Shown in pieces: positions 1 to 64,000 of a stretch of 64,000 nt of DNA. Under the pieces are notes generated by a model. That model did no database searches. It was not told the DNA's origin and saw only the letters and a program-made list of their open reading frames with translations. How positions within the stretch are numbered: the stretch's first letter is position 1; the number at the start of each line of letters is the position of its first letter. The translations under genes and the position numbers were made by a program. The stretch comes from Nitrosopumilus sp. (lineage in GTDB: Archaea > Thermoproteota > Nitrososphaeria > Nitrososphaerales > Nitrosopumilaceae). The DNA lies in the NCBI GenBank assembly GCA_965214775.1, contig OZ243974.1, forward strand, positions 2,080,001 through 2,144,000, given 5' to 3'.

Positions 1-133
1 AGAATCCGATGCCGATCCCCTTGATCCCCCTGAGGAGATCTTCCAGGACGGTGGTGTCTGCCATCCTGTCTGATGTGATGCAGCAGGCCAGTATGACCTG
101 CAGGCCCGAGACTGCTGCCACGTGCCATTTGAT
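1..133 (-). pseudogene. Fragment of an IS4/IS5-type DDE transposase, cut by a MITE and the window edge
   Basis: Minus frame reads IKWHVAAVSGLQVILACCITSDRMADTTVLEDLL, resembling the K-x-H...IL...T....D...L..LL segment of DDE_Tnp_1 proteins; GC-richer than flanks. Confidence 0.5.
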
Positions 134-134
134 G

Positions 135-265
135 GGGGTTGTCGCCTAATTCATCAGAATTCCTGAAAACCATTGAGATACCATGTGGATCAGGCGTACA
201 AAAAGGGCAGAAATTCAGAAAAGCGTGCAGATTGAGCCAAACAAGTGGAATTAGGCGACAACCTC
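135..265. mobile_element. MITE family A (~130 bp)
   Basis: Ends GGGGTTGTCGCCTAATT / AATTAGGCGACAACCTC; diverged reverse-complement copy at 35619-35748. Confidence 0.85.
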
Positions 266-359
266 ATTATTACGAACAAATTGTACAATATCATGTCCTC
301 CGTAAAATGAGGCGTGAACAGGAAATTTGGATGAATGTTTTGCGCCTAGAAAGTGGAGG

Positions 360-412
360 ATCTGATGTTGTACAACAAATTCATCTCATTCAGCTCAGTT
401 ACGCATAAAGTC
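360..412. mobile_element. Partial MITE family B next to the tRNA 3' end
   Basis: ACAAATTCATCTCATTCAG...TTACGCATAAAGTC-TA matches the right half of the MITE at 43981-44058; left end eroded. Confidence 0.7.
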
Positions 413-415
413 TAG

Positions 416-490
416 TGCTCCCATCGGGATTTGAACCCGAGTCACTGCCTTGAGAGGGCAGTATGCTTAACCGGACTACACTATAGGAGC
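416..490 (-). tRNA. tRNA-Glu (anticodon CTC), intronless
   Basis: Reverse complement folds as a cloverleaf: acceptor GCTCCTA/TGGGAGC, anticodon arm CTGCC-CTCTCAA-GGCAG, T arm GGTTCAAATCC. Confidence 0.96.
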
Positions 491-559
491 CTGATACAAA
501 ACAACTTTATTCTCAATTTAAAGGAAATGTTTCAACTTTGGATGAATTGGTAAACTTTT

Positions 560-1510
560 GTGAGTTGGTTACTTTATAGAAAATTCCAGCCAATGACTCG
601 TATGGATTTCTCACAAGTCATCAAGGATCAAAATCTTTCTGATTTTCCAATAGGGATGGGGGGATGCAGAACAACCGACTTTTGTTTTGATTCCTGCGCT
701 TTTGACTTGGTGGTCTTTGATGAAAAGTCAGAGCAAAGCCAATTGATAGAACACGACGGAAATTTGATTGTACTTTACCATGCGTCACTGTCTGAAAAAA
801 GTTCCAAACTCCTTCTCCAGTATGACAATCTTCAGATAATCCAGGACGATTCATGGGAATTGAGAATGCTACTGTCAAAAATCAAGGAAAGACGGCAGCA
901 ATTATTTTCTGATTTTGCAAAAAACTGTCTGATTGAGTCTCTGTTCTGCTGTCAAAAAACCAGGGATGCCGTTTGCAGCTCTGATGTTTTTGCACCATGC
1001 TGGCAAAAATGCTCCTCATATTTTCTAACTGATGCAATCTCTGCATTAAACCAGATTCGCTCCAGTCCCTCTCACATGCTTGATGCATTAAGAAGACTGG
1101 AAAAAAATCCAATCAATGATCACATTTCTGTTGGCACTCAAACTATTGGAATTGAGCGTGCCGCACCCACTCTTCTTGAACGGATGGTAAAATCCACAAT
1201 CGGTTTTTCTGATACTCTGACTGCCACGTCTTCACTCTCTGACCTGATTAGAAGAAAGCACGATTATTTTGTTTCAAATTCAATGCTTGCAGACTGTTAT
1301 TTCTATCTGGGATGTCTAAACAGAGATAATTTCATCAGGATAAAGGACAGATTGAATCAGGAGCAAGACCTGTTTCATATACTAAAGATCGCTTTTGACG
1401 TGGAGGCTGACTCAAATAACTTGCTTCTGCAATCCGAATCTGTAAAAAATTCGGCAAGTTCCATTCTGGAAATTATTTCCGGCCGGCGATCTTCTAATTC
1501 CATGTACTAA
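560..1510 (+). CDS. Hypothetical protein, possible degenerate nucleotidyltransferase fold (true start probably 593 or 602)
   Basis: 316-aa ORF; N-terminal GMGGC...DSCAFDLVVF resembles a pol-beta NTase signature. Confidence 0.75.
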   Translation: MSWLLYRKFQPMTRMDFSQVIKDQNLSDFPIGMGGCRTTDFCFDSCAFDLVVFDEKSEQSQLIEHDGNLIVLYHASLSEKSSKLLLQYDNLQIIQDDSWELRMLLSKIKERRQQLFSDFAKNCLIESLFCCQKTRDAVCSSDVFAPCWQKCSSYFLTDAISALNQIRSSPSHMLDALRRLEKNPINDHISVGTQTIGIERAAPTLLERMVKSTIGFSDTLTATSSLSDLIRRKHDYFVSNSMLADCYFYLGCLNRDNFIRIKDRLNQEQDLFHILKIAFDVEADSNNLLLQSESVKNSASSILEIISGRRSSNSMY

Positions 1511-1542
1511 CCTTTTAAAACAAGTACTGTCTGTTGTATGTT

Positions 1543-1677
1543 ATGTCAGACGCAGCATGTGGTTGTGCAGCACAAGCCGAAAACGGCACTGAATGTGACT
1601 GTGCAATGCAAAGTGAGTGTTACTGTGACTCTACATGTGATTGTAAAGCAGATCTTTGTAAAAACGCAGAACATTAA
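1543..1677 (+). CDS. Small Cys-rich metallothionein-like protein (44 aa, not in ORF track)
   Basis: MSDAACGCAAQAENGTECDCAMQSECYCDSTCDCKADLCKNAEH: 9 Cys, four CxC; TATA-like TTTTAAAA at 1513-1520; T-tract at 1691-1708. Confidence 0.8.
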   Translation: MSDAACGCAAQAENGTECDCAMQSECYCDSTCDCKADLCKNAEH

Positions 1678-1690
1678 AGAAAAAACAAAA

Positions 1691-1708
1691 CTTTTTCTTT
1701 TCTTTTTT
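1691..1708 (+). terminator. T-rich archaeal terminator between convergent small genes
   Basis: CTTTTTCTTTTCTTTTTT just after the 1677 stop; preceded by an A-tract that could serve the opposite strand. Confidence 0.55.
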
Positions 1709-1710
1709 AA

Positions 1711-1878
1711 CTATTCCTCTTCCTCTTCCATGCCCCATGACTTGACTAGTTCTTTTTGGAACTTGTCTGCCTGCTTTTCATCAAGAGCAAAACCGCAATC
1801 TTTGCATGTGGGAACCACTGTCATTCCGTCAAGTTTGAACTCGACTCCATACAGGTGAATTTTTGAGCATTCGCACAT
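1711..1878 (-). CDS. Small zinc-ribbon-like protein (55 aa, not in ORF track)
   Basis: MCECSKIHLYGVEFKLDGMTVVPTCKDCGFALDEKQADKFQKELVKSWGMEEEEE: CxC + CxxC, acidic tail. Confidence 0.75.
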   Translation of the reverse strand: MCECSKIHLYGVEFKLDGMTVVPTCKDCGFALDEKQADKFQKELVKSWGMEEEEE

Positions 1879-1978
1879 GTCTAAACCTCCTCTAAATTTT
1901 CTTCTATATTTGCCTATTTGAAAAGATCTCGTGCTTTTTCATTTTTTACATGTTTGAATAACGTTTAACTATCTGTTT

Positions 1979-3487
1979 TTGCAATTTTTTATAGATTTGA
2001 AGGGAATTTTTCTTGCTTTGTCCGTGGTTGCCACCTTGCTTCTGGGTTCTTTGATGATGCCTTTGGCATTTGCTCAATTTCAACAGGGAGGCGTAGACAA
2101 AGAAGGAAGCTGGTATTCAGGAGAAGGTCTCAAACATGGTGATTATTTCTCATACCAACTCTGTCATTTTGATTACAAAGAATGTCTAGAATTTGAAATG
2201 GATTTGTGGATTAAAGGCGATAAGCAAGTTGGAAATGAAACCAAATGGCTTGCAGAGGCCGTAGTTTATGATGGCAGAAAAGTCATTGTCGGCGAATTGG
2301 AATTAGGAAAGATTGACGCAAAGCCAACAAGAGGCAGTAAAGAATTAGACGTTTATCGTGATGCTTTCGGATCTTCTGTTGCCTGGTTGTCCGCATTTGC
2401 CGTATCCACTGATTTGTCTGGAGGAAAAGGACCAAAGGAATTTACTGCAACGTCTTGGGGCAAGATTGGAAACATTGGTGGAGAGCAAGTATCACCTCAA
2501 AAAATTGAAACTATTACGGTTCCGGCAGGAACTTGGGAGACTGTCCAAATCGGTTGGAAGACAGGAGGCGCTTCAAGCAAAGTTTGGGTTGTAGATGATT
2601 TCCCATTTCCAGTCAAGGCTGAAACCTTCATCCATGTTTCAGAAGGAATTCCCCCTATAGCGTATGAATTTACATTATTGGAATATAGAGAAAACATCAA
2701 AACAAGTCCGTTTGTGGGAATTGAATCTACAGTAGATCCATTTGAAGCACAAGGATGCGACACAAACATTGAAAAAGAGGTCACAATTAAAAAATCCACA
2801 ACCAATTTCAAATATCAACTTAACTTGTTTTACGGGCCTGAAGATCCAGTACAGCACTGTGAAATGCACTGGCTGATTAACTTCATCAACATTTATGATG
2901 ACACTGAATTTCTAAATCAGGTACAGTTTGACTTTCTGGTTGTAGATGATGATCTAAAACAGATCAGATCAATTGCCCATGAGGAAGGCGTATCGAACCT
3001 CTATTCTCCTTCCGGACAGTATCCTCTTGATATGGTAGTCAAAGAGGACCCTGGAACTGCAAACTATGTGGTGTGGGTTCATGGTTTGGCTCGTGAAGGA
3101 ATTGCTCCATCAACTCCTGCTGATTACCTGGTAATTCCTGTGACTATTTTTGAAGGCAAAGGCGGAAGTGCGTCTGATCAGTCAACCTCCGGCTCTGTGA
3201 CTCCGCCACCTTCTCCTGCAATCCCTGACTGGATCAAGACCAACGCCGGCTGGTGGGCAGACGGATCAATTGATGATGATTCCTTTGTTCAGGGCATCCA
3301 GTTCCTGATCAAGGAGGGAATCCTGGAAATTCCGCCTACTACACAGGGTTCTGGTGCCGGCTCTGATGCAATCCCTGACTGGATCAAGACCAACGCCGGC
3401 TGGTGGGCAGACGGATCAATTGATGATGATTCCTTTGTTCAGGGCATCCAGTTCCTGATCAAGGAGGGAATCATGAACATTTCCTAA
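1979..3487 (+). CDS. Secreted/cell-surface protein with two thaumarchaeal IPDWIKTNAGWW C-terminal modules
   Basis: Signal peptide ending AFA-Q; duplicated IPDWIKTNAGWWADGSIDDDSFVQGIQFLIKEGI tail. Confidence 0.9.
   Translation: MQFFIDLKGIFLALSVVATLLLGSLMMPLAFAQFQQGGVDKEGSWYSGEGLKHGDYFSYQLCHFDYKECLEFEMDLWIKGDKQVGNETKWLAEAVVYDGRKVIVGELELGKIDAKPTRGSKELDVYRDAFGSSVAWLSAFAVSTDLSGGKGPKEFTATSWGKIGNIGGEQVSPQKIETITVPAGTWETVQIGWKTGGASSKVWVVDDFPFPVKAETFIHVSEGIPPIAYEFTLLEYRENIKTSPFVGIESTVDPFEAQGCDTNIEKEVTIKKSTTNFKYQLNLFYGPEDPVQHCEMHWLINFINIYDDTEFLNQVQFDFLVVDDDLKQIRSIAHEEGVSNLYSPSGQYPLDMVVKEDPGTANYVVWVHGLAREGIAPSTPADYLVIPVTIFEGKGGSASDQSTSGSVTPPPSPAIPDWIKTNAGWWADGSIDDDSFVQGIQFLIKEGILEIPPTTQGSGAGSDAIPDWIKTNAGWWADGSIDDDSFVQGIQFLIKEGIMNIS
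3217..3472 (+). repeat. Perfect 106-bp direct repeat (3217-3322, 3367-3472)
   Basis: Nucleotide-identical copies 150 bp apart encoding the two tail modules. Confidence 0.95.
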
Positions 3488-3533
3488 AAAACGCCCTACA
3501 TTCAAATTGTCTTGATTTTAAAAAATACCGTGT

Positions 3534-3899
3534 ATGGAAATGGCCGGATTCACTCTCTATCCAAAGCGCAAGATGAAAAAGCTTCTCAAAGACGGGGAGT
3601 ATGACAAGGCCATTGAATTTGGAAAAAGTTTGGAGGAGAAGTTTGCCCAAGACCATGATTTCATGTTTATCATGGGAAGCGCATTTTTTATTGTAGATGA
3701 CGCAAAAAGGGCCCTTCCCTACTTTGAGAAGGCGTTTGAACTTGACAAAAAAGACGTCGAAACATTGACCCTGAAAACTAACGTTCATCTTGCCTTGCAA
3801 CAAAAAGAAGAGGCAATTGACTGCATAAACCGAATCTTGGAGATCCAGCCAAAAAACGATGAGGCGTTGGATCTCTTGGAGAAATTAAGCAAAGCCTAG
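3534..3899 (+). CDS. TPR-repeat protein
   Basis: TPR-like helices (ALPYFEKAFELD; AIDCINRILEIQP). Confidence 0.85.
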   Translation: MEMAGFTLYPKRKMKKLLKDGEYDKAIEFGKSLEEKFAQDHDFMFIMGSAFFIVDDAKRALPYFEKAFELDKKDVETLTLKTNVHLALQQKEEAIDCINRILEIQPKNDEALDLLEKLSKA

Positions 3900-4378
3900 G
3901 ATTCTTGCCTTCCCATCTGATATGCATTCTCCATTAGCCAGTCACAAAACTTTGTGACCTTTTCATCAAATTCTGTCCAGATGTGTAAGGAATGGGGTAA
4001 AATATCGATCTTCCACTTGTCTGTAAACACCCTGACTCCCTCCTTGTCCTCGTACATGTAGGCGTCTTCTGTTTTGACATCTCCGAGAATCTCTGCTGCC
4101 TTGTCTTTGATTAGCTGCCTGTCAATCGGAAATCTCTTTTTCTCCTGGTCAACAATCAAACTCAGGTCCCTTTTTCCATACATGTCAAACTCTTCGATCC
4201 TTCCCTCCTTTGGAAAATTTACCACCAGCTTTATGTTGTATCTTTTGCCTACCTCCTTTCCGATTTCGACAATTTTGGCATATCCCATGGCGGGATTTTT
4301 CTTTAGCATGAATCGAATCTGTGCCAAGTCACGCTTGAGCTGGCTTTGAAGATCCGTGATTAACTCAGCAAATATCAT
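3896..4378 (-). CDS. Hypothetical protein
   Basis: ORF 3896..4411 with likely start MIFAEL at 4378; globular composition. Confidence 0.75.
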   Translation of the reverse strand: MIFAELITDLQSQLKRDLAQIRFMLKKNPAMGYAKIVEIGKEVGKRYNIKLVVNFPKEGRIEEFDMYGKRDLSLIVDQEKKRFPIDRQLIKDKAAEILGDVKTEDAYMYEDKEGVRVFTDKWKIDILPHSLHIWTEFDEKVTKFCDWLMENAYQMGRQES

Positions 4379-4456
4379 GCTTTGTGTCTTGAGAATTCCC
4401 ATTATAATCATAATCCCTCAAGATTGGTTTTTTTAGAACCTGTCTGGAATTTCTGT

Positions 4457-5101
4457 ATGGCAATGCCGATGGACTTTGACGGTATGCGAACAGATGATGC
4501 CTCGGAGAGAACCGATGATCCTGCCGAATACAAGCGCACATGCATTGACTTTATTGAGGATATATCTCATGATTATGAGGCCTGGGTGGACTATTACAGG
4601 CTGCCTGAAGATGAGGATAAACGCCGTCGTGCAGGAATTCGTGCAACAATTACCAGAACCAATGAATGGATTGCAAAGGTTGCACAATCCATCAAGGCAA
4701 TTGACGTTACCATGAATGACGGAATTCAAAAGATGGCCGAATCAACTGCTGGAAAACCAATGCAAATTGGTGTCTTTGTCAATCACCAGTCAAGTTACAC
4801 CGAATCAAAGCCTGGAGTAATTGATGTCAATGTAAAGGCAAGCGGGAGGAAAGGAAGGAGGATGAAACTTGGATTCCATTTCAAGGATGACCGCTTTAGA
4901 ATTGAATCTACATGCGGTGCATACATGGACCAGACAGATCTTCCCGATGATGAGTTTGACTTGATGGATATCCATCTCAAGCTTCATGCAGAAAAAGCAC
5001 ATCGGCGAGACGTGATCTCATTTACGGTCACTGTCTTTGAAATGGAAGATCATGTGGAAGTTGACAAGCGTGGGGTCTCGACAATAATTCACATAGTGTG
5101 A
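4457..5101 (+). CDS. Hypothetical protein
   Basis: ORF 4382..5101, likely ATG start at 4457. Confidence 0.75.
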   Translation: MAMPMDFDGMRTDDASERTDDPAEYKRTCIDFIEDISHDYEAWVDYYRLPEDEDKRRRAGIRATITRTNEWIAKVAQSIKAIDVTMNDGIQKMAESTAGKPMQIGVFVNHQSSYTESKPGVIDVNVKASGRKGRRMKLGFHFKDDRFRIESTCGAYMDQTDLPDDEFDLMDIHLKLHAEKAHRRDVISFTVTVFEMEDHVEVDKRGVSTIIHIV

Positions 5102-5117
5102 CTGTCTGACAACCCCC

Positions 5118-7361
5118 TTATCTCATATATTCGATGAGCTTGCCGGTATTTTCTAACTTGACTGCGTTGACTTTCTCAAGATTCTCAAACGAATTCATTT
5201 TGAGGTATCTTTCTGATACGGTATACAACACATCGCCGATGTAAAACGTTCTGGCACTGTCCATTTTGTAATGTCTTGAATTTCCATCAGAATGAGTGAC
5301 AGTCCCTTTCAAATCAAAGCCCGACTTGCCATCAAGATCAAATACGTAGAATCCGCCCCATCTGCCGTGTTCTGTCGCAATCGTTCTGGGACTGGATGCT
5401 CCGTCAAGATTGTCTGCGTCTCCTGTAATCGGAATGGATAAAACACCTCTGGCCTTGTCAAAGAAAAACGCCTTGTGGTTGTGCAGTGCCTCTGAATGCG
5501 TTGATCTGTCGCCAATAATGACGTCGTCGGCTACAACTGGATTGCTGACATCTGCAACGTTGAACAGCGCAATTTTGACTCCCAGTTGTCGTACTGCGTT
5601 GCCTCCGACTACCTCGGTATCCCTTCCGACCCCGATGATGTGTTGCTCATCATATGGATGTAAATAGTTTGAAAATCCCGGAATCTTCAGCTCTCCGAGA
5701 ATTTCAGGCGTGTCCGTGGACAAATCTATCACAAAAAACGGGTCGATCTGCTGGAATGTTACCATGTACAGCCTGTCATCGATGAATCTGGCAGAAAAGA
5801 TGCTCTCATCAGGGGCAATCTGGTCTAATCCCCCCACAATGTCCAGATTTTCATCAAGAACGTATACTGCATTTGAGCGAACTGTTCCTTTGTGCTGGAT
5901 ATGGGTTTCAGTTGTCGTGGCAACTCTGAGCCTGTCGTCATTCTCATCCATCGAAAATTGGTTTAGCAGCGTTCCTGGAACTGAACCTTTTGCAACGTAC
6001 TTGATTTTTTCCTCATCGATTGCAATCTTATGAATGACTGTCCTTCTAACGTCTTCTTGAATTCTAGCGTCATACTCGATTAATGCCCCTTTGATTTCTT
6101 CAAAGAGGTTGTCTTTTTGGTCTCTGCTCATTTGATTGTAAGAGTTTTGCATTGCTTCAGAAATCACTGACCATTGTTGGGCAGAACTCAATGAGGGATC
6201 ATTTTGAATGGATTTGATTTCATCCTGAACATCTGTTGGCAGTAACGGAACTATCGCATCAAAGAACCTGTCTCTGGAAGAAGAGCCCTCATGAAATCCA
6301 AATGGCAGGTATTTTTGATACGTCAAATAGAAATTGTTCTCAGACACGTAAAACGTTCCGGTATCTCCCATGAGAAATGTCTCCGAGTTTATGGTGTCTC
6401 CAAAGATGTCAATTGCAGTTAGCGTGTTAAACCTCGAAAATTCCTCGCTACCCTCAAAGTAAAACGCCTCAGGCGTCATTATTGGAATTGAATCCTCCAT
6501 GATTACTGGGAATCTCGGATACTGATCGTCGACGTAGCTATCTGTAACAAAGTAAGCATAATTCCCGATCATTCTTGCATCCATAAAGTGGCCATCAATG
6601 GAATAATCCTTGAGAATTGAGGGATTTTCTCTATCGGATACGTCGATAATTAGTGCGTGGGTAACTGGATCATATGACTGTCTTGGAACAAAGTCATACT
6701 CTGGAATAACTTCCCTGTCAATTTGTCCGTTATAGAAAATTACCAGCCTGTCCTCGTTTAGGAACATGTTCTGGATGTATTGGTGTTCGACGTCTAATGC
6801 AATCTTTAGAATCAGACTTGCGTCTTCGGCCGGATACGCATCAATTATTGAAAGCGTGTTTCTTGATACAATGTAAACGTATTTTCCGTCGTTTTTTAGA
6901 TAGTCTGGCTCATCTACGCTTTCTTCTTGAATGTTTGTAGTCGAATAGTCACTGGCGCCTGCTTGCAGTCTTGGCTCTGACGCTACGGCCACTTCTGGCG
7001 TTGTAATTGCCTGCGGAACTGCATCTGGAACTGCATCTGGAAATGCAGCAGGCTGACGCTGCAATGGCATTTCTAGAGGAGACGCATTCATTCTGTCTCT
7101 CTTTTCGTAAAAATTTTCTCCAAGCAGTGCAGAGGCCTGAAGTAATTCGGCCAGTTCTTCCTGGGATGAGATTTTCTTTATTTCGTTTGTTCCTTTTAGA
7201 ATGTATGAGGCTGTCTTTTCGACATGAACATCTTTTTCTTCTGTTTGTGGCACTTGAGTGATCTGAACTGCCTCTTGCTCAAATCCTGCAGAATACATGA
7301 TTCCAGCTGTAACTATGACCGAAATGACAACTGCTATTGGGACTGTCGTTTTTGAATTCAT
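5118..7361 (-). CDS. Membrane-anchored beta-propeller domain protein (Beta_propel family)
   Basis: YSTTNIQ..VDEPDYLKNDG, LLNQFSMDE, TFQQIDPFFVIDLS, GELKIPGFSNYLHP motifs; N-terminal TM. Confidence 0.92.
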   Translation of the reverse strand: MNSKTTVPIAVVISVIVTAGIMYSAGFEQEAVQITQVPQTEEKDVHVEKTASYILKGTNEIKKISSQEELAELLQASALLGENFYEKRDRMNASPLEMPLQRQPAAFPDAVPDAVPQAITTPEVAVASEPRLQAGASDYSTTNIQEESVDEPDYLKNDGKYVYIVSRNTLSIIDAYPAEDASLILKIALDVEHQYIQNMFLNEDRLVIFYNGQIDREVIPEYDFVPRQSYDPVTHALIIDVSDRENPSILKDYSIDGHFMDARMIGNYAYFVTDSYVDDQYPRFPVIMEDSIPIMTPEAFYFEGSEEFSRFNTLTAIDIFGDTINSETFLMGDTGTFYVSENNFYLTYQKYLPFGFHEGSSSRDRFFDAIVPLLPTDVQDEIKSIQNDPSLSSAQQWSVISEAMQNSYNQMSRDQKDNLFEEIKGALIEYDARIQEDVRRTVIHKIAIDEEKIKYVAKGSVPGTLLNQFSMDENDDRLRVATTTETHIQHKGTVRSNAVYVLDENLDIVGGLDQIAPDESIFSARFIDDRLYMVTFQQIDPFFVIDLSTDTPEILGELKIPGFSNYLHPYDEQHIIGVGRDTEVVGGNAVRQLGVKIALFNVADVSNPVVADDVIIGDRSTHSEALHNHKAFFFDKARGVLSIPITGDADNLDGASSPRTIATEHGRWGGFYVFDLDGKSGFDLKGTVTHSDGNSRHYKMDSARTFYIGDVLYTVSERYLKMNSFENLEKVNAVKLENTGKLIEYMR

Positions 7362-7507
7362 TTTTTACTTCACTCCGAATGCCTTCGTCTTTGAAAGCTA
7401 TCGTTTAGTGATTGCTACTGTTATTTGGCAGCTGGGAATAAAAGGTTTGATTAAATTTCATTTTTACCAAACAGTTTACATATCCATGATTTACAGTAAC
7501 ATCTCTG

Positions 7508-8395
7508 ATGTCTGCAGACGAAAATCCCGACGAGCTAACCGAAAAAATAAAAATCCTTGCAACTGACGATGAAAAAATAAAGTCCTTTGGGGAGCTCCTC
7601 ACCAATGATTCCAGCCGTGAAATCCTTCAGTTATTGTTCAATGAAGAGTTGACTGCGACGCAAATTTCCCAAAAAACCGAGACCTCGCTTCAGCTGGTAA
7701 AGTATCACTTGAACAAACTTCAAGATCTTGGCGTCGTTAAAATTTCCAAGATTGAAAAAAACTCAAAATCCCAAGACATGAAATTCTATACTGCCTCCAA
7801 ATTCAGCATTGTCATTGTTCCCCCAAAACTCTCAGAAAAGACTAGGGAAAGCAAACTGTTGGTTCGTTCGTTCCGTCATATCTACAAAGTGGCAGGACTG
7901 GGTATTGCAACAGGAATATCTGGGCTGCTTTCTGCCTTCCAGCTAAATAAACCGCAACAAATTGCAATGGATGATTCGGGCCAATCTGCAGGCGAGCCTT
8001 CTGAAAAACAGCTCCTGTTATCTGAACCCACTACTGCAGAATCCGGCGATCTGCCTGCAGCTCCTGAACCTGTTGCAGAATCCGGCGATCTGCCTGCAGC
8101 TCCTGAACCTGTTGCAGAATCCGGCGATCTGCCTGCAGCTCCTGAACCTGTTGCAGAATCCGGCGATCTGCCTGCAGCTCCTGAACCTGTTGCAGAATCA
8201 ATCCTGGAAGCTCAACCTGCAGCAGTCCTTGATGACTCGATTCAAACGGATGAAGTTGAAAATTTTGCAAGTGAAGAGACAATACAGGCGACCTTGTCCT
8301 CAAGTTCTGATCTGTTTTTACCTTTGATAATAATCACTGCAATTTTGGGAGGACTGACAATTTTCCATCTTGTGACATATTTTAAAAAACAGTAA
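7508..8395 (+). CDS. ArsR-type winged-HTH regulator with hydrophobic segments and a repeat linker
   Basis: SSREILQLL...ATQISQK...LVKYHLNKLQDLGVV wHTH; central and C-terminal hydrophobic helices. Confidence 0.88.
   Translation: MSADENPDELTEKIKILATDDEKIKSFGELLTNDSSREILQLLFNEELTATQISQKTETSLQLVKYHLNKLQDLGVVKISKIEKNSKSQDMKFYTASKFSIVIVPPKLSEKTRESKLLVRSFRHIYKVAGLGIATGISGLLSAFQLNKPQQIAMDDSGQSAGEPSEKQLLLSEPTTAESGDLPAAPEPVAESGDLPAAPEPVAESGDLPAAPEPVAESGDLPAAPEPVAESILEAQPAAVLDDSIQTDEVENFASEETIQATLSSSSDLFLPLIIITAILGGLTIFHLVTYFKKQ
8035..8199 (+). repeat. 39-bp tandem repeat x4.2 (AESGDLPAAPEPV)
   Basis: Identical units TGCAGAATCCGGCGATCTGCCTGCAGCTCCTGAACCTGT. Confidence 0.97.
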
Positions 8396-8404
8396 CAATG
8401 GCAA

Positions 8405-8731
8405 TCATTCTTCTTCTTTTATTGTGATTTCTATTGTGACCCTCTTTTCTTTTGCCCTTTCCTCGCCGGGATATTTCAACTCTGAAATTCTTTTATTCAG
8501 TTCTTCATCTGTGATTTGTCTGGCCGTGCCAGAATATGCCTGGCCATCATACTCTATTCTGACTGCGGGATTTTTTATCGCGTTTTTGAACCAGTCTCCG
8601 TCTGGCCTGTGCCTTGAAACGTAAATCTTTCCGTTATGGATTACTGCCCTCAATTTTACGGAATGGGGCCTTCCTGAAACCCTTCCCTTTGTAGTTAGGA
8701 TTGGCCCGAAGATCTTTTCTTTGATTTTCAT
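8405..8731 (-). CDS. Deazaflavin(F420)-dependent oxidoreductase-like split-barrel protein
   Basis: LTTKGRVSGRPH...DWFKNAIKNPAV motif. Confidence 0.82.
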   Translation of the reverse strand: MKIKEKIFGPILTTKGRVSGRPHSVKLRAVIHNGKIYVSRHRPDGDWFKNAIKNPAVRIEYDGQAYSGTARQITDEELNKRISELKYPGEERAKEKRVTIEITIKEEE

Positions 8732-8818
8732 GCGCGGTTTCCTCTCTTTCTGTCAAGTAATTTAACCCCATTGATAGTAAATTCTGATATCTGCTATGAT
8801 AAGCAAATCTGATGATCT

Positions 8819-9277
8819 GTGGCCATGTCCACAAAGCTAGAAGGGATGCCCGCCAATTTGGCCACCGCTGACACATTTGCCGGAAAAAAGGTAATTGACA
8901 GAGAAGGAATTGAGTATGGCAAAGTCAAACACATCCATATCAATCAGGACACATTAGCAGTTTCTGGCGTTACAATCCATCAGGGGTTTAGAAGGGACTA
9001 CTTTCTTTCAGAAGACTATATAGACAGATTCTCTGCAAAGACATTACTTCTCAGCAGACCTCCCGTAAGAATTGGCATCCAGGTAACTGATATTGATCGC
9101 CACAAAATTGGAAAGGTAAAACGAATACACAGACATCCTGACACAAATGAAATCGAATCCATTGAAGTCCGTGACGGTCTGCTAAATTCTAAGATTCTGT
9201 CCAGATCAGAAATTTGGGGCGTCGGGGAAAAAGTCATTTTAAGAATGACTAGGGAAGAATTCAAGAACATTGAATGA
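8819..9277 (+). CDS. Tandem PRC-barrel protein
   Basis: Two GKKVIDREG..GKV / GIQVTDIDRHKIGKV repeats. Confidence 0.85.
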   Translation: MAMSTKLEGMPANLATADTFAGKKVIDREGIEYGKVKHIHINQDTLAVSGVTIHQGFRRDYFLSEDYIDRFSAKTLLLSRPPVRIGIQVTDIDRHKIGKVKRIHRHPDTNEIESIEVRDGLLNSKILSRSEIWGVGEKVILRMTREEFKNIE

Positions 9278-9485
9278 TTTCTTTTAACTTCTTTTTTTTC
9301 AAATAGCCCTTACTCTGGTTTTTTAGCACACACTTCACATACTGGGATTCCCTCTACTACTGAAATTTCGATATTTGAAGAGTGGCATTTCTGACAAAGT
9401 CCTTTCATCGGGAAAATTTTCATTCCAGCCCTTAAATTTTTTATGCGGATCGACTGAAGCAACAACAATAACTAGCAATTTATAA

Positions 9486-10505
9486 TTGAAAAAAGCGATC
9501 AAAACATTGCATTCCATTGAAACGCGGTCTCTTGTAAAATCATTTGGAGATGTAACTGCAGTAAACGACGTGTCCTTTACAGTTGAAACCGGTGAAATTT
9601 TCGGATTCTTGGGTCCTAACGGAGCTGGCAAAAGCACTACCATGATGATTCTTACGACCCTGTTGATGCCGACTTCCGGAAAGGCGATGATCTCTGGGTT
9701 TGATGTAAGGCAGAATCCTCAAAAAGTTAGGGAAAGCATTGGATATGTCCAACAAGATACTGCCGTAGACGAATACCTGACAGGGCGGGAGAATCTGGTT
9801 CTTCAAGCAAGGCTAAACCACATTCCTATCCTGGAGATTGATTCTAGAATCGACGATGTCTTGGATTTGATAGAGTTGACCGACAAGCAAAACGAGGCAG
9901 TTGTGACCTATTCGGGAGGCATGCGAAAGCGGCTTGATATTGCAGGTGGTCTACTGCACCGTCCCAAAGTCCTGTTCTTAGATGAGCCCACCGTGGGCCT
10001 TGACATCCAAACCAGGCGCAAAATCTGGGAATACATCAAACAAATCCATGACGAGTTTGACATGACCATTTTTCTTACGACCCACTATATGGAAGAGGCA
10101 GACCAACTGTGTGACAGAATTGGAATTATCGACGGGGGGAAAATCCAGGTAATAGACTCTCCTCAAAACATGAAAAATGCAATGGGAAGCGAGATGATTT
10201 CCATAACCGTGGAAAATCAAGAGAATCTTGGGACAATTCAGTCAGAGTTTGAAAAACTGGAACATGTCTCAAAGGTTAACTGTGATCAGGGCAAGTTTTC
10301 CTTGTTTGCAACAGACGGCACGGGGGTAATACCAAAAATCTTCCAAATCTCAAATGAACTCTCTGTTACAATCACTTCTATTTCTCTAACAAGGCCTACG
10401 CTTGATGACGTCTTTATCTCGTATACGGGCCATGAAATTCGTGACGGTGATTCGGCCTACAATCCAAAACGGAGACATGCAAAAATCAGGAGGCTGCGCA
10501 TGTGA
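9486..10505 (+). CDS. DrrA-type ABC exporter ATP-binding subunit
   Basis: Walker A GPNGAGKST, signature YSGGM, Walker B LFLDEPT, TTHY. Confidence 0.95.
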   Translation: MKKAIKTLHSIETRSLVKSFGDVTAVNDVSFTVETGEIFGFLGPNGAGKSTTMMILTTLLMPTSGKAMISGFDVRQNPQKVRESIGYVQQDTAVDEYLTGRENLVLQARLNHIPILEIDSRIDDVLDLIELTDKQNEAVVTYSGGMRKRLDIAGGLLHRPKVLFLDEPTVGLDIQTRRKIWEYIKQIHDEFDMTIFLTTHYMEEADQLCDRIGIIDGGKIQVIDSPQNMKNAMGSEMISITVENQENLGTIQSEFEKLEHVSKVNCDQGKFSLFATDGTGVIPKIFQISNELSVTITSISLTRPTLDDVFISYTGHEIRDGDSAYNPKRRHAKIRRLRM

Positions 10506-11287
10506 TTGCCTTGATGTATGACACTTATACAATCTTTTGGAGGGAACTAAAGCGGTACAAAAAATCCAAAAGCGGAGTCTTAATCCGGTTAATCCAGCCC
10601 GCAATCTGGATCATTGTAATCGGCAATACTTTTTCAGGAACCCAGCCCTTGATTCAATCAGTTGGATTTGAAGGCGAATACATCGAGTTCATGGCACCGG
10701 GAGTCATAATCCTGACTGCAATCTTTACAAGCATCTTTGGGGGGGTCAACACTTTGTGGGACAGGCGCTACGGGTTCATGAACAAGGCGCTAACCTCTCC
10801 AATCTCGCGTTCTGCAATTGCGCTGGGAAAAATGTCTGCAATCTCACTGATTGCCGCATTGCAAGCCAGTCTGATTTTGGGGATTGCGCTGGCCATTGGG
10901 GTGACTTTTCCCAACCCGATAATGATTGTACCAATCATGGCAATTGTCATCTTGTTTTCTTTGGGATTTTCAGGGATATCCGTAATGGTCGCAGCTACTG
11001 CAAAGTCCCAGGAGACTTTTTGGGGCGTGATCAATTTTCTTGGAATGCCCCTGTTCATGCTCAGCCCAGCCCTGTTCCCCTTGGAATTGTTGCCTGACTG
11101 GCTTGCCGCAGTTGCAAAACTGAATCCTGTAACTTACACCGTTTTGCTTGTCCGCGAGATGATGACCGGGGTCTCTGAAGGTGAAATATCTGTAATTCTG
11201 AGCCTGGGAGTCATCTGCGTGTTTGTACTTGTGATGGTTGGACTTGCCAGCTACGTCTTTACGCACGAGGTAGACAAGCCGTTCTGA
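10502..11287 (+). CDS. ABC-2 type permease
   Basis: Multiple TM helices, FMAPG and NPVTY motifs; overlaps ATPase stop. Confidence 0.93.
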   Translation: MIALMYDTYTIFWRELKRYKKSKSGVLIRLIQPAIWIIVIGNTFSGTQPLIQSVGFEGEYIEFMAPGVIILTAIFTSIFGGVNTLWDRRYGFMNKALTSPISRSAIALGKMSAISLIAALQASLILGIALAIGVTFPNPIMIVPIMAIVILFSLGFSGISVMVAATAKSQETFWGVINFLGMPLFMLSPALFPLELLPDWLAAVAKLNPVTYTVLLVREMMTGVSEGEISVILSLGVICVFVLVMVGLASYVFTHEVDKPF

Positions 11288-11358
11288 CATAAAGTTGACA
11301 AGAACTGCAACATTAGCTAACTCTGGTACTGTTTCTTAAACTTTGAAACTCACTATAG

Positions 11359-12924
11359 TTGAAACTGTTTCTGACGCTTTCAATATTTTCAGTACTTCTT
11401 CTAGCTAATTCTTTTGCCCAAAATTCGTCTGCAATGACTGATTATGAGGAAATTGGCAAGTGGGGCTCTCTTGGAACCCAGCCGGGAAAATTTGTCAATC
11501 CGCTGCAAATTGCAGTGGGCGAAGATGGCAGCGTCTATGTGAATGATCTGGGAACAAAAAGGGTTCAAAAATTCCAGAGCAGCGGCCATTACGTGCTTGA
11601 CTGGGGTTCTAGCGGAAAGCAATCCGGCGGATTTTACTATCCTGCAGGAATTGCAGTAAGCAGTGACGCTGTATTTGTTGCAGATAGGGACCTTCACAGA
11701 ATTCAAAAATTTAGCCTGGGTGGCGAATTTGTCCTCGAATGGGGACAGAAAGGAGGCTATGAGGGACAACTGTTCTTCCCAAACGACATCGCAATTTACA
11801 ACGATAAACTCTATGTGGTTGACACTGGCAATCAGCGCATTCAGGTATTCTCCGCTGAAGAAGGCCGGTTCCTTTATTCGTTTGGCTCAAGCGGTCTGGG
11901 TGAGGGACGATTTGTTGCACCTGTAGGAATTGCAGTCGATTTGGATGGCAATGTATATGTCACAGACAGAGGAAACAGCAAGATAGAAAAATTCTCTTCT
12001 GACGGCGTTTTTGCAAAGTCCCTTGCATATTATTACCATGAATACGCCTTTTCTCCTGAGGCAATCGCAGTTGATCCTAACGGCGACCTCTTTGTCGTAA
12101 ATTCCGCAAACGGCAGGATTCTGCATTTGTCGCCAGATTCCAGTCTGCTGTTAAGGCCCGTTGAAACGATTGGTCCATACCCTGACTCATTTGTCACTGT
12201 CTCTGACATTGAAATTGGGATCAACGGTGAGTTGTTAATCGTTGATTCCTCGGCAAACAAAATCCTCGTCTTTGAGACAGAATTTTATGAACAGTCCGCA
12301 GACGCAATTCCATATTTTGAACCTGTAATTGAGAGAGAGGTTCTTGATCAAACCAAACCTGATATCGCCGCTCCTGAATCTCTGATTGTTGAGGCAACCG
12401 GCAGGCTGACCAGCGTGGACATTGGAAACGCCACCGCATTTGACGAATACGGAATCAAGGCCATCATCAACAATGCCCCTGAATCGTTCTCCCCGGGAAT
12501 CTCCAATGTCATCTGGGTGGCCTTTGACAATACCGGTCACACATCAAGTGCTTACCAGACAGTAAACGTTGTTGCATGTGGCAAAAATGCTTCTGATTAC
12601 AATATCATTGAGGGAACCGAGTCTGATGACGTCATAGCTGGAACTGATGGCGATGACTTGATCTTTGGACTGTCTGGAAATGACATAATTTCAGGCGGAT
12701 TGGGAAATGACTGCATATATGGCGGTCCTGGAGATGACATTATTTCTGGAAACGGCGGCGATGACACCCTCAAAGGGGATTCTGGCAATGATGTTCTAAA
12801 AGGAGGCCCTGGATCTGATGTGATCTATTCTCATGCCGGCTCTGACGTGCTAAACGGCGGCACCTATCTTGATCGGTGTTATCCATACTCGGTGACTGAT
12901 GTCTTGGTAAACTGTGAAGAATAG
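11359..12924 (+). CDS. Secreted NHL-repeat protein with HYR-like domain and RTX Ca-binding repeats
   Basis: Repeated GQLFFPNDIA/VYVTDRGN NHL blades; C-terminal GGxGxDxx nonapeptides; signal peptide. Confidence 0.9.
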   Translation: MKLFLTLSIFSVLLLANSFAQNSSAMTDYEEIGKWGSLGTQPGKFVNPLQIAVGEDGSVYVNDLGTKRVQKFQSSGHYVLDWGSSGKQSGGFYYPAGIAVSSDAVFVADRDLHRIQKFSLGGEFVLEWGQKGGYEGQLFFPNDIAIYNDKLYVVDTGNQRIQVFSAEEGRFLYSFGSSGLGEGRFVAPVGIAVDLDGNVYVTDRGNSKIEKFSSDGVFAKSLAYYYHEYAFSPEAIAVDPNGDLFVVNSANGRILHLSPDSSLLLRPVETIGPYPDSFVTVSDIEIGINGELLIVDSSANKILVFETEFYEQSADAIPYFEPVIEREVLDQTKPDIAAPESLIVEATGRLTSVDIGNATAFDEYGIKAIINNAPESFSPGISNVIWVAFDNTGHTSSAYQTVNVVACGKNASDYNIIEGTESDDVIAGTDGDDLIFGLSGNDIISGGLGNDCIYGGPGDDIISGNGGDDTLKGDSGNDVLKGGPGSDVIYSHAGSDVLNGGTYLDRCYPYSVTDVLVNCEE

Positions 12925-12939
12925 GCAGGTTGATTGATT

Positions 12940-12947
12940 CTATATAG
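12940..12947. promoter_or_regulatory. CTATATAG palindrome upstream of pstS (candidate Pho box)
   Basis: Same 8-mer at 14864, 29321 and 59391 upstream of other genes. Confidence 0.55.
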
Positions 12948-13020
12948 TTAATGGAGACGTATTGTTTTTTCGTAATCTATTATTGATATTTGTAAATAAA
13001 TTCTGAATCATGTAACTCCA

Positions 13021-14277
13021 ATGAAAACAAAGATGACATCGTTACTACTGCTGATTGCAACCCTGGTTGCAATAGTACCTCCGTTAAGCGCAAACGCAGA
13101 CTCGATGCCAGATGAACCAATGGATAATCTTGAATACAATCTAACTGGTGCCGGTGCAACATTCCCGTTCCCGCTGATTGATCTGTGGAGAGTTGAATAC
13201 AACAACTTGTACAACAACGTAAATCTGAACTATCAATCAATTGGAAGCGGCGGCGGAATCAAGCAGCACATTGAAAAGACCGTAAATTTTGCAGCCTCCG
13301 ACAAACCGATGAGCGAGTCTGAAAGTGAACTGGCCCCAGGCACACTGCATATTCCAGAATCGATTGGCGGCGTGGTTCTGGTTTACAACGTGCCTGAAGT
13401 TCCAAACAAAGGACTCAAACTGACTGCCGATGCAGTCGCAGGAATCTTTTTGGGAGAAATCACAAAATGGAATGATCCTGCCATTGCGTCAGAGAATCCC
13501 GGCTTGAATCTTCCGGACAAGGACATTGTAACTGCACATAGATCAGATGGCTCTGGAACTACCTTTATCTTCACTGACTATCTGTCAGTCGTTAGCCCTG
13601 CATGGGATGAACAAATTGGTAAGGGCAAATCCGTTCCATGGCCAAGCGGTCTGGCCGCTGCCGGGAACGAAGGAGTCGCAGGCATTGTAAAGTCCACAGA
13701 ATACTCGATTGGATACATTGAACTTGCCTACGCATTCCAGACTGGAATGGCATATGCTTCGGTTCAAAACGCTGACAAGTCTGCATTCGTTGAACCTACT
13801 TTGGAGAGCATCTCTGCTGCTTCAAGTGGCGTTGCAGACTCCCTGCCGGCAGCTGCTGACAGCTGGGTTGGCGTTTCATTGGTAAATGCACCGGGTGCCG
13901 ATTCATACCCTCTTGCAAGCTTTACATACCTCTTGGTGTATGATGATCTAAAGCCGGTAACTGACAACAAAGAACAGGCAAAGGCTGTAATCCACCTGAT
14001 TCATTGGATGATTACTGATGGTCAGGAATTCTCATCAAGCCTGCTCTATGTTCCTCTTGCCGATAGGGTAACTGAACTTGGCAAGGAAGGTCTGGGCCAA
14101 GTAACCTATGGTGGAGAATCCCTTTGGGACTATGAGGCATCTGCAGACTCGGGAAGCCTGGAAATTCCAAAATGGATTAGGGACAATGCAAAGTGGTGGT
14201 CAGAAGGACTGATCTCTGATCAGGACTACGTCAACGGACTGCAATTCCTCATTAAACAAGGAATTCTCAAAGTCTGA
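13021..14277 (+). CDS. pstS: Phosphate ABC transporter substrate-binding protein
   Basis: GAGATFPFP, YQSIGSGGG, HRSDGSGTT motifs; thaumarchaeal IPKWIRDNAKWW tail. Confidence 0.97.
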   Translation: MKTKMTSLLLLIATLVAIVPPLSANADSMPDEPMDNLEYNLTGAGATFPFPLIDLWRVEYNNLYNNVNLNYQSIGSGGGIKQHIEKTVNFAASDKPMSESESELAPGTLHIPESIGGVVLVYNVPEVPNKGLKLTADAVAGIFLGEITKWNDPAIASENPGLNLPDKDIVTAHRSDGSGTTFIFTDYLSVVSPAWDEQIGKGKSVPWPSGLAAAGNEGVAGIVKSTEYSIGYIELAYAFQTGMAYASVQNADKSAFVEPTLESISAASSGVADSLPAAADSWVGVSLVNAPGADSYPLASFTYLLVYDDLKPVTDNKEQAKAVIHLIHWMITDGQEFSSSLLYVPLADRVTELGKEGLGQVTYGGESLWDYEASADSGSLEIPKWIRDNAKWWSEGLISDQDYVNGLQFLIKQGILKV

Positions 14278-14303
14278 TCTTTTTCTTTTTTTTCTTTATT
14301 TTG
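14278..14303 (+). terminator. T-tract terminator after pstS
   Basis: TCTTTTTCTTTTTTTTCTTTATTTTG directly after the stop. Confidence 0.65.
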
Positions 14304-14328
14304 TGATGGGATCCTGTCCCAAACTCCA

Positions 14329-14629
14329 CAGAAAGCTGGTTCGAAATTAGCAAACTCTGATTATTTGCGAACGAATTTGCATAGAACGGCTCAAAACACC
14401 AGCAAAATACAAACTATCTGTGAAATTACATGAAAAATTCGCACGGTTTCTGATTTCGGATCACCTCTCAGAAATCTGGTTTGAAATCAGCAAATCCTGA
14501 TCATGCATAGACGAGCTTACATCGAATAGATCAATTCTTACAGGCCACAAGTTATCTGCGAAATTGCCTGACAAATGTACGAGAAAATCCTGGCACTTGC
14601 GCGGCTTCTAATTTCAAGTCAATTTTCTG
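14329..14629 (+). mobile_element. Two tandem degenerate copies of MITE-like family F (about 14329-14468, 14469-14629)
   Basis: Both start CAGAAA.CTGGTT.GAAAT.AGCA; second ends TTCTAATTTCAAGTCAATTTTCTG (imperfect inverted repeat); homologous to 28026, 43887 and 46505 copies. Confidence 0.65.
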
Positions 14630-14863
14630 CCTTGGTCTTGTCTGTATGGCGCGCATCGTGACGCATTGGAGGGTTTGGTACCCGTATAGTGATGACTGCA
14701 AGTCTTTGATCATCAAAAGGTGCATTTCTGGGAAATTCACACCCATGTGCGCTCAAACTTTTAATCATCGTTATGGGTGGTCACATACGGGACAAGGCCT
14801 AATTACGTTTTATGCGGTTATTCTCATTTCTTGTTGTTTCGTGATTTTAGAATTGCCGCAATA

Positions 14864-14871
14864 CTATATAG
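14864..14871. promoter_or_regulatory. CTATATAG palindrome upstream of the triple-repeat gene
   Basis: Identical to the motif upstream of pstS, pstC and sixA. Confidence 0.45.
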
Positions 14872-14955
14872 CATTACGATAACTAACTATCTCAATATTC
14901 GGTTCGTAGAGAATTAGGATCAAGATTATATCGTGTTTTGAAAAACTGAATTTCA

Positions 14956-16560
14956 ATGACGACAAAAAACGTGATAACGACGACAACGACAACAACATTC
15001 AGCCTAGTTGCAATTCTTGCAATTGGAGCAATTGCCGAATTTAACAGCGCATTTGCAGAAGAAGAATCAACTACAAGATACAAGATGGCAGATGATATTG
15101 AGGCAATTCTGACATTTACCTTTAGAGATGGCGTAGAAGTACACAAATTCCCGGTTTTCAACATGGGTGAAAATTTTGTTGCTAACAGCGGAATCTCATT
15201 TCAAGTAGAAGGTATTCTGAATGAAGCCCCTCATTTGCACAAGGCACTAGACTATGCGTACCAATACCGGCTTCAAACTTCCGGCGGTTCTAGTTTCGAA
15301 TACGACTATAGGTATTTTGAAGTAGACGTCGACTTTGCCAGACATGGCAAGGTTATCAAAACCCTCAACTATCATGATTGTGGCATTGCCGACTATGAGG
15401 TAAAGACACTTAGAGACGACCAAGAAAGTTACATGTCCTCTAAGACTGGATTTGCAATAGTTGATCACATTGATTTCAATTGTGGTGGGCTAGACGGTAT
15501 TGATCCTGACGTATCTAATGTAAGGGCAACTGAAAGAACATACACTGACTTTGGCTCGCTTGACTACAAATTTGCAAATGATGTAAGGACAATCGTCACT
15601 TTTGATTTTGACGAGGGCGTAGAAAGAATCGAGTTCCCGTTCTTTGAGACAACCTCTGGATTTTCAGAAGATTTTGACAATGTTGCTGCTCAATTTGAGG
15701 TAGAAAGTGTTGTGGCAGATTATCCGTTGCTTTATGCAGCAATTGACAAGTCAAGGCAGGTTTCTGGAATTGCTACTGTATTCAACAATTACTTTGATGC
15801 ATTTGTTGAATTTACCAAAGACGGCGAGGTTCTTCGTGCCATTAACTATAGAGACTGTATCGTAGGTTCTGCTGAAATCAATACCTGGCAAGACAAGGAA
15901 GACGGCTATACTGGAAAATCTGGATTTGCAATGGTCAATCAAATCGGATTTGACTGTGCTGGACTGACTCCGGTCAATGATAATTTGGAATCATTGTATG
16001 GTGATGCGCCGATTTGGAAAACCAGACACGTATCCAACACTCTTCCTGCACATGAATTTCCAACTTCTGGAAACGTTCGTGCCATAGCTACATTTACCTT
16101 TGAAGACGGACAGGAATTTGTTGACTTTCCATTCTATGATCAAGGAGATGTTTTGGCAAAATCTAATCCGACATTCGTACTTGAGGGAATAGTAGGCGAC
16201 ACTCCTCTGCTCTATGATGTAATTGACGAAAATCTCAGCATCCAACGCCAGTCTGGAACAAACCCCGTATTGCAGTTATTCCAAGTTGACATTGAACTGG
16301 TTTCAGATGGAAGACATGTTCGTACGTTCAACTATAGCGATTGCAGGGTGACTGATTATGTTGTCGAGTCAGACCGCGATAAGGAAGACGGTTACTTTAA
16401 GGGATTTGCCTTGGCAAACATCATTGATTTTGAATGTTTGGGGTATCATCCAAACAATCCTGCCTATGATGCGATGTTTGAGGTGGAAAAAGCAAAGAAC
16501 ATCAAATCAAGTGACCTGAGAAACACCCAAGATTGGGGGGAAGACTTCTACGTACGGTAG
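14956..16560 (+). CDS. Secreted protein with three tandem ~140-aa repeats (Hcp/tail-tube-like by eye)
   Basis: Signal peptide ending AFA-E; three repeats with TFxFxDG, FP.F, P.L..., NYxDC, GFA...IxFxCxG; T-tract follows stop. Confidence 0.85.
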   Translation: MTTKNVITTTTTTTFSLVAILAIGAIAEFNSAFAEEESTTRYKMADDIEAILTFTFRDGVEVHKFPVFNMGENFVANSGISFQVEGILNEAPHLHKALDYAYQYRLQTSGGSSFEYDYRYFEVDVDFARHGKVIKTLNYHDCGIADYEVKTLRDDQESYMSSKTGFAIVDHIDFNCGGLDGIDPDVSNVRATERTYTDFGSLDYKFANDVRTIVTFDFDEGVERIEFPFFETTSGFSEDFDNVAAQFEVESVVADYPLLYAAIDKSRQVSGIATVFNNYFDAFVEFTKDGEVLRAINYRDCIVGSAEINTWQDKEDGYTGKSGFAMVNQIGFDCAGLTPVNDNLESLYGDAPIWKTRHVSNTLPAHEFPTSGNVRAIATFTFEDGQEFVDFPFYDQGDVLAKSNPTFVLEGIVGDTPLLYDVIDENLSIQRQSGTNPVLQLFQVDIELVSDGRHVRTFNYSDCRVTDYVVESDRDKEDGYFKGFALANIIDFECLGYHPNNPAYDAMFEVEKAKNIKSSDLRNTQDWGEDFYVR

Positions 16561-16658
16561 CATATCTTTTTCTCTTTTTTCTTTTATTTCCATTTAGACG
16601 GTCTCAACCAAGTGAAATGTAAACTGGTTGTCGTTTCTGCCTTGTTGTTGAGGTGTCG

Positions 16659-16746
16659 TAGTGCGTACAGTTGAAAATCGAATATTTTTTTGGCAAAATA
16701 GATACGATGTGTCAAAATCATATTCCATTTTTTGATGTTGGTACTA
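16659..16746. mobile_element. MITE family C (88 bp, TAGT...ACTA ends, flanked by CG)
   Basis: gtCG-TAGTGCGTACAGTTGAAAA...TTTTTTGATGTTGGTACTA-CGta; 88-bp homolog at 39709-39796. Confidence 0.7.
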
Positions 16747-16867
16747 CGTACCTCTTGCCCAGTTTCTGTTTTTACTTGGTTTTTTGGCACATCTCAGCTG
16801 TGGGCCCAACATGGATAATATGGCGCCTGTTGCAGATGAGATTTGACATAATGTCTCTTACATGACG

Positions 16868-18002
16868 TAGTATCTACGTCAGCCATTTGTTCATCTTTAC
16901 CACCTTTATCTCGCCCCTGCGCGTCATACTGCGCAGTGATCTCTGCATCTCCTTGACGGTCTTGTAAAGGCAGTTTGAAGTCGCCTTTTTGAACCCGCGC
17001 CACTGCCCCTCCGAGTTGTTAAGCTCCGGCGCGTACGGCGGCAGGTACTTTAGCACCACGTCCCCGTTCCACTTGGCCATCTTTCTATTGAGTTCTGCTG
17101 ACTTGTGGTACGATGCGTTGTCGACAAACAACAACACCTTGCCGTACTTGCGGCGCAGTGTCCTGAGAAACTTGTAGAACGTCCCCGTGTTGGCCTTTTC
17201 GTAAAAGCGATAGTCAAACCTGTTTCTTGAGAGGGCCCCTATGACATAGAACCGCTTCCTGGACAGGCTGACGGGCGTATAGACCGGCTCTCCTACGGGG
17301 TACCAGCTGTTCTTGACGTTCCATCCCAGTATGAACATGGACTCGTCGCCTATCATTACCGTGTACCCCTTTTTTGAATAGTACTTTGCGCTCTGCCTAG
17401 CTTTTTTTTTGAACTCCTTTTTCTCGGATTCTGAGGCTGATTTTGGGTGTTTTGGCCTGGGCTTTCTGCATGAGAAGCCGATTCTGTGCAGCAGGTCGTA
17501 CATGCTCGTTTCTGCATACGTGATGCCGAACTTCTTTTTGACGTGGGCAATGACCAGCGGCCCTGTCCATGTTGTGGCCTTAAAGCCGCAGTTGTCCGGG
17601 CCCTTGATCAGGTCTGCGCGCAGCCGTTCAAGCTGTTTCTTGTCGAGCCTGCACGGGGCGCCATGCTTTATGTCAAACCTGCCCTCCAGGCCATGCTTGT
17701 GCGCACGCACCAGCCAGTATCGTACGGTTCCATACGGCCTGCTCAGCTTCTCGGCAATATCATATATGCTCGCGCCGCACTTTCTCATGTGGTATGCAAG
17801 GAGCCGGATTGCCGCCTTGGCGTCCTTCTCGGACTTGTGCATCCTAAAAAGCTCGTCCTTGCTTGCTATCCCGTACAGGAACGCTGTTCCCGTCGGTAAT
17901 TCCTTCTTTCCTTTCATGTGTATATATGGGACTAATAGCTCTTAGATCCTTTGGTTGAAAAAAATTGTCCTTTTTGTGATCAATTGGTAGCCGAGGATAC
18001 TA
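16868..18002 (-). mobile_element. IS630-family element A, copy 1 (1135 bp)
   Basis: Imperfect TIRs TAGTATCTACGTCAGCCATTTG / CAATTGGTAGCCGAGGATACTA; near-identical inverted copy at 24307-25440; CG on both flanks. Confidence 0.95.
16874..17917 (-). CDS. IS630-family transposase (single frame)
   Basis: GDES...VDNASYH...LPPYAPELNNSE DDE motifs; N-terminal HTH. Confidence 0.96.
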   Translation of the reverse strand: MKGKKELPTGTAFLYGIASKDELFRMHKSEKDAKAAIRLLAYHMRKCGASIYDIAEKLSRPYGTVRYWLVRAHKHGLEGRFDIKHGAPCRLDKKQLERLRADLIKGPDNCGFKATTWTGPLVIAHVKKKFGITYAETSMYDLLHRIGFSCRKPRPKHPKSASESEKKEFKKKARQSAKYYSKKGYTVMIGDESMFILGWNVKNSWYPVGEPVYTPVSLSRKRFYVIGALSRNRFDYRFYEKANTGTFYKFLRTLRRKYGKVLLFVDNASYHKSAELNRKMAKWNGDVVLKYLPPYAPELNNSEGQWRGFKKATSNCLYKTVKEMQRSLRSMTRRGEIKVVKMNKWLT

Positions 18003-18151
18003 CGGTACGACCTAATTTTCGTACAATAGACAACAAACTATAGCAAAATACATGCTTATATTATACAGGAACACATACCACGCATGACTCGTATCACGAT
18101 AACACCGCTTACACTTTTGACTTTACATAGGAAGTCTGAGGTGATGACAGC

Positions 18152-19636
18152 ATGAAGACGACTATCGTCGTCGTCCCGTGCATGTTGCTTGGACTATGCA
18201 TTATTGCACTGTATGTGGCAGCTGTCGCCCCCGACGCGCCAAACGCACATGCCGCACCCGCATCCCCTGCCGAGCAGCTGAGATCCGGGGTGGCACCAGA
18301 CCAGGTCAGGTGCGGCGAGGGCAAGGTACTGGTGATCCGCCCCGGCGATAGGCCCGCATGCGTGAGCCCGTCCACGGCAGACCGGCTGGGACTCGAGCCG
18401 GTCGTACGCGCAGTGCCTGACAGGCCACAGAAAGTCGTCATGCAGGAGGACGGCCGCACACCAGATGATGCCGCCAACAACATAAACAATGCAGAAGACG
18501 GCAGGGTTCCGCGTCACTTTGTCACGTTCTTTCGCGGCGAGCCCATCGACGTGACTGTCATGGTGAGCCCCGACCGAACCGGATACTGGAGGGATGGAAC
18601 TACAAAGGCGGAGCTTGACGAGTTGGTAAGCAAGTTTGCAGAGCACCTGACCGGCCACTCCATAGTCAGGGATACCGTCACAGTCAGGACCCCGGAGGTG
18701 CGATCGTACGTGCCTGCAGAGTACGAGGAACCTGACGAGGACTCTGGCGCAAAGGCATACAACTTCCGCCATGGAACCGGCTCTGGCTGGTTCATATCCG
18801 ACAATACGTATGGGGGCAACTTTATAGACCACCAGGGGTGGGATGAGGGTTCAGTAAGGGTAATCAGGCATGACTATGTCGGGTTTCTGTCGGAGTTTAT
18901 GGACGCCATGGGCTTTGAGGGCTGGGGCTTTTACTGCCCACATGATGAATGCAAACACCAATTTGGCCATGATCACTTTGTGTACACGCTGATCAACGGG
19001 AAGACCTCCGATGAGAGAAGGTCCCATGCAGAAATACTGGACGAACACGGGCCGCATATGGGAACCATCGAATCATATCTTTCACATCTAAATATGGCGA
19101 GAGGACGTGTCAGTTCAGAATACAGTGATGAACACATGGAAACCAAACAAAGACTGGCGGACACGTACCCCACCGCAGAGGAGATCATCAACAACTATCC
19201 AAAGTACAAGGAGCACATGAGGGAGTACTTGGAACCGCGCACAACTCAGTACAAGGCCGAATACAACGGCACGGGCAGGATAGACTTCAAATTCGACTCC
19301 GGTTCCACCGTAATGCGTTTTAACGGATGGTCTGACTATCCCGTACCGGATCCCGTCCTGAACAGGACCGAGGCCATAAAGAGGGCGCTGGAGTTTGCTC
19401 GTACCGACGAATTCATGCTGGACAGGTGCGTCATCGACGTACCGGATAGATCCGAGGAGGACAGGCCGCGGTACATCTATCTCACACAAGTGGCATCTAC
19501 CCCTTTCTGGAATGTGGACGGGATCTCATGTAACAGCGGCCACGGTGTGCTGATATACGTGGATGCCCTAGACGGTAAGACCGTCTGGTTCAAAGGTGAT
19601 GGCCAAAGCACATCCAGCAAGAAAGCAAGGCAGTAG
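18152..19636 (+). CDS. Secreted/anchored hypothetical protein with thaumarchaeal SPxxQ...PACV surface motif
   Basis: Hydrophobic N-terminus; SPAEQLRSGV...CGEGKVLVIRPGDRPACVSPSTADRL; stop TAG overlaps the IS end. Confidence 0.8.
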   Translation: MKTTIVVVPCMLLGLCIIALYVAAVAPDAPNAHAAPASPAEQLRSGVAPDQVRCGEGKVLVIRPGDRPACVSPSTADRLGLEPVVRAVPDRPQKVVMQEDGRTPDDAANNINNAEDGRVPRHFVTFFRGEPIDVTVMVSPDRTGYWRDGTTKAELDELVSKFAEHLTGHSIVRDTVTVRTPEVRSYVPAEYEEPDEDSGAKAYNFRHGTGSGWFISDNTYGGNFIDHQGWDEGSVRVIRHDYVGFLSEFMDAMGFEGWGFYCPHDECKHQFGHDHFVYTLINGKTSDERRSHAEILDEHGPHMGTIESYLSHLNMARGRVSSEYSDEHMETKQRLADTYPTAEEIINNYPKYKEHMREYLEPRTTQYKAEYNGTGRIDFKFDSGSTVMRFNGWSDYPVPDPVLNRTEAIKRALEFARTDEFMLDRCVIDVPDRSEEDRPRYIYLTQVASTPFWNVDGISCNSGHGVLIYVDALDGKTVWFKGDGQSTSSKKARQ

Positions 19637-21168
19637 ACTTTATGCGTAATCGGCCCATCTGATCTAAAAATACGACACAATAGATCATTATTTGCACACC
19701 AACAACCCTAAAGATCTGTATGATTCCCTAACTGTATGGGCTCAAATGACAAGACTCTCCAAGCATTTCAAGCGTTACAAGCGCAACACGAGATGCTAGT
19801 CGAGCAACACGAGCAGGTATCCAAGCAAAACAAACAGATGTCCAAGCAAAACGAGCGTATGAGGAAGCAGCTTGCGTTTGAGGACTCGTTGTGGCAGTCC
19901 GAAGAAAACAAGACAAAAAGAGTCGTGCGCGGCGGGACGCCTCTGCGGATGCACGCAATCGAGGTTGCAGACAGCATAATCGGCGATCCGGTGCGCCTTC
20001 GCAACGTCACGGGATGCACAAAGGAGTCATTTGAGATCATACTGGAGCGCTTTACGGAAGAAGTCATGGACGACGAGGACAGACCCCTGTTCTGGGAGGA
20101 CGACGTAAGAGGCGGCGATGCCGGAAACCGGTGCAAGCTGTACATCAGGCACGCGCTGCTTGCAGTACTCATGAGCATAAGGACCAAGGCAACGCAGCAT
20201 CATCTGGCCGCAACGTTTGACGTCGACCAGTCCACAATGTCCAGGTACCTCCGGTACGGTGCCGTGTTACTGCGCCAGATCCTGCCTGCCTCCGAAAAGC
20301 TAACAAGCATCATCTGCAAGACCCCGGCAGGCAAGCTGGAGGAGGTGCTGATCCCAAAAAAGACGCTCCTGATTGACGGCACCCTGACTCCGGTAGACAG
20401 GCCCGGGGACAGGACCGCAAGAAAGACCAGATATTCGGGAAGAAAAAAGCGGCACATGTTCAACACGATAATTACCTCGAACCTGGACGGCCTCATACTG
20501 CACTGCGGCAAGACTGTGGACGGAAGCGTCAACGACAAGGGCGTGATGAACGCAGGGGGCGGCCCGGACTTTGGAAGGCACACCGGATCAATGAGGAATG
20601 CAAAAAACGCAGACGATCCGGAAGAGGCGTTTGTGATTTACAGCGACCTGGGATTTGAGGGCATTCAAAAGATGCTTCCGGGCGCCATACACAGGCAGCC
20701 CCCAAAGAAGCCCAGGGACGGGGATCTTACTGCAACGCAAAAGAGGCGCCGCAAGCAGATAAGCAGGGTTCGCGTCAGGGTGGAGCACCACATAGGGCGG
20801 CTCAAAAGATATGGCATTCTTACCATGCCGTTTGGCGGAACTGCCAAGGATCTCAATTATTTCATGCAGATAATCACGGGTCTTGAGAACCTCAAGACGA
20901 TGTTGAAAAGGAAAAAATACTATGGCCAGCTGCTGCAGCAGCTGCATCTGCTGCCAGACACATGACATACGGCGGTACGGACCGCCATTCTTTCTGACTT
21001 GTCAACGGGGCACATTGCCGTGCTGCATGGTTGCGCACGTTCTTTTGGCGCAACTGGCTTTTACGTGCGTCATGACACGAGATGCATGCGGTAATTTGAT
21101 CCGATCAGCGCATTTGCGTTTGGAAAAGCCTACGGAATTTTTAATCACGGTCGATTACGCATAAAGTC
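19636..21168 (+). mobile_element. IS5-family (ISL2/Harbinger-like) element
   Basis: TIRs GACTTTATGCGTAATCG / CGATTACGCATAAAGTC around the transposase. Confidence 0.9.
19736..20965 (+). CDS. DDE_Tnp_4-type transposase
   Basis: LIDGT...YSGRKKRH...GSVND...DLGFEG...RVRVEHHIGRLK motifs. Confidence 0.93.
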   Translation: MGSNDKTLQAFQALQAQHEMLVEQHEQVSKQNKQMSKQNERMRKQLAFEDSLWQSEENKTKRVVRGGTPLRMHAIEVADSIIGDPVRLRNVTGCTKESFEIILERFTEEVMDDEDRPLFWEDDVRGGDAGNRCKLYIRHALLAVLMSIRTKATQHHLAATFDVDQSTMSRYLRYGAVLLRQILPASEKLTSIICKTPAGKLEEVLIPKKTLLIDGTLTPVDRPGDRTARKTRYSGRKKRHMFNTIITSNLDGLILHCGKTVDGSVNDKGVMNAGGGPDFGRHTGSMRNAKNADDPEEAFVIYSDLGFEGIQKMLPGAIHRQPPKKPRDGDLTATQKRRRKQISRVRVRVEHHIGRLKRYGILTMPFGGTAKDLNYFMQIITGLENLKTMLKRKKYYGQLLQQLHLLPDT

Positions 21169-21329
21169 TTCTACCAAACTCTTGTTTTGCTCTTGCAGTG
21201 TTTGGACAAACTCGACATCTGAACCCATACCGTTAGAGAGCCATTACTGATCTTTATGGTTGTAGGTATGCAAACCATGATCTGTTGTGTTGTATTTTTA
21301 GATCAGATTTTCCAATTACGCATAAAGTC
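21169..21329 (-). mobile_element. Truncated left end of a related IS5-like element, inverted
   Basis: Reverse complement parallels 19636-19800 (GACTTTATGCGTAATTGGAAAATCTGATCTAAAAATAC...) and encodes MGSDVEFVQTLQEQNKSLV versus MGSNDKTLQAFQ. Confidence 0.85.
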
Positions 21330-22119
21330 TAGTCACACCTTGATGATCAAGACGTCTGGTTTCTTGAGGGAGACGACATCGTGTTTGCCAAGGACTGGCC
21401 GATAGGATACATAGGTGAGACCGTCTGGCTTTTGGAGGACCAGATAAGGAGATAGGAATCATGTACGGCGCACCTAGTAGTATTGTATCCCTTGGAATAC
21501 CACGTCCTGACCGCATCCTTACAGACACAAGAACGCGCAGCTGTGTTACAGCATCCGTCTTGGTTCTGATATGCATTACGGTGGTGGGGGCGGCAGGCCA
21601 TCCTGTCTACGCGCAGACTCAGACGCTGGATCTGGTGACTGCCATACTGGACGACGGCGTGGAGCAGCACAGCGTATATGCGAACTATGCGGCAAGGACG
21701 GCGTTTGCGACCGTAGCCGCACCGTCAGCATCCACCGAAACCATCAGGTTCTCGGCGCTGGATCAGGACATCGTTGTGATCCGCGAATACTCTACTCTGG
21801 AGGACGGCATACTTACATGGGTGGGCACCGACGGCTCGGGTGCCCCCACGATCCTCATAGTAGAAGAGGCCAAGGTGTTTGGCACGATAGAGACGCATGG
21901 CCAGACATACGCCGTTGTGCCGGTCTCCGCCACAGCAGTCCACGAGGTGCTCGAGCTGGATCCGTCAAGATTCCCGCCCATAGACAATGCGGTTGCTGAT
22001 ACTGCTGCCTCCAGATCGTCTGCGATGATGCCAAGCGTGAACCGCGACATGATGTCCCAGCTGGCATCGGCATACATGGGATGGACGGACTACCGCCGCG
22101 ATCCAAACACTGGCGATGA

Positions 22120-22212
22120 GTACGAGGTCACCTACCCCCATCAGCTAGGCACGGATTAGCGTGCATGATTGTAATTTTCGTGCCTAGATGGTAGGGGGAC
22201 GTGACCACATAC
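22120..22212. mobile_element. MITE family E (93 bp) with 8-bp target duplication GGCGATGA
   Basis: TIRs GTACGAGGTCAC / GTGACCACATAC; duplication at 22112-22119 and 22213-22220; copy at 36034-36126. Confidence 0.92.
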
Positions 22213-24306
22213 GGCGATGATGTGACCATCAGAATCCTAGTTGTAGGCACACCCAGTATTCGAGAAGAGAATGCAAACATATCGTCATTGGCAAGACACA
22301 TTGTGGCAGATGTCAATCGGACATACAGTGAAAACGACCTTCCCATAATGATCGAGCTGGCAGACAACAGTCTTGCGTCCTACACTGAGGCAGACTCCAT
22401 AGACGACGATCTTGAGAATCTGATAGGCGCCACCACGCCAAGTCTGAGAAGGGTGCATACCCTGGCAGAAACCCATGAGGCGGATCTGGTAATAATGCTG
22501 ATCAAGGACACGTTTCGTAATGACACCAGCAACGGTAACAGCTACCCAGATCCTATCAAACACAACATTGCAGCACAATGCGCCAAATCCGGCGAGTTAC
22601 TGGCAAAGGGGACTGGCCGCGCGTTTGCCGTGATGTCGCACCCGTGCGTGATGACCGACTATGCTGCAGTCGCCATAGGGACACTGCAGGGTGCGGCACT
22701 ACATGACATGTCCAACCCAGAATTCAGTTATGGCCGGGGTTATCGCGCCGCTGATTCAAGCCTTCCAAGTACCATTATGGTATCGGGGGATACAGATTGT
22801 GATTCTGACACGACTGACATACAACTATGCGATCGGGAACGAATCTGGTCTGACCCACACCGCTTTTTCTTTGGCACACTGGATCCTGCAGGCACGGTGG
22901 AAAACTGGAACGCCAGGGTGCTTTTTGCAACGGCCCCGCACATCGCCTCGCTGAGAGGGGAGGCCCAGACATATGACTCGGTCATGCCGACTGGAGCCAT
23001 AACGCTTCCGTCATCCATACCCACGAGGGGAACGCTGCCAATCAACGCCACCTTCAGCGAGGACATCCACGAATGGTTCCCGCCGATCATCACCGTTACC
23101 GATGGTGCCACGACGACTGCGGTGGTAATGACGAGGACATCCCCAACCACATACACGTACCCGCACCTGCTTGACGGCGAGCAGGGGAAGGTGCAGCTGC
23201 TGTTTTCAAACGCGCGAGATATATTTGGCAACCCCGTGGTCAAAACTCCCACATCAGGCGGCAGCTTTACTGCAAACGCGGCAGACGCGACGGTGCATCC
23301 CCCGCCCATATCCGGATCCGTCACGCGGGTAAGCGAGGACTTTGAGACCCGCCTGTCCCACTCCCTCTGGCGCCTGCTTGGCGACGGCACGTGGCTCAGG
23401 GTTGTCCCAACCGAGAAGATACCGGACGCAGACATGGCCACAAACCGTGTCCTAGCATCTGATGAATGCGACGACTCGTGCATACTTCTGCTCAATTCAC
23501 CGCTTAACACGGTAGAGCCCCTCACGATATCCTTTGACCGGTATGTGGGAGGGAAGATCGACAGGGACGAGGGGCTGCATGTAGAGTACACCACCGATCG
23601 TGAGACGTGGAACACGCTTGCCTCGTATACCGAAAACAACGGCCACGACACGGGCCGGTGGGAGCGCTCCACAATCAGTCTTACAATACCCGAGAACTGG
23701 GCAAAGCTCCGGTTCCACGCAATGTCCAGCACGCAAGACGAGCCCGTGGAAATCGACAACATCGTAATATCGCCTACCGAGGCGGCCGTGCCCGATATCA
23801 CGTTTAGCTCCTCGCTGAGCAGCGGACGTACCAACATAATCCTGACGCTCTCAAAGAGCACCTCCCACATGTTCTCTGCATCCGACTTTGAGATCAGCCA
23901 CGGGAGGGTATCGTCCATACAAAACATCCAGAACTCACCTGCACGCGTCCTCACACTAAACCAGACAATACCGTATGACACGCCGGTGACAGTCACATAC
24001 GTGGGAGACTCGCTGGATCCGGACATGGATGGTGCCATACTGCACTCTGGCACCTCGTCGGTGGCCGCACCCGTACCGGCCCCTGACATGCCCCCGACCA
24101 TCTCTGCCATACCGGACGTGGAGGTGGTGCAAGGGGAAACTGCCACGAGGCAGGTAACGGCATCGGATCCCGATGGGGATGACATCGTCCTGTCGGTATC
24201 GGAGGGTCCTGACTTTGTCACCATCGCAGATGGAGGCAGCGGTGGCAGCGGCACCATAACGATAAGCCCGACGTCATCCTCGCATGTGGGTGCCTACACG
24301 GTGACG

Positions 24307-25440
24307 TAGTATCCTCGGCTACCAATTGATCACAAAAAGGACAATTTTTTTCAACCAAAGGATCTAAGAGCTATTAGTCCCATATATACACATGAAAGGA
24401 AAGAAGGAATTACCGACGGGAACAGCGTTCCTGTACGGGATAGCAAGCAAGGACGATCTTTTTAGGATGCACAAGTCCGAGAAGGACGCCAAGGCGGCAA
24501 TCCGGCTCCTTGCATACCACATGAGAAAGTGCGGCGCGAGCATATATGATATTGCCGAGAAGCTGAGCAGGCCGTATGGAACCGTACGATACTGGCTGGT
24601 GCGTGCGCACAAGCATGGCCTGGAGGGCAGGTTTGACATAAAGCATGGCGCCCCGTGCAGGCTCGACAAGAAACAGCTTGAACGGCTGCGCGCAGACCTG
24701 ATCAAGGGCCCGGACAACTGCGGCTTTAAGGCCACAACATGGACAGGGCCGCTGGTCATTGCCCACGTCAAAAAGAAGTTCGGCATCACGTATGCAGAAA
24801 CGAGCATGTACGACCTGCTGCACAGAATCGGCTTCTCATGCAGAAAGCCCAGGCCAAAACACCCAAAATCAGCCTCAGAATCCGAGAAAAAGGAGTTCAA
24901 AAAAAAGCTAGGCAGAGCGCAAAGTACTATTCAAAAAAGGGGTACACGGTAATGATAGGCGACGAGTCCATGTTCATACTGGGATGGAACGTCAAGAACA
25001 GCTGGTACCCCGTAGGAGAGCCGGTCTATACGCCCGTCAGCCTGTCTAGGAAGCGGTTCTATGTCATAGGGGCCCTCTCAAGAAACAGGTTTGACTATCG
25101 CTTTTACGAAAAGGCCAACACGGGAACATTCTACAAGTTTCTCAGGACACTGCGCCGCAAGTACGGCAAGGTGTTGTTGTTTGTCGACAACGCATCGTAC
25201 CACAAGTCAGCAGAACTCAATAGAAAGATGGCCAAGTGGAACGGGGACGTGGTGCTAAAGTACCTGCCGCCGTACGCGCCGGAGCTTAACAACTCGGAGG
25301 GGCAGTGGCGCGGGTTCAAAAAGGCGACTTCAAACTGCCTTTACAAGACCGTCAAGGAGATGCAGAGATCACTGCGCAGTATGACGCGCAGGGGCGAGAT
25401 AAAGGTGGTAAAGATGAACAAATGGCTGACGTAGATACTA
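24307..25440 (+). mobile_element. IS630-family element A, copy 2 (1134 bp)
   Basis: Inverted near-identical copy of 16868-18002; CG on both flanks. Confidence 0.95.
24392..25434 (+). CDS. IS630 transposase split into two frames at an A8 run (24899-24906)
   Basis: Same protein as 16874-17917 but one A fewer; needs a -1 frameshift or slippage. Confidence 0.85.
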
Positions 25441-25799
25441 CGGTGATGCCGCCGTCCGCAAAGACGATAACTGGCGAGCACGCCACCTGGAGGATCACGG
25501 GCCCTGACAGGGTGTTTCCGGGGCAGACCTTCGAGTATACCGTAAACCTTGATGGCACAAGGCACCAGCACGACGCCCTTGCCGTATACAGCAGATCGCT
25601 TACCGTAGACGACTTTGGGGGATTCCCGGAGGGCTCCGGATGTAACACGACTGTATGCACTGATTTCCCGGGACAGCGGCGCCGCACGATGGAGCTTGAC
25701 AACCACGCAGGCTCGGCATACGACGTAAGGTACCACACGATCAACGCGCTCGGATACCAGTATACCATACTGTTGAGGACGGCCAACGATGCAGACGCG

Positions 25800-25960
25800 T
25801 AGTTAATTCATAAAAAAACGAACAATTTTGACAACTGCTTTTGATCCAAACATTAAGATCAGGCAAACCATCGCACATGCATGGGAAAACAGGCAGAATT
25901 TGTGGCATCAAGGGACAAATTCCTGGGCAAGCAAAGCACTCACGTCTTCGCAAGGCGTAC
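25800..25960 (+). mobile_element. Truncated left end of an IS630 B-like element
   Basis: TAGTTAATTCATAAAAAAACGAACAATTTTGACAAC...GATCCAAACATTAAGATCAGGCAA parallels the reverse complement of about 27070-27231. Confidence 0.85.
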
Positions 25961-25961
25961 T

Positions 25962-26094
25962 AGACCCGACAGTATGGAATACGACAGTTGTTGTTGCTGC
26001 AGTAGTTAATTCGTGCATGGGGGGTTTGACATACTGCCACACAAGACCCGACAGTATGGAATACGACAGTTGTTGTTGCTGCTGCTGCAGTAGT
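25962..26094 (+). repeat. Direct repeat of ~45-51 bp (25962-26006, 26044-26094)
   Basis: AGACCCGACAGTATGGAATACGACAGTTGTTGTTGCTGC(TGCTGC)AGTAGT twice, each ending at a TAGT element-type end. Confidence 0.9.
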
Positions 26095-27231
26095 CAGCCC
26101 ATCAAATATCGGAACATCTTTACCGGTAGGATCTCTCCACTGGCAAACATCTTCCGCACGGACTGCTCCATCTCATCAAGCGTATCAAACATCTTGGCAG
26201 ACAGCCTCCGCTTTATCTCCCTCCACTGTATCTCTACAGGATTGAGCTCCGGCGCGTACGGCGGCAGGTACTCCAGTATTATCTCGCCCTTGTACTTTTC
26301 CAGCATCTCCCTTACGCCGACAGACTTGTGGTATGACGCATTATCCAGGAATATCAACACCTTTCCGTACTTTTCGTGCACCTTTTCCAAAAAGTCGCAA
26401 AAGCTGTCGGTGTTGGTCTTGTCATAGAACATATAGTAGAATATGTTAACTGCCAGCACGCCGAACATGTACCGGCGCTGCCGTGACAGCGATACGGGCG
26501 CCGTGACGCTCATGCCGCGCCTGAGCCACCCGTGTTTGGGGCTGTTTGAGGTCTTTTGTATGGATGACTCGTCTTCTGCCAGTACCGTATACCCTTGCGC
26601 CTCCTTTTCCCGTATCAGCTCCTGGGATGCCTCCTTGAACTCGTTCTGCTTTTGTTTTGAGACGGCCTTTGGGTTCTTTGGCCTCGGCTTCCTCCATGAG
26701 AACCCAAGCTCGCGTGCCAGCAGCCGCGTGCCGCTCTTGCTGTATTCTATGCCGAACTTCTTTTTGATGTGCCGTCTCATCAGGCCCGAGTCCCACAGGC
26801 TGCTCTCAAAACCGCACTCCTCGGATCCTGACTTGAGATCCGCCGCAAGCTGTTTCAGCTGCGACTCACTCAGCTTGTGCTTGCGTCCCCTGCCTGGCCG
26901 CTCGTGCCTTGCACGTATTCCCTCGTCCTGTGCGCGGATGAGCCACTTGGATATGGTGGAATGTGCCCGGTCGAGGTTCTTTGCTATCTGTTCCACACCA
27001 AGGTCGTCCTTGCGCTGCATGTATGCAAGCAGCCTGTCGCGCTTTCTCTTGTCTGTCTCCTTTTTGTACGCCTCGTGCAGGTAGGAGCGTGACGTATTTG
27101 GCAGGAATTTGCTTCCTGATGCTACGAATTCCTTTCTCTGTCTGTCCATGCATATGCGTATTCCTTGCCTGATCTTAATGTTTGGATCAAAAATAGTTGT
27201 CAAAATTGTTCTTTTTTTTATATGTTGACTA
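26091..27231 (-). mobile_element. IS630-family element B
   Basis: Ends TAGTCAGCCCAT / ATATGTTGACTA enclosing an intact transposase. Confidence 0.92.
26094..27149 (-). CDS. IS630-family transposase (start MDRQRKEF)
   Basis: EDES...LDNASYH...LPPYAPELNPVE; the upstream extension in the ORF track lies outside the element. Confidence 0.93.
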   Translation of the reverse strand: MDRQRKEFVASGSKFLPNTSRSYLHEAYKKETDKRKRDRLLAYMQRKDDLGVEQIAKNLDRAHSTISKWLIRAQDEGIRARHERPGRGRKHKLSESQLKQLAADLKSGSEECGFESSLWDSGLMRRHIKKKFGIEYSKSGTRLLARELGFSWRKPRPKNPKAVSKQKQNEFKEASQELIREKEAQGYTVLAEDESSIQKTSNSPKHGWLRRGMSVTAPVSLSRQRRYMFGVLAVNIFYYMFYDKTNTDSFCDFLEKVHEKYGKVLIFLDNASYHKSVGVREMLEKYKGEIILEYLPPYAPELNPVEIQWREIKRRLSAKMFDTLDEMEQSVRKMFASGEILPVKMFRYLMG

Positions 27232-28025
27232 CGGGAGGCGCGTTCTGGGTCGGCCTGGTGGACGGGGACGGCGTCCCAAAGGGAGGCATACGTGTCACAA
27301 TTGCGGATCCTGTGACAGTCACGGCCCCCTACGAGGAGCTCGTGGCAGGCCTGTCCTTTGAGGGCGACCTCGCAGATGTGACGGGAGACAATAACGGTAC
27401 GGCGGCTGCAGGAGTGGACGTCACGTACGTGCCTGGCAGGATCGGCAGGGCGCTGCAGCTTGACAGCTCCACAAACGTCACCCTTGCTGGCGAGGCCGAC
27501 TTTGACTTTGGGCGGACAGACCCGTTCAGCATTGCGTTCTGGCTCAGGCAGGATGCGCCCGTCAATGCTAGTGCCATGCTTATGTCCAAGGCAGAGTCGT
27601 TCGGCCTTCCGGGCTCGTACGTGTGGATATGGGGAGGGGCGCCCAACAGGATCCTGCTCTCGATACACGACAACTCCACGTTCATAAACGTGCACACCCC
27701 CAACCACCTGAACATGTCAGACGGTGCATGGCACCATATCGCATTCACATACGACGGCTCTAGTGTAAAGGAGGGCCTGAACGCGTATATCGACGGCGAG
27801 CACCGGGACTATGACGGCTACCGTAGGGGCCTAGGACTGGAAGGCAACACAACAAACGACCATGCGTTTACGGTGAGGACATCCACCACGGGAGAGCGCG
27901 GCATGGCCGACTCGGTGCTTGACGAGCTTCGCGTGTATGGCGCCGAGCTGTCGGCTTGGCAGATGCGGCTGCTGCATGCTGCAGGCCTCGGCTAGTTTGT
28001 GTGATCACGGCAGGCAGAACCTTCG

Positions 28026-28164
28026 CAGAGTTGATTCAAAATTAGCAAATTCTGATTATCTGTGAACGAATTTGCATAAAGTATCTCAAAACACCAGCAG
28101 AATACAAACTATGTAAATTTCCTTAAAAAACTCGTACGACTTTTATTTTTGAATTATCTTTCTG
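28026..28164 (+). mobile_element. MITE-like family F copy at the right border of the island
   Basis: Aligns by eye with 14329-14468 (AAATTAGCAAA.TCTGATTAT.TG.GAACGAATTTGCATA...CTCAAAACACCAGCA.AATACAAACTAT). Confidence 0.7.
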
Positions 28165-28229
28165 GATGTACAAACTCCTGCGTGATTTTTTATAATTTTA
28201 GACGTAAACTCCTCCAATCTTCCAAAACT

Positions 28230-29279
28230 TTATTCCTCTGTGATGATGTTTTGGACGTTTTCATCTATGGCCACTTCTGCAATGTCGCTAGAATACTCTG
28301 CAATTCTTCTCAAATCCTCCAAAATGAATCTGATAATTGTCGCATTCTTTTCAGTTTCCCTAACCTTGCTCATGATCTGCTTCTCCTCGTCAATTACCCT
28401 GCCTACCTCTTGGGCTACGCGTTCGCCTTTCTCAAAATCATGTTCCTGCACTGCTGTAACCGACTTTTCAAACACGTCCAGGGATTTTTCGGATAACTTC
28501 TTTATCTTTGCAAAAATCTTTGAATCAATCCTGCCTTCGACAAACTTTGTTCTTTTTGCAATCAATCCTGCATGGTCTGCAATTCTTTCAATCCTGCTTA
28601 CAATTGCCCTATACCCCAAGCAATCTGAGGCCTTTCGCAGTCCCATGTCCTGCAGGATGCCTTGATTCCCTACTGCCAGAACCAAATTCCTTCTCATGTA
28701 TAGCCCAAATCTGTCCACTTCATCGTCCATGTTTACCACGTCATCTGCATGGGACGTGTCTGTTTCTTCGAGGGCCTCTATGGACTCTATTACCATGTTG
28801 TTTGCCATCAGATGCATTCTGTTTAGTGCCGTTTCAAATGATAATTCCGGCAGCCTTGCTAAAATTTGAATGGTCACTGATTCTGAACTAGATTCGACAA
28901 TTTCGGTGCCCATCATTGTGGAACGGACCACTTCTCTGATGCTGCGAGAATGGCCTACATGAATTCTCATTCCCCTGGTCTTGATTTTAATGGTTTTGTA
29001 ACCGGCCAAATACGCCGAGATGACTTTTCGCTTGATGCTCTCTGTGGAGTCTTTCTGGCTGGATAGAATTATTGCAGTCGTCTTTTCAGATTCCAAGGTT
29101 CCTTCCTTTGGAATTAACGTCAATGACTGGTTTGAATTTTTGACAATTGCTACATTGTCTCCTACCTTGATTTTCAGTTCCTCAACCCATCTCTTTGGGA
29201 GGGAGACGATGTATGTAGATCCTCCGCTTAGTTGCATTCGTCGCATCTGCCTTGAGCTCTCTATATCTTCCAATTGCAA
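28230..29279 (-). CDS. Phosphate uptake regulator: AbrB/MazE DNA-binding domain + PhoU domains
   Basis: RRMQLSGGSTYIVSLPKRW AbrB motif; DDEVDRF, IERIADH, LRRIAEY PhoU motifs. Confidence 0.93.
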   Translation of the reverse strand: MQLEDIESSRQMRRMQLSGGSTYIVSLPKRWVEELKIKVGDNVAIVKNSNQSLTLIPKEGTLESEKTTAIILSSQKDSTESIKRKVISAYLAGYKTIKIKTRGMRIHVGHSRSIREVVRSTMMGTEIVESSSESVTIQILARLPELSFETALNRMHLMANNMVIESIEALEETDTSHADDVVNMDDEVDRFGLYMRRNLVLAVGNQGILQDMGLRKASDCLGYRAIVSRIERIADHAGLIAKRTKFVEGRIDSKIFAKIKKLSEKSLDVFEKSVTAVQEHDFEKGERVAQEVGRVIDEEKQIMSKVRETEKNATIIRFILEDLRRIAEYSSDIAEVAIDENVQNIITEE

Positions 29280-29320
29280 TCTATTTGTAAAATTTTGTTA
29301 TTTACAATTTAGTTGAGGAT

Positions 29321-29328
29321 CTATATAG
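29321..29328. promoter_or_regulatory. CTATATAG palindrome between the divergent regulator and pstC
   Basis: Lies in the 113-bp divergent intergenic region. Confidence 0.55.
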
Positions 29329-29392
29329 GACTATGATCTTTTCATAAAATATGATCACATGCTACATTACCGTATTTTGACCCCGACAGACT

Positions 29393-30370
29393 GTGATCAG
29401 GAACAAGCTAAAACCTGAAAGGCCGGGCCGCCTGCCCATCTCCGACAAGATCTTCAAGGTTGGCGCGACCATTGCAGGTGTCTACGTCCTAGTCATGGTG
29501 GCATTACTGGTCTTCCAGTTGACTTCCGAGTCTTATCCTGTATGGGAGGAGGAGGGTCTGGGATTTATTACCGGTACTGATTGGAATGCCGTAGAGGGCC
29601 GTGAATCCTTTGGCGCACTACCCTACATCCTTGGAACGTTGGTGACAGCCGGTCTTGCAATGGCAATCGGGGTTCCGTTAAGCCTTGGAATTGCAATGTT
29701 TATCTCTGATGCCCCTGCAAAAATCGGGGGCCCCCTTGGGTTTGTTGTGGAGCTGTTGGCAGCAGTTCCAAGCGTCATTTACGGACTCTGGGGTCTGTTT
29801 GTCTTTCGAATCTACTTTAAGGACTGGGTTGAGGAACCCCTTCATGCAGTTTTTGGTGACTCGATCTTTTTATTTTCAGGCACTCCGTTTGGCCTTGACA
29901 TCCTGACTGCAAGCGTAATTCTTGCAATTATGATTATTCCGACGGTTTCTGCCGTTTCTCGTGAAGTGATGAAGGCCGTCCCGCAACAGCAAAAGGAAGC
30001 CGCCTACATGTTGGGTGCAACAAAATGGGAAATGTTCAAACTGGCAGTTTTTCCGTATTCAAAAACCGGGTTGATAGGCGCATCAATTCTGGGACTTGGA
30101 AGGGCAGTAGGCGAAACCATGGCTGTAACCATGTTGATTGGAAACGCAACTGGGATGGCGGCCATTCCCTCGTCATTCTTCAAGCCAAGCCAGACAATGT
30201 CAAGCATCATTGCAAATGAATTTGTCGAGGCATCCCCTGCCTCGATACATCTGCCGGCACTCATCGGCGTTGCACTGGTGTTGCTGTTGATTGCCATAGC
30301 CATCAATATCGTGGCACACGTTCTGGTAACTAGAATGCTCAAGGTAAAGGAGGGCGCAATCAACAATTGA
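29393..30370 (+). CDS. pstC: Phosphate ABC transporter permease
   Basis: ELLAAVPSVIYGLWG; GRAVGETMAV. Confidence 0.96.
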   Translation: MIRNKLKPERPGRLPISDKIFKVGATIAGVYVLVMVALLVFQLTSESYPVWEEEGLGFITGTDWNAVEGRESFGALPYILGTLVTAGLAMAIGVPLSLGIAMFISDAPAKIGGPLGFVVELLAAVPSVIYGLWGLFVFRIYFKDWVEEPLHAVFGDSIFLFSGTPFGLDILTASVILAIMIIPTVSAVSREVMKAVPQQQKEAAYMLGATKWEMFKLAVFPYSKTGLIGASILGLGRAVGETMAVTMLIGNATGMAAIPSSFFKPSQTMSSIIANEFVEASPASIHLPALIGVALVLLLIAIAINIVAHVLVTRMLKVKEGAINN

Positions 30371-31299
30371 GCACATCTAATGAAAGAAGGCAGGAATACC
30401 GCGCACTGTTCAAACAGAACGTCAAAAAACGCCTTCTGGTGGACAAGGCAGTCAGGATAATCGTCTTTTCTTGCGTTGTGATTGCAATTATTCCGCTAGG
30501 GAGTATCCTGCTTGAAGTCTTCAAGAACGGGGCTGCCGCAATCAGTTATGAGTTCCTGACTGAGACTCCCGGCGCAATTGGCTCTGGCCAAGGCGGAATC
30601 GGACCTGCAATTCAAGGCACCCTGATTATTATCGGTCTGTCCAGTCTGATTGGAGTCCCGATCGGCGTGATGTCCGGCGTCTTCCTGTCTGAATATGGCG
30701 ACAACAGGCTTGCCCGAAGCATCCGATTCTTCAACGATGTCTTTATGGAGTTCCCGTCAATCGTGCTAGGCATATTTGCATTTCTGGTGATTGTTCTTGT
30801 TCTGGGCCACTTTTCTGTCTGGGCAGGCGCATTTGCATTGTCCCTGATCATGTTTCCAATCGTTGCCAGAACCACTGAGGAATCCCTCAAAATGGTGCCT
30901 GTTACTTATCGTGAAGCTGGAACCGCCCTGGGATTGAAAAAATGGGTAATTACGTTCAGAATTGTGATCTCCGCTGCCAAAAACGGGATGATTACCGGCG
31001 TACTGCTCTCTGTCTCAAGAATTGGCGGGGAGACTGCCCCGTTAATCATGACCATTCTTGGAAGCAGTCAATTCTTTAGCAGCATGGATGTTCCGATGGA
31101 TGCCCTGCCTTTGAGAATCTGGCGGCTCTCTCTTCTTCCATATGACAGTGCCCAGCTTCAGGGCTGGGGTGCTGCCTTGGTGCTGATTATCATTATTCTT
31201 GGAATCAATCTAGGCGTGAGATACTTTTTTGCAAACAGAAAAAACAAGAGTAATATTTTCGGACAGTTAATTAAGAAAGGAGATCGAGCTAAAAATTGA
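30367..31299 (+). CDS. pstA: Phosphate ABC transporter permease
   Basis: PSIVLGIF; RIGGETAPL. Confidence 0.96.
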
Positions 31300-32147
31300 C
31301 TGCATTGACCGTTAGTAGACCATCTGGCGCTGAAACAACACAATCAACTCCCGCCTCTGCTTCTTCTCCTTCTGTGGCCCCTAGCACTGAAAAATACAAG
31401 ATGATTGCAGAAAATGTGACGATCAGCTATGACGGAATTGCGGCAGTCAAGGACGTCACAATGAAGTTCAAGGAACGTTCTGTCACTGCCTTGATTGGCC
31501 CTTCTGGTTGCGGAAAAACCACCTTCTTGCGCTGCCTTAACAGGATGCATGATATGACAAAAAACGCAACTGTTGCCGGAAGAGTAAAGATTGACGAAAT
31601 TGATCTTTATGACAAGTCAATTGATCCCATTTATCACAGAAGAAAAGTCGGCATGGTCTTCCAAAAACCAAACCCATTCCCAACAATGTCGATCTATGAC
31701 AATGTTACAGCTGGTCTAAAACTGAACGGTGTAAGGGACAGAAGGATTCTTGATGAGATTGTAGAGGACTCCCTAAGGATGGCATATCTTTGGGACGAGG
31801 TAAAAAATGATCTTAAAAAGTCTGCAATTGAACTTTCTGGCGGCCAGCAGCAAAGACTGTGCATTGCACGTGCGCTTGCCATTCAGCCTGAAGTCCTGCT
31901 GATGGACGAACCGGCATCTGCATTGGATCCAATTGCTACGCAAAAAATTGAGGAAACAATTACCGAACTAAAAAAGGAATATACCATCATTATTGTTACA
32001 CACAACATGCAACAGGCAGTCCGTGTCTCTGATTATACCGGATTCATGTATCTGGGAGACTTGATTGAGTTTAGGGAGACAAGGAAGCTCTTCACAGATC
32101 CCCAAAATGAGCTTACAGCAAAATATGTCCAGGGTCAATTTGGATAA
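31296..32147 (+). CDS. pstB: Phosphate ABC transporter ATPase
   Basis: [38 protein letters not shown]. Confidence 0.97.
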
Positions 32148-32149
32148 TA

Positions 32150-32812
32150 ATGGCCAGACTAATAGATCCATCCCTGCAAAAACTGTCTTTTATAATGTCT
32201 GAGATGGGTGACATGGTAATTGAGTCAATCTCATTGGCAATAGAGTCGTACTTGGATGGCAAGAACACAAAACTAAAGGTTCTTGAGCTGTCTGACGCAA
32301 TCCGCTTGAAATACTTTGAGGTTGAGGATTTGACCTTTGATATGCTTCTAAAGTATCAACCGGTGGCCGATGACTTTAGACTGATTCGTTCATCAACTGA
32401 AATCTCCTATGCGTTTTCACGCTTTGGCAGATATGCTTATGACATCACTCTGGTCCGCGATCTGTTTGGTGACGTGACAGAATGCAAGAATGCGTCCCTG
32501 ATCCAGTCCTCAAAAAAAGTGAAACACATGATAAAAGAGGCCGTCCTGTCTTTTGCCGAGCTTGATATCCGAAAGGCAGCAAGGATTCAGGAGGACGAAA
32601 AGGAGATTGACAAGATTTACCGGGACAGGATTCCGAAACTCATCAATTCTGAAAACACTCGTTGCGCACTGGCCGAGGCCCTCTTGCTGCGATATCTTGA
32701 GCGCATCGGAGATCATGCTGTCTTCATGAGTGATGCCATCAACTACATAGTCACGGGAAAGCACAGGCCGTCTGAGGCCAGAATCGCCTCCCATACCAAA
32801 CAACTGCCTTAA
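32150..32812 (+). CDS. phoU: PhoU-family protein
   Basis: YQPVADDFR; LERIGDHA; follows pstB. Confidence 0.92.
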   Translation: MARLIDPSLQKLSFIMSEMGDMVIESISLAIESYLDGKNTKLKVLELSDAIRLKYFEVEDLTFDMLLKYQPVADDFRLIRSSTEISYAFSRFGRYAYDITLVRDLFGDVTECKNASLIQSSKKVKHMIKEAVLSFAELDIRKAARIQEDEKEIDKIYRDRIPKLINSENTRCALAEALLLRYLERIGDHAVFMSDAINYIVTGKHRPSEARIASHTKQLP

Positions 32813-32845
32813 TTTTTATTCAGGCAGATTTTTTGCGAGGTACAC

Positions 32846-33931
32846 ATGGAAGTATTGGAATTAATCCAGTCTAATCTGCTGACTCCCATCATCCTGTTCT
32901 TCTTGTTTGGGATTGTTGCGGCAAGAATAAAATCTGACTTGAAAATTCCCGAGGCAATTTCTGAATTTTTGCCAATCTACCTTCTAGCCGCAATTGGGCT
33001 GCATGGCGGAATCGAGATGCGAAGCACCGGGTTTGAAAACATGTTGGTTCCAATGTTTGCCGCAATTGGGTTGTCGCTGCTGTTTACGTTAAACCACTAT
33101 CAAATTTTACGAAGACTGGGAAAATTCAACCTGTTTGATTCCTATGCACTTGCATCAACCTATGGCGCAGTCGGCGCGGTTCATTTCTCAGTCGGCCTGT
33201 CTTTTCTGAAGAATCAGGGCGTGACGTCTGAAGGATACATTGCCGCAATACTTGCAGTGTTGGAACCGCTTGCATTCATTATGGCGATCTTCCTGACAAA
33301 TATCGCAGTCTCAAAGCAGTTAAAAGCAAAAAAGAAGTCTTTTGCAGGTGGCGAATCCTCAGACATTGACGTTGGATTGGGCCAAACAAGTACAAAACTC
33401 TCCCAGGTACTGCGCGAATCAATCACCGGAAAAGCAATCGTGATTCTTCTTGGGAGCATCGTAATCGGCTATATAATCGGCAAGGAAGGATTCGAACCAA
33501 TCATGATTGTCTTTGACGAAATGTTTACGGGTGCCATAGTTATCTTTATGATTGAAATGGGAGTCATAGCTGGTCAGAGATTAGACGACATCAAAAAGGT
33601 AGGCGTTTTTCTTACCGCGTTTGCCATAATCGTGCCTGTATTCAACGGAATGGTTGGCGTTGCCGTGGCAACATTGCTGGGATTAAGCATTGGAGGCGCA
33701 GTCATGTTTGGGTTGCTTATGGCCAGCGCCTCGTTTATTGCAGCGCCTGCCGTATTGCGCCATGCCATTCCTCAAGCAAAGCCAAGCCTTTACATTACTT
33801 CTGCATTGGGAATAACCTTCCCATTTAACATTATCGTGACACTTCCCATCCTGTTTGCAATCTCTACATTTCTTCACACCGGGGAGGGAACGATAGACTT
33901 ATTCCGATATGTTACAGAGGTATTTCGATGA
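32846..33931 (+). CDS. sbtA: Sodium-dependent bicarbonate transporter
   Basis: KSDLKIPEA...YLLAAIGLHGG; ASASFIAAPA; LGITFPFNI. Confidence 0.92.
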   Translation: MEVLELIQSNLLTPIILFFLFGIVAARIKSDLKIPEAISEFLPIYLLAAIGLHGGIEMRSTGFENMLVPMFAAIGLSLLFTLNHYQILRRLGKFNLFDSYALASTYGAVGAVHFSVGLSFLKNQGVTSEGYIAAILAVLEPLAFIMAIFLTNIAVSKQLKAKKKSFAGGESSDIDVGLGQTSTKLSQVLRESITGKAIVILLGSIVIGYIIGKEGFEPIMIVFDEMFTGAIVIFMIEMGVIAGQRLDDIKKVGVFLTAFAIIVPVFNGMVGVAVATLLGLSIGGAVMFGLLMASASFIAAPAVLRHAIPQAKPSLYITSALGITFPFNIIVTLPILFAISTFLHTGEGTIDLFRYVTEVFR

Positions 33932-34230
33932 AGCTTTACGATGTAAAATTGCTTACAGTCACATGTGAGATTCTGGCACAAAAAAGCGTTCTTGACATTC
34001 TGAGCAGGCATGACATCTCCGGTTACACGACCTATGAGGTAGAGGGAAAAGGCTCAAGAGGAATCCGGGGCCAGGGACTGAAAAATGAAAAAAATGTCAA
34101 GGTTGAGGCGATCGTGCGCCAGGACAAGCTTCAGGATGTTGTGGAGGAAATTTCAAGAACTCTCTTTGCGAATTTTGCAGTTGTTCTGTATGTTAGCGAT
34201 GTCGGCGTAGTCAGAACCGAGAAATTTTAA
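33928..34230 (+). CDS. sbtB: PII-like regulator of SbtA
   Basis: GYTTYEVEGKGSRG; VVRTEKF C-terminus; coupled to sbtA. Confidence 0.88.
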   Translation: MKLYDVKLLTVTCEILAQKSVLDILSRHDISGYTTYEVEGKGSRGIRGQGLKNEKNVKVEAIVRQDKLQDVVEEISRTLFANFAVVLYVSDVGVVRTEKF

Positions 34231-34244
34231 AAATAGCAATCATT

Positions 34245-34500
34245 TCATTGTCGCCTCCTTGACCACTTTCTCATCCAATCAAGTGATCTGGAAACTGATT
34301 CTGCTAGTTCTTGGCCTCTGCCAGTTAGTTTGTCTTTCAGGCGTGGAGATACCTCTGCAAACGTCCGCCTCTCCAAAATTCCTTGGGATGCGAGTTCTGA
34401 GAGTCCTGTGGGTGACGTCTTGCTGCTGATTCCTTTGAATGACTTTGAATTGTCCGTGTTTTGTCTGATCTGGCACAGCACAACGGAAATAAAATTTCAT
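34245..34500 (-). pseudogene. Decayed HxlR-family wHTH regulator
   Basis: GISSKT...LSELASQGILERRTFAEVSPR...LTGRGQEL resembles the HxlR C-terminal half; N-terminus frameshifted. Confidence 0.7.
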
Positions 34501-34540
34501 GTTAGTCCTTTTTGTGATTAAATCCGTGATGGATGGTTGG

Positions 34541-34650
34541 GTAACTGATCGGGTTCTGGAAGCTGCTTCTGTTTCAGGCACAGATTCTCTTTGATCGATA
34601 TTTATCAGTGACAAAATTCATGCCTGAACTTCCAGAGCCCGACCTGTTAC
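34541..34650. mobile_element. MITE family D (110 bp), IS66-like ends
   Basis: 22-bp TIR GTAACTGATCGGGTTCTGGAAG / CTTCCAGAGCCCGACCTGTTAC; flanks ATGGTTGG / ATGGTCGG (8 bp, one mismatch); copy at 43775. Confidence 0.88.
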
Positions 34651-34811
34651 ATGGTCGGCCTCTTTCAATAATTCTGCAGCGTCATACCAAATAAATCCAC
34701 ATCTGTTCTCGATAACTGACAGTTTCCTTCCTTTGGTTTCCATGCTCTTGAACCCCAAATTATCGGATCGAGACACATTTTGATCACCACATTTGAAGCA
34801 ACACATGGCTA

Positions 34812-34904
34812 GTGTGTGATCATCTGCCTCTGCCAATCAGGCACGAATCGGTATGTGTAATTATGATTTCTATGCCTAGCCAGCACGGGATGTGATCCCC
34901 CGTT
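34812..34904. mobile_element. Degenerate MITE family E copy
   Basis: Retains AGGCACG...TGCCTAG core and colinearity with 22120-22212. Confidence 0.55.
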
Positions 34905-34963
34905 GCTACGTATCATGGTTTTCAACCTCCTGTATTGGCAGTGTCAGATGTTTTCCACGCACA

Positions 34964-35392
34964 TCAGAGTTTTTTCTCTATTTTTTCCAAGGAAGAGATT
35001 ACCCTTGTCATGACACCCATCAGCTCACCATGGTTTTGATTCTGAGATGAGGCCATCTCCTTCTGAGATGAGGCCATCTCCTTCTGAGATGAGGCCATCT
35101 CCTTCTGAGATGAGGCAATTTCCTTGAGGATTTCGGTATGGGTTTTCAGGGTGTCATCTAATGCGTCAAACCGCTTGTGAAGGCTCCTTACTACCCGGCG
35201 TGTTGCCAGCATCATGTATATTCCTACGGAACCGGCGATAATAAAGGCACCTCCCAGGGCCTGCAGCATCTCTGAGTGAAACGGATCCAACCCAGCTGAC
35301 AGAATGACTGCTCCTGCTGCGACTATTGCAATCAGAAAGGAGTTGTCCATCACAATCTCACTCAAGTTTTTTGAATCCTCCTGCGGGTTCAT
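34964..35392 (-). CDS. Two-TM membrane protein with coiled-coil heptad repeats
   Basis: Two hydrophobic helices then KE(I/M)ASSQ x4 encoded by a 21-bp tandem repeat (about 35042-35125). Confidence 0.75.
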   Translation of the reverse strand: MNPQEDSKNLSEIVMDNSFLIAIVAAGAVILSAGLDPFHSEMLQALGGAFIIAGSVGIYMMLATRRVVRSLHKRFDALDDTLKTHTEILKEIASSQKEMASSQKEMASSQKEMASSQNQNHGELMGVMTRVISSLEKIEKKL

Positions 35393-35618
35393 GATGACTT
35401 GCCCTCACTCATATTGAATGTGACAAAGCATTGCAGTGTCGTTTCGCAATGATTTGACAGTAATTGAAAATCCATCCATCAATCACTTCCACAGACATAG
35501 CAGCTGACCTCCTGCGCGGAGGATTTTGTGCAGGCTGCTCTTTGAAGGAATGCTGTATTTTGCATGCCATATGTATGATCAAATATGATATAAGGGTACC
35601 GTACTATACGGTAACATG

Positions 35619-35748
35619 GGGGTTGTCGCCTAATTCCACCTGCCGGACTCAATCCGCACATTTTTCTGAATATCCGCCATTTTTGCACGCCTAGTCCGGA
35701 TAACATCGTATGATTTTCAGAAATTCTGATGAATTAGGCGACAACCCC
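35619..35748. mobile_element. MITE family A with 9-bp target duplication GGTAACATG
   Basis: Perfect 18-bp TIR GGGGTTGTCGCCTAATTC; duplication at 35610-35618 and 35749-35757. Confidence 0.95.
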
Positions 35749-36033
35749 GGTAACATGTTCAAAACCTCCAAAAATCCAACAGGAATCCACAACTTGAATA
35801 ATATTCAGCTGGAATTGCGTTTATGGGCAGAACACATTTGGAGACTCCCATCCAAAAACAATACGGCCAGAGCTGTCTGAAGACCAGCTTCAAATCTGCA
35901 ACAAGATATCGTGAAACTATTTGCGCTCGGCTCTTCGAATTTCTGACTGGCCCTGAGAGGTGGACATCTGGACAGGAACCATCCACGACATGACGAACCA
36001 CGTTTCCATAATTACACCTGCTACAATATTTTT

Positions 36034-36126
36034 GTATGTGGTCACGTCCCCTTGCTAGCTAGGCACGAAGATCACAACCATTCATGCTAATTCGTGCCTG
36101 ACTGGTGAGGGCAGGTGACCTCGTAC
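36034..36126. mobile_element. MITE family E with 8-bp target duplication ATATTTTT
   Basis: GTATGTGGTCAC...GTGACCTCGTAC, 93 bp; duplication at 36026-36033 and 36127-36134. Confidence 0.92.
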
Positions 36127-36261
36127 ATATTTTTTATAGTTGCGATTAAAAGTTCTTCAAAAACAAAGCGTTTTCCTAGCAGTCCGTACCCATACGTGTT
36201 GAAGAATTTTCGTTTGACACTGTGCTTGACAACTTTAATAGTCTGCCTAGTAAACCAAGGC

Positions 36262-37062
36262 ATGAAAAGTTTGATTAAAGGTGATATGAAAAAAATATAC
36301 TCCAAGATGATGGTATCTTCTGGAAACACTAACTACTACTGTTGCATTCCAAGTGAGTATCCGCCCGATGAATCTTCCACTGATGCAACAAAATTGATAG
36401 ATTATGATCAAAAGGATACCAAATCAATTCTGCAAGAATCGATTTTAGGAGTTGGACGTGGAGCTCCAATCAATCATGCTAATATCAAAGAAGTCGAGGT
36501 TGTCGTTGATCTGGATTCTGAAGCTGACATTGATGTTTTTTTGGCAGCAAAACCGGCATTGAATTCTGGAAAGTCTATTGGCATTGACATGGCTGATCAA
36601 ATGCTTGGGAAATCAAGAGAAAGCACAACACAAGGAAATTATTCAAATGTCGAATTCAGGAAAGGAGACACTGAAGTAACAACTCTGTTAAATCACAACT
36701 CCGCTGATGCTGTAATTGGTAACTATGCCGTAAATCCTACAACAAGCAAAATAAACACACTCAAAGAAGCCTTTCGAATTTTAAGAAAAAATGTAAGAAT
36801 GATGATTTCTGATTTGGTTGCTGGCGTGAAATTACTCGCAGAAAAAGTCAGTTCAGATCAACGCTGTGAGTGCATTGATGGCGGTGCAACAACAGCAACA
36901 ACAACGATAGTGACCAAAAAAGAAAACCGTCTTTCATCTGTCAAGGAGGACGGATTTGACACAATCAAAATATTAGAAGAAAGACAGAACTATACATGGA
37001 AGGCAAGAAAAAAAATCAATGGCAGAAAAATTTCCGGCCTTGCAATTAAAGCAATTAGATGA
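36262..37062 (+). pseudogene. arsM: Degenerate arsenite methyltransferase (frame open, motifs eroded)
   Basis: ESILGVGRGAP (expected GCGxP), VVDLDSEADID (expected DLGSGAGID), IGIDM, NVEFRKG; upstream of arsC. Confidence 0.75.
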
Positions 37063-37076
37063 TCCGGTTCTGAGAA

Positions 37077-37472
37077 ATGAAAAAAATCCTCTTTGTATGT
37101 GTTGAAAATGCAGGACGCAGTCAAATGGCCGAAGGATTTTTGCGCCATTTTGCGCCTGGAATGGATGTTTTGAGCGCAGGCACCAAACCAAAACCAGGAC
37201 TCAATCCAAACGTCGTAAGCGTTATGCAGGAAATCGGAATTGACATAACAAAGCAAAAGCCTAAAGAACTTACCGGTGAGATGATTTCTCAATCAATCAC
37301 TGTCAACATGGGATGCATGGATGAAGACTCGTGCCCTGCATTGTTTGTAAAGGGTGTCATTGATTGGAATATCTCAGATCCCAAAGACAAGGATCTTGAA
37401 CAAATCAGGGAGATTCGTGATCAAATAAAAAACAAGGTTATGAATCTGATAAAAAACCTGGAGAACAAATAA
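37077..37472 (+). CDS. arsC: Arsenate reductase, LMW-PTP family
   Basis: FVCVENAGRSQMAE P-loop; MGC....CP; WNISDP. Confidence 0.92.
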   Translation: MKKILFVCVENAGRSQMAEGFLRHFAPGMDVLSAGTKPKPGLNPNVVSVMQEIGIDITKQKPKELTGEMISQSITVNMGCMDEDSCPALFVKGVIDWNISDPKDKDLEQIREIRDQIKNKVMNLIKNLENK

Positions 37473-38152
37473 TGGCATATTCCAACCTTCAAATCTTTAC
37501 GGCTGAATTAATCGGTACTTTTGTCCTTGTAATTTTTGCAACCGGCTTTATCGTATATGATGCGAAAATGTTTGACGGTGAATTGGGAATTCCATTTGCA
37601 GCCGTTGCGCCTTTTATTGCCTTACTTATTGGAGTTTACTCGTTTGGGAAAATTTCACTAGCTCACTTTAATCCTGCAGTGACGATTGGCTACTATATTA
37701 CGGGCCACATATCAAAAATTCAAATCGCATATTATTTTGCAGCTGAGATTATCGGCGCTATTTTGGGCTCGTTATTTGTTTTGACTTTTATTGGTGATTT
37801 TGCGGATCTTGGCGCAAATGCGCCCAATTTTGATCACTCTATATTTTTGGTATTTCCGGTTGAAGCATTGGCGTCTGCAATGCTTATGGGGGTGATCTTT
37901 TACGTCGTTTATACAAAGGGATTGAAAGGATTCAGCGGCGTGGCCATTGGTGGCATTGTCGGACTTGATATCTTGTTTTTGGCGTCCCTGTCTGGGGCCT
38001 CGATGAATCCCGCAAGAGCCTTGGCACCCGCATTATTGTCTGGAACACTTGAAAACCTGTGGCTCTACTGGACGGCTCCCTTTGTGGGCACTGCAATAGT
38101 TGCCTTCTTGTTTAGGGGCAAATTCCAAGAGCAAAGACTTGCCGAATCCTGA
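37472..38152 (+). CDS. MIP-family aquaporin, probable arsenite channel by context
   Basis: HFNPAVT and SMNPARA motifs; coupled to arsC. Confidence 0.92.
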   Translation: MAYSNLQIFTAELIGTFVLVIFATGFIVYDAKMFDGELGIPFAAVAPFIALLIGVYSFGKISLAHFNPAVTIGYYITGHISKIQIAYYFAAEIIGAILGSLFVLTFIGDFADLGANAPNFDHSIFLVFPVEALASAMLMGVIFYVVYTKGLKGFSGVAIGGIVGLDILFLASLSGASMNPARALAPALLSGTLENLWLYWTAPFVGTAIVAFLFRGKFQEQRLAES

Positions 38153-38181
38153 GAGATACTGTTTTTGTGTTGATTGTGTAC

Positions 38182-39455
38182 TGTCTTATACAGAAATTAG
38201 GTCCGCCTAAGATAAGGCGTACGATGTACGAGTTTACCCCTCACCTGTGATACGGTGTGGCATGCGTGATCATAAAGGCTCCAGACACCAGTGACGCCCA
38301 AGGGGTAAACTCATACCACACGATCGCTGAATATTTCAGACTGTACCGATCAGATAAAGACATGACAAGAAAGATGTCGGACAAAGAGATTAGGTATGTT
38401 ATCAAGTGACGTAATGCCGGAAAGAGCGCCACGTCGCTGGCCCGCGACATGAAGGTGACGCCACGGCACGTGAGGAGGATTTACGCTAGGTATTGCCGGA
38501 CAGGAAAGATCAGTCTTCCCAGAAGTAACCGACTCACGGCGGTGCAGTAGGTGACATGCGGATCTGCAGGCATCCTCATCTGAATTGTTTCGAGCCTGGG
38601 ATGATTTGATGCGGTACTTCTGGGAAGACTGAAGATGCATGTACAGCAAAAGGTGGGAAGGCCGCACCGCAACCCGCGGCAGGTCAGATGCAGGCAGTCT
38701 TGGACATGCACTCTGCAGAACACGTAGGCGTGATGCGCACTGCCATGCGCCTGCAGGATGCAGGTCACATTATAAGCTACAACAGCACATATCATACAAT
38801 GAAAGAGCAGGGACTCGTTACTCCATCAGATGCCAAATCGGGCCAAAAGAAGTGGCTGCGCTATGAGCGCAAGTACTCCAACGCAATGTGGCACGTGGGC
38901 TGGCACGAAATGAATGATCCACGCCTGAGAGGGCTCAATCTAGTCACGTTTTTGGACGATTCATCCCGGTGTATCATGGCGGCACGGACGTTTGCCGAGG
39001 CCACATCAGAAAACGTGGTGATAACACTCAGGGAGGCCATAGACAGATTTGGCACGCCGGCTACCATACTGTCTGACAACGGCAGGTGCTTCAATGGCGG
39101 CCGCAGCAAGAAGAGCATGCCAAAGGGGACGTGGACGCCGACTGCCTTTGAGGCCGAACTGCTGGACCGGAGCATCGGACTGATAAACTCCAGACCGTAT
39201 CATCCGGAGACCAACGGCAAGATGAAACGGTTCCACGGCAGCATAGAGGCCGAGATCCGCCACTATGAGAGCTTGGATGCATACATCAAGTACTATAACG
39301 AGCGCAGGCTGCACTTTGGACTGGACATAGCCTGCCGCCAGACGCCCATCATGGCATTCTCGGACAAAACGGCCACAGAAGCGATCAGGAAATCTGACCC
39401 AAAATGGATGGAGAGGGACATCAATGAATAGCAGACATTATTTCCATATAACACA
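38182..39455 (+). mobile_element. Inactive IS481-family element
   Basis: Ends TGTCTTATACAGAAATTAGGTCCG / CAGACATTATTTCCATATAACACA (TGT...ACA, imperfect TIR). Confidence 0.82.
38362..39431 (+). pseudogene. IS481-type integrase-core transposase pseudogene
   Basis: HTH start MTRKMSDKEIRYVIK with in-frame TGA at 38407; core has WHVGW and GKMKRF where catalytic D and E are expected; ILSDNG retained. Confidence 0.85.
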
Positions 39456-39708
39456 TGAAGGCCGGGACAACAAACAAAATCACTAGACTTGATGCATAAT
39501 CTGTCGTGGCTAGAAATTCCGCAAGCTTTTCCAGACGCCGACGGTGTTGATCAGATCAAACCGCATGCGGATCCCGTCGTGACACACAAACACCGGTCTA
39601 TGTCAAAAGGACATGTGCAGCCCTGTAGCACGGCGATGTGCCCATCTGGTGAGTCAGGAACAAGGCGGCCGGTGCCGCCGTACGTCATATGTCAAGCAGC
39701 AGGTGGCA

Positions 39709-39796
39709 TGGTACGCACAGTTGAAATCTGGACATTTTTTATCAAAATAGGCACGATATGTCAAAATTACGGTCCGTTTTTTTGATGTGCACACTA
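39709..39796. mobile_element. Degenerate MITE family C copy
   Basis: Colinear with 16659-16746 (ACAGTTGAAA...CAAAATAG..ACGAT.TGTCAAAAT...TTTTTTGATGT...ACTA), same length. Confidence 0.65.
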
Positions 39797-39899
39797 CTGC
39801 AGATCCGCATATTCTCTCTTACACCACCACGAGCCAGTTACTTTTGGGAAGACTGTACTACGAATAATAATAATAATAATGCCATCTAAAGCAGTCCTG

Positions 39900-41180
39900 A
39901 TGTTGTCAAAATCCAAAAAATTATTTGATGATGCAAAAAAGGTGATTCCCTCTGGAGTGAACAGTCCAGTTAGGTATTTTGAACCCTATCCGTTCTTTGT
40001 GAAAAAATCCAATGGAAGCAACATTTGGGATGCAGACAACAAAAAGCTAATTGATTTCTGTAACGGCTATGGCGCACTGCTGCTTGGACACAGAAGAAAA
40101 GAAGTCATCTCGTCTGTCTCCAAACAGCTGAAACTTGGAACGTTGTACTGTGCACCGACTGAAAATGAAACCAAACTGTCAAAACTCATAGTCAAAAATT
40201 ATTCCTCTGTTGACAAAGTGCGGTTGGTAAATACCGGCGGAGAAGCCACAATGACTGCAATTCGCTTGGCAAGAGGCCATACCAAGAAAAACAAAATCGT
40301 CAAATTTGAGGGATGCTATCACGGTGCGCATGATTCTGTTTTAGTAAAGGCCGGATCCGGCTCTGCGCATAACGGAATCTCTGTTTCTGAAGGCGGTCTT
40401 AGGGAAGTCTCAAAACATACACTAGTTGCACAGTACAACAATTTTGAGGACATTGAAACCATTATCAGAAAAAATGACGATATTGCAGGTGTCATTGTTG
40501 AGCCGATTTTAGCCAACATGGGGCTGATCCTGCCTGAGAAAGACTTCTTGATGCATATTCGAAAACTTACAAGGCAAAACAACATCCCTCTGATCTTCGA
40601 CGAGGTAGTAACTGGCTTTAGAGTCTCGACAGGCGGGGCCCAAAAATACTTTGGAATAAAGCCGGACATAACAACAATGGCAAAGGCGCTGGGAAACGGA
40701 TTTGGAATTGCGGCAGTCGGAGGCAAAAAGCAGATCATGGATCATCTATCACCTGGAGGCAGGGTCTATCAGGCAAGCACGTTTGCCGGAAATCCCGTTG
40801 CAGTAAGTGCCGCTTTGGCGTCAGTTACGACCATGGAAAAACTTCAAAACAAACTATATTCAAAATTAGAGAAATACTGTGCACGATTCTCCAATGCATT
40901 GGATGATCTTGCTGCAGACTTTGGAATTCCTCACCAAATCAACTTTGTTTCTTCGATGATGCAAATCTTCTTTTCTGACATACCTGTAACAAACTATCAG
41001 ACTTCGGTAAATGCCGATGCAAAGAAATTCAGGAAAATGTTTTCCGTACTTTTTAAAAATGGCGTCTTTGTAGCTCCCTCGCAATTTGAGGTCGTCTTTT
41101 TTTCAGACGCACACACCTGTTCTGATGTGGACAAGACACTTGACGCATATCGTTTGGCGCTCAAAGCGGTGAAAAATTGA
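39900..41180 (+). CDS. hemL: Glutamate-1-semialdehyde 2,1-aminomutase
   Basis: GVNSPVR, KFEGCYHG, FDEVVTGFR, TFAGNP. Confidence 0.97.
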   Translation: MLSKSKKLFDDAKKVIPSGVNSPVRYFEPYPFFVKKSNGSNIWDADNKKLIDFCNGYGALLLGHRRKEVISSVSKQLKLGTLYCAPTENETKLSKLIVKNYSSVDKVRLVNTGGEATMTAIRLARGHTKKNKIVKFEGCYHGAHDSVLVKAGSGSAHNGISVSEGGLREVSKHTLVAQYNNFEDIETIIRKNDDIAGVIVEPILANMGLILPEKDFLMHIRKLTRQNNIPLIFDEVVTGFRVSTGGAQKYFGIKPDITTMAKALGNGFGIAAVGGKKQIMDHLSPGGRVYQASTFAGNPVAVSAALASVTTMEKLQNKLYSKLEKYCARFSNALDDLAADFGIPHQINFVSSMMQIFFSDIPVTNYQTSVNADAKKFRKMFSVLFKNGVFVAPSQFEVVFFSDAHTCSDVDKTLDAYRLALKAVKN

Positions 41181-42115
41181 AGTATGTTGTAGGCGCAAGA
41201 GGCAGCAGGCTATCTGTGGCCCAGACAAATTGGGTAATTTCTGAACTAAAAAAAACAAACAGTGATCTGGAGTTTGAGATAAAACCCATCACTACAAAAG
41301 GCGATACTGACAGCAGGCCCCTGTTTGCAATTGATCAAAAAGGAATTTTTGAAAAAGAGGTAGACAGGGCAGTTGCCCAAAAAAAAGTCGATTTTGCCGT
41401 ACACAGCCTAAAGGACGTTCCATCAAAACTTGATTCCGGACTGGTATTGGCATGCATTCCAAAGCGCGAGGCGGTAAATGACGTATTCATCTCTCCGGAC
41501 GGATCGACCCTGGAATCAATTAAACCCGGCTCTGTTGTTGGAACTAGCTCGCTGCGGCGTGCCGTTCAGGTCTCTAGAAAAAGACCTGATGTTACAGTAA
41601 AACCGATTCGCGGAAACATAGAAACCAGAATAAAGAAGGCATCAGGCAGGGATTATGATGCAATAGTTCTTGCAAAGGCGGGAATTTCTAGATTGTCTGT
41701 GGATGTAAAACACTCAATACTTTCAACTGATGATTTTTCCCCTTCCCCCGGCCAGGGAGCAATCGCAGCAGTTGCAAGGGAAGACGATTCATCTACCATT
41801 GGGATGCTCAAAAGTATTGAAGATGAAGATTCTAGACTGGAAATTCAAGCAGAAAGAGCATTATCTGACTATGTGGATTCCGGGTGCAGATTTCCGATAG
41901 GGGCCCATGCCAAATCATCTGGCTCTGAAATGATTCTTACCGTGACTGCTTTTTCAGTCGATGGAAAAAAATCCCTTCGGGTTACTGCTGCCGGTTCTAA
42001 AAACGATCCTGTCTCAATTGGCCGTGATGCCGGAAAACAACTGCAAGAAAAAGGCATAAAAGATCTTGCATTAAATTGGAGAGAAAAAGTAGAGGAATGG
42101 AACAGAAAGTCATGA
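41177..42115 (+). CDS. hemC: Hydroxymethylbilane synthase
   Basis: AVHSLKDVP, GTSSLRR, IRGNIETR, SGCRFPIG. Confidence 0.97.
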   Translation: MKYVVGARGSRLSVAQTNWVISELKKTNSDLEFEIKPITTKGDTDSRPLFAIDQKGIFEKEVDRAVAQKKVDFAVHSLKDVPSKLDSGLVLACIPKREAVNDVFISPDGSTLESIKPGSVVGTSSLRRAVQVSRKRPDVTVKPIRGNIETRIKKASGRDYDAIVLAKAGISRLSVDVKHSILSTDDFSPSPGQGAIAAVAREDDSSTIGMLKSIEDEDSRLEIQAERALSDYVDSGCRFPIGAHAKSSGSEMILTVTAFSVDGKKSLRVTAAGSKNDPVSIGRDAGKQLQEKGIKDLALNWREKVEEWNRKS

Positions 42116-42855
42116 CAGCAGGCAAAGTGTATCTTGTTGGTGCCGGTCCCGGAGACAGCAAGCTGATCACCATGCGGGCAGCAGAGCTCCTTCAAAAGGC
42201 AGACGTTGTTTTGTATGACAGGCTTGTTGGCAAAAAAATAATTGCGATGATTCCAAAAAAGACCGAGAGGGTCTATGTCGGCAGAGCAGTAGGAGATGAC
42301 ACGGCCCACCAAAACACGACAAATGATCTCATGGTGCGGTACGCCAAATCAAAAAAACACGTCGTGAGGCTGAAAGGAGGGGATCCAATCATTTTTGGCC
42401 GTGGCGGCGAAGAAGCAGAATTCCTCAAAGATCATAACGTAAGGTATGAAATCGTACCTGGCATCACCTCCGGAATCGGCTCTGCCACATATGCTGGGAT
42501 TCCCCTTACCCATAGAAGGCATGCGTCATCTGTGGCCTTTGTAACCGGACATGAGGATCCCGAAAAGAAAAACGAATCTGTAAAGTGGAGGCGATTGGCA
42601 AAATCAGTTGATACAATCGTGATAATGATGGGCCTGTCAAGAATTGACGTTATTTGCAGACAACTTGTTGCAGGAGGCATGGACAAAAAAACCCCTGTTG
42701 CAGTTATTCAAAACGGAACAACTCCCAGGCAAAAAATGATCAAAGGCAATGTGACTAACATTGCAAGGAAAACAAAAGAAAACAAAATCACTCCTCCGGC
42801 CAACATCATTATTGGAAACGTGGTTGATTTGTCTGACACGATCGGGTGGAAATAA
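42112..42855 (+). CDS. cobA: Uroporphyrinogen-III C-methyltransferase
   Basis: LVGAGPGD, RLKGGDPIIFGRGGEE, VPGITS. Confidence 0.96.
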   Translation: MTAGKVYLVGAGPGDSKLITMRAAELLQKADVVLYDRLVGKKIIAMIPKKTERVYVGRAVGDDTAHQNTTNDLMVRYAKSKKHVVRLKGGDPIIFGRGGEEAEFLKDHNVRYEIVPGITSGIGSATYAGIPLTHRRHASSVAFVTGHEDPEKKNESVKWRRLAKSVDTIVIMMGLSRIDVICRQLVAGGMDKKTPVAVIQNGTTPRQKMIKGNVTNIARKTKENKITPPANIIIGNVVDLSDTIGWK

Positions 42856-42857
42856 TA

Positions 42858-43691
42858 ATGCTTGATGGAAAAACTATTGCCATAACACGCTCAAGAGACG
42901 ATGCTTTGGAATTCATTTCCCTTGCAAAGCAAAGTAACGCAACTCCGATAGCACTGCCTACGATTGAACTTGTAAGCAAGGGGGAAAAAATTGTAGATGA
43001 ATTCTTAGACTCTGTCAGTACCTACAATCCTGATTATTCTGTCTTTATGAGTTCAAAGGCAGTCAAACTGTTGTTTGACACTGCAAGACAGTCTGGAAAA
43101 TTAGACGCTTTGCGACTGTCAGTTGCAAATACGATGGTAATGTCAGTGGGACCAAAAACAACCATCGCACTTGAAAATGAGGGAATCAAAGTCAACTATC
43201 AGCCGCCTGAAACATTTTCTTCTGTCGGCGTGGGCGAGGAATTTACCCGAATCAACGCTGCTGGCAAAAAAGTCATTGTCCCGCGAAGCGGAGCATCTAC
43301 CCCATTTCTCAAAGAATTGCTGAATAAAATAGGAATTGACGCACTGGAGATCCGTCTTTATGACGTGTGTGCATTTAGGGGTGGTAATAATACTGCGCAA
43401 TGGAATGATTTCAGGAACTTGTTCTCTAGGGGCAAAATCGACGGCGTGGTTTTTACCAGTGCCTCGTCTGTCCGTGGATTTTTTGAGATAATGCAAAGGG
43501 ATTATTCTGAAGAGCAACTGCTTGAGAATCTGTCAAGATTGTCTGTAGTGTCAATCGGACCATTTACGTCTGACGAGTTGAAAAAATTCAACGTAAAAAA
43601 TTCGGTTGCCAAAGTACATACTGTTGCAGGTGCTTTTTATGAGATGAGGATGGCTTTGACAATTTGCAGCGATCATGATCATCGTCGTTGA
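42858..43691 (+). CDS. hemD: Uroporphyrinogen-III synthase
   Basis: IAITRS, VGPKT, FTSASSV, SIGPFT. Confidence 0.93.
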   Translation: MLDGKTIAITRSRDDALEFISLAKQSNATPIALPTIELVSKGEKIVDEFLDSVSTYNPDYSVFMSSKAVKLLFDTARQSGKLDALRLSVANTMVMSVGPKTTIALENEGIKVNYQPPETFSSVGVGEEFTRINAAGKKVIVPRSGASTPFLKELLNKIGIDALEIRLYDVCAFRGGNNTAQWNDFRNLFSRGKIDGVVFTSASSVRGFFEIMQRDYSEEQLLENLSRLSVVSIGPFTSDELKKFNVKNSVAKVHTVAGAFYEMRMALTICSDHDHRR

Positions 43692-43774
43692 AAATTCCGC
43701 CTTATATGCCGCACGCAAGATACTTGCAGATGTCGGCCTTTATTTGTCAAGTAACTTGCAGATAGCCTTGGTAA

Positions 43775-43886
43775 GTAACTGATCGGGTTCCGGAATCCGT
43801 TTCTGATTTTGGGAACAAATTCTATTTTGATCGGCAGCCATTAGTAGCAAAATTCATGAATGAACTTTCAGAGTCCGACCTGTTAC
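43775..43886. mobile_element. MITE family D copy, nested in a family F copy
   Basis: GTAACTGATCGGGTTCCGGAA...TTTCAGAGTCCGACCTGTTAC; colinear with 34541-34650. Confidence 0.85.
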
Positions 43887-43972
43887 ATAACTTGTCATTT
43901 GCAAGCATTTTAGTCGATTTGCTGTAAGTTTGTTTATACATGATCAAATTCTGCTAATTTCAAATCAACTCT
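43887..43972 (-). repeat. 86-bp segment of family F, direct repeat of 46578-46663
   Basis: Two mismatches over 86 bp by manual comparison. Confidence 0.92.
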
Positions 43973-43980
43973 GTGGCATA

Positions 43981-44058
43981 GACCTTATGCGTAATCGGTT
44001 CAGATCTGGGATTGTTACGAACAAATTCATCCCATTCATGTCGATTACGCATAATGTC
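43981..44058. mobile_element. MITE family B (78 bp)
   Basis: GACCTTATGCGTAATCG...CGATTACGCATAATGTC; TIR shared with the IS at 19636. Confidence 0.88.
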
Positions 44059-44105
44059 TCATGATTCTTTCTTAAGCTCTTTCAAGTTCATTGCCACGCA
44101 CTCGG

Positions 44106-44241
44106 TAGTTGAAAATGTACTTTTGTTCACCAAAGCAGCTGTCTGACGTGGTTGTTGCATGCAAAATCCAATGCGTGCAGAGCCGTGGATGGGCGGAGAC
44201 GCCATCACACAGGTGGCATACGGAGTGTACATTTTCAACTA
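44106..44241. mobile_element. 136-bp MITE with IS630-like TAGT...ACTA ends
   Basis: Perfect inverted repeat (G)TAGTTGAAAATGTAC / GTACATTTTCAACTA(C). Confidence 0.8.
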
Positions 44242-44244
44242 CTA

Positions 44245-44322
44245 GACTTTATGCGTAATCGACCTAAATGAGATGAATTTGTTCGTAATAATTCTAGATC
44301 TGCACCGATTACGCATAAAGTC
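44245..44322. mobile_element. MITE family B (78 bp) flanked by TA
   Basis: TA-GACTTTATGCGTAATCG...CGATTACGCATAAAGTC-TA. Confidence 0.92.
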
Positions 44323-44420
44323 TACTGGCACCGCATATCAACTCCTTGGAAGTCATTTCCCATGCCGTGTCTTTGCGTGATCAATACTGTCTCAAGCATC
44401 TATCGATCATCTGCTTGGTT

Positions 44421-44449
44421 TTAGGCGGATCTGATTTTTGTGTACGAAA
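44421..44449 (-). mobile_element. Remnant of an IS481-like end
   Basis: TTAGGCGGATCTGATTTTTGTGTACGAAA resembles the reverse complement of 38182-38210. Confidence 0.45.
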
Positions 44450-44571
44450 ACAACACTGACATCATAATCTCGCCTAAAAATGTGATCCATGCTTTGTCAA
44501 ACTGCGGTTACCTTCATATCAAATAAAAAGTCCTCAACAGTCTTAAATCCACGCAATACTTTTGATGTTGC

Positions 44572-45123
44572 ATGGGATTGGATGTTTTTGACGCTATTGC
44601 GCTGACTATTCATGCAAATGATGACAAAATGGCAGGCAGGACAACGGTTCAGAAACTAGTATACTTTCATACAGTCACGATCAAGAATCTAGATATTTCA
44701 GGCTATATTCATTATTTCTACGGTCCGTTCAGCAGAGAAGTATCAGTCGCATTGGAAGACATGTCTGAATTCTCATACATTGATCAAAACATCATTTCAG
44801 GCTACTATGAAACCTACAATTACAAGTTAACAGAAAACGGAATCAAGTACGCCGAAACCGCGATGAGAAAATATCCAAAAGAATACGAAACGATTTCTAA
44901 AACCGTCAGCATATGCAAAGAACACTGCAGGCTAAAGCCTACACCATTATCATATGCGGCAAAGGCCCACTATGTTTTGGCAAATTCGGAATCTCAATTC
45001 AAAGACAGGTTTTCAGCAGAAGACGTAAAAACAATTGCAAAAGACTTTGACTGGAATATTTCTAAAGAGGATGCAATGACTGGACTCAAACTACTTCAAA
45101 ACCTGAATCTTGTATATGTCTGA
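44572..45123 (+). CDS. YwgA/SocA(Panacea)-like winged-helix protein
   Basis: GRTTVQKLVYF...HYFYGPFSREV...YKLTENG motifs. Confidence 0.8.
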   Translation: MGLDVFDAIALTIHANDDKMAGRTTVQKLVYFHTVTIKNLDISGYIHYFYGPFSREVSVALEDMSEFSYIDQNIISGYYETYNYKLTENGIKYAETAMRKYPKEYETISKTVSICKEHCRLKPTPLSYAAKAHYVLANSESQFKDRFSAEDVKTIAKDFDWNISKEDAMTGLKLLQNLNLVYV

Positions 45124-46429
45124 CAGTTATTTTAGGGCCAAAGCAATCAGAGATCCTCTTTATGGATTTGTTGATCTTTCAGAACTAGAGACCAAAATCA
45201 TAGATGCAGAAGTATTTAGAAGATTACAGTTTATCAAACAGCTTTCCCATGCATATGTTGTATATCCCTCGTCTGTACATACCAGATTTGAACATTCCAT
45301 AGGGGCGTTATATGTATCAAACATAATGGCACGTGAGCTGGGATTTGCCAAACAAGAGGATATCGAAAGAATCCGATGTTCGTGTCTGATGCATGATCTT
45401 GGCCATGGTCCGTTCTCTCACTTGTTTGAGGCAATAATCGAGAAGATTAATCCTACAATTTCAGAACCACATGAAAAAATTTCAAAAATCATAATTAAAG
45501 AAGACTCGGAATTAGACTCAATTCTAGGCAAAAAGAAAAACGGGATCATAGAATTGCTAGAAAAAAAGGAGTCCTACAAAGAATCCGAAAAACCACTTCA
45601 GGCAGACATTATTTCAAGCGGTATTGATGCAGACAAGTTAGACTATCTCAGGCGAGATTCATACCATATTGGTGTTGCATATGGGCAGTTTGACTTTAGC
45701 CGAATTTTACACACGCTTGCTGCAACACCAAAAGGTTCCCGAATCTGCATTAGCAAGAAAGGAAAGGACGCACTTGAAAATTACAGACTGGCCCGGTACT
45801 TGATGCATGTTCAAGTCTATACGCACCATGCAAGGCTGGCCGCAGACCAGATGTTTCTCAAGGCACTTGAAATTGCAATTTACGACGAAAAGATTTTTGA
45901 TGAAAATTTACTAAAATTCAATCCAGATAAAAACAACCCAGAATTTTTGAAATTTTACACATCACTTGATGATTATTCAACTTACAACAAAATCATCGAT
46001 AGCGGTGATGCAAAAACATCCAAGCTGATTCTCACCAACATCAGGAAAAGAAAATTACTCAAACGTGCATGTGAGTTTGCTCCAAAGGATCTAGAAAACG
46101 CAGCAGATGTAGAGGGAAGGTTTATGAAAATGAAGTCGGAAGATTTTAACGAAATTGCGCTTGAAATAAGCAATTCTCTTAATTTGGATCCACATGAGGT
46201 GATTTTCTTTAAATCAACAATAAAGAACAAGCTGTTCAAAAAAGGGGAGATACTGTTTAGGGTTGGCGATGATGTTTATGACTTTGATACATTCTCGCCA
46301 ATCTCAGGTAGGGATGTAGACAAGTTTTTGATATATGGACCCGCAGACAAAGAAATCAGGAAGAAAATTGCATCGAAGATATCAGACAGGTTTGACGTAG
46401 ATCTTTCAAAAATAGCCCCAATCGAATAG
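45116..46429 (+). CDS. HD-superfamily phosphohydrolase, dNTP triphosphohydrolase (YwfO/SAMHD1-like)
   Basis: IRDPLYG, RRLQFIKQL, HTRFEHSIG, HDLGHGPFSHLFE, DADKLDYLRRD, VYTHH. Confidence 0.94.
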   Translation: MSDSYFRAKAIRDPLYGFVDLSELETKIIDAEVFRRLQFIKQLSHAYVVYPSSVHTRFEHSIGALYVSNIMARELGFAKQEDIERIRCSCLMHDLGHGPFSHLFEAIIEKINPTISEPHEKISKIIIKEDSELDSILGKKKNGIIELLEKKESYKESEKPLQADIISSGIDADKLDYLRRDSYHIGVAYGQFDFSRILHTLAATPKGSRICISKKGKDALENYRLARYLMHVQVYTHHARLAADQMFLKALEIAIYDEKIFDENLLKFNPDKNNPEFLKFYTSLDDYSTYNKIIDSGDAKTSKLILTNIRKRKLLKRACEFAPKDLENAADVEGRFMKMKSEDFNEIALEISNSLNLDPHEVIFFKSTIKNKLFKKGEILFRVGDDVYDFDTFSPISGRDVDKFLIYGPADKEIRKKIASKISDRFDVDLSKIAPIE

Positions 46430-46504
46430 TTTACCAGAAATTTACCTTTCTTAACCTTTGCCATCACCCATGCATATTTTCACCCGCCACTCAAATGATA
46501 AAAG

Positions 46505-46665
46505 ACTGTGGGATGATTCGAAATTGGAAACTGCAAATGCCCGGACTTTCCTATACCCTTTCCAAGTAATTTTACATATAACTTGTCATTTGCAAGCATT
46601 TTAGTCGATTTACTGTAAGTTTGTTTATACATGATCAAATTCTGCTAATTTCAAACCAACTCTAT
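46505..46665 (-). mobile_element. MITE-like family F copy (partial extra copy about 46680-46722)
   Basis: Reverse complement colinear with 14469-14629; contains the 86-bp repeat. Confidence 0.7.
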
Positions 46666-46733
46666 AATCTGTTACCGAATTTGTTTATACATGATCAAAC
46701 CTCATTAATTTCAAACCAATTCGCAGTACAGTA

Positions 46734-46807
46734 GACTTTATGCGTAATCTACCTGAATGAGATGAATTTGCTTGCAACAATCCTAGCTTTGAGCCGATTA
46801 TGCAGTC
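46734..46807. mobile_element. MITE family B abutting the stop codon of the next gene
   Basis: TA-GACTTTATGCGTAATC...CCGATTATGCAGTC-TA. Confidence 0.85.
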
Positions 46808-47574
46808 TAGTTGGTACCAAACAGTCTTTTTAATTCTTTATTGTGTTTTTCACAAAACTTTGGATCTGCCAGCTGTGATTCAAGCAGATCTTTTTGCCAG
46901 TGTGCGTTAAACAATCTGCAGCTTTTATCATCACAAAACGCATCTCCCGTTTCTACATAAAATATTGCCTGTAACAAATATCCTTCGACAATCTTTTCTA
47001 ATCTGTCATCGTGGTATTCTAAAAACTGATCTTTGTATTTCTCTTTGACTTTGTCAACCTTATCTTTGGAAAAACCTCCGATCAATTCCATATAGTACTG
47101 CTTTGGTTTTGCAGGGGCCTCGACTATCCCTGTGGTTGAAATTATGGCAGGATTTGCCCCGATCAATGCCCTTGCATGATACCTGAAATCTTCCTCAGAA
47201 AATGTCGCAGTAAGTCTGTTTGTAAAAATTATGTGCAGGGTATCTAGACTCTTTTCTTTGATTAATTCTGAGGCAATCTCTTGCAGCTCATATCCGTCAT
47301 ACGGAAAAACTTCTCTGTCTTCTGTCATGTCCTTGTTTGATCTTTCTGCCTCGATTTCATCCTCAATTGGGTTGTGCTGCACAAACGGCTTTTTTAATTC
47401 AAAAATCCGTTTGCTTGCAATTTTCTTGAATTCGCTGCCTTGCAAATTTCTGAAAAAATTACCTCTGATCTCAATTTCTACTCCGAGTGTAGATTCCAGA
47501 AACTCTTTTTGGTGAGCGATGCCTATCTCTGGAACCGTCGGCTCATCATACAGGATAATCTTGCATAGTCTCAT
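46807..47574 (-). CDS. Conserved archaeal protein, putative archaemetzincin-like fold (DUF6775-like)
   Basis: STTGIVEAPAKP; FCDDKSCRLFNAHWQ...FCEKH. Confidence 0.78.
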   Translation of the reverse strand: MRLCKIILYDEPTVPEIGIAHQKEFLESTLGVEIEIRGNFFRNLQGSEFKKIASKRIFELKKPFVQHNPIEDEIEAERSNKDMTEDREVFPYDGYELQEIASELIKEKSLDTLHIIFTNRLTATFSEEDFRYHARALIGANPAIISTTGIVEAPAKPKQYYMELIGGFSKDKVDKVKEKYKDQFLEYHDDRLEKIVEGYLLQAIFYVETGDAFCDDKSCRLFNAHWQKDLLESQLADPKFCEKHNKELKRLFGTN

Positions 47575-47596
47575 ACGAGTAACTGTGACTGATTGC

Positions 47597-48415
47597 TTAT
47601 CTTTCTAACTCTTTGATCTTCTCAGCTGCAATCTCAGCTGCTCTCTTGCCTGAGAACAGCATCGAACCAAAAGTTGGTCCCATTCTAGCTAGTCCGTGAG
47701 TTTCAGTAACGGACATTCCTGCGGCAATCAGTCCAGGATAAACTTCGCCGGTTTTATGGACGACATGCTCTTCCCCGTCATTTACAAACATAGGCTCCAT
47801 GCCCTTCCATTCTGCCAGTCCCCTGTCGACTAGTCTTTTTACGGCAACTGAATCGTGTCCTGACGCATCAATGATCACCTTAGCTTCAAAAGCAACCGGA
47901 TCCACACATGTGATGTTTCTGGGCAGTGCCGAAACCGGCATCCAGTTTACAACAATCCCTGCAACTCTGCTGTTTTTTAGAACCAAATCGTCGAATTTTG
48001 TTAGTTGCAAAAATTTTACACCTGCATCACACGCACCTGCAATCAATTTGGAAACTGCATGCGGTCCTGGAGTCATGTACAATCCATCCTGAACTTTTTT
48101 GTATGGCACGCCTAACTCGTCCCACATTTTCTGTGCCGGCTCTCTTACGGTTACTGGATTCATCATGTAGCCTCCAAGCCAATAGCCTCCTCCGAGATAG
48201 TTGTTCTGTTCGATAACGAGAACCTTGAAACCCATGTTGGATAGTTCCCTGCTTGCTGTCAATCCCGCAGGCCCTGCACCGATAATAACGACATCAGATT
48301 CTGCTCTATCCATTAGAACGTCATGAAATTCGTTTGCAATTGCACGAGTAATTTCAACTTCACGTACATCTGCAAAAATTTTAGAAGACTGTTCTGCTAT
48401 TTTTGCCTCTTGCAT
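47597..48415 (-). CDS. thi4: Thiazole synthase, THI4 family
   Basis: GAGPAGL, GGGYWLGG, TCVDP, DASGHD, RMGPTFGSML; likely start MQEAK at 48415. Confidence 0.94.
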   Translation of the reverse strand: MQEAKIAEQSSKIFADVREVEITRAIANEFHDVLMDRAESDVVIIGAGPAGLTASRELSNMGFKVLVIEQNNYLGGGYWLGGYMMNPVTVREPAQKMWDELGVPYKKVQDGLYMTPGPHAVSKLIAGACDAGVKFLQLTKFDDLVLKNSRVAGIVVNWMPVSALPRNITCVDPVAFEAKVIIDASGHDSVAVKRLVDRGLAEWKGMEPMFVNDGEEHVVHKTGEVYPGLIAAGMSVTETHGLARMGPTFGSMLFSGKRAAEIAAEKIKELER

Positions 48416-48539
48416 GCGTGTCTTTGCGCTCTTTTCAATTAATACTTTGCCAATAACAACACCACCAAGGCAGAATCCACTGAAAAATCTGGCAAAGACA
48501 GAAACTATGCATGAAACACACACCTCGGACTGCCCAACA

Positions 48540-48603
48540 GCAAAAACAAAAACAAAAACAGCAAAAACAAAAACAGCAAAAACAAAAACGGCAAAAACAA
48601 AAA
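48540..48603. repeat. A-rich tandem repeat (GCAAAAACAAAAACA-like, about 4 units) in divergent intergenic region
   Basis: Visible periodic CAAAAA units. Confidence 0.85.
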
Positions 48604-48780
48604 TGATTCAAAGATCCCTTTTGGCTCACATTTTGTTTGGCCAAATAGCTCTTGAAATTAGGTGGCACTAATTATTTTGCCCCCAAAATACAGGAAAATT
48701 TGGCATTCTCGTCAAAATTCATCGTCAAAATCATCCCAATGTCAAAAATTTATAACCAAACTAAAAGGAATTTCCTTGTA

Positions 48781-50589
48781 TTGACAGTATCTGATTTACA
48801 ACAATCTCAAACCGGCTCTAAAAAGCCGAAAATCGACTGGTCTAGCATGGAAGAGGCAGATAATTTTGCAAAAACTGTAAAGTTGTTCCGTCAGGGAAAA
48901 TACGACGAAGACAGTTTTAGACGATTCAGGCTTCAACATGGCGCATATGGAACAAGAATGACCGGTGATTATGCCATGGTCCGCATCAAACTTCCTGCCG
49001 GCGAAGTTTATCCTGACCAACTTGAAAGAATTGCCCAGCTTAGCGAGCAATACTCTATTGGCAGTGCCCACTTTTCAACTAGGGAAAACATTCAACTTCA
49101 CTGGGTAATCCTTGAAGACGTCTCTGAAATCCTTCGCGCACTAGCTGAAGTCGGATTGACATCTAGAGAAGCTTGTGGTAATTCTGTCAGAAATGTAATG
49201 TGTAGCCCGATGTCTGGAGTCTGCGGGGATGAAGAATTCGATGCGACACCTTATGCGCTTGCAACTGCCCGATTCTTCTTGAGAAATCCAATGGCACAAA
49301 ACCTTCCAAGAAAATTCAAATTCAACTTTACATGCTGTGAAAAACATGGCATGGCAAGGATCACCGATGTCGGTTTGATCCCCCAAATCAGAGATGTTGA
49401 CGGTCAAAAACAGCGCGGCTTCAAAATTTTCCTTGGTGGCGGCCTTGGAAACAAGTCTTATGTTGGACATCAGTTAGAAGACTTTACTCCCGAGGAGGAT
49501 CTACTTTACACATCAATGGCCGTAATACGCTTGTTTGATAGGATGGGTGACAGAAAAAATCTGGCACGAAACAGAATGCGCTACCTGGTCCATGACATGG
49601 GTTGGGAGAAGTTCCAAAACCTGGTTCTAAAAGAACGAGCAATTGTCAGGGCTACGCAATCAGTCGTCACCCAATTGGGCGTTGATCATACTCCTGATGA
49701 AATTAAACGCCCGATCAGAATTTCTGACGAGGGCGGTTCTGCCGCCCCTGATGGCTATGCTAGATGGCTCAAGGCAAACACTGAAAAACAAAAGCAGCCA
49801 AACTACCGCTCTGTATTTCTTACACTTGAGGCAGGAGACATTACTGCAAATCAGCTGGACGCACTGGCCGGAATTATTAGAGACTTTTCTGCAGAACGAA
49901 AGGCAAGAACCGGATTTGCCCAAAACATTGCCTTAAGATATGTCCACGATGATGATCTGCCACTGCTGTATTCGAGGCTACTTGAAGTGGGGCTGGCAAA
50001 ATCAGGAGCGCTAACCATGGCTGCCCCTATCGGCTGTTCTGGCACTACGTCTTGTAATCTTGCATTAACAAACTCTCATCGTTTGGCAAAAGAGATTCAA
50101 AGAAAATTTTTGGAGCTCAAATACGATGAGGATGACGATTTGAGGGACTCCTCAATTAAGATCAGCGGATGCCCAAACTCCTGTGGCCAACATGGAATTG
50201 CCACCATCGGCTTCTTTGGAGGCGGCGCCAGGGTCGGAAAAGACATGTATGCAAACTATCAGATGCTCTTGGGTGGATGTGCTGATGGTGATGCAAGATT
50301 GGGCGACATCTGTATGCGCGTTCCGGCAAAACGTGTAATCCCTGTAATTCTCAAAGTGATCGAGCTGTTTAAAGCAAACAAAAAATCTGATGATGATCTG
50401 AAAACCTGGATTCATAGAATTGTCAACAACAGCGGCGATACTGAAATAAGAGCCATGGCAGACATCAAAAAAGCTGTAGAACCATTGACAATTCCGCCAA
50501 CCAAGGAGGAGGATCCTGATTTCTATCTTGACTATGGAAGCGATACCATTTACCATACCAAAACTGGCAAGGGTGAATGTGCCGCTTGA
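48781..50589 (+). CDS. Siroheme nitrite/sulfite reductase
   Basis: STRENIQLHW, NLPRKFK, CSGTTSCNLA...SGCPNSCG cluster ligands; likely TTG start at 48781. Confidence 0.94.
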   Translation: MTVSDLQQSQTGSKKPKIDWSSMEEADNFAKTVKLFRQGKYDEDSFRRFRLQHGAYGTRMTGDYAMVRIKLPAGEVYPDQLERIAQLSEQYSIGSAHFSTRENIQLHWVILEDVSEILRALAEVGLTSREACGNSVRNVMCSPMSGVCGDEEFDATPYALATARFFLRNPMAQNLPRKFKFNFTCCEKHGMARITDVGLIPQIRDVDGQKQRGFKIFLGGGLGNKSYVGHQLEDFTPEEDLLYTSMAVIRLFDRMGDRKNLARNRMRYLVHDMGWEKFQNLVLKERAIVRATQSVVTQLGVDHTPDEIKRPIRISDEGGSAAPDGYARWLKANTEKQKQPNYRSVFLTLEAGDITANQLDALAGIIRDFSAERKARTGFAQNIALRYVHDDDLPLLYSRLLEVGLAKSGALTMAAPIGCSGTTSCNLALTNSHRLAKEIQRKFLELKYDEDDDLRDSSIKISGCPNSCGQHGIATIGFFGGGARVGKDMYANYQMLLGGCADGDARLGDICMRVPAKRVIPVILKVIELFKANKKSDDDLKTWIHRIVNNSGDTEIRAMADIKKAVEPLTIPPTKEEDPDFYLDYGSDTIYHTKTGKGECAA

Positions 50590-51404
50590 CGGGTTCTAGT
50601 GGCAGCGGCGGTGATGGCCGCAGAATCACAACGGACGTTGATTCCCTGCGTTCTGAAATTAGAGACAAAAGTGTAAGAGTAATTGATGTCCGAAGAGAAG
50701 ATGACTACAGGCAAGATCATATTCCTTCTTCTGTAAATCTTCCGCTTGCAAATTTGCTATCTGATGACAGCCCGGATCGCGTTCAAAGATTGATTCAATC
50801 AATGGGAATCGACGATGAAACACGCGTTGTCGTTTATGATGACACCTTTGGTGCCTTGGCATCCAGGGTCGCCTGGACCATGGAATATCTTGGCCACTCT
50901 GATGTTACTTTGCTTGAAACCACATACGGCAACTGGAAATCACTTGGTCTGGAACATGATTCAGACATCCCTGAAGTCCAAAGCAAGGAGCACTCAGTTA
51001 ACCTGCGGTCTGAAATTTTAGCCACGTCTGACTATCTTGAAAGCGCAAAGGAACGCGACGACGTGATTCTGATTGATAACCGTGAGAGGCTGAACTTTTT
51101 AGAACAGCACATTCCTGACGCCATCAGTCTTCCGTACCGTACATTGGCAAGCAAGGACAAAATTCTGCGCCCAAAAGAAGACATGAAACGGTTACTGGAA
51201 AACCGTAGAGTCACAGGCAATTCCGAAATCATTACCTACTGTGGCAGTGTTGGAACTTTGTCCGGATTGGCATACTATGCGTTAAAATCCGCAGATCTGC
51301 CCAATGCAAGACTGTATGTCCGCTCCTTTAAGGAATGGAGGAATCTTCAAAAACCCACTGCAAAACAAGAAGATGCAAGCTATTGGGATCTTTCTGCCGA
51401 ATAG
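50577..51404 (+). CDS. Tandem-domain rhodanese/sulfurtransferase
   Basis: HIPSSVN, VVVYDD, HIPDA, ITYCGS. Confidence 0.9.
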   Translation: MCRLTGSSGSGGDGRRITTDVDSLRSEIRDKSVRVIDVRREDDYRQDHIPSSVNLPLANLLSDDSPDRVQRLIQSMGIDDETRVVVYDDTFGALASRVAWTMEYLGHSDVTLLETTYGNWKSLGLEHDSDIPEVQSKEHSVNLRSEILATSDYLESAKERDDVILIDNRERLNFLEQHIPDAISLPYRTLASKDKILRPKEDMKRLLENRRVTGNSEIITYCGSVGTLSGLAYYALKSADLPNARLYVRSFKEWRNLQKPTAKQEDASYWDLSAE

Positions 51405-52550
51405 CTAGGAAATTTCGTTTCGAAGCTTCTTGGTAATTGTCACTTCTACGTTTTCAAAAAGAACAAGCATCTTTTCCTTGTTTTCAATCAAATAATCAAC
51501 CCCTCTGTCTTTTAGTCTGATTTTCCATAATCTGATCTCCCTGTGTTCGTCAAAGAAGTTTTCAATCATTTGCTCGCCTGATCTTGCCGGATCAATAAAC
51601 TCTTCAAAAACTTCCATTGTCTTTTCTACATCCTCCTCTTCAATGGATTCCTTGACTGATTGAATTGCACTGCCTAGTTCTTTGAGGCTCTTGACAGGCT
51701 TTGACAATTTCTTTCTTGTAATTCCAAACAAACCTTTCTTTTCTTTTCCCATTTTTTCTGCAACGTTTGGAGCTAAATCATAAACCGGAATTCTACTCAG
51801 CCCGTCTCGCTTCTCGTTTTGAATGATCAATCCTTTTTCTGACAGTTTCTTTAACGCAGTTTCTGCATCTGCCTTGTCCAAGAATGTTGTCCATACAATT
51901 GAACCAACAGTGTGATAGCCCTGTCTTACCGATTCCAAAACAACAACTTCGTGAATTCTTTTGAACCCTTCTTCTATTCTGACATTTATGAAGTCTTTGT
52001 CTCTGATTGATTTTCTTGCATTCTTTACGTCAATTTCAATAGAACGCTTCAGGGATTCAAGTGACTCTGGAACTTGGTTTAGCAAAGAAAGAAAACATGC
52101 TTTGTTGTACCACGCCATTCCGTATGTCGGGTCTGATTCAATTGCCTTCTCTGCACAATCTAGTGCCTTGGAGTAGTTTTTTTGCTCGTAATGTATCAAT
52201 CCCTTAAGATTCCAAGCTTCGGGATTTGTCACATCAATATCTAAAATCCTGTCATATGCTTGCAGAGCTGCGCTGTGATCATCCAAATGGAAATTTGCGT
52301 ATCCTAACTTCATCAAGGTCTCAACATTGTCAGGATCAATTCGTAATGCCTGCTCAAAGACTGCGACAGCTTCCTCCAGCTTTTCATCTGCCATCAGGTT
52401 GATTCCTTTTTTGAATAATTTTTTTCGGTTATAATCTGAATCTACAAGACTTTTTTCCTTGGGGATTGTTGAATCCGGTCTTTTCCCTGCCTTCTCTTCA
52501 ACAGTTTCTTCCTTTCTGTCCTTTGATCTTCGTCTAAACGGCCCTTTCAC
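51405..52550 (-). CDS. TPR-repeat protein
   Basis: Several TPRs (EAWNLKG, MAWYNKA). Confidence 0.9.
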   Translation of the reverse strand: MKGPFRRRSKDRKEETVEEKAGKRPDSTIPKEKSLVDSDYNRKKLFKKGINLMADEKLEEAVAVFEQALRIDPDNVETLMKLGYANFHLDDHSAALQAYDRILDIDVTNPEAWNLKGLIHYEQKNYSKALDCAEKAIESDPTYGMAWYNKACFLSLLNQVPESLESLKRSIEIDVKNARKSIRDKDFINVRIEEGFKRIHEVVVLESVRQGYHTVGSIVWTTFLDKADAETALKKLSEKGLIIQNEKRDGLSRIPVYDLAPNVAEKMGKEKKGLFGITRKKLSKPVKSLKELGSAIQSVKESIEEEDVEKTMEVFEEFIDPARSGEQMIENFFDEHREIRLWKIRLKDRGVDYLIENKEKMLVLFENVEVTITKKLRNEIS

Positions 52551-52743
52551 TAGCTCAAAATGCGATTTAATCTAGATAAATACTATCCCTCGTGAGAATA
52601 ATGCCGTCCATGCGTCAAGATGATGATGATAATGATGATGATGATTTGCCCCTTGCATTCCTTGTCAAAAAGACCGTTGATTTTGGGATCTGTTTGTGCC
52701 TATATCCTTCATTTTGTTCAAAAAACTCACCAAATCCTCCCAA

Positions 52744-54402
52744 ATGCAAAAATACTCCGAATATACAAAAACGAATGTGTCATCCCGATCTAGAATAGAA
52801 ATCCAAGGACAGGCCCCATTCAAGGAATCAGGCGTATATGAGGCGCAGATTGCCATTGCTGAAAACAGGCCATCTGATGACGCAATTAAAACAAGACAAT
52901 TCCAATCACTGTGGAAAGGGGACTATCATCTCAGAGTCAAGGATGGCACCTTTGCTGAAACGCTTGGCTCTCCTGAGAATCCCCTGCCGTCTTCGATTGA
53001 AAATCTTGATAAAATCTGGATAGTCGTGACTGATCTATTCTCTGCATCAAATTCCGCATTTGAAGTCACACTGGCAAGACATGAAAAAGAATCAAAACTG
53101 GCACCCCCGCCAAAACCTGAACCTGTAACTATTGAATCCCCAAAACCAAAACGAACATCAAAAACCGTCTCATCCTCTCAAGGAGTATCTGGTCCTCCCG
53201 GCGACAAGGGTCCTCCCGGTACACAGGGTCCTCCCGGCGACAAGGGTCTTATGGGTCCTCCCGGTACACAGGGTCCTCCCGGTCCAAAAGGTTCTGTAGG
53301 CCCGCAGGGTCCTCCAGGTGACAAGGGCCCGACCGGAGACAAAGGATCTTCTGGAGACAGGGGCCTAGCTGGAGAAAGAGGCATAACTGGAGACAAGGGA
53401 ATTGCCGGTGACAAGGGTGACAAGGGTGACAAGGGAATTACTGGTCCGCCCGGTGACAAAGGAGAGAAAGGTACAACAGGGCCCATTGGCGATAAAGGCC
53501 CGACCGGATTAAAAGGCCCGACAGGTGAAAAAGGGGAGAAGGGCCCGACCGGTTCGCCAGGTGACAAGGGAATTTCTGGTTTACGTGGTCCGCCCGGAGA
53601 GAAAGGTGATAAGGGTCCGTCCGGTTCGCCAGGTGACAAAGGACTGACAGGTCCTGCAGGTCCGCCCGGAGAGAAAGGCCCAACCGGACAAGCAGGCGTT
53701 CAGGGAGAAAAAGGAATTCAGGGAGGTCCCGGCCCAATTGGAGAAAAAGGTCCTGTTGGTTCGCAGGGCGACAAGGGCCCCGTAGGTCCTGCAGGCCTGC
53801 CAGGTGACAAAGGACTGACAGGCCCTGCAGGCCCGCCAGGCGACAAGGGCCCCGTAGGCCCGCCCGGCCCAATTGGAGAAAAAGGAAACAAGGGCCATGA
53901 AGGCCCAATTGGAGAAAAAGGTCCGCAGGGTCCGCAGGGTCCTGCCGGCTCTAAAGGACTGACAGGCGTTCCAGGTCCACAAGGCGAGAAAGGCGACAAG
54001 GGTGCAACAGGCCCGCCAGGTGACAAAGGACTGACAGGCCCTGCAGGCCCGCCAGGCGACAAGGGCCCCGTAGGCCCGCAAGGATCACAAGGTGAAAGAG
54101 GCCCTGCCGGTCCGTCAGGAGAAAAAGGCCCGCAGGGCCCACAAGGAATTCAGGGCCCACAAGGTGAAAGAGGCCCAACAGGCCCAATTGGTTCTATAGG
54201 GGAACAGGGTCCTGTGGGAGAACAAGGTCCCGTAGGCCAAGCCGGTCCGAGAGGCCCGCCGGGCCCCCCCGGTGAAAGAGGCCCTTCAGGCGGAATGTCT
54301 CCAGAACAAAAAGCAATCTTCAAAGAGTTGTTGGAAATTTTAACAAGCAAAGAAATCATTACAACAGAAGAACAAATCAAACTGATGAGCTATCTCTATT
54401 AA
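52744..54402 (+). CDS. Collagen-like protein
   Basis: About 124 Gly-X-Y triplets (53182-54297) between a globular N-domain and a short helical C-domain; likely ATG at 52744. Confidence 0.93.
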
Positions 54403-54549
54403 TTTTTTTAAAAGTTAATCCCAAAAAATTATTTTTTGATTTTGTCTGGAGTTCCCTTTGAAAAGTAAATGCGCAGTTTACTTTAAGGGAAGATTTGAAA
54501 AAGGTAAACAATTCGCCGTCTAATGACGATTGTTAATTTTTTGACGGGA

Positions 54550-54903
54550 TTACCGTCTTTTTGCAGTCTTTCTCTTTGGAGCGGCTTTGCGCTTTGGAGC
54601 TGCCTTTCTCTTTGGAGCGGCTTTGCGCTTTGGAGCTGCCTTTCTCTTTGGAGCGGCTTTGCGCTTTGGAGCTGCCTTTCTCTTTGGAGCGGCTTTGCGC
54701 TTTGGAGCTGCCTTTCTCTTTGGAGCTGCTTTTTTAGCTGCAGTTTTTCTCTTTGGAGCTGCCTTTCTCTTTGGAGCGGCTTTGCGCTTTGGAGCTGCCT
54801 TTCTCTTTGGAGCTGCTTTTTTAGCTGCAGTTTTTCTCTTTGGAGCGGCTTTGCGCTTTGGAGCTGCCTTTCTCTTTGGAGCTGCTTTTCGTTTAGCTGC
54901 CAT
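54550..54903 (-). CDS. Histone H1-like basic repeat protein
   Basis: 117 aa almost entirely PKRKAA hexapeptides; synonymous alternation between 18-bp units supports coding. Confidence 0.85.
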   Translation of the reverse strand: MAAKRKAAPKRKAAPKRKAAPKRKTAAKKAAPKRKAAPKRKAAPKRKAAPKRKTAAKKAAPKRKAAPKRKAAPKRKAAPKRKAAPKRKAAPKRKAAPKRKAAPKRKAAPKRKTAKRR

Positions 54904-55018
54904 TATTGAGTCGACATTTTCATTGTTTTTCAGTGGTTAAACTAAAGAAATTTACACAAACTGATTACAATTTCTCGAGTAATTTTTTACAGAAAAATCG
55001 ACCTGATCGGAAATTTTT

Positions 55019-55195
55019 TCAATAAGCACTTTCTGCAGACGGTTTGTGGCCCTGTAACCGGCCTGTTTTTCCGCAAATTGTACATTTGTACTTCCTTTTA
55101 CGCTTGTAAGTTGCCATATTTGGAAGAAAAACCAACTCTTGCTTCGTTTTTGTCATGCAAAACTTGCACCAACGGCGCTCAATTTCTTGATCCAT
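55019..55195 (-). CDS. Small zinc-ribbon protein (58 aa, not in ORF track)
   Basis: MDQEIERRWCKFCMTKTKQELVFLPNMATYKRKRKYKCTICGKTGRLQGHKPSAESAY: two CxxC. Confidence 0.75.
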   Translation of the reverse strand: MDQEIERRWCKFCMTKTKQELVFLPNMATYKRKRKYKCTICGKTGRLQGHKPSAESAY

Positions 55196-55214
55196 GATCG
55201 GTTGTTTTCTAAAA

Positions 55215-56324
55215 TTATACTCCGCGTGTCTTGATTATTGTCAAAACATCCTCGTCTTGTAAAATATGTGTTAGGCCAACTCGCTGTCCGCCAAACTTTG
55301 CACTTTTGCCCCAGACCATCCCGTATCTGAACTCCCTTTTCATTCTTCTGTGTAGTTTGTTACATACATCTTCAACCGTATCTCCTTCTCTTGCAATGAG
55401 CGGCTCTTTGTAATCCGTCTCTCCGCCTTTTGGCCGCATGTAAATTCGAATGAACTTTAACTTTTCATAAATTTTCTCTCGTAATGCGTCAATGTTTACA
55501 TCTGCATTTGCAGATACCTCGATTACGTCTGATTTTATTTTTGATTTAAGATCTGCCAAGAACTCTTTGTCGACTAGATCGATTTTGTTTAAGACCGTCA
55601 ATGCTTTGGAATAGCTAACATTTCCCGCAATAAAATCTGAAAGTTGTTCGGATGTAACGTCTTCTCTGATTACAACCCTGGCGCTAACAATTCCGTATAG
55701 ATGTAAAATGTCTTTAAGGTGCTTTTCAGTAATTTTTGTCATCCTGATTTGTTGTGCAACTGCGATTCCCCCCATTGCTGCTTTTTCAATTGTAATGTTT
55801 GGGGGCAACTGGTTCAGTCTGATTCCTATGTTTCCCAATTCGTTTGTCAAAACATCCTCGTGATATGGCTGGAATACGTCTAAAACAAGTAATACCAAAT
55901 CAGCCGTTCTGGCTACTGAGAGAATTCTTTTTCCTAGTCCCTTGCCTGTGGATGCACCTTTGATAATTCCTGGAAGGTCTAACATCTGGATACTAGCTCC
56001 CCTGTAATTCATCATTCCTGGAACTACAGTCAACGTGGTAAACTGAAATGCACCGACAGTTGATTTTGCCCCTGTTAATTTGTTAAGCAACGTGGATTTT
56101 CCAACACTTGGCAATCCGATAAAAACCACGGTGGCATCGCCCGTTCTTCGAACATCAAATCCGTCTGACTTTATCCCTGACTTTTTAGCAATGTTTTCCT
56201 CCTGTTCTCGTTTTAACTTTGCAATCTTTGCTTTGAGAAGACCTAGATGGTGTTCGGTGGCTTTGTTGATTTGCGTTCTTGCCATTTCATCTTGGATGGC
56301 CTTGATCTTTTCAGGAATTCCCAT
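55215..56324 (-). CDS. DRG/OBG-family GTPase with TGS domain
   Basis: NKATEHH, GLPSVGKST, FTTLT, DLPGII, NKID, WGKSAKF. Confidence 0.96.
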   Translation of the reverse strand: MGIPEKIKAIQDEMARTQINKATEHHLGLLKAKIAKLKREQEENIAKKSGIKSDGFDVRRTGDATVVFIGLPSVGKSTLLNKLTGAKSTVGAFQFTTLTVVPGMMNYRGASIQMLDLPGIIKGASTGKGLGKRILSVARTADLVLLVLDVFQPYHEDVLTNELGNIGIRLNQLPPNITIEKAAMGGIAVAQQIRMTKITEKHLKDILHLYGIVSARVVIREDVTSEQLSDFIAGNVSYSKALTVLNKIDLVDKEFLADLKSKIKSDVIEVSANADVNIDALREKIYEKLKFIRIYMRPKGGETDYKEPLIAREGDTVEDVCNKLHRRMKREFRYGMVWGKSAKFGGQRVGLTHILQDEDVLTIIKTRGV

Positions 56325-56439
56325 TCTCTATCGTTTTTTCTTGAATCTTTTCAAATAAAATCGTACTATTCTTCTTTTAGTTTGACAAACCTGTCTCTTG
56401 CACAGCAATTATTATTATTCGGTGTTTTGGAGTAGGCAT

Positions 56440-57135
56440 GTGAAAAAATGTACTTTTGCAGTAGACATTGACGGAACCATAACTGAAAACGGAGGAGGCA
56501 GAATCCATCTTGATGCATTAGATGCGCTACGAAGACTGACAAACATGGGGCATAACGTCATTTTTGCCACCGGACGATCATCGGTCGAAGGATTTCTACT
56601 GTCTGTCTTTGGCGGTACCACAAAAGTCGCAGTTGGTGAAAATGGCGGCTGTATAACACTTGATTCTAACGAGCACATCTTGCTTGGAAATATTAAAGAA
56701 TGCAAAACTGCATTAAATGTAATGCATAACTCGATTGACAACGTTGTTGAGAAGCCCGTTTTTCCTAGAATGACTGAAGTTGTATTGGAAAGAACATTCG
56801 ATCTGAATGATGCAAGAAAAATCCTGTCTGAAAACAACCTAGATGTCCGGCTATCAGACAGCCAATATGCGTATCATCTCAATTCCAGAGGAATTGACAA
56901 GGGCACTGGATTTAGGGAAATTATGAAAAGGATGTCGATTGACTCTGATGATGTAATTGCAATAGGTGACAGTGCCACTGATATTCCCTTGTTCAAGCTG
57001 GCAAAAACAGGCGTCGCATTGGGAAACGCCGCATATGATGTAAAATCTGAGGCAGATATCGTGGTTTCTGCAAAGGCAGGGGACGGTCTTTTAGAAGCAT
57101 TAGATAAATTAGCGCCTAAACTACCACATATGTAA
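56440..57135 (+). CDS. HAD phosphatase (archaeal phosphoglycolate phosphatase-like)
   Basis: DIDGT, ATGR, ENGG, DKG, GDSATD. Confidence 0.9.
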   Translation: MKKCTFAVDIDGTITENGGGRIHLDALDALRRLTNMGHNVIFATGRSSVEGFLLSVFGGTTKVAVGENGGCITLDSNEHILLGNIKECKTALNVMHNSIDNVVEKPVFPRMTEVVLERTFDLNDARKILSENNLDVRLSDSQYAYHLNSRGIDKGTGFREIMKRMSIDSDDVIAIGDSATDIPLFKLAKTGVALGNAAYDVKSEADIVVSAKAGDGLLEALDKLAPKLPHM

Positions 57136-57136
57136 G

Positions 57137-59026
57137 ATGACTTTCGGAGCTGTTCTAGACGAGATTGAAAACAACATAAAGAAAATTCTAGCTGATCTAT
57201 CTACTCCGAACATAAATTTCTCAGTCGAACCTGCAAAACCCGGCTTTGGCGATGTTAGTTCCAATGTTTCCTTTCTGCTGGCAAGACAGCTCAAAAAAAC
57301 CCCCGAAGAAATCTCAGAAATGATCTCTCAGAAATATCGAGAATTGCCTCAAACATTGGTCTTAAAATCCGAATCACATCCATCCGGATACGTCAATTTT
57401 CTTGCAAACTGGGAAAAACTAAGCCAACTCATTTTATCTGAATCCAACCTTCCCGGATTTGGAAATGTTGACCTTGGAGAAAATTCCACAATTACAGTTG
57501 AGCATACAAGCGTAAACCCAAACAAGGCCTTGCACATTGGGCATGCAAGAAACGTCATAATAGGCGACACAATTTCCAGGATTCTTAGAAAGGCCAGTTA
57601 CAATGTAAACGTACTGAATTACATTGATGACTCTGGCCTTCAAGTGGCTGATATTATTGTGGGATTCAAGCATTTTGGGTTTGATCAGGAACCGCCAGAC
57701 GGCAAAAAATTTGACCGTTATTGTGGAGAGGATGTCTATCTCAAGACAACTGAAAAATACAAACAGGATTCTGGCCTTGAAGAAATCAGAAAAAATGTCC
57801 TAAAAGAATTAGAGGATGGCGACTCTGAAATTGCAAAATTTGGAGATAAAATTACACGGCGTGTTCTTTCAAACCAACTGGAAACCTGTTGGAATTTGTC
57901 AGCATCTTATGACTGCCTGAATTTTGAATCACAGATAGTCCGTTCAGGATTGTGGTCAAAAACCTTTGAAAAACTCAAAGAAATGAACCTTGTGGAATTT
58001 GAAAATGAGGGCAAGAACCGGGGCTGCTGGGTAATTCGTGGAAGGGAAAAAGAGGGAGAAGAAGACAAGGTGATTGTAAGAAGCAATGGGACTGCCACAT
58101 ATATTGCAAAAGACATCCCGTATGCTGCATGGAAACTGGGTCTGCTTGATGACCCGTTCCGTTATTCAAAATACGAAAAAGAACAGCCCTTCTCTAAGAC
58201 ACTTTGGCAGACTACTCTGAGCGATGGCAAGGACTCTCAAGACTTTTCAGGAGAAAAAGTAATCACCGTAATTGACTCCCGCCAGGCAAGACTGCAAAAC
58301 ATCATTACCTCTCTGATGGGAAAATTCAAATCAGTTCCAGATGCATATGTTCATCTTGCATACGAGTCTGTTACGCTGAGTTCTGACACTGCAAAAACTT
58401 TGGGATTGGAAACAGGTGGAAAACAAGCTCAAATGTCTGGACGAAAGGGGCTGTACATCGATGCTGATTCTGTTTATGATTTGCTAAAGGAAAAAATAAC
58501 TGGAGAAACAAAGACACGTCATCCTGAAATGCCTGATGATGAGATCAGCCAAATTGCACACAACGTTGCAGTTGGCACCCTACGGTATGAGATGATTAAG
58601 CAGGATTTAGACAAAATAATTACCTTTGATCTTGTCAAATCTCTTAGTCTTGAAGGTGACACTGCACCATACATCCAGTATACTCATGCACGTGCATCAA
58701 GAATATTAGAAAAATCACAACAACCCCCTTCAATAGACGTTGATTTTGCACTGCTAAAAGAAGAATCCGAAATTGATCTGGTCAAGGCAATTGGGTTGTT
58801 TGATCTTAGTGTCAGAGATGCCGTAATGAATCTGTCTCCAAAAGTAATCTCTCGATATTGCCATGATTTGGCCGTAGCATTCAATTCGTTTTATGAGAAA
58901 TACAAAGTACTGGATATTGGAGATGAAAATCTTGAAAAATCAAGGCTGTGCCTGGTCAATTCATTTAAAATTACTATCAAGCAAGCACTGGATTTGCTTG
59001 GAATAACTGCTCCTCAAAGAATGTAA
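57137..59026 (+). CDS. argS: Arginyl-tRNA synthetase
   Basis: EHTSVNPNKALHIGHARN, MSGRKG, PYIQYTHAR. Confidence 0.97.
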   Translation: MTFGAVLDEIENNIKKILADLSTPNINFSVEPAKPGFGDVSSNVSFLLARQLKKTPEEISEMISQKYRELPQTLVLKSESHPSGYVNFLANWEKLSQLILSESNLPGFGNVDLGENSTITVEHTSVNPNKALHIGHARNVIIGDTISRILRKASYNVNVLNYIDDSGLQVADIIVGFKHFGFDQEPPDGKKFDRYCGEDVYLKTTEKYKQDSGLEEIRKNVLKELEDGDSEIAKFGDKITRRVLSNQLETCWNLSASYDCLNFESQIVRSGLWSKTFEKLKEMNLVEFENEGKNRGCWVIRGREKEGEEDKVIVRSNGTATYIAKDIPYAAWKLGLLDDPFRYSKYEKEQPFSKTLWQTTLSDGKDSQDFSGEKVITVIDSRQARLQNIITSLMGKFKSVPDAYVHLAYESVTLSSDTAKTLGLETGGKQAQMSGRKGLYIDADSVYDLLKEKITGETKTRHPEMPDDEISQIAHNVAVGTLRYEMIKQDLDKIITFDLVKSLSLEGDTAPYIQYTHARASRILEKSQQPPSIDVDFALLKEESEIDLVKAIGLFDLSVRDAVMNLSPKVISRYCHDLAVAFNSFYEKYKVLDIGDENLEKSRLCLVNSFKITIKQALDLLGITAPQRM

Positions 59027-59390
59027 TGTTCCAGGACGTGCACTACACGAATGCTGGCTGTCGCCCTGGAATGTTGGCGTGCAAACCAATCAACATACAT
59101 CAAATGTCCCTTCCAATAAAGATTTGGGAGGAATTGCCCACGAACTAGGCAACTGCTCATTGGCACATGCGTTCTGTTCCGTGTAGAGGCTTGGCAAGAT
59201 GGGCGGTCTACGAGTCTGCATTGTGGCAGTTTATTCCACGCACTTCTCATCCGTGAGAGTTTTCGCCTTGTTGATGTCAGGAGGCCCGCATGCATAGCTG
59301 TAAACCTCACAAGACGTGTAATCGGGCTAACTTTTCAATGATCACTGTACAGTGGTATCATGCTTACAATTCCCATGAAATTTTGATCTT

Positions 59391-59398
59391 CTATATAG
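59391..59398. promoter_or_regulatory. CTATATAG palindrome upstream of sixA-ppx
   Basis: About 54 bp before the probable GTG start. Confidence 0.5.
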
Positions 59399-59451
59399 AT
59401 TACAAGATTTGCTTTCTTATCAAACATATACTGAATCTCTTAACCAAGCGT

Positions 59452-59955
59452 GTGAATGTCTACATTTTACGTCATGGCAAAGCTGAGGAATTATCCGAAC
59501 GCATCAAAAGTGATTCAAAACGAAGACTAACCGAATCTGGAATTAAGGAATTGGAGCAAATCTCAAAGTTTCTCAAGGCAACAGAACTGGAATTTACATC
59601 AATTGTTTCCAGTCCCTTAACTCGGGCAAAACAGACAGCTGAAATCGTTTCCAGAGAAACAAAATTCAAAAAGACCATTGTCATTTGGAATGAGTTAAAG
59701 CCTGAAATTAATGCTGATCTTACTTTACGAAAACTATCAAAAATGAAACCTGACTCGTCCGTTCTTTTGATCGGACACGAACCTCATCTGAGCAGCCTGA
59801 TATCGGAAATTATCTCTGAGACGCCAAGTGACGTTGACATTTCCCTGAAAAAAGGGGGGTTTGCACATGTAAGGCTGTCCTTTCAAAAGGGAACACCAAA
59901 CGGATCCTTGCGATCATTAATGACGCCAAAACAACTCAAAAAACTAAGCAAGTAG
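59452..59955 (+). CDS. sixA: Phosphohistidine phosphatase
   Basis: LRHGKA, SSPLTRAKQT, IGHEP; likely GTG start at 59452. Confidence 0.92.
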   Translation: MNVYILRHGKAEELSERIKSDSKRRLTESGIKELEQISKFLKATELEFTSIVSSPLTRAKQTAEIVSRETKFKKTIVIWNELKPEINADLTLRKLSKMKPDSSVLLIGHEPHLSSLISEIISETPSDVDISLKKGGFAHVRLSFQKGTPNGSLRSLMTPKQLKKLSK

Positions 59956-59998
59956 ATAGTTTTTTTTCATTGTACGTGGATAAATTATCGGCTCAAAA

Positions 59999-61570
59999 AT
60001 GAAATCTGACGAATTGAAGCGATTTCCATCTGCAAACAATATGGGCAAGGCATCTGTAATTGATCTGGGATCCAACTCAGTTAAAATGGTAAATTATAAT
60101 GTCGATTCCAACAACTCCTACAAACCGTATCATCAGGAATCTCTCAGGGTCAAACTGGCTGAAGGACTTCAGGATGGCGTCATCCAGGACAGCCATATTG
60201 AAAACACCGTTGAAATTTTGAAATATTTCAGAAACATTGTGGATTTTGAACAAATTGACTATGTTATTTCTGTGGCAACTAGCGCTGTAAGGGATGCATC
60301 AAACAGGCAAGTCTTTGTTGAAAAAATCAGCAAGGAAACCGGCTTTAACTTTAAGATCCTCTCTGAACATGAAGAGGCACTGTATTCCTATGCAGGCGCC
60401 ATGCGTTCCCTGAACCTTCCTCATGCCGTGTTTTTTGATATTGGCGGTGGCAGCCTGGAAATCGTTTCCTCGTATAATTTTGAAATAAAAAAGGTAATCT
60501 CGCTGCCTCTGGGTTCCTTGCGGCTTACACAAAAATTCTCGTCCTCTGAGGGTGATATCTCTTCAAAACAACTTCAAAAATTAAAAGAGCATGTTGCGGA
60601 ACTTTTGCCAGATAGGGGCAAACTGGGCATGTCTGATTTTGATGACGTTGCACTTGTTGGCGTTGGCGGTTCCTTGCGCGCATTGGGAAAATACACCCAA
60701 GGCAAAACCTCGTATCCCTTGAAGAAATTACACAACTACAAAATTAGCCTAGGGTCTTTCACCCCTCTTTTCAACGAACTGCTTTCTCAAGACACTGAAA
60801 AAATCCGCAGAATAGACTCGATTGGAAACAGCCGTGCTGACACAATCAAGGCCGGAACAACCGTAATTGCCGAACTTGCGAAAAAACTAGGCTTTGATTC
60901 TTTGATTGTAAGCGCACAAGGATTGCGAGAAGGAACTCTTTCGTTATCCTTGCAATATCCAGACGAGTTTTCCAATCATCAGATAGATGCCGAACATGTC
61001 CAGGATTTGATACATTTATCATGCCAACCCGATTTGGTTTCCGAATACGTTGAAGACCTGGTCAGATTACTGTTTTCAAAGAAATTAATATCTGATAAGG
61101 AAAGAATATTGCTGGCCCAAGCCATCCTGCAAATCGACAAACTTTCCTCATTTAGGGACGTCGACAACGTTTTGTATGCGATCCTAGATGATGACAGCAT
61201 TCTTTCCCATCGTGAACAAATTATAGTCGCCTTGTCACTGATCTATTCAAAAAAGAAAAAGAAATCCGAATACCTGTTTACAAAGTTTGAAAACATTTTA
61301 GATCTTGCAGACAAAAAAATCATTAAAAAAATTTCAACTGTTGTTTCTCTTTGTGACATATTTCATAAAACCGGAACTCTGGTCAAGCCAAAAATGGACT
61401 CCGATAATTTGTTGGTTTTGGAAGTATACTCGTCAAAGAACACGTTTCCTGAGATGCTGCTGCAGCAGGCCTGCACAAAGATGGAAAATTCCCTTGGAAT
61501 CTCCATAAACTCCACAATTTATTACAGGACCTCGGAATCTTCTCCCTCAAAGCCCCTTGGGATCCGTTAG
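59999..61570 (+). CDS. ppx: Exopolyphosphatase (Ppx/GppA family)
   Basis: IDLGSNS, ATSAVRDA, DIGGGSLE, GLREG. Confidence 0.94.
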   Translation: MKSDELKRFPSANNMGKASVIDLGSNSVKMVNYNVDSNNSYKPYHQESLRVKLAEGLQDGVIQDSHIENTVEILKYFRNIVDFEQIDYVISVATSAVRDASNRQVFVEKISKETGFNFKILSEHEEALYSYAGAMRSLNLPHAVFFDIGGGSLEIVSSYNFEIKKVISLPLGSLRLTQKFSSSEGDISSKQLQKLKEHVAELLPDRGKLGMSDFDDVALVGVGGSLRALGKYTQGKTSYPLKKLHNYKISLGSFTPLFNELLSQDTEKIRRIDSIGNSRADTIKAGTTVIAELAKKLGFDSLIVSAQGLREGTLSLSLQYPDEFSNHQIDAEHVQDLIHLSCQPDLVSEYVEDLVRLLFSKKLISDKERILLAQAILQIDKLSSFRDVDNVLYAILDDDSILSHREQIIVALSLIYSKKKKKSEYLFTKFENILDLADKKIIKKISTVVSLCDIFHKTGTLVKPKMDSDNLLVLEVYSSKNTFPEMLLQQACTKMENSLGISINSTIYYRTSESSPSKPLGIR

Positions 61571-61599
61571 CGTGCCAAAACTCTGTGGAAAATTTATAG

Positions 61600-62328
61600 A
61601 TGAGAGACGATAACACTAACCTTACTTTGGGCAGTTCACGTCAATTTTTGAAAAAATACGGCATTCCAGGAAAGCTTGTTGTTGTCGAAGGCATTGACGG
61701 CTCTGGAAAATCAACTCAATTACGATTACTGGAAAAATGGCTGCGATACAACAATTTTGAGGTGTTTCGCACAGAATGGAATTCGTCTGATCTGGTAAAA
61801 TCTATTACCTCAAAGGGAAAGAAAAAGGCAAATCTTACGCCTACTACTTTTAGCCTCTTGCATGCAACAGATTTTGCAGACCGGTTTGAGAGAAATATCA
61901 TGCCCTTGCTTCGTGCAGGATACTTTGTATTGGCAGATAGATACGTCTACACTGCCTATGCGCGCGATGCCACTAGGGGATGCAATCCTAAATGGGTTCG
62001 TAAGGTGTATGATTTTGCACTAAAGCCTGACATTGCATTTTACTTTCGTATACCGATTGACATTTCCATGGATAGAATTTTGTCAGGACGACCAAAACTG
62101 AAATACTATGAAGCTGGAATGGATCTGAATCTCAGCAAAGATATCTATGAAAGCTATAGAATCTTCCAGAGCAGAATCATTGAGCAGTACGAGTCAATGA
62201 GCAAAAGGGAAAAATTCACTGTCATTGACGCTACCTTTGGAATCAAAGAACAGCAAAAAATCATGAGAGATAGGGTAAAAACACTGCTTCCGCCAAAACT
62301 AACCAAATCCATTTTGGAGGTTCCCTAA
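61600..62328 (+). CDS. Thymidylate-kinase-like protein with intact P-loop (probable catalytic subunit of a PPK3-type polyphosphate kinase)
   Basis: EGIDGSGKST, ADRY; paralog of next gene; follows ppx. Confidence 0.82.
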   Translation: MRDDNTNLTLGSSRQFLKKYGIPGKLVVVEGIDGSGKSTQLRLLEKWLRYNNFEVFRTEWNSSDLVKSITSKGKKKANLTPTTFSLLHATDFADRFERNIMPLLRAGYFVLADRYVYTAYARDATRGCNPKWVRKVYDFALKPDIAFYFRIPIDISMDRILSGRPKLKYYEAGMDLNLSKDIYESYRIFQSRIIEQYESMSKREKFTVIDATFGIKEQQKIMRDRVKTLLPPKLTKSILEVP

Positions 62329-62329
62329 A

Positions 62330-63067
62330 TTGATGAACGACCTGGCACATGCAGGCTCCAAACGAAGACCCCTGTGGTACGGAAATGGAAGGTTTGGAGG
62401 GATCCCGTACCTGGATTATCTTGAAATAAGCGGAAGACTGATTGTAATTGAGGGCCCGGATGCCTCTGGCCGCAGTTCTCAGATTGAAATGATTACGACT
62501 AGGTTGGAAGCTGATGGCTTTGCTGTTCTAAACACTGGCCTGAAACGTTCTGAATTAATTAGCGATGGAATATTGGAGGCAAAACAAAACGTTTCACTAG
62601 GAAAACGGACCAATGCGTTGTTTTATGCCGCTGATTTTGCCGATCAATTGGAACACAAAATCATTCCAGCTTTACAGGCAGGCTATGTCGTACTGGCCGA
62701 TCGGTACATCTACACGCTGATGGCTAGAAACACCGTTCGTGGAATCCGCAGACAGTGGTCTGCTGATCTGTTCAGCTTTGCCCTTGTTCCAGACTTGATA
62801 TTTTACCTGGACGTTGATCCCTTCAAACTGGTCCATAGAGTTTTTGAAAAACACCAGTCATTGGATTACTATGAATCGGGTGCTGACATGGGCCTATCAA
62901 ACGACATGTTTGAATCCTTTATACTTTATCAGAGAAAACTCGCAAAAGAGTTTGAATTTTTGAAGCAAAAATACGACTTAATTTCCGTAAATGGGAACAG
63001 GCCGTCTGAACAGGTAAATCTTTCTTTACAAAAACAAATCAGCAGGTTTTTGGCAAAAACCACGTGA
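62330..63067 (+). CDS. Thymidylate-kinase-like paralog with altered P-loop (probable regulatory subunit)
   Basis: EGPDASGRSS, ADRY, YYESGADM versus YYEAGMDL. Confidence 0.82.
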   Translation: MMNDLAHAGSKRRPLWYGNGRFGGIPYLDYLEISGRLIVIEGPDASGRSSQIEMITTRLEADGFAVLNTGLKRSELISDGILEAKQNVSLGKRTNALFYAADFADQLEHKIIPALQAGYVVLADRYIYTLMARNTVRGIRRQWSADLFSFALVPDLIFYLDVDPFKLVHRVFEKHQSLDYYESGADMGLSNDMFESFILYQRKLAKEFEFLKQKYDLISVNGNRPSEQVNLSLQKQISRFLAKTT

Positions 63068-63233
63068 CAAATTCGATCGTTTCTAAGATTTTTTTAAAAA
63101 TGTGATCCTGCCAATAAAAGACCGATCGCATGTTTGGATGAGCCAAACGAAGAAAACATCCATAATGTCAGATCTCCGATTCGCAGACTGGAATGATAAA
63201 ACTGTTATTTATGGGTAAATAAAGAGGAATACT

Positions 63234-63779
63234 GTGCCCCGTAAGCGAATCAACTCTGAGATCGAAGATCTAGACAAAGTGATGCGTCAGGTGGCAAAGG
63301 CCAACAAATACCTGACACGTGGAATGTATGAAAAGGCCTTACCGCTCTTTGAGAGACTAATAGACATGCATCCTGACTTGGAGGACGGATACGGGGGAAA
63401 GGCAGTTGCCCTGCTGAATATGGACGATCCCGGGGAGGCTGTAAAATACTTTGACAAGGCGCTCAAGTGTAATCCGAACAGGGCCGCTACGTACGGCACC
63501 AAGGGACAGGCCCTAGAGTCCCTTGGCAGACTCGAGGATGCGGCAAAATGCTATGAGAAGGTGATTGAGCTTGCACCAAACGACATTGGGGGGTACGTAT
63601 ACCGTGCAGGCGTTGCCATGAAACTCAACAATATAGAGGATTTGATCACGTACCTTTCGACTGCAATCGAAACAGAGGCCGATGACGAGATCGGACTTGC
63701 TCTTCAAAAACATGCAAAAGAGATGCTCCGCACTATAGAACAGTGCGTAGATGAACATGAAGGGCCGGACAAGAAATGA
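63234..63779 (+). CDS. TPR-repeat protein
   Basis: Three to four TPRs (EAVKYFDKALKCNP; AAKCYEKVIELAP). Confidence 0.88.
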   Translation: MPRKRINSEIEDLDKVMRQVAKANKYLTRGMYEKALPLFERLIDMHPDLEDGYGGKAVALLNMDDPGEAVKYFDKALKCNPNRAATYGTKGQALESLGRLEDAAKCYEKVIELAPNDIGGYVYRAGVAMKLNNIEDLITYLSTAIETEADDEIGLALQKHAKEMLRTIEQCVDEHEGPDKK

Positions 63780-64000
63780 CCATGCAACAACATCACTCAA
63801 ACCATTTAACGTAATGGTTCGGGCTCCTGAAGTTCACACATGGATGATTTTGCTGCTAATGAAAAGTGCCGATCAAAACGGAATCCGTGCCTAAAATCAT
63901 CATCATCATCATCAGAAACGGCTTTCAGAACACAATCCGTTGCGTCTTTTGCTGTCCTCGTGAAAGGATGTTGACATGTTTTTTATTCCTCTAAAACCAA

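Follow-up and report, generated by a model that had tools for sequence, protein, structure and literature searches.

The gene directly downstream of pstS in the window (the whole 64,000-nucleotide stretch of Nitrosopumilus DNA analysed here) raises the question of what a protein of the tail-tube/Hcp fold would do among phosphate-uptake genes. This fold is otherwise known only from machines that are assembled in the cytoplasm, namely phage tails, tailocins, eCIS, T6SS, and gene transfer agents. Its setting at this locus is a new one, with predicted export and disulfides and with no partner machinery, and the host group is among the most abundant microbes of the ocean. The features of the locus are collected in Table 1.

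Table 1. Coordinates of the features of the phosphate locus within the window
Feature	Position	Strand	Remarks
CTATATAG box, 81 nt before the pstS start codon	12940..12947	.	Genome position 2092940
pstS, phosphate ABC transporter substrate-binding protein	13021..14277	+	TIGR00975 E 2e-101; PBP_like_2
CTATATAG box, 92 nt before the tube-fold ATG	14864..14871	.	Candidate Pho operator or upstream activating site
Promoter-proximal region, TCTA/TAGA-type blocks and TATA-like element	14872..14955	+	Conserved in orthologues
Tube-fold gene (P0001), predicted exported three-domain protein	14956..16560	+	534 aa, ATG start; ORF as in the first-pass annotation
Signal-peptide-like N terminus, residues 1-34	14956..15057	+	A-F-A|E at 32-35, read by eye
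Tube-fold domain 1, about residues 44-182, Cys142 and Cys176	15085..15501	+	Repeat alignment, predicted strands/helix
Tube-fold domain 2, about residues 205-342, Cys301 and Cys334	15568..15981	+	Best structural matches
Tube-fold domain 3, about residues 370-500, Cys463 and Cys494	16063..16455	+	Repeat alignment
C-terminal tail SS.DLRNT..W..FYV, low-confidence	16456..16557	+	Conserved; pLDDT about 50
phoU-abrB type regulator (AbrB/MazE DNA-binding and PhoU domains)	28230..29279	-	PF04014, PF01895
CTATATAG box, divergent phoU-abrB / pstC promoter region	29321..29328	.	-49 and -72
pstC, pstA, pstB, phoU	~29393-30370, 30367-31296, 31386-32144, 32150-32800	+	Ends approximate; BPD_transp_1, ABC_tran, PhoU

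Domain architecture and fold of the protein

The product of the tube-fold gene, P0001, consists mainly of three tandem repeats that share 32 to 35% identity over 142 to 145 residues, and their BLASTP E values (7e-25 to 2e-28) place this homology far beyond chance. Each repeat is predicted to comprise four strands and a helix, followed by a fifth strand, a long hairpin, and one final strand. The F.(V/L)E...P.L motif lies at residues 82, 247, and 407, the NYxDC motif at residues 138, 297, and 459, and the I/VxFxCxG motif at residues 172, 330, and 490; the layout sketched in the first-pass annotation (strands, helix, hairpin, last strand, and two cysteines) matches both the predicted secondary structure and these motifs. 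P0001 has six cysteines in total, two per repeat, all of which are invariant among 52 aligned homologues, and both cysteines of the one-domain forms are likewise invariant (56 sequences).

The N terminus is a candidate signal peptide, with signal-like features visible by eye (K4, hydrophobic residues 15 to 27, and A-F-A|E). Residues 1 to 40 have pLDDT values below 50 in the AlphaFold model, with a helix at residues 14 to 25, and the A-F-A|E segment is kept as “NAFAEE” in the family consensus. The mature form of P0001 is highly acidic (pI 4.35; 89 D+E versus 41 K+R), and this composition gives no hint of phosphate binding. In the C-terminal tail, D520 and T524 are invariant, and L521, W527, and F531 reach a conservation of 90% or more. 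A comparable “SS.D....W” tail is found at the end of the one-domain forms.

The fold of the domains was approached with an AlphaFold model of P0001 (pLDDT 77.6, pTM 0.77). Foldseek against the PDB returned mostly tail-tube, Hcp, VgrG, and hub chains, and the VIA re-alignment of the model found the tube/Hcp fold in all 50 matches listed. Domain 2 gave the best matches, to the PVC/Afp tube-type chains 9qgl_5A and 6rao_F (Z 11.4, rmsd 3.0 to 3.1 Å over 125 residues), and matched Hcp1 at Z 10.7 (6bdc) and Z 10.6 (8z7k_B). The one-domain orthologue L082 was modelled independently and compared with 48,161 chains without the use of Foldseek; all 50 matches listed were tube or Hcp, two of them being Hcp1 fusion constructs. 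The top matches of this model had Z 13.2 (137 residues, rmsd 4.5 Å) and, for Hcp1 8z7k_A, Z 13.2 (121 residues, rmsd 2.9 Å), with Hcp matches at Z 13.2, 12.9, and 12.2, while 6j0n_n scored Z 11.3 against the P0001 model and Z 13.2 against that of the one-domain orthologue. A BFVD search yielded 125 matches at E<=1e-3, of which those named are tail-tube proteins, including the tube protein of an archaeal tailed virus (Halogranum tailed virus 1), and the lead from the ESM Atlas was a cluster carrying PF06841, at 0.87. The fold had been called by eye in the first-pass annotation; AlphaFold models and structure searches give only that fold among the matches listed, and the P0001 domains almost certainly adopt the Hcp/phage tail-tube fold on the strength of these models.

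The same relationship is hardly visible to sequence profiles. P0001 matched no tube family of Pfam, including PF05638, at E<=0.1 (the sole sub-threshold match was MfA4_C, E 0.091), and had no match in NCBIfam; PHROGs gave nothing above noise for its family, the best E value in a PDB sequence-profile search was only 0.89, and none of 56 one-domain members matched the Pfam tube families, PF05638 among them, at E<=1. TIGR02241 (phage tail region protein) matched the six-domain relative P0248 with an E value of 3.9e-5, a sub-threshold match whose 23.5 bits fall short of the cut-off of 62.4. The first-pass annotation had suggested a domesticated protein, a word that implies a viral origin; apart from this sub-threshold match, no sequence link to viral proteins was found.

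Among the known relatives of the fold, Hcp (the T6SS inner tube, PF05638) is like a P0001 domain in fold and size, and is described, in the parts of the literature available, as forming hexameric rings and also as a cargo carrier. Hcp is released through the T6SS, whereas P0001 has a signal-like N terminus, candidate disulfide cysteines, and no PF05638 match; it also differs in its three domains per chain, its archaeal host, its phosphate locus, and the lack of T6SS or sheath genes in the genome. The gp19/PVC/Afp-type tubes (PF06841, TIGR02241) include the best structural matches, with faint sequence leads. Unlike them, P0001 matches no profile above threshold and is accompanied by no sheath, baseplate, spike, or tape measure, and they are assembled in the cytoplasm, whereas P0001 would be exported by its predicted signal peptide.

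Domain number, partner genes, and possible ring assembly

Scoring of 7,999 candidates yielded 557 homologues of P0001 at E<=1e-3, and the tube-fold family was found only in Nitrosopumilaceae. No description of the family or of the sequence box discussed below was found in the literature covered, which lies outside most subscription journals; we take the tube-fold family of P0001 to be genuine and so far undescribed, and to put an already known fold to a new use. Complete members have one, three, or six domains. Counting of the Cys-pair domains in 268 family proteins gave one domain in 93 proteins, three in 129, and six in 4, while the proteins with two (n=5) or five (n=1) are truncated, and no complete protein with two, four, or five domains is present among the 268. 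A 1,222-aa genomic ORF likewise has six domains. Two layouts lead to this number, 3+3 in P0121 and 5 + WING-49 + 1 in P0199, P0243, P0248, and the L104 ORF. We know of no natural three- or six-domain tube-fold chains outside this family, and its 1/3/6 domain series offers a natural test of the co-evolution of chain fusion and ring symmetry.

The first-pass annotation reported no sheath, baseplate, or T6SS genes nearby, and this absence now extends genome-wide. In the whole genome (99.9% complete), PF04984, PF04865, PF06841, and PF05638 had zero matches each (PF05638 searched as a profile at E<=0.01), which leaves the genome without a profile match to a sheath, a baseplate, Hcp, or gp19. No tail or injection cluster surrounds the tube-fold gene in any of 81 loci, and a search of 2.9 million viral contigs with the motifs of the family found no relative, none of the 127 pattern matches encoding one. 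These results bear on the idea that the gene was left behind by, or is a weapon in, conflict between virus and host, either as the tube gene of a provirus or tailocin or as an exported decoy against viral tails. The known distribution of the fold, the Halogranum virus protein among the BFVD matches, and the sub-threshold TIGR02241 match are in line with such a history, but the viral-contig and PHROG searches that found no relative, a genome without sheath or baseplate, and a chromosomal slot that is stable across genera speak against it, as do the predicted signal peptide and disulfide cysteines, both absent from tails assembled in the cytoplasm. The mobile elements close to the gene, for their part, belong to an insertion that relatives do not have, and we regard a viral-conflict origin as very improbable.

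Several tube-fold domains per chain are also found in T5 pb6, in the tail tube protein of P74-26, and in gp27-like hubs, among them E217 gp41. According to the available parts of the sources, such tandem proteins have two domains and form trimers with six domains per ring (PMC5717097, PMC10034513, PMC10329688), and gp41 is a trimeric, two-domain, tail-tube-related hub (PMC10329688); P0001, by comparison, has three domains and its relatives one or six, and it is not part of a virion. Domains 2 and 3 of the P0001 model aligned together with gp41 (8eon_E; 185 residues, rmsd 3.9 Å, Z 8.6) and with 9b45_d (183 residues, rmsd 3.4 Å, Z 8.6), and domains 1 and 2 with 9rku_Af and 9h4p_BD (Z 7.5 and 7.4), the latter alignments spanning model residues 46..334. 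The two-domain tube protein of P74-26 (8ed0_A) aligned over one domain only. The pTM of 0.77 points to a fixed interdomain arrangement in the three-domain model; since each chain has three domains, a six-domain ring would need a P0001 dimer. A dimer prediction with two copies of residues 41 to 506 gave a median of 0.17 against a mark of 0.42, which speaks neither for nor against binding. Judged indirectly, from the 1/3/6 series and from the superposition of two domains on a trimeric phage hub, assembly of tube-fold proteins into six-domain rings is a tentative proposal, with a chance slightly short of even; the stackable tube and the pore suggested in the first-pass annotation are likewise conjectural.

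A ringless reading has to be weighed against it, in which the protein is also Pho-regulated and exported, and would consist of monomeric β-sandwich binding modules, the 1/3/6 series being an accident of duplication history. Such modules might bind the S-layer, a glycan on the cell surface, or a source of mineral or organic phosphorus. Triplication can give three domains and doubling six, as in the 3+3 layout of P0121, but the layout with WING-49 is a second, separate route to six, and the gap at two, four, and five domains is not what such an accident would lead one to expect. One-domain members are fused to unrelated regions (P0154, 464 aa with a hydrophobic C-terminal end; P0255, 354 aa), as is common for binding modules, and the acidity of P0001 is shared with other exported proteins of the locus; however, every structural neighbor among the matches listed forms a ring or tube, the interdomain arrangement appears fixed, and two model domains superpose on a pseudo-hexameric hub. 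We therefore consider the binding modules somewhat unlikely and keep the six-domain ring as the working model.

The phosphate locus and its palindromic box

The slot order of the locus is pstS, the tube-fold gene, phoU-abrB on the opposite strand, and pstCAB-phoU, with or without phoU_div-pit. In relatives, phoU-abrB is the gene directly after the tube-fold gene; in the window, an IS-rich island of 11.6 kb interrupts the locus, and synteny with L002 resumes beyond it, pstCAB-phoU having been placed by tblastn of L002 neighbor proteins onto the window. The mobile elements near the tube-fold gene are an insertion that is missing from relatives. A repeat search of the spacer between pstS and the tube-fold gene found nothing; look-alike 30-mers at ~14337 and ~14476 sit within an insertion of about 490 bp that the closest relatives lack. 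The pstS product bears a C-terminal “WW..G.I.D” extension.

A phosphate gene lies within three ORFs of the tube-fold gene in 51 of 81 loci, and one-domain orthologues from other genera occupy the same slot in 6 of 16. In a sample of 151 genomes of the family, 53 have both the tube-fold gene and pstS, and in at least 45 of these the two are no more than 3 kb apart, separated by gaps of 245 to 2,710 nt; the adjacency to pstS persists through local inversions and swaps (L085, L091). The suspected pst linkage is thus conserved across genera and in both one- and three-domain forms, and part of the synteny is plain inheritance, because all loci come from one family. In the same sample, the tube-fold gene occurs in 78 genomes, 25 of them without a pstS at E<=1e-20, and pstS occurs in 106 genomes, 53 of them without the tube-fold gene, so the protein is no obligatory component of Pst, and its candidacy as an obligatory Pst subunit was rejected. 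The gene also remains where pst and pit have both been lost (L030, L060, L079). The ABC-2 transporter and NHL/RTX genes on the upstream side are even more constant neighbors, and in 41 of 81 loci the NHL/RTX gene is no more than two ORFs away.

The promoters of the locus share a palindromic box, (T)TCTATATAG(A), with the core CTATATAG, which we describe as the candidate Pho box TTCTATATAGAA. It is present upstream of 20 of the 21 pstS genes with enough flank, and in 18 of the 20 box-bearing pstS genes of related loci it lies at -81; all 19 phoU-abrB genes with enough flank have it, and of the 44 tube-fold orthologues from the 81 loci that carry it, 33 have it between -90 and -92. Over 1.14 Mb of loci there are 129 CTATATAG sites, 119 of them within 300 nt upstream of locus genes. 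The box-bearing upstream regions belong to the tube-fold gene (44; mode -91/-92), phoU_div (30; -62), pstS (20; -81), phoU-abrB (18; -47/-48), pstC/A (4), and c28 (3), and a box within 250 nt upstream marks 137 of 212 phosphate or tube-fold genes versus 11 of 967 other ORFs. Among one-domain genes, all six that are pst-linked carry the box, compared with none of ten unlinked paralogues. Among the three-domain genes whose flanks are long enough, 20 of 75 are paralogues off the locus that have neither phosphate neighbors nor the box, and the same holds for 10 of the 16 one-domain genes; because of these, the fold family as such is not phosphate-specific.

Genome-wide, the box is not over-represented (11 observed versus 11.5 expected), and its counts in five complete genomes match those of a reversed-pattern control; its meaning rests on position. 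Nineteen of the 54 distinct TCTATATAG sites in the five complete genomes fall inside a pst/pit locus of at most 17 kb, and 5 of the 11 sites in the source genome precede pstS, the tube-fold gene, phoU-abrB/pstC, a second phoU-abrB, and a histidine phosphatase. The promoter around the tube-fold box is conserved with L002 and L003, and the aligned orthologues have the upstream pattern TCTATATAG..TACGA..ACTATCTA..GTTCTA..TAGAGAAT..GCTTATAG. A TATA-like element, ATTATAT, lies at 14925-14931 (-31 to -25 from the tube-fold ATG), and from their sequence the promoter-proximal elements may act as TATA box or operator. The core CTATATAG itself was rejected as the TATA box of the gene, being about 60 nt upstream of this separate element. 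The hint of phosphate control that the first-pass annotation saw in CTATATAG has thus grown into a conserved box common to the promoters of pstS, the tube-fold gene, phoU-abrB/pstC, and phoU_div-pit. Because the box is conserved at fixed distances and is rare elsewhere, the tube-fold gene is probably a member of a phosphate (Pho-type) regulon. The NHL/RTX and ABC-2 genes were also considered as members of this regulon, but do not bear the box.

The protein might instead be a general envelope component of a Nitrosopumilaceae subclade with no role in the handling of phosphate, its gene order inherited and its box devoid of phosphate meaning. The uncoupling of the gene from pstS in both directions (25 genomes have the gene alone and 53 have pstS alone), its survival after the loss of pst and pit, the restriction of the data to one family, and the even more constant ABC-2 and NHL/RTX neighbors all fit such a component. 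Against it stands a box that is nearly confined to phosphate genes, that keeps gene-specific fixed distances in four different promoters, and that also marks the second phoU-abrB and the histidine phosphatase elsewhere in the genome; the constant NHL/RTX and ABC-2 neighbors lack it, and adjacency to pstS is kept despite the rearrangements in L085 and L091. An envelope protein with no bearing on phosphate is in our judgment unlikely, and membership in the Pho-type regulon remains the preferred reading.

Possible role in phosphate acquisition

The mechanism and function of the tube-fold protein are what we infer from these features. The box TTCTATATAGAA would be the operator of a Pho-type regulon, probably bound by the PhoU-AbrB regulators, which are proposed as candidate binders and whose genes bear the box in their own promoters. 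Under phosphate scarcity, the tube-fold protein would be produced along with the Pst and Pit systems, and Sec export followed by disulfide formation would precede its assembly into a ring. A ring of six domains could be a dimer of the three-domain chain, a hexamer of the one-domain orthologue, or a monomer of the six-domain relative, and it would lie in the space between the membrane and the S-layer and assist there in the acquisition of phosphate. The ring might serve as a conduit or collecting ring through which phosphate reaches PstS or Pit behind the cation-attracting S-layer, or alternatively as a docking ring for PstS. Taken as a whole, the explanation (a Pho-regulated, exported, six-domain ring serving phosphate acquisition) is possible but falls a little below the balance of probability, and the conduit role by itself is unlikely.

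The S-layer of N. maritimus is strongly negative, with pores of about 5 Å that are read as cation channels (PMC11153153), and the words “anion” and “phosphate” are absent from that paper. How ammonia-oxidizing archaea take up anions behind such a layer is a question that it leaves unaddressed, and phosphorus use in these archaea has been called poorly characterised (PMC7490402, available in part). The tube-fold protein is a candidate for this question. Functional counterparts may be sought among porins: PhoE and OprP are phosphate-starvation-inducible outer-membrane porins of Gram-negative bacteria and form membrane β-barrel trimers, whereas archaea have no outer membrane. The analogy, which is hypothetical, would lie in envelope proteins co-regulated with pst that help phosphate across an outer barrier, while the fold of PhoE and OprP is entirely unlike the tube fold of P0001. 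The most specific version of the proposal, in which a starvation-controlled, Sec-exported tube-fold ring with a domain number tuned to six passes phosphate past an anion-repelling S-layer as a counterpart of PhoE/OprP, is decidedly unlikely. The candidate Pho box and its regulon, which comprises pstS, the tube-fold gene, phoU-abrB/pstCAB, phoU_div-pit, and here also the histidine phosphatase, offer direct handles for experiments and for the reading of metatranscriptomes.

Fold, repeats, and distribution of the tube-fold protein

The 534-amino-acid (aa) product of the ORF adjoining pstS, the tube-fold protein, consists of three repeats with pairwise identities of 32 to 35% over 142 to 145 residues (BLASTP E values from 7e-25 to 2e-28). 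The motifs F.(V/L)E...P.L (residues 82, 247, and 407), NYxDC (residues 138, 297, and 459), and I/VxFxCxG (residues 172, 330, and 490), together with two cysteines per repeat, are found where the first-pass annotation had placed them. The protein has six cysteines in total, all invariant in an alignment of 52 homologues, which also keep 'NAFAEE' at the N terminus after a hydrophobic stretch; read by eye, this end is a putative Sec signal peptide with an A-x-A cleavage site.

The protein has no match among Pfam or NCBIfam models, and a sequence-profile search of the PDB was likewise empty. In the AlphaFold2 model calculated from the 52-sequence alignment (pLDDT 77.6, pTM 0.77), the strand-helix-strand pattern is identical across the three repeats. 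Foldseek against the PDB gave 11 matches at E ≤ 1e-3, 10 of which are tail tube, hub, VgrG, or baseplate chains, with probabilities up to 1.00 for Hcp5, Afp, and PVC tube proteins. On VIA re-alignment, 70 chains reached Z ≥ 8, and the best 50 of the 70 are all tube or Hcp proteins; the top matches, 9qgl_5A and 6rao_F, superpose on domain 2 (Z 11.4, root mean square deviation [RMSD] 3.0 to 3.1 Å, 125 residues), and Hcp1 (6bdc) aligns to the same domain with Z 10.7. A one-domain orthologue from another genus (locus L082, 241 aa) was modeled independently (pLDDT 76.7) and aligned to all 48,161 PDB representatives with no Foldseek step. All 50 matches listed have the tube/Hcp fold, two being Hcp1 fusion constructs that align through their Hcp1 part, and the best are 6j0n_n (Z 13.2) and Hcp1 8z7k_A (Z 13.2, RMSD 2.9 Å, 121 residues). 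In BFVD, 125 viral proteins matched at E ≤ 1e-3, among them tail tube proteins from viruses of bacteria and haloarchaea. Faint sequence links come from an ESM Atlas cluster with PF06841 (0.87) and a below-threshold TIGR02241 match in a six-domain relative. The by-eye assignment to the Hcp/tail-tube fold is thereby upheld by two independent models, and we regard this as the predicted fold of the protein, which probably resembles a tube protein in its working and descends from one. Membership in PF05638 or PF06841 was rejected by those families' own criteria.

Its nearest known counterparts are Hcp and the gp19/PVC/Afp tube proteins, which have the same fold, and pb6, P74-26 TTP, and the gp27/gp41 hubs, in which tandem tube domains are fused within a ring. 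Unlike all of these, the tube-fold protein carries an export signal (by eye) and cysteine pairs, has three domains in each chain (one or six in relatives), and belongs to an archaeal host and to a phosphate locus and probable regulon, with tail or injection genes absent. The reported lack of sheath, baseplate, and T6SS genes nearby extends to the whole 99.9%-complete genome, in which Phage_sheath_1, Baseplate_J, Phage_T4_gp19, and T6SS_HCP had zero matches.

Of 7,999 candidates scored in a word-seeded search through 5.8 billion proteins, 557 were homologues at E ≤ 1e-3, the named ones all being "hypothetical protein" from Nitrosopumilus, Nitrosarchaeum, Nitrosopumilaceae, or Nitrososphaeria. 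When 1.84 billion representatives were searched exhaustively with HMMER, only 200 matched at E ≤ 1e-3; they include secreted one-domain proteins of about 200 to 250 aa, three-domain ones of about 530 aa, and a divergent 'LESLPSKDK'-type subfamily with some very long members. The gene is single-copy in the window's genome (one contig, 2.83 Mb). The family profile matched 35 of 401 genomes sampled from the phylum. All 35 are from the family to which the window belongs, where, leaving the window's genome aside, 34 of 56 matched; of the 345 genomes from other families, 0 did. Within the family, 78 of 151 genomes (one of them, G429, unpublished) and 12 of 24 genera have the gene. A motif-based scan of viral contigs gave no relative. 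These searches point to an orphan tube fold confined to one archaeal family, Nitrosopumilaceae. No publication on the protein family or its promoter box was found in the literature searched; Qin et al. 2020 treat pst, phoU, and pit of these archaea, with the tube-fold gene unmentioned in the relevant passages, and their supplements may list it as a hypothetical protein (PMC7490402). The family is real and conserved, in an unexpected setting for a tail-tube fold, and its role is one that we infer.

The phosphate-uptake locus and its promoter box

ORFs were called in 80 related loci and the window and clustered, and the clusters were named with Pfam. The usual upstream order is PRC-barrel protein, ABC ATPase, ABC-2 permease, NHL/RTX protein, in some loci pstS, and then the tube-fold gene. 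Downstream, about 20 loci continue with phoU-abrB (opposite strand), pstC, pstA, pstB, and phoU, and about 29 with phoU_div (DUF47), a PHO4/Pit transporter, sbtA, and a PII gene. The proposed pst linkage holds: a phosphate gene lies within three ORFs of the tube-fold gene in 51 of 81 loci, and in at least 45 of the 53 family genomes (of 151) with both genes, 245 to 2,710 nt separate it from pstS. In other genera, this pst slot is taken by one-domain orthologues in 6 of 16 loci, two of them locally rearranged with the gene still beside pstS. A more distant paralogue adjoins topoisomerase IB in 8 loci, and about a dozen loci have varied contexts. The tube-fold gene occurs without pstS in 25 genomes and pstS without it in 53 (these co-occurrence tallies count the unpublished G429, G440, and G449), so an obligatory Pst component was rejected; close pairing with separate presence makes it a faithful neighbor of pstS.

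The ABC ATPase, ABC-2 permease, and NHL/RTX genes are the most constant upstream neighbors and are without the box; the last, which encodes a secreted NHL-repeat beta-propeller with RTX calcium-binding repeats, is at most two ORFs upstream in 41 of 81 loci. Between pstS and the tube-fold gene, several genomes have an opposite-strand ORF of about 110 aa (cluster c28; L009 to L011, L020, L022, and L033), which has no Pfam match and in some loci has the box upstream.

The window keeps the common gene order, split between the tube-fold gene and phoU-abrB by an insertion of about 11.6 kb, which is missing from the closest relatives (L002 and L003) and has a G+C content of about 53% versus 41 to 47% in the flanks. 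It carries the IS630-like and IS5-like transposase genes, the WING-49 protein gene, and the 703-aa ORF listed below. Between pstS and the tube-fold gene, the closest relatives have about 190 bp and the window about 680 bp; the additional ~490 bp, which lie upstream of the conserved promoter and include two look-alike 30-mers, may represent a small mobile element or its remnant.

Features of the window and of two loci outside it
Feature	Position	Strand
ABC ATPase, ABC-2 permease, NHL/RTX genes	9486-12924	
NHL/RTX gene	11359..12924	
PstS C terminus	14160-14274	
Extra spacer sequence	14313-14805	
Look-alike 30-mers	~14337, ~14476	
Tube-fold gene	14956..16560	plus
Insertion	16600-28200	
IS630-like DDE_3 transposase	16874..17917	minus
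494-aa secreted-looking protein with WING-49 domain	18152..19636	
IS5-like DDE_Tnp_4 gene	19736..20965	
703-aa ORF, family unknown	22201..24309	
IS630-like DDE_3 transposase relatives	~24739-25434, ~26094-26996	
phoU-abrB	28230..29279	minus
pstCAB-phoU	29393-32800	
Box and histidine-phosphatase-superfamily gene	59391-59955 (likely GTG start 59452)	
Second phoU-abrB paralogue and box (L108, outside the window)	G000:C1:878075-879152	
Member of the divergent six-domain subfamily (locus L104)	6625-10290	

Orthologous proteins are 45 to 85% identical, yet their upstream regions share a striking pattern: TCTATATAG at -91/-92, then TCTA/TAGA-type blocks, then a TATA-like GCTTATAG at about -33. The CTATATAG box was rejected as the TATA box of the gene, as it lies about 60 nt upstream of the TATA-like element. 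In 1.14 Mb of loci, the 8-mer TCTATATAG has 129 sites, 119 of which precede members of six gene classes by no more than 300 nt, at a spacing particular to each class, namely, the tube-fold gene (44 sites, -91/-92), phoU_div (30, -62), pstS (20, -81), phoU-abrB (18, -47/-48), pstC/A (4), and c28 (3); two others are within ORFs, five are far from starts, and three precede other genes. Of 212 phosphate or tube-fold genes, 137 have a box in the 250 nt before their start versus 11 of 967 other ORFs, which bears out the earlier hint of phosphate control. Sufficient flanking sequence is available for 75 three-domain genes; 48 have the box (41 phosphate-linked, 7 in the same orthologous slot with phosphate neighbors lost), and 20 are paralogues with neither box nor phosphate neighbors; among one-domain genes, it precedes 6 of 6 pst-linked versus 0 of 10 others.

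Five complete genomes have 54 distinct TCTATATAG sites, 19 of them inside a pst/pit locus of at most 17 kb, and the genome-wide total is not above the reversed-pattern count. The window's genome has 11 sites (11.5 expected): five precede pstS (-81), the tube-fold gene (-92), phoU-abrB/pstC (-49/-72), a second phoU-abrB, and a histidine-phosphatase gene; of the remaining six, five fall within long ORFs and one in an unassigned spacer. From these sequence patterns, the box likely marks a small phosphate regulon that includes the tube-fold gene. PhoU-AbrB proteins have an AbrB/MazE DNA-binding domain and the box in their own promoters, and we infer that they are candidate binders of it. The second phoU-abrB paralogue, divergent from a PUA/TGT_C2 gene, has CTATATAG 30 nt upstream of its start. 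A TTCTATATAGA box is found 61 nt before the likely GTG start of the gene of the histidine-phosphatase superfamily (His_Phos_1, E 1e-13), which may be another member of the regulon.

Domain number, ring geometry, and possible function

Counting Cys-pair domains in 268 family proteins gave 129 with three, 93 with one, and 4 with six. The 36 with none are short pieces of 234 aa or less; the five with two are truncated, since the three-domain profile match stops at their own first or last residue, as is the single five-domain protein, whose start falls inside a domain. Six domains arise by two routes, as 3+3 (P0121) or as five domains separated from the sixth by a WING-49 domain (P0199, P0243, and P0248). 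Among genomic ORFs, one of 1,222 aa has six tube-fold domains, one of 771 aa (four domains) overlaps one of 441 aa (two domains) in a different frame, and one of 630 aa has three. Because one, three, and six each divide six, this is the pattern that a six-domain ring, with three-domain chains pairing into a pseudo-hexamer, would select for, and the series is suggestive of such a ring. In phage tube proteins, two-domain chains form trimers (PMC5717097, PMC10034513). Model domains 2 and 3 jointly superpose on E217 gp41 (8eon_E; 185 residues, RMSD 3.9 Å, Z 8.6), a trimeric, tail-tube-related cap protein (PMC10329688), and on its Pa193 homologue, and domains 1 and 2 do so on hub-like chains from phage 7-7-1 and HFTV1 (Z 7.5 and 7.4); the two-domain P74-26 tube protein aligned to one model domain only. 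These two-domain superpositions are the only geometric hint of a ring arrangement.

The divergent subfamily with WING-49 between the fifth and sixth domains (P0199, P0243, P0248, and L104) occurs in 12 of 401 phylum-sample genomes, only in the window's archaeal family, and also in three-domain (630 aa) and one-domain (236 to 254 aa) versions.

Taken from sequence, with export read by eye, the picture is of a putatively exported, disulfide-type tube-fold protein co-located with phosphate-uptake genes and having a promoter box in common with them. It may form six-domain rings in the space beneath the S-layer and assist phosphate acquisition. The S-layer of N. maritimus is highly negative, and its pores of about 5 Å are read as cation channels, with anions not discussed in the pertinent parts of that paper (PMC11153153); a wide ring or short tube could offer phosphate a path or collecting site. 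The gene for the transporter of another anion, bicarbonate (sbtA), is often in the same locus. Against a phosphate path, the tube-fold protein is as acidic as its neighbors (pI 4.35), its gene persists in genomes without pstS, and its paralogues are without phosphate linkage. Alternatively, the protein could serve PstS as a docking ring, act simply as a binding module, or take part in an envelope change under phosphate stress.

PstS ends in a 'WW..G.I.D' extension ('KWIRDNAKWWSEGLISDQDYVNGLQFLIKQGILKV'), and the one-domain member P0209 ends in a similar 'WVKQAAEWLETGKISMQEYQNLLRYILANKIY'. No library model matched this shared C-terminal module, which, judged from the two sequences, may be an anchoring or docking element of proteins that these archaea export.
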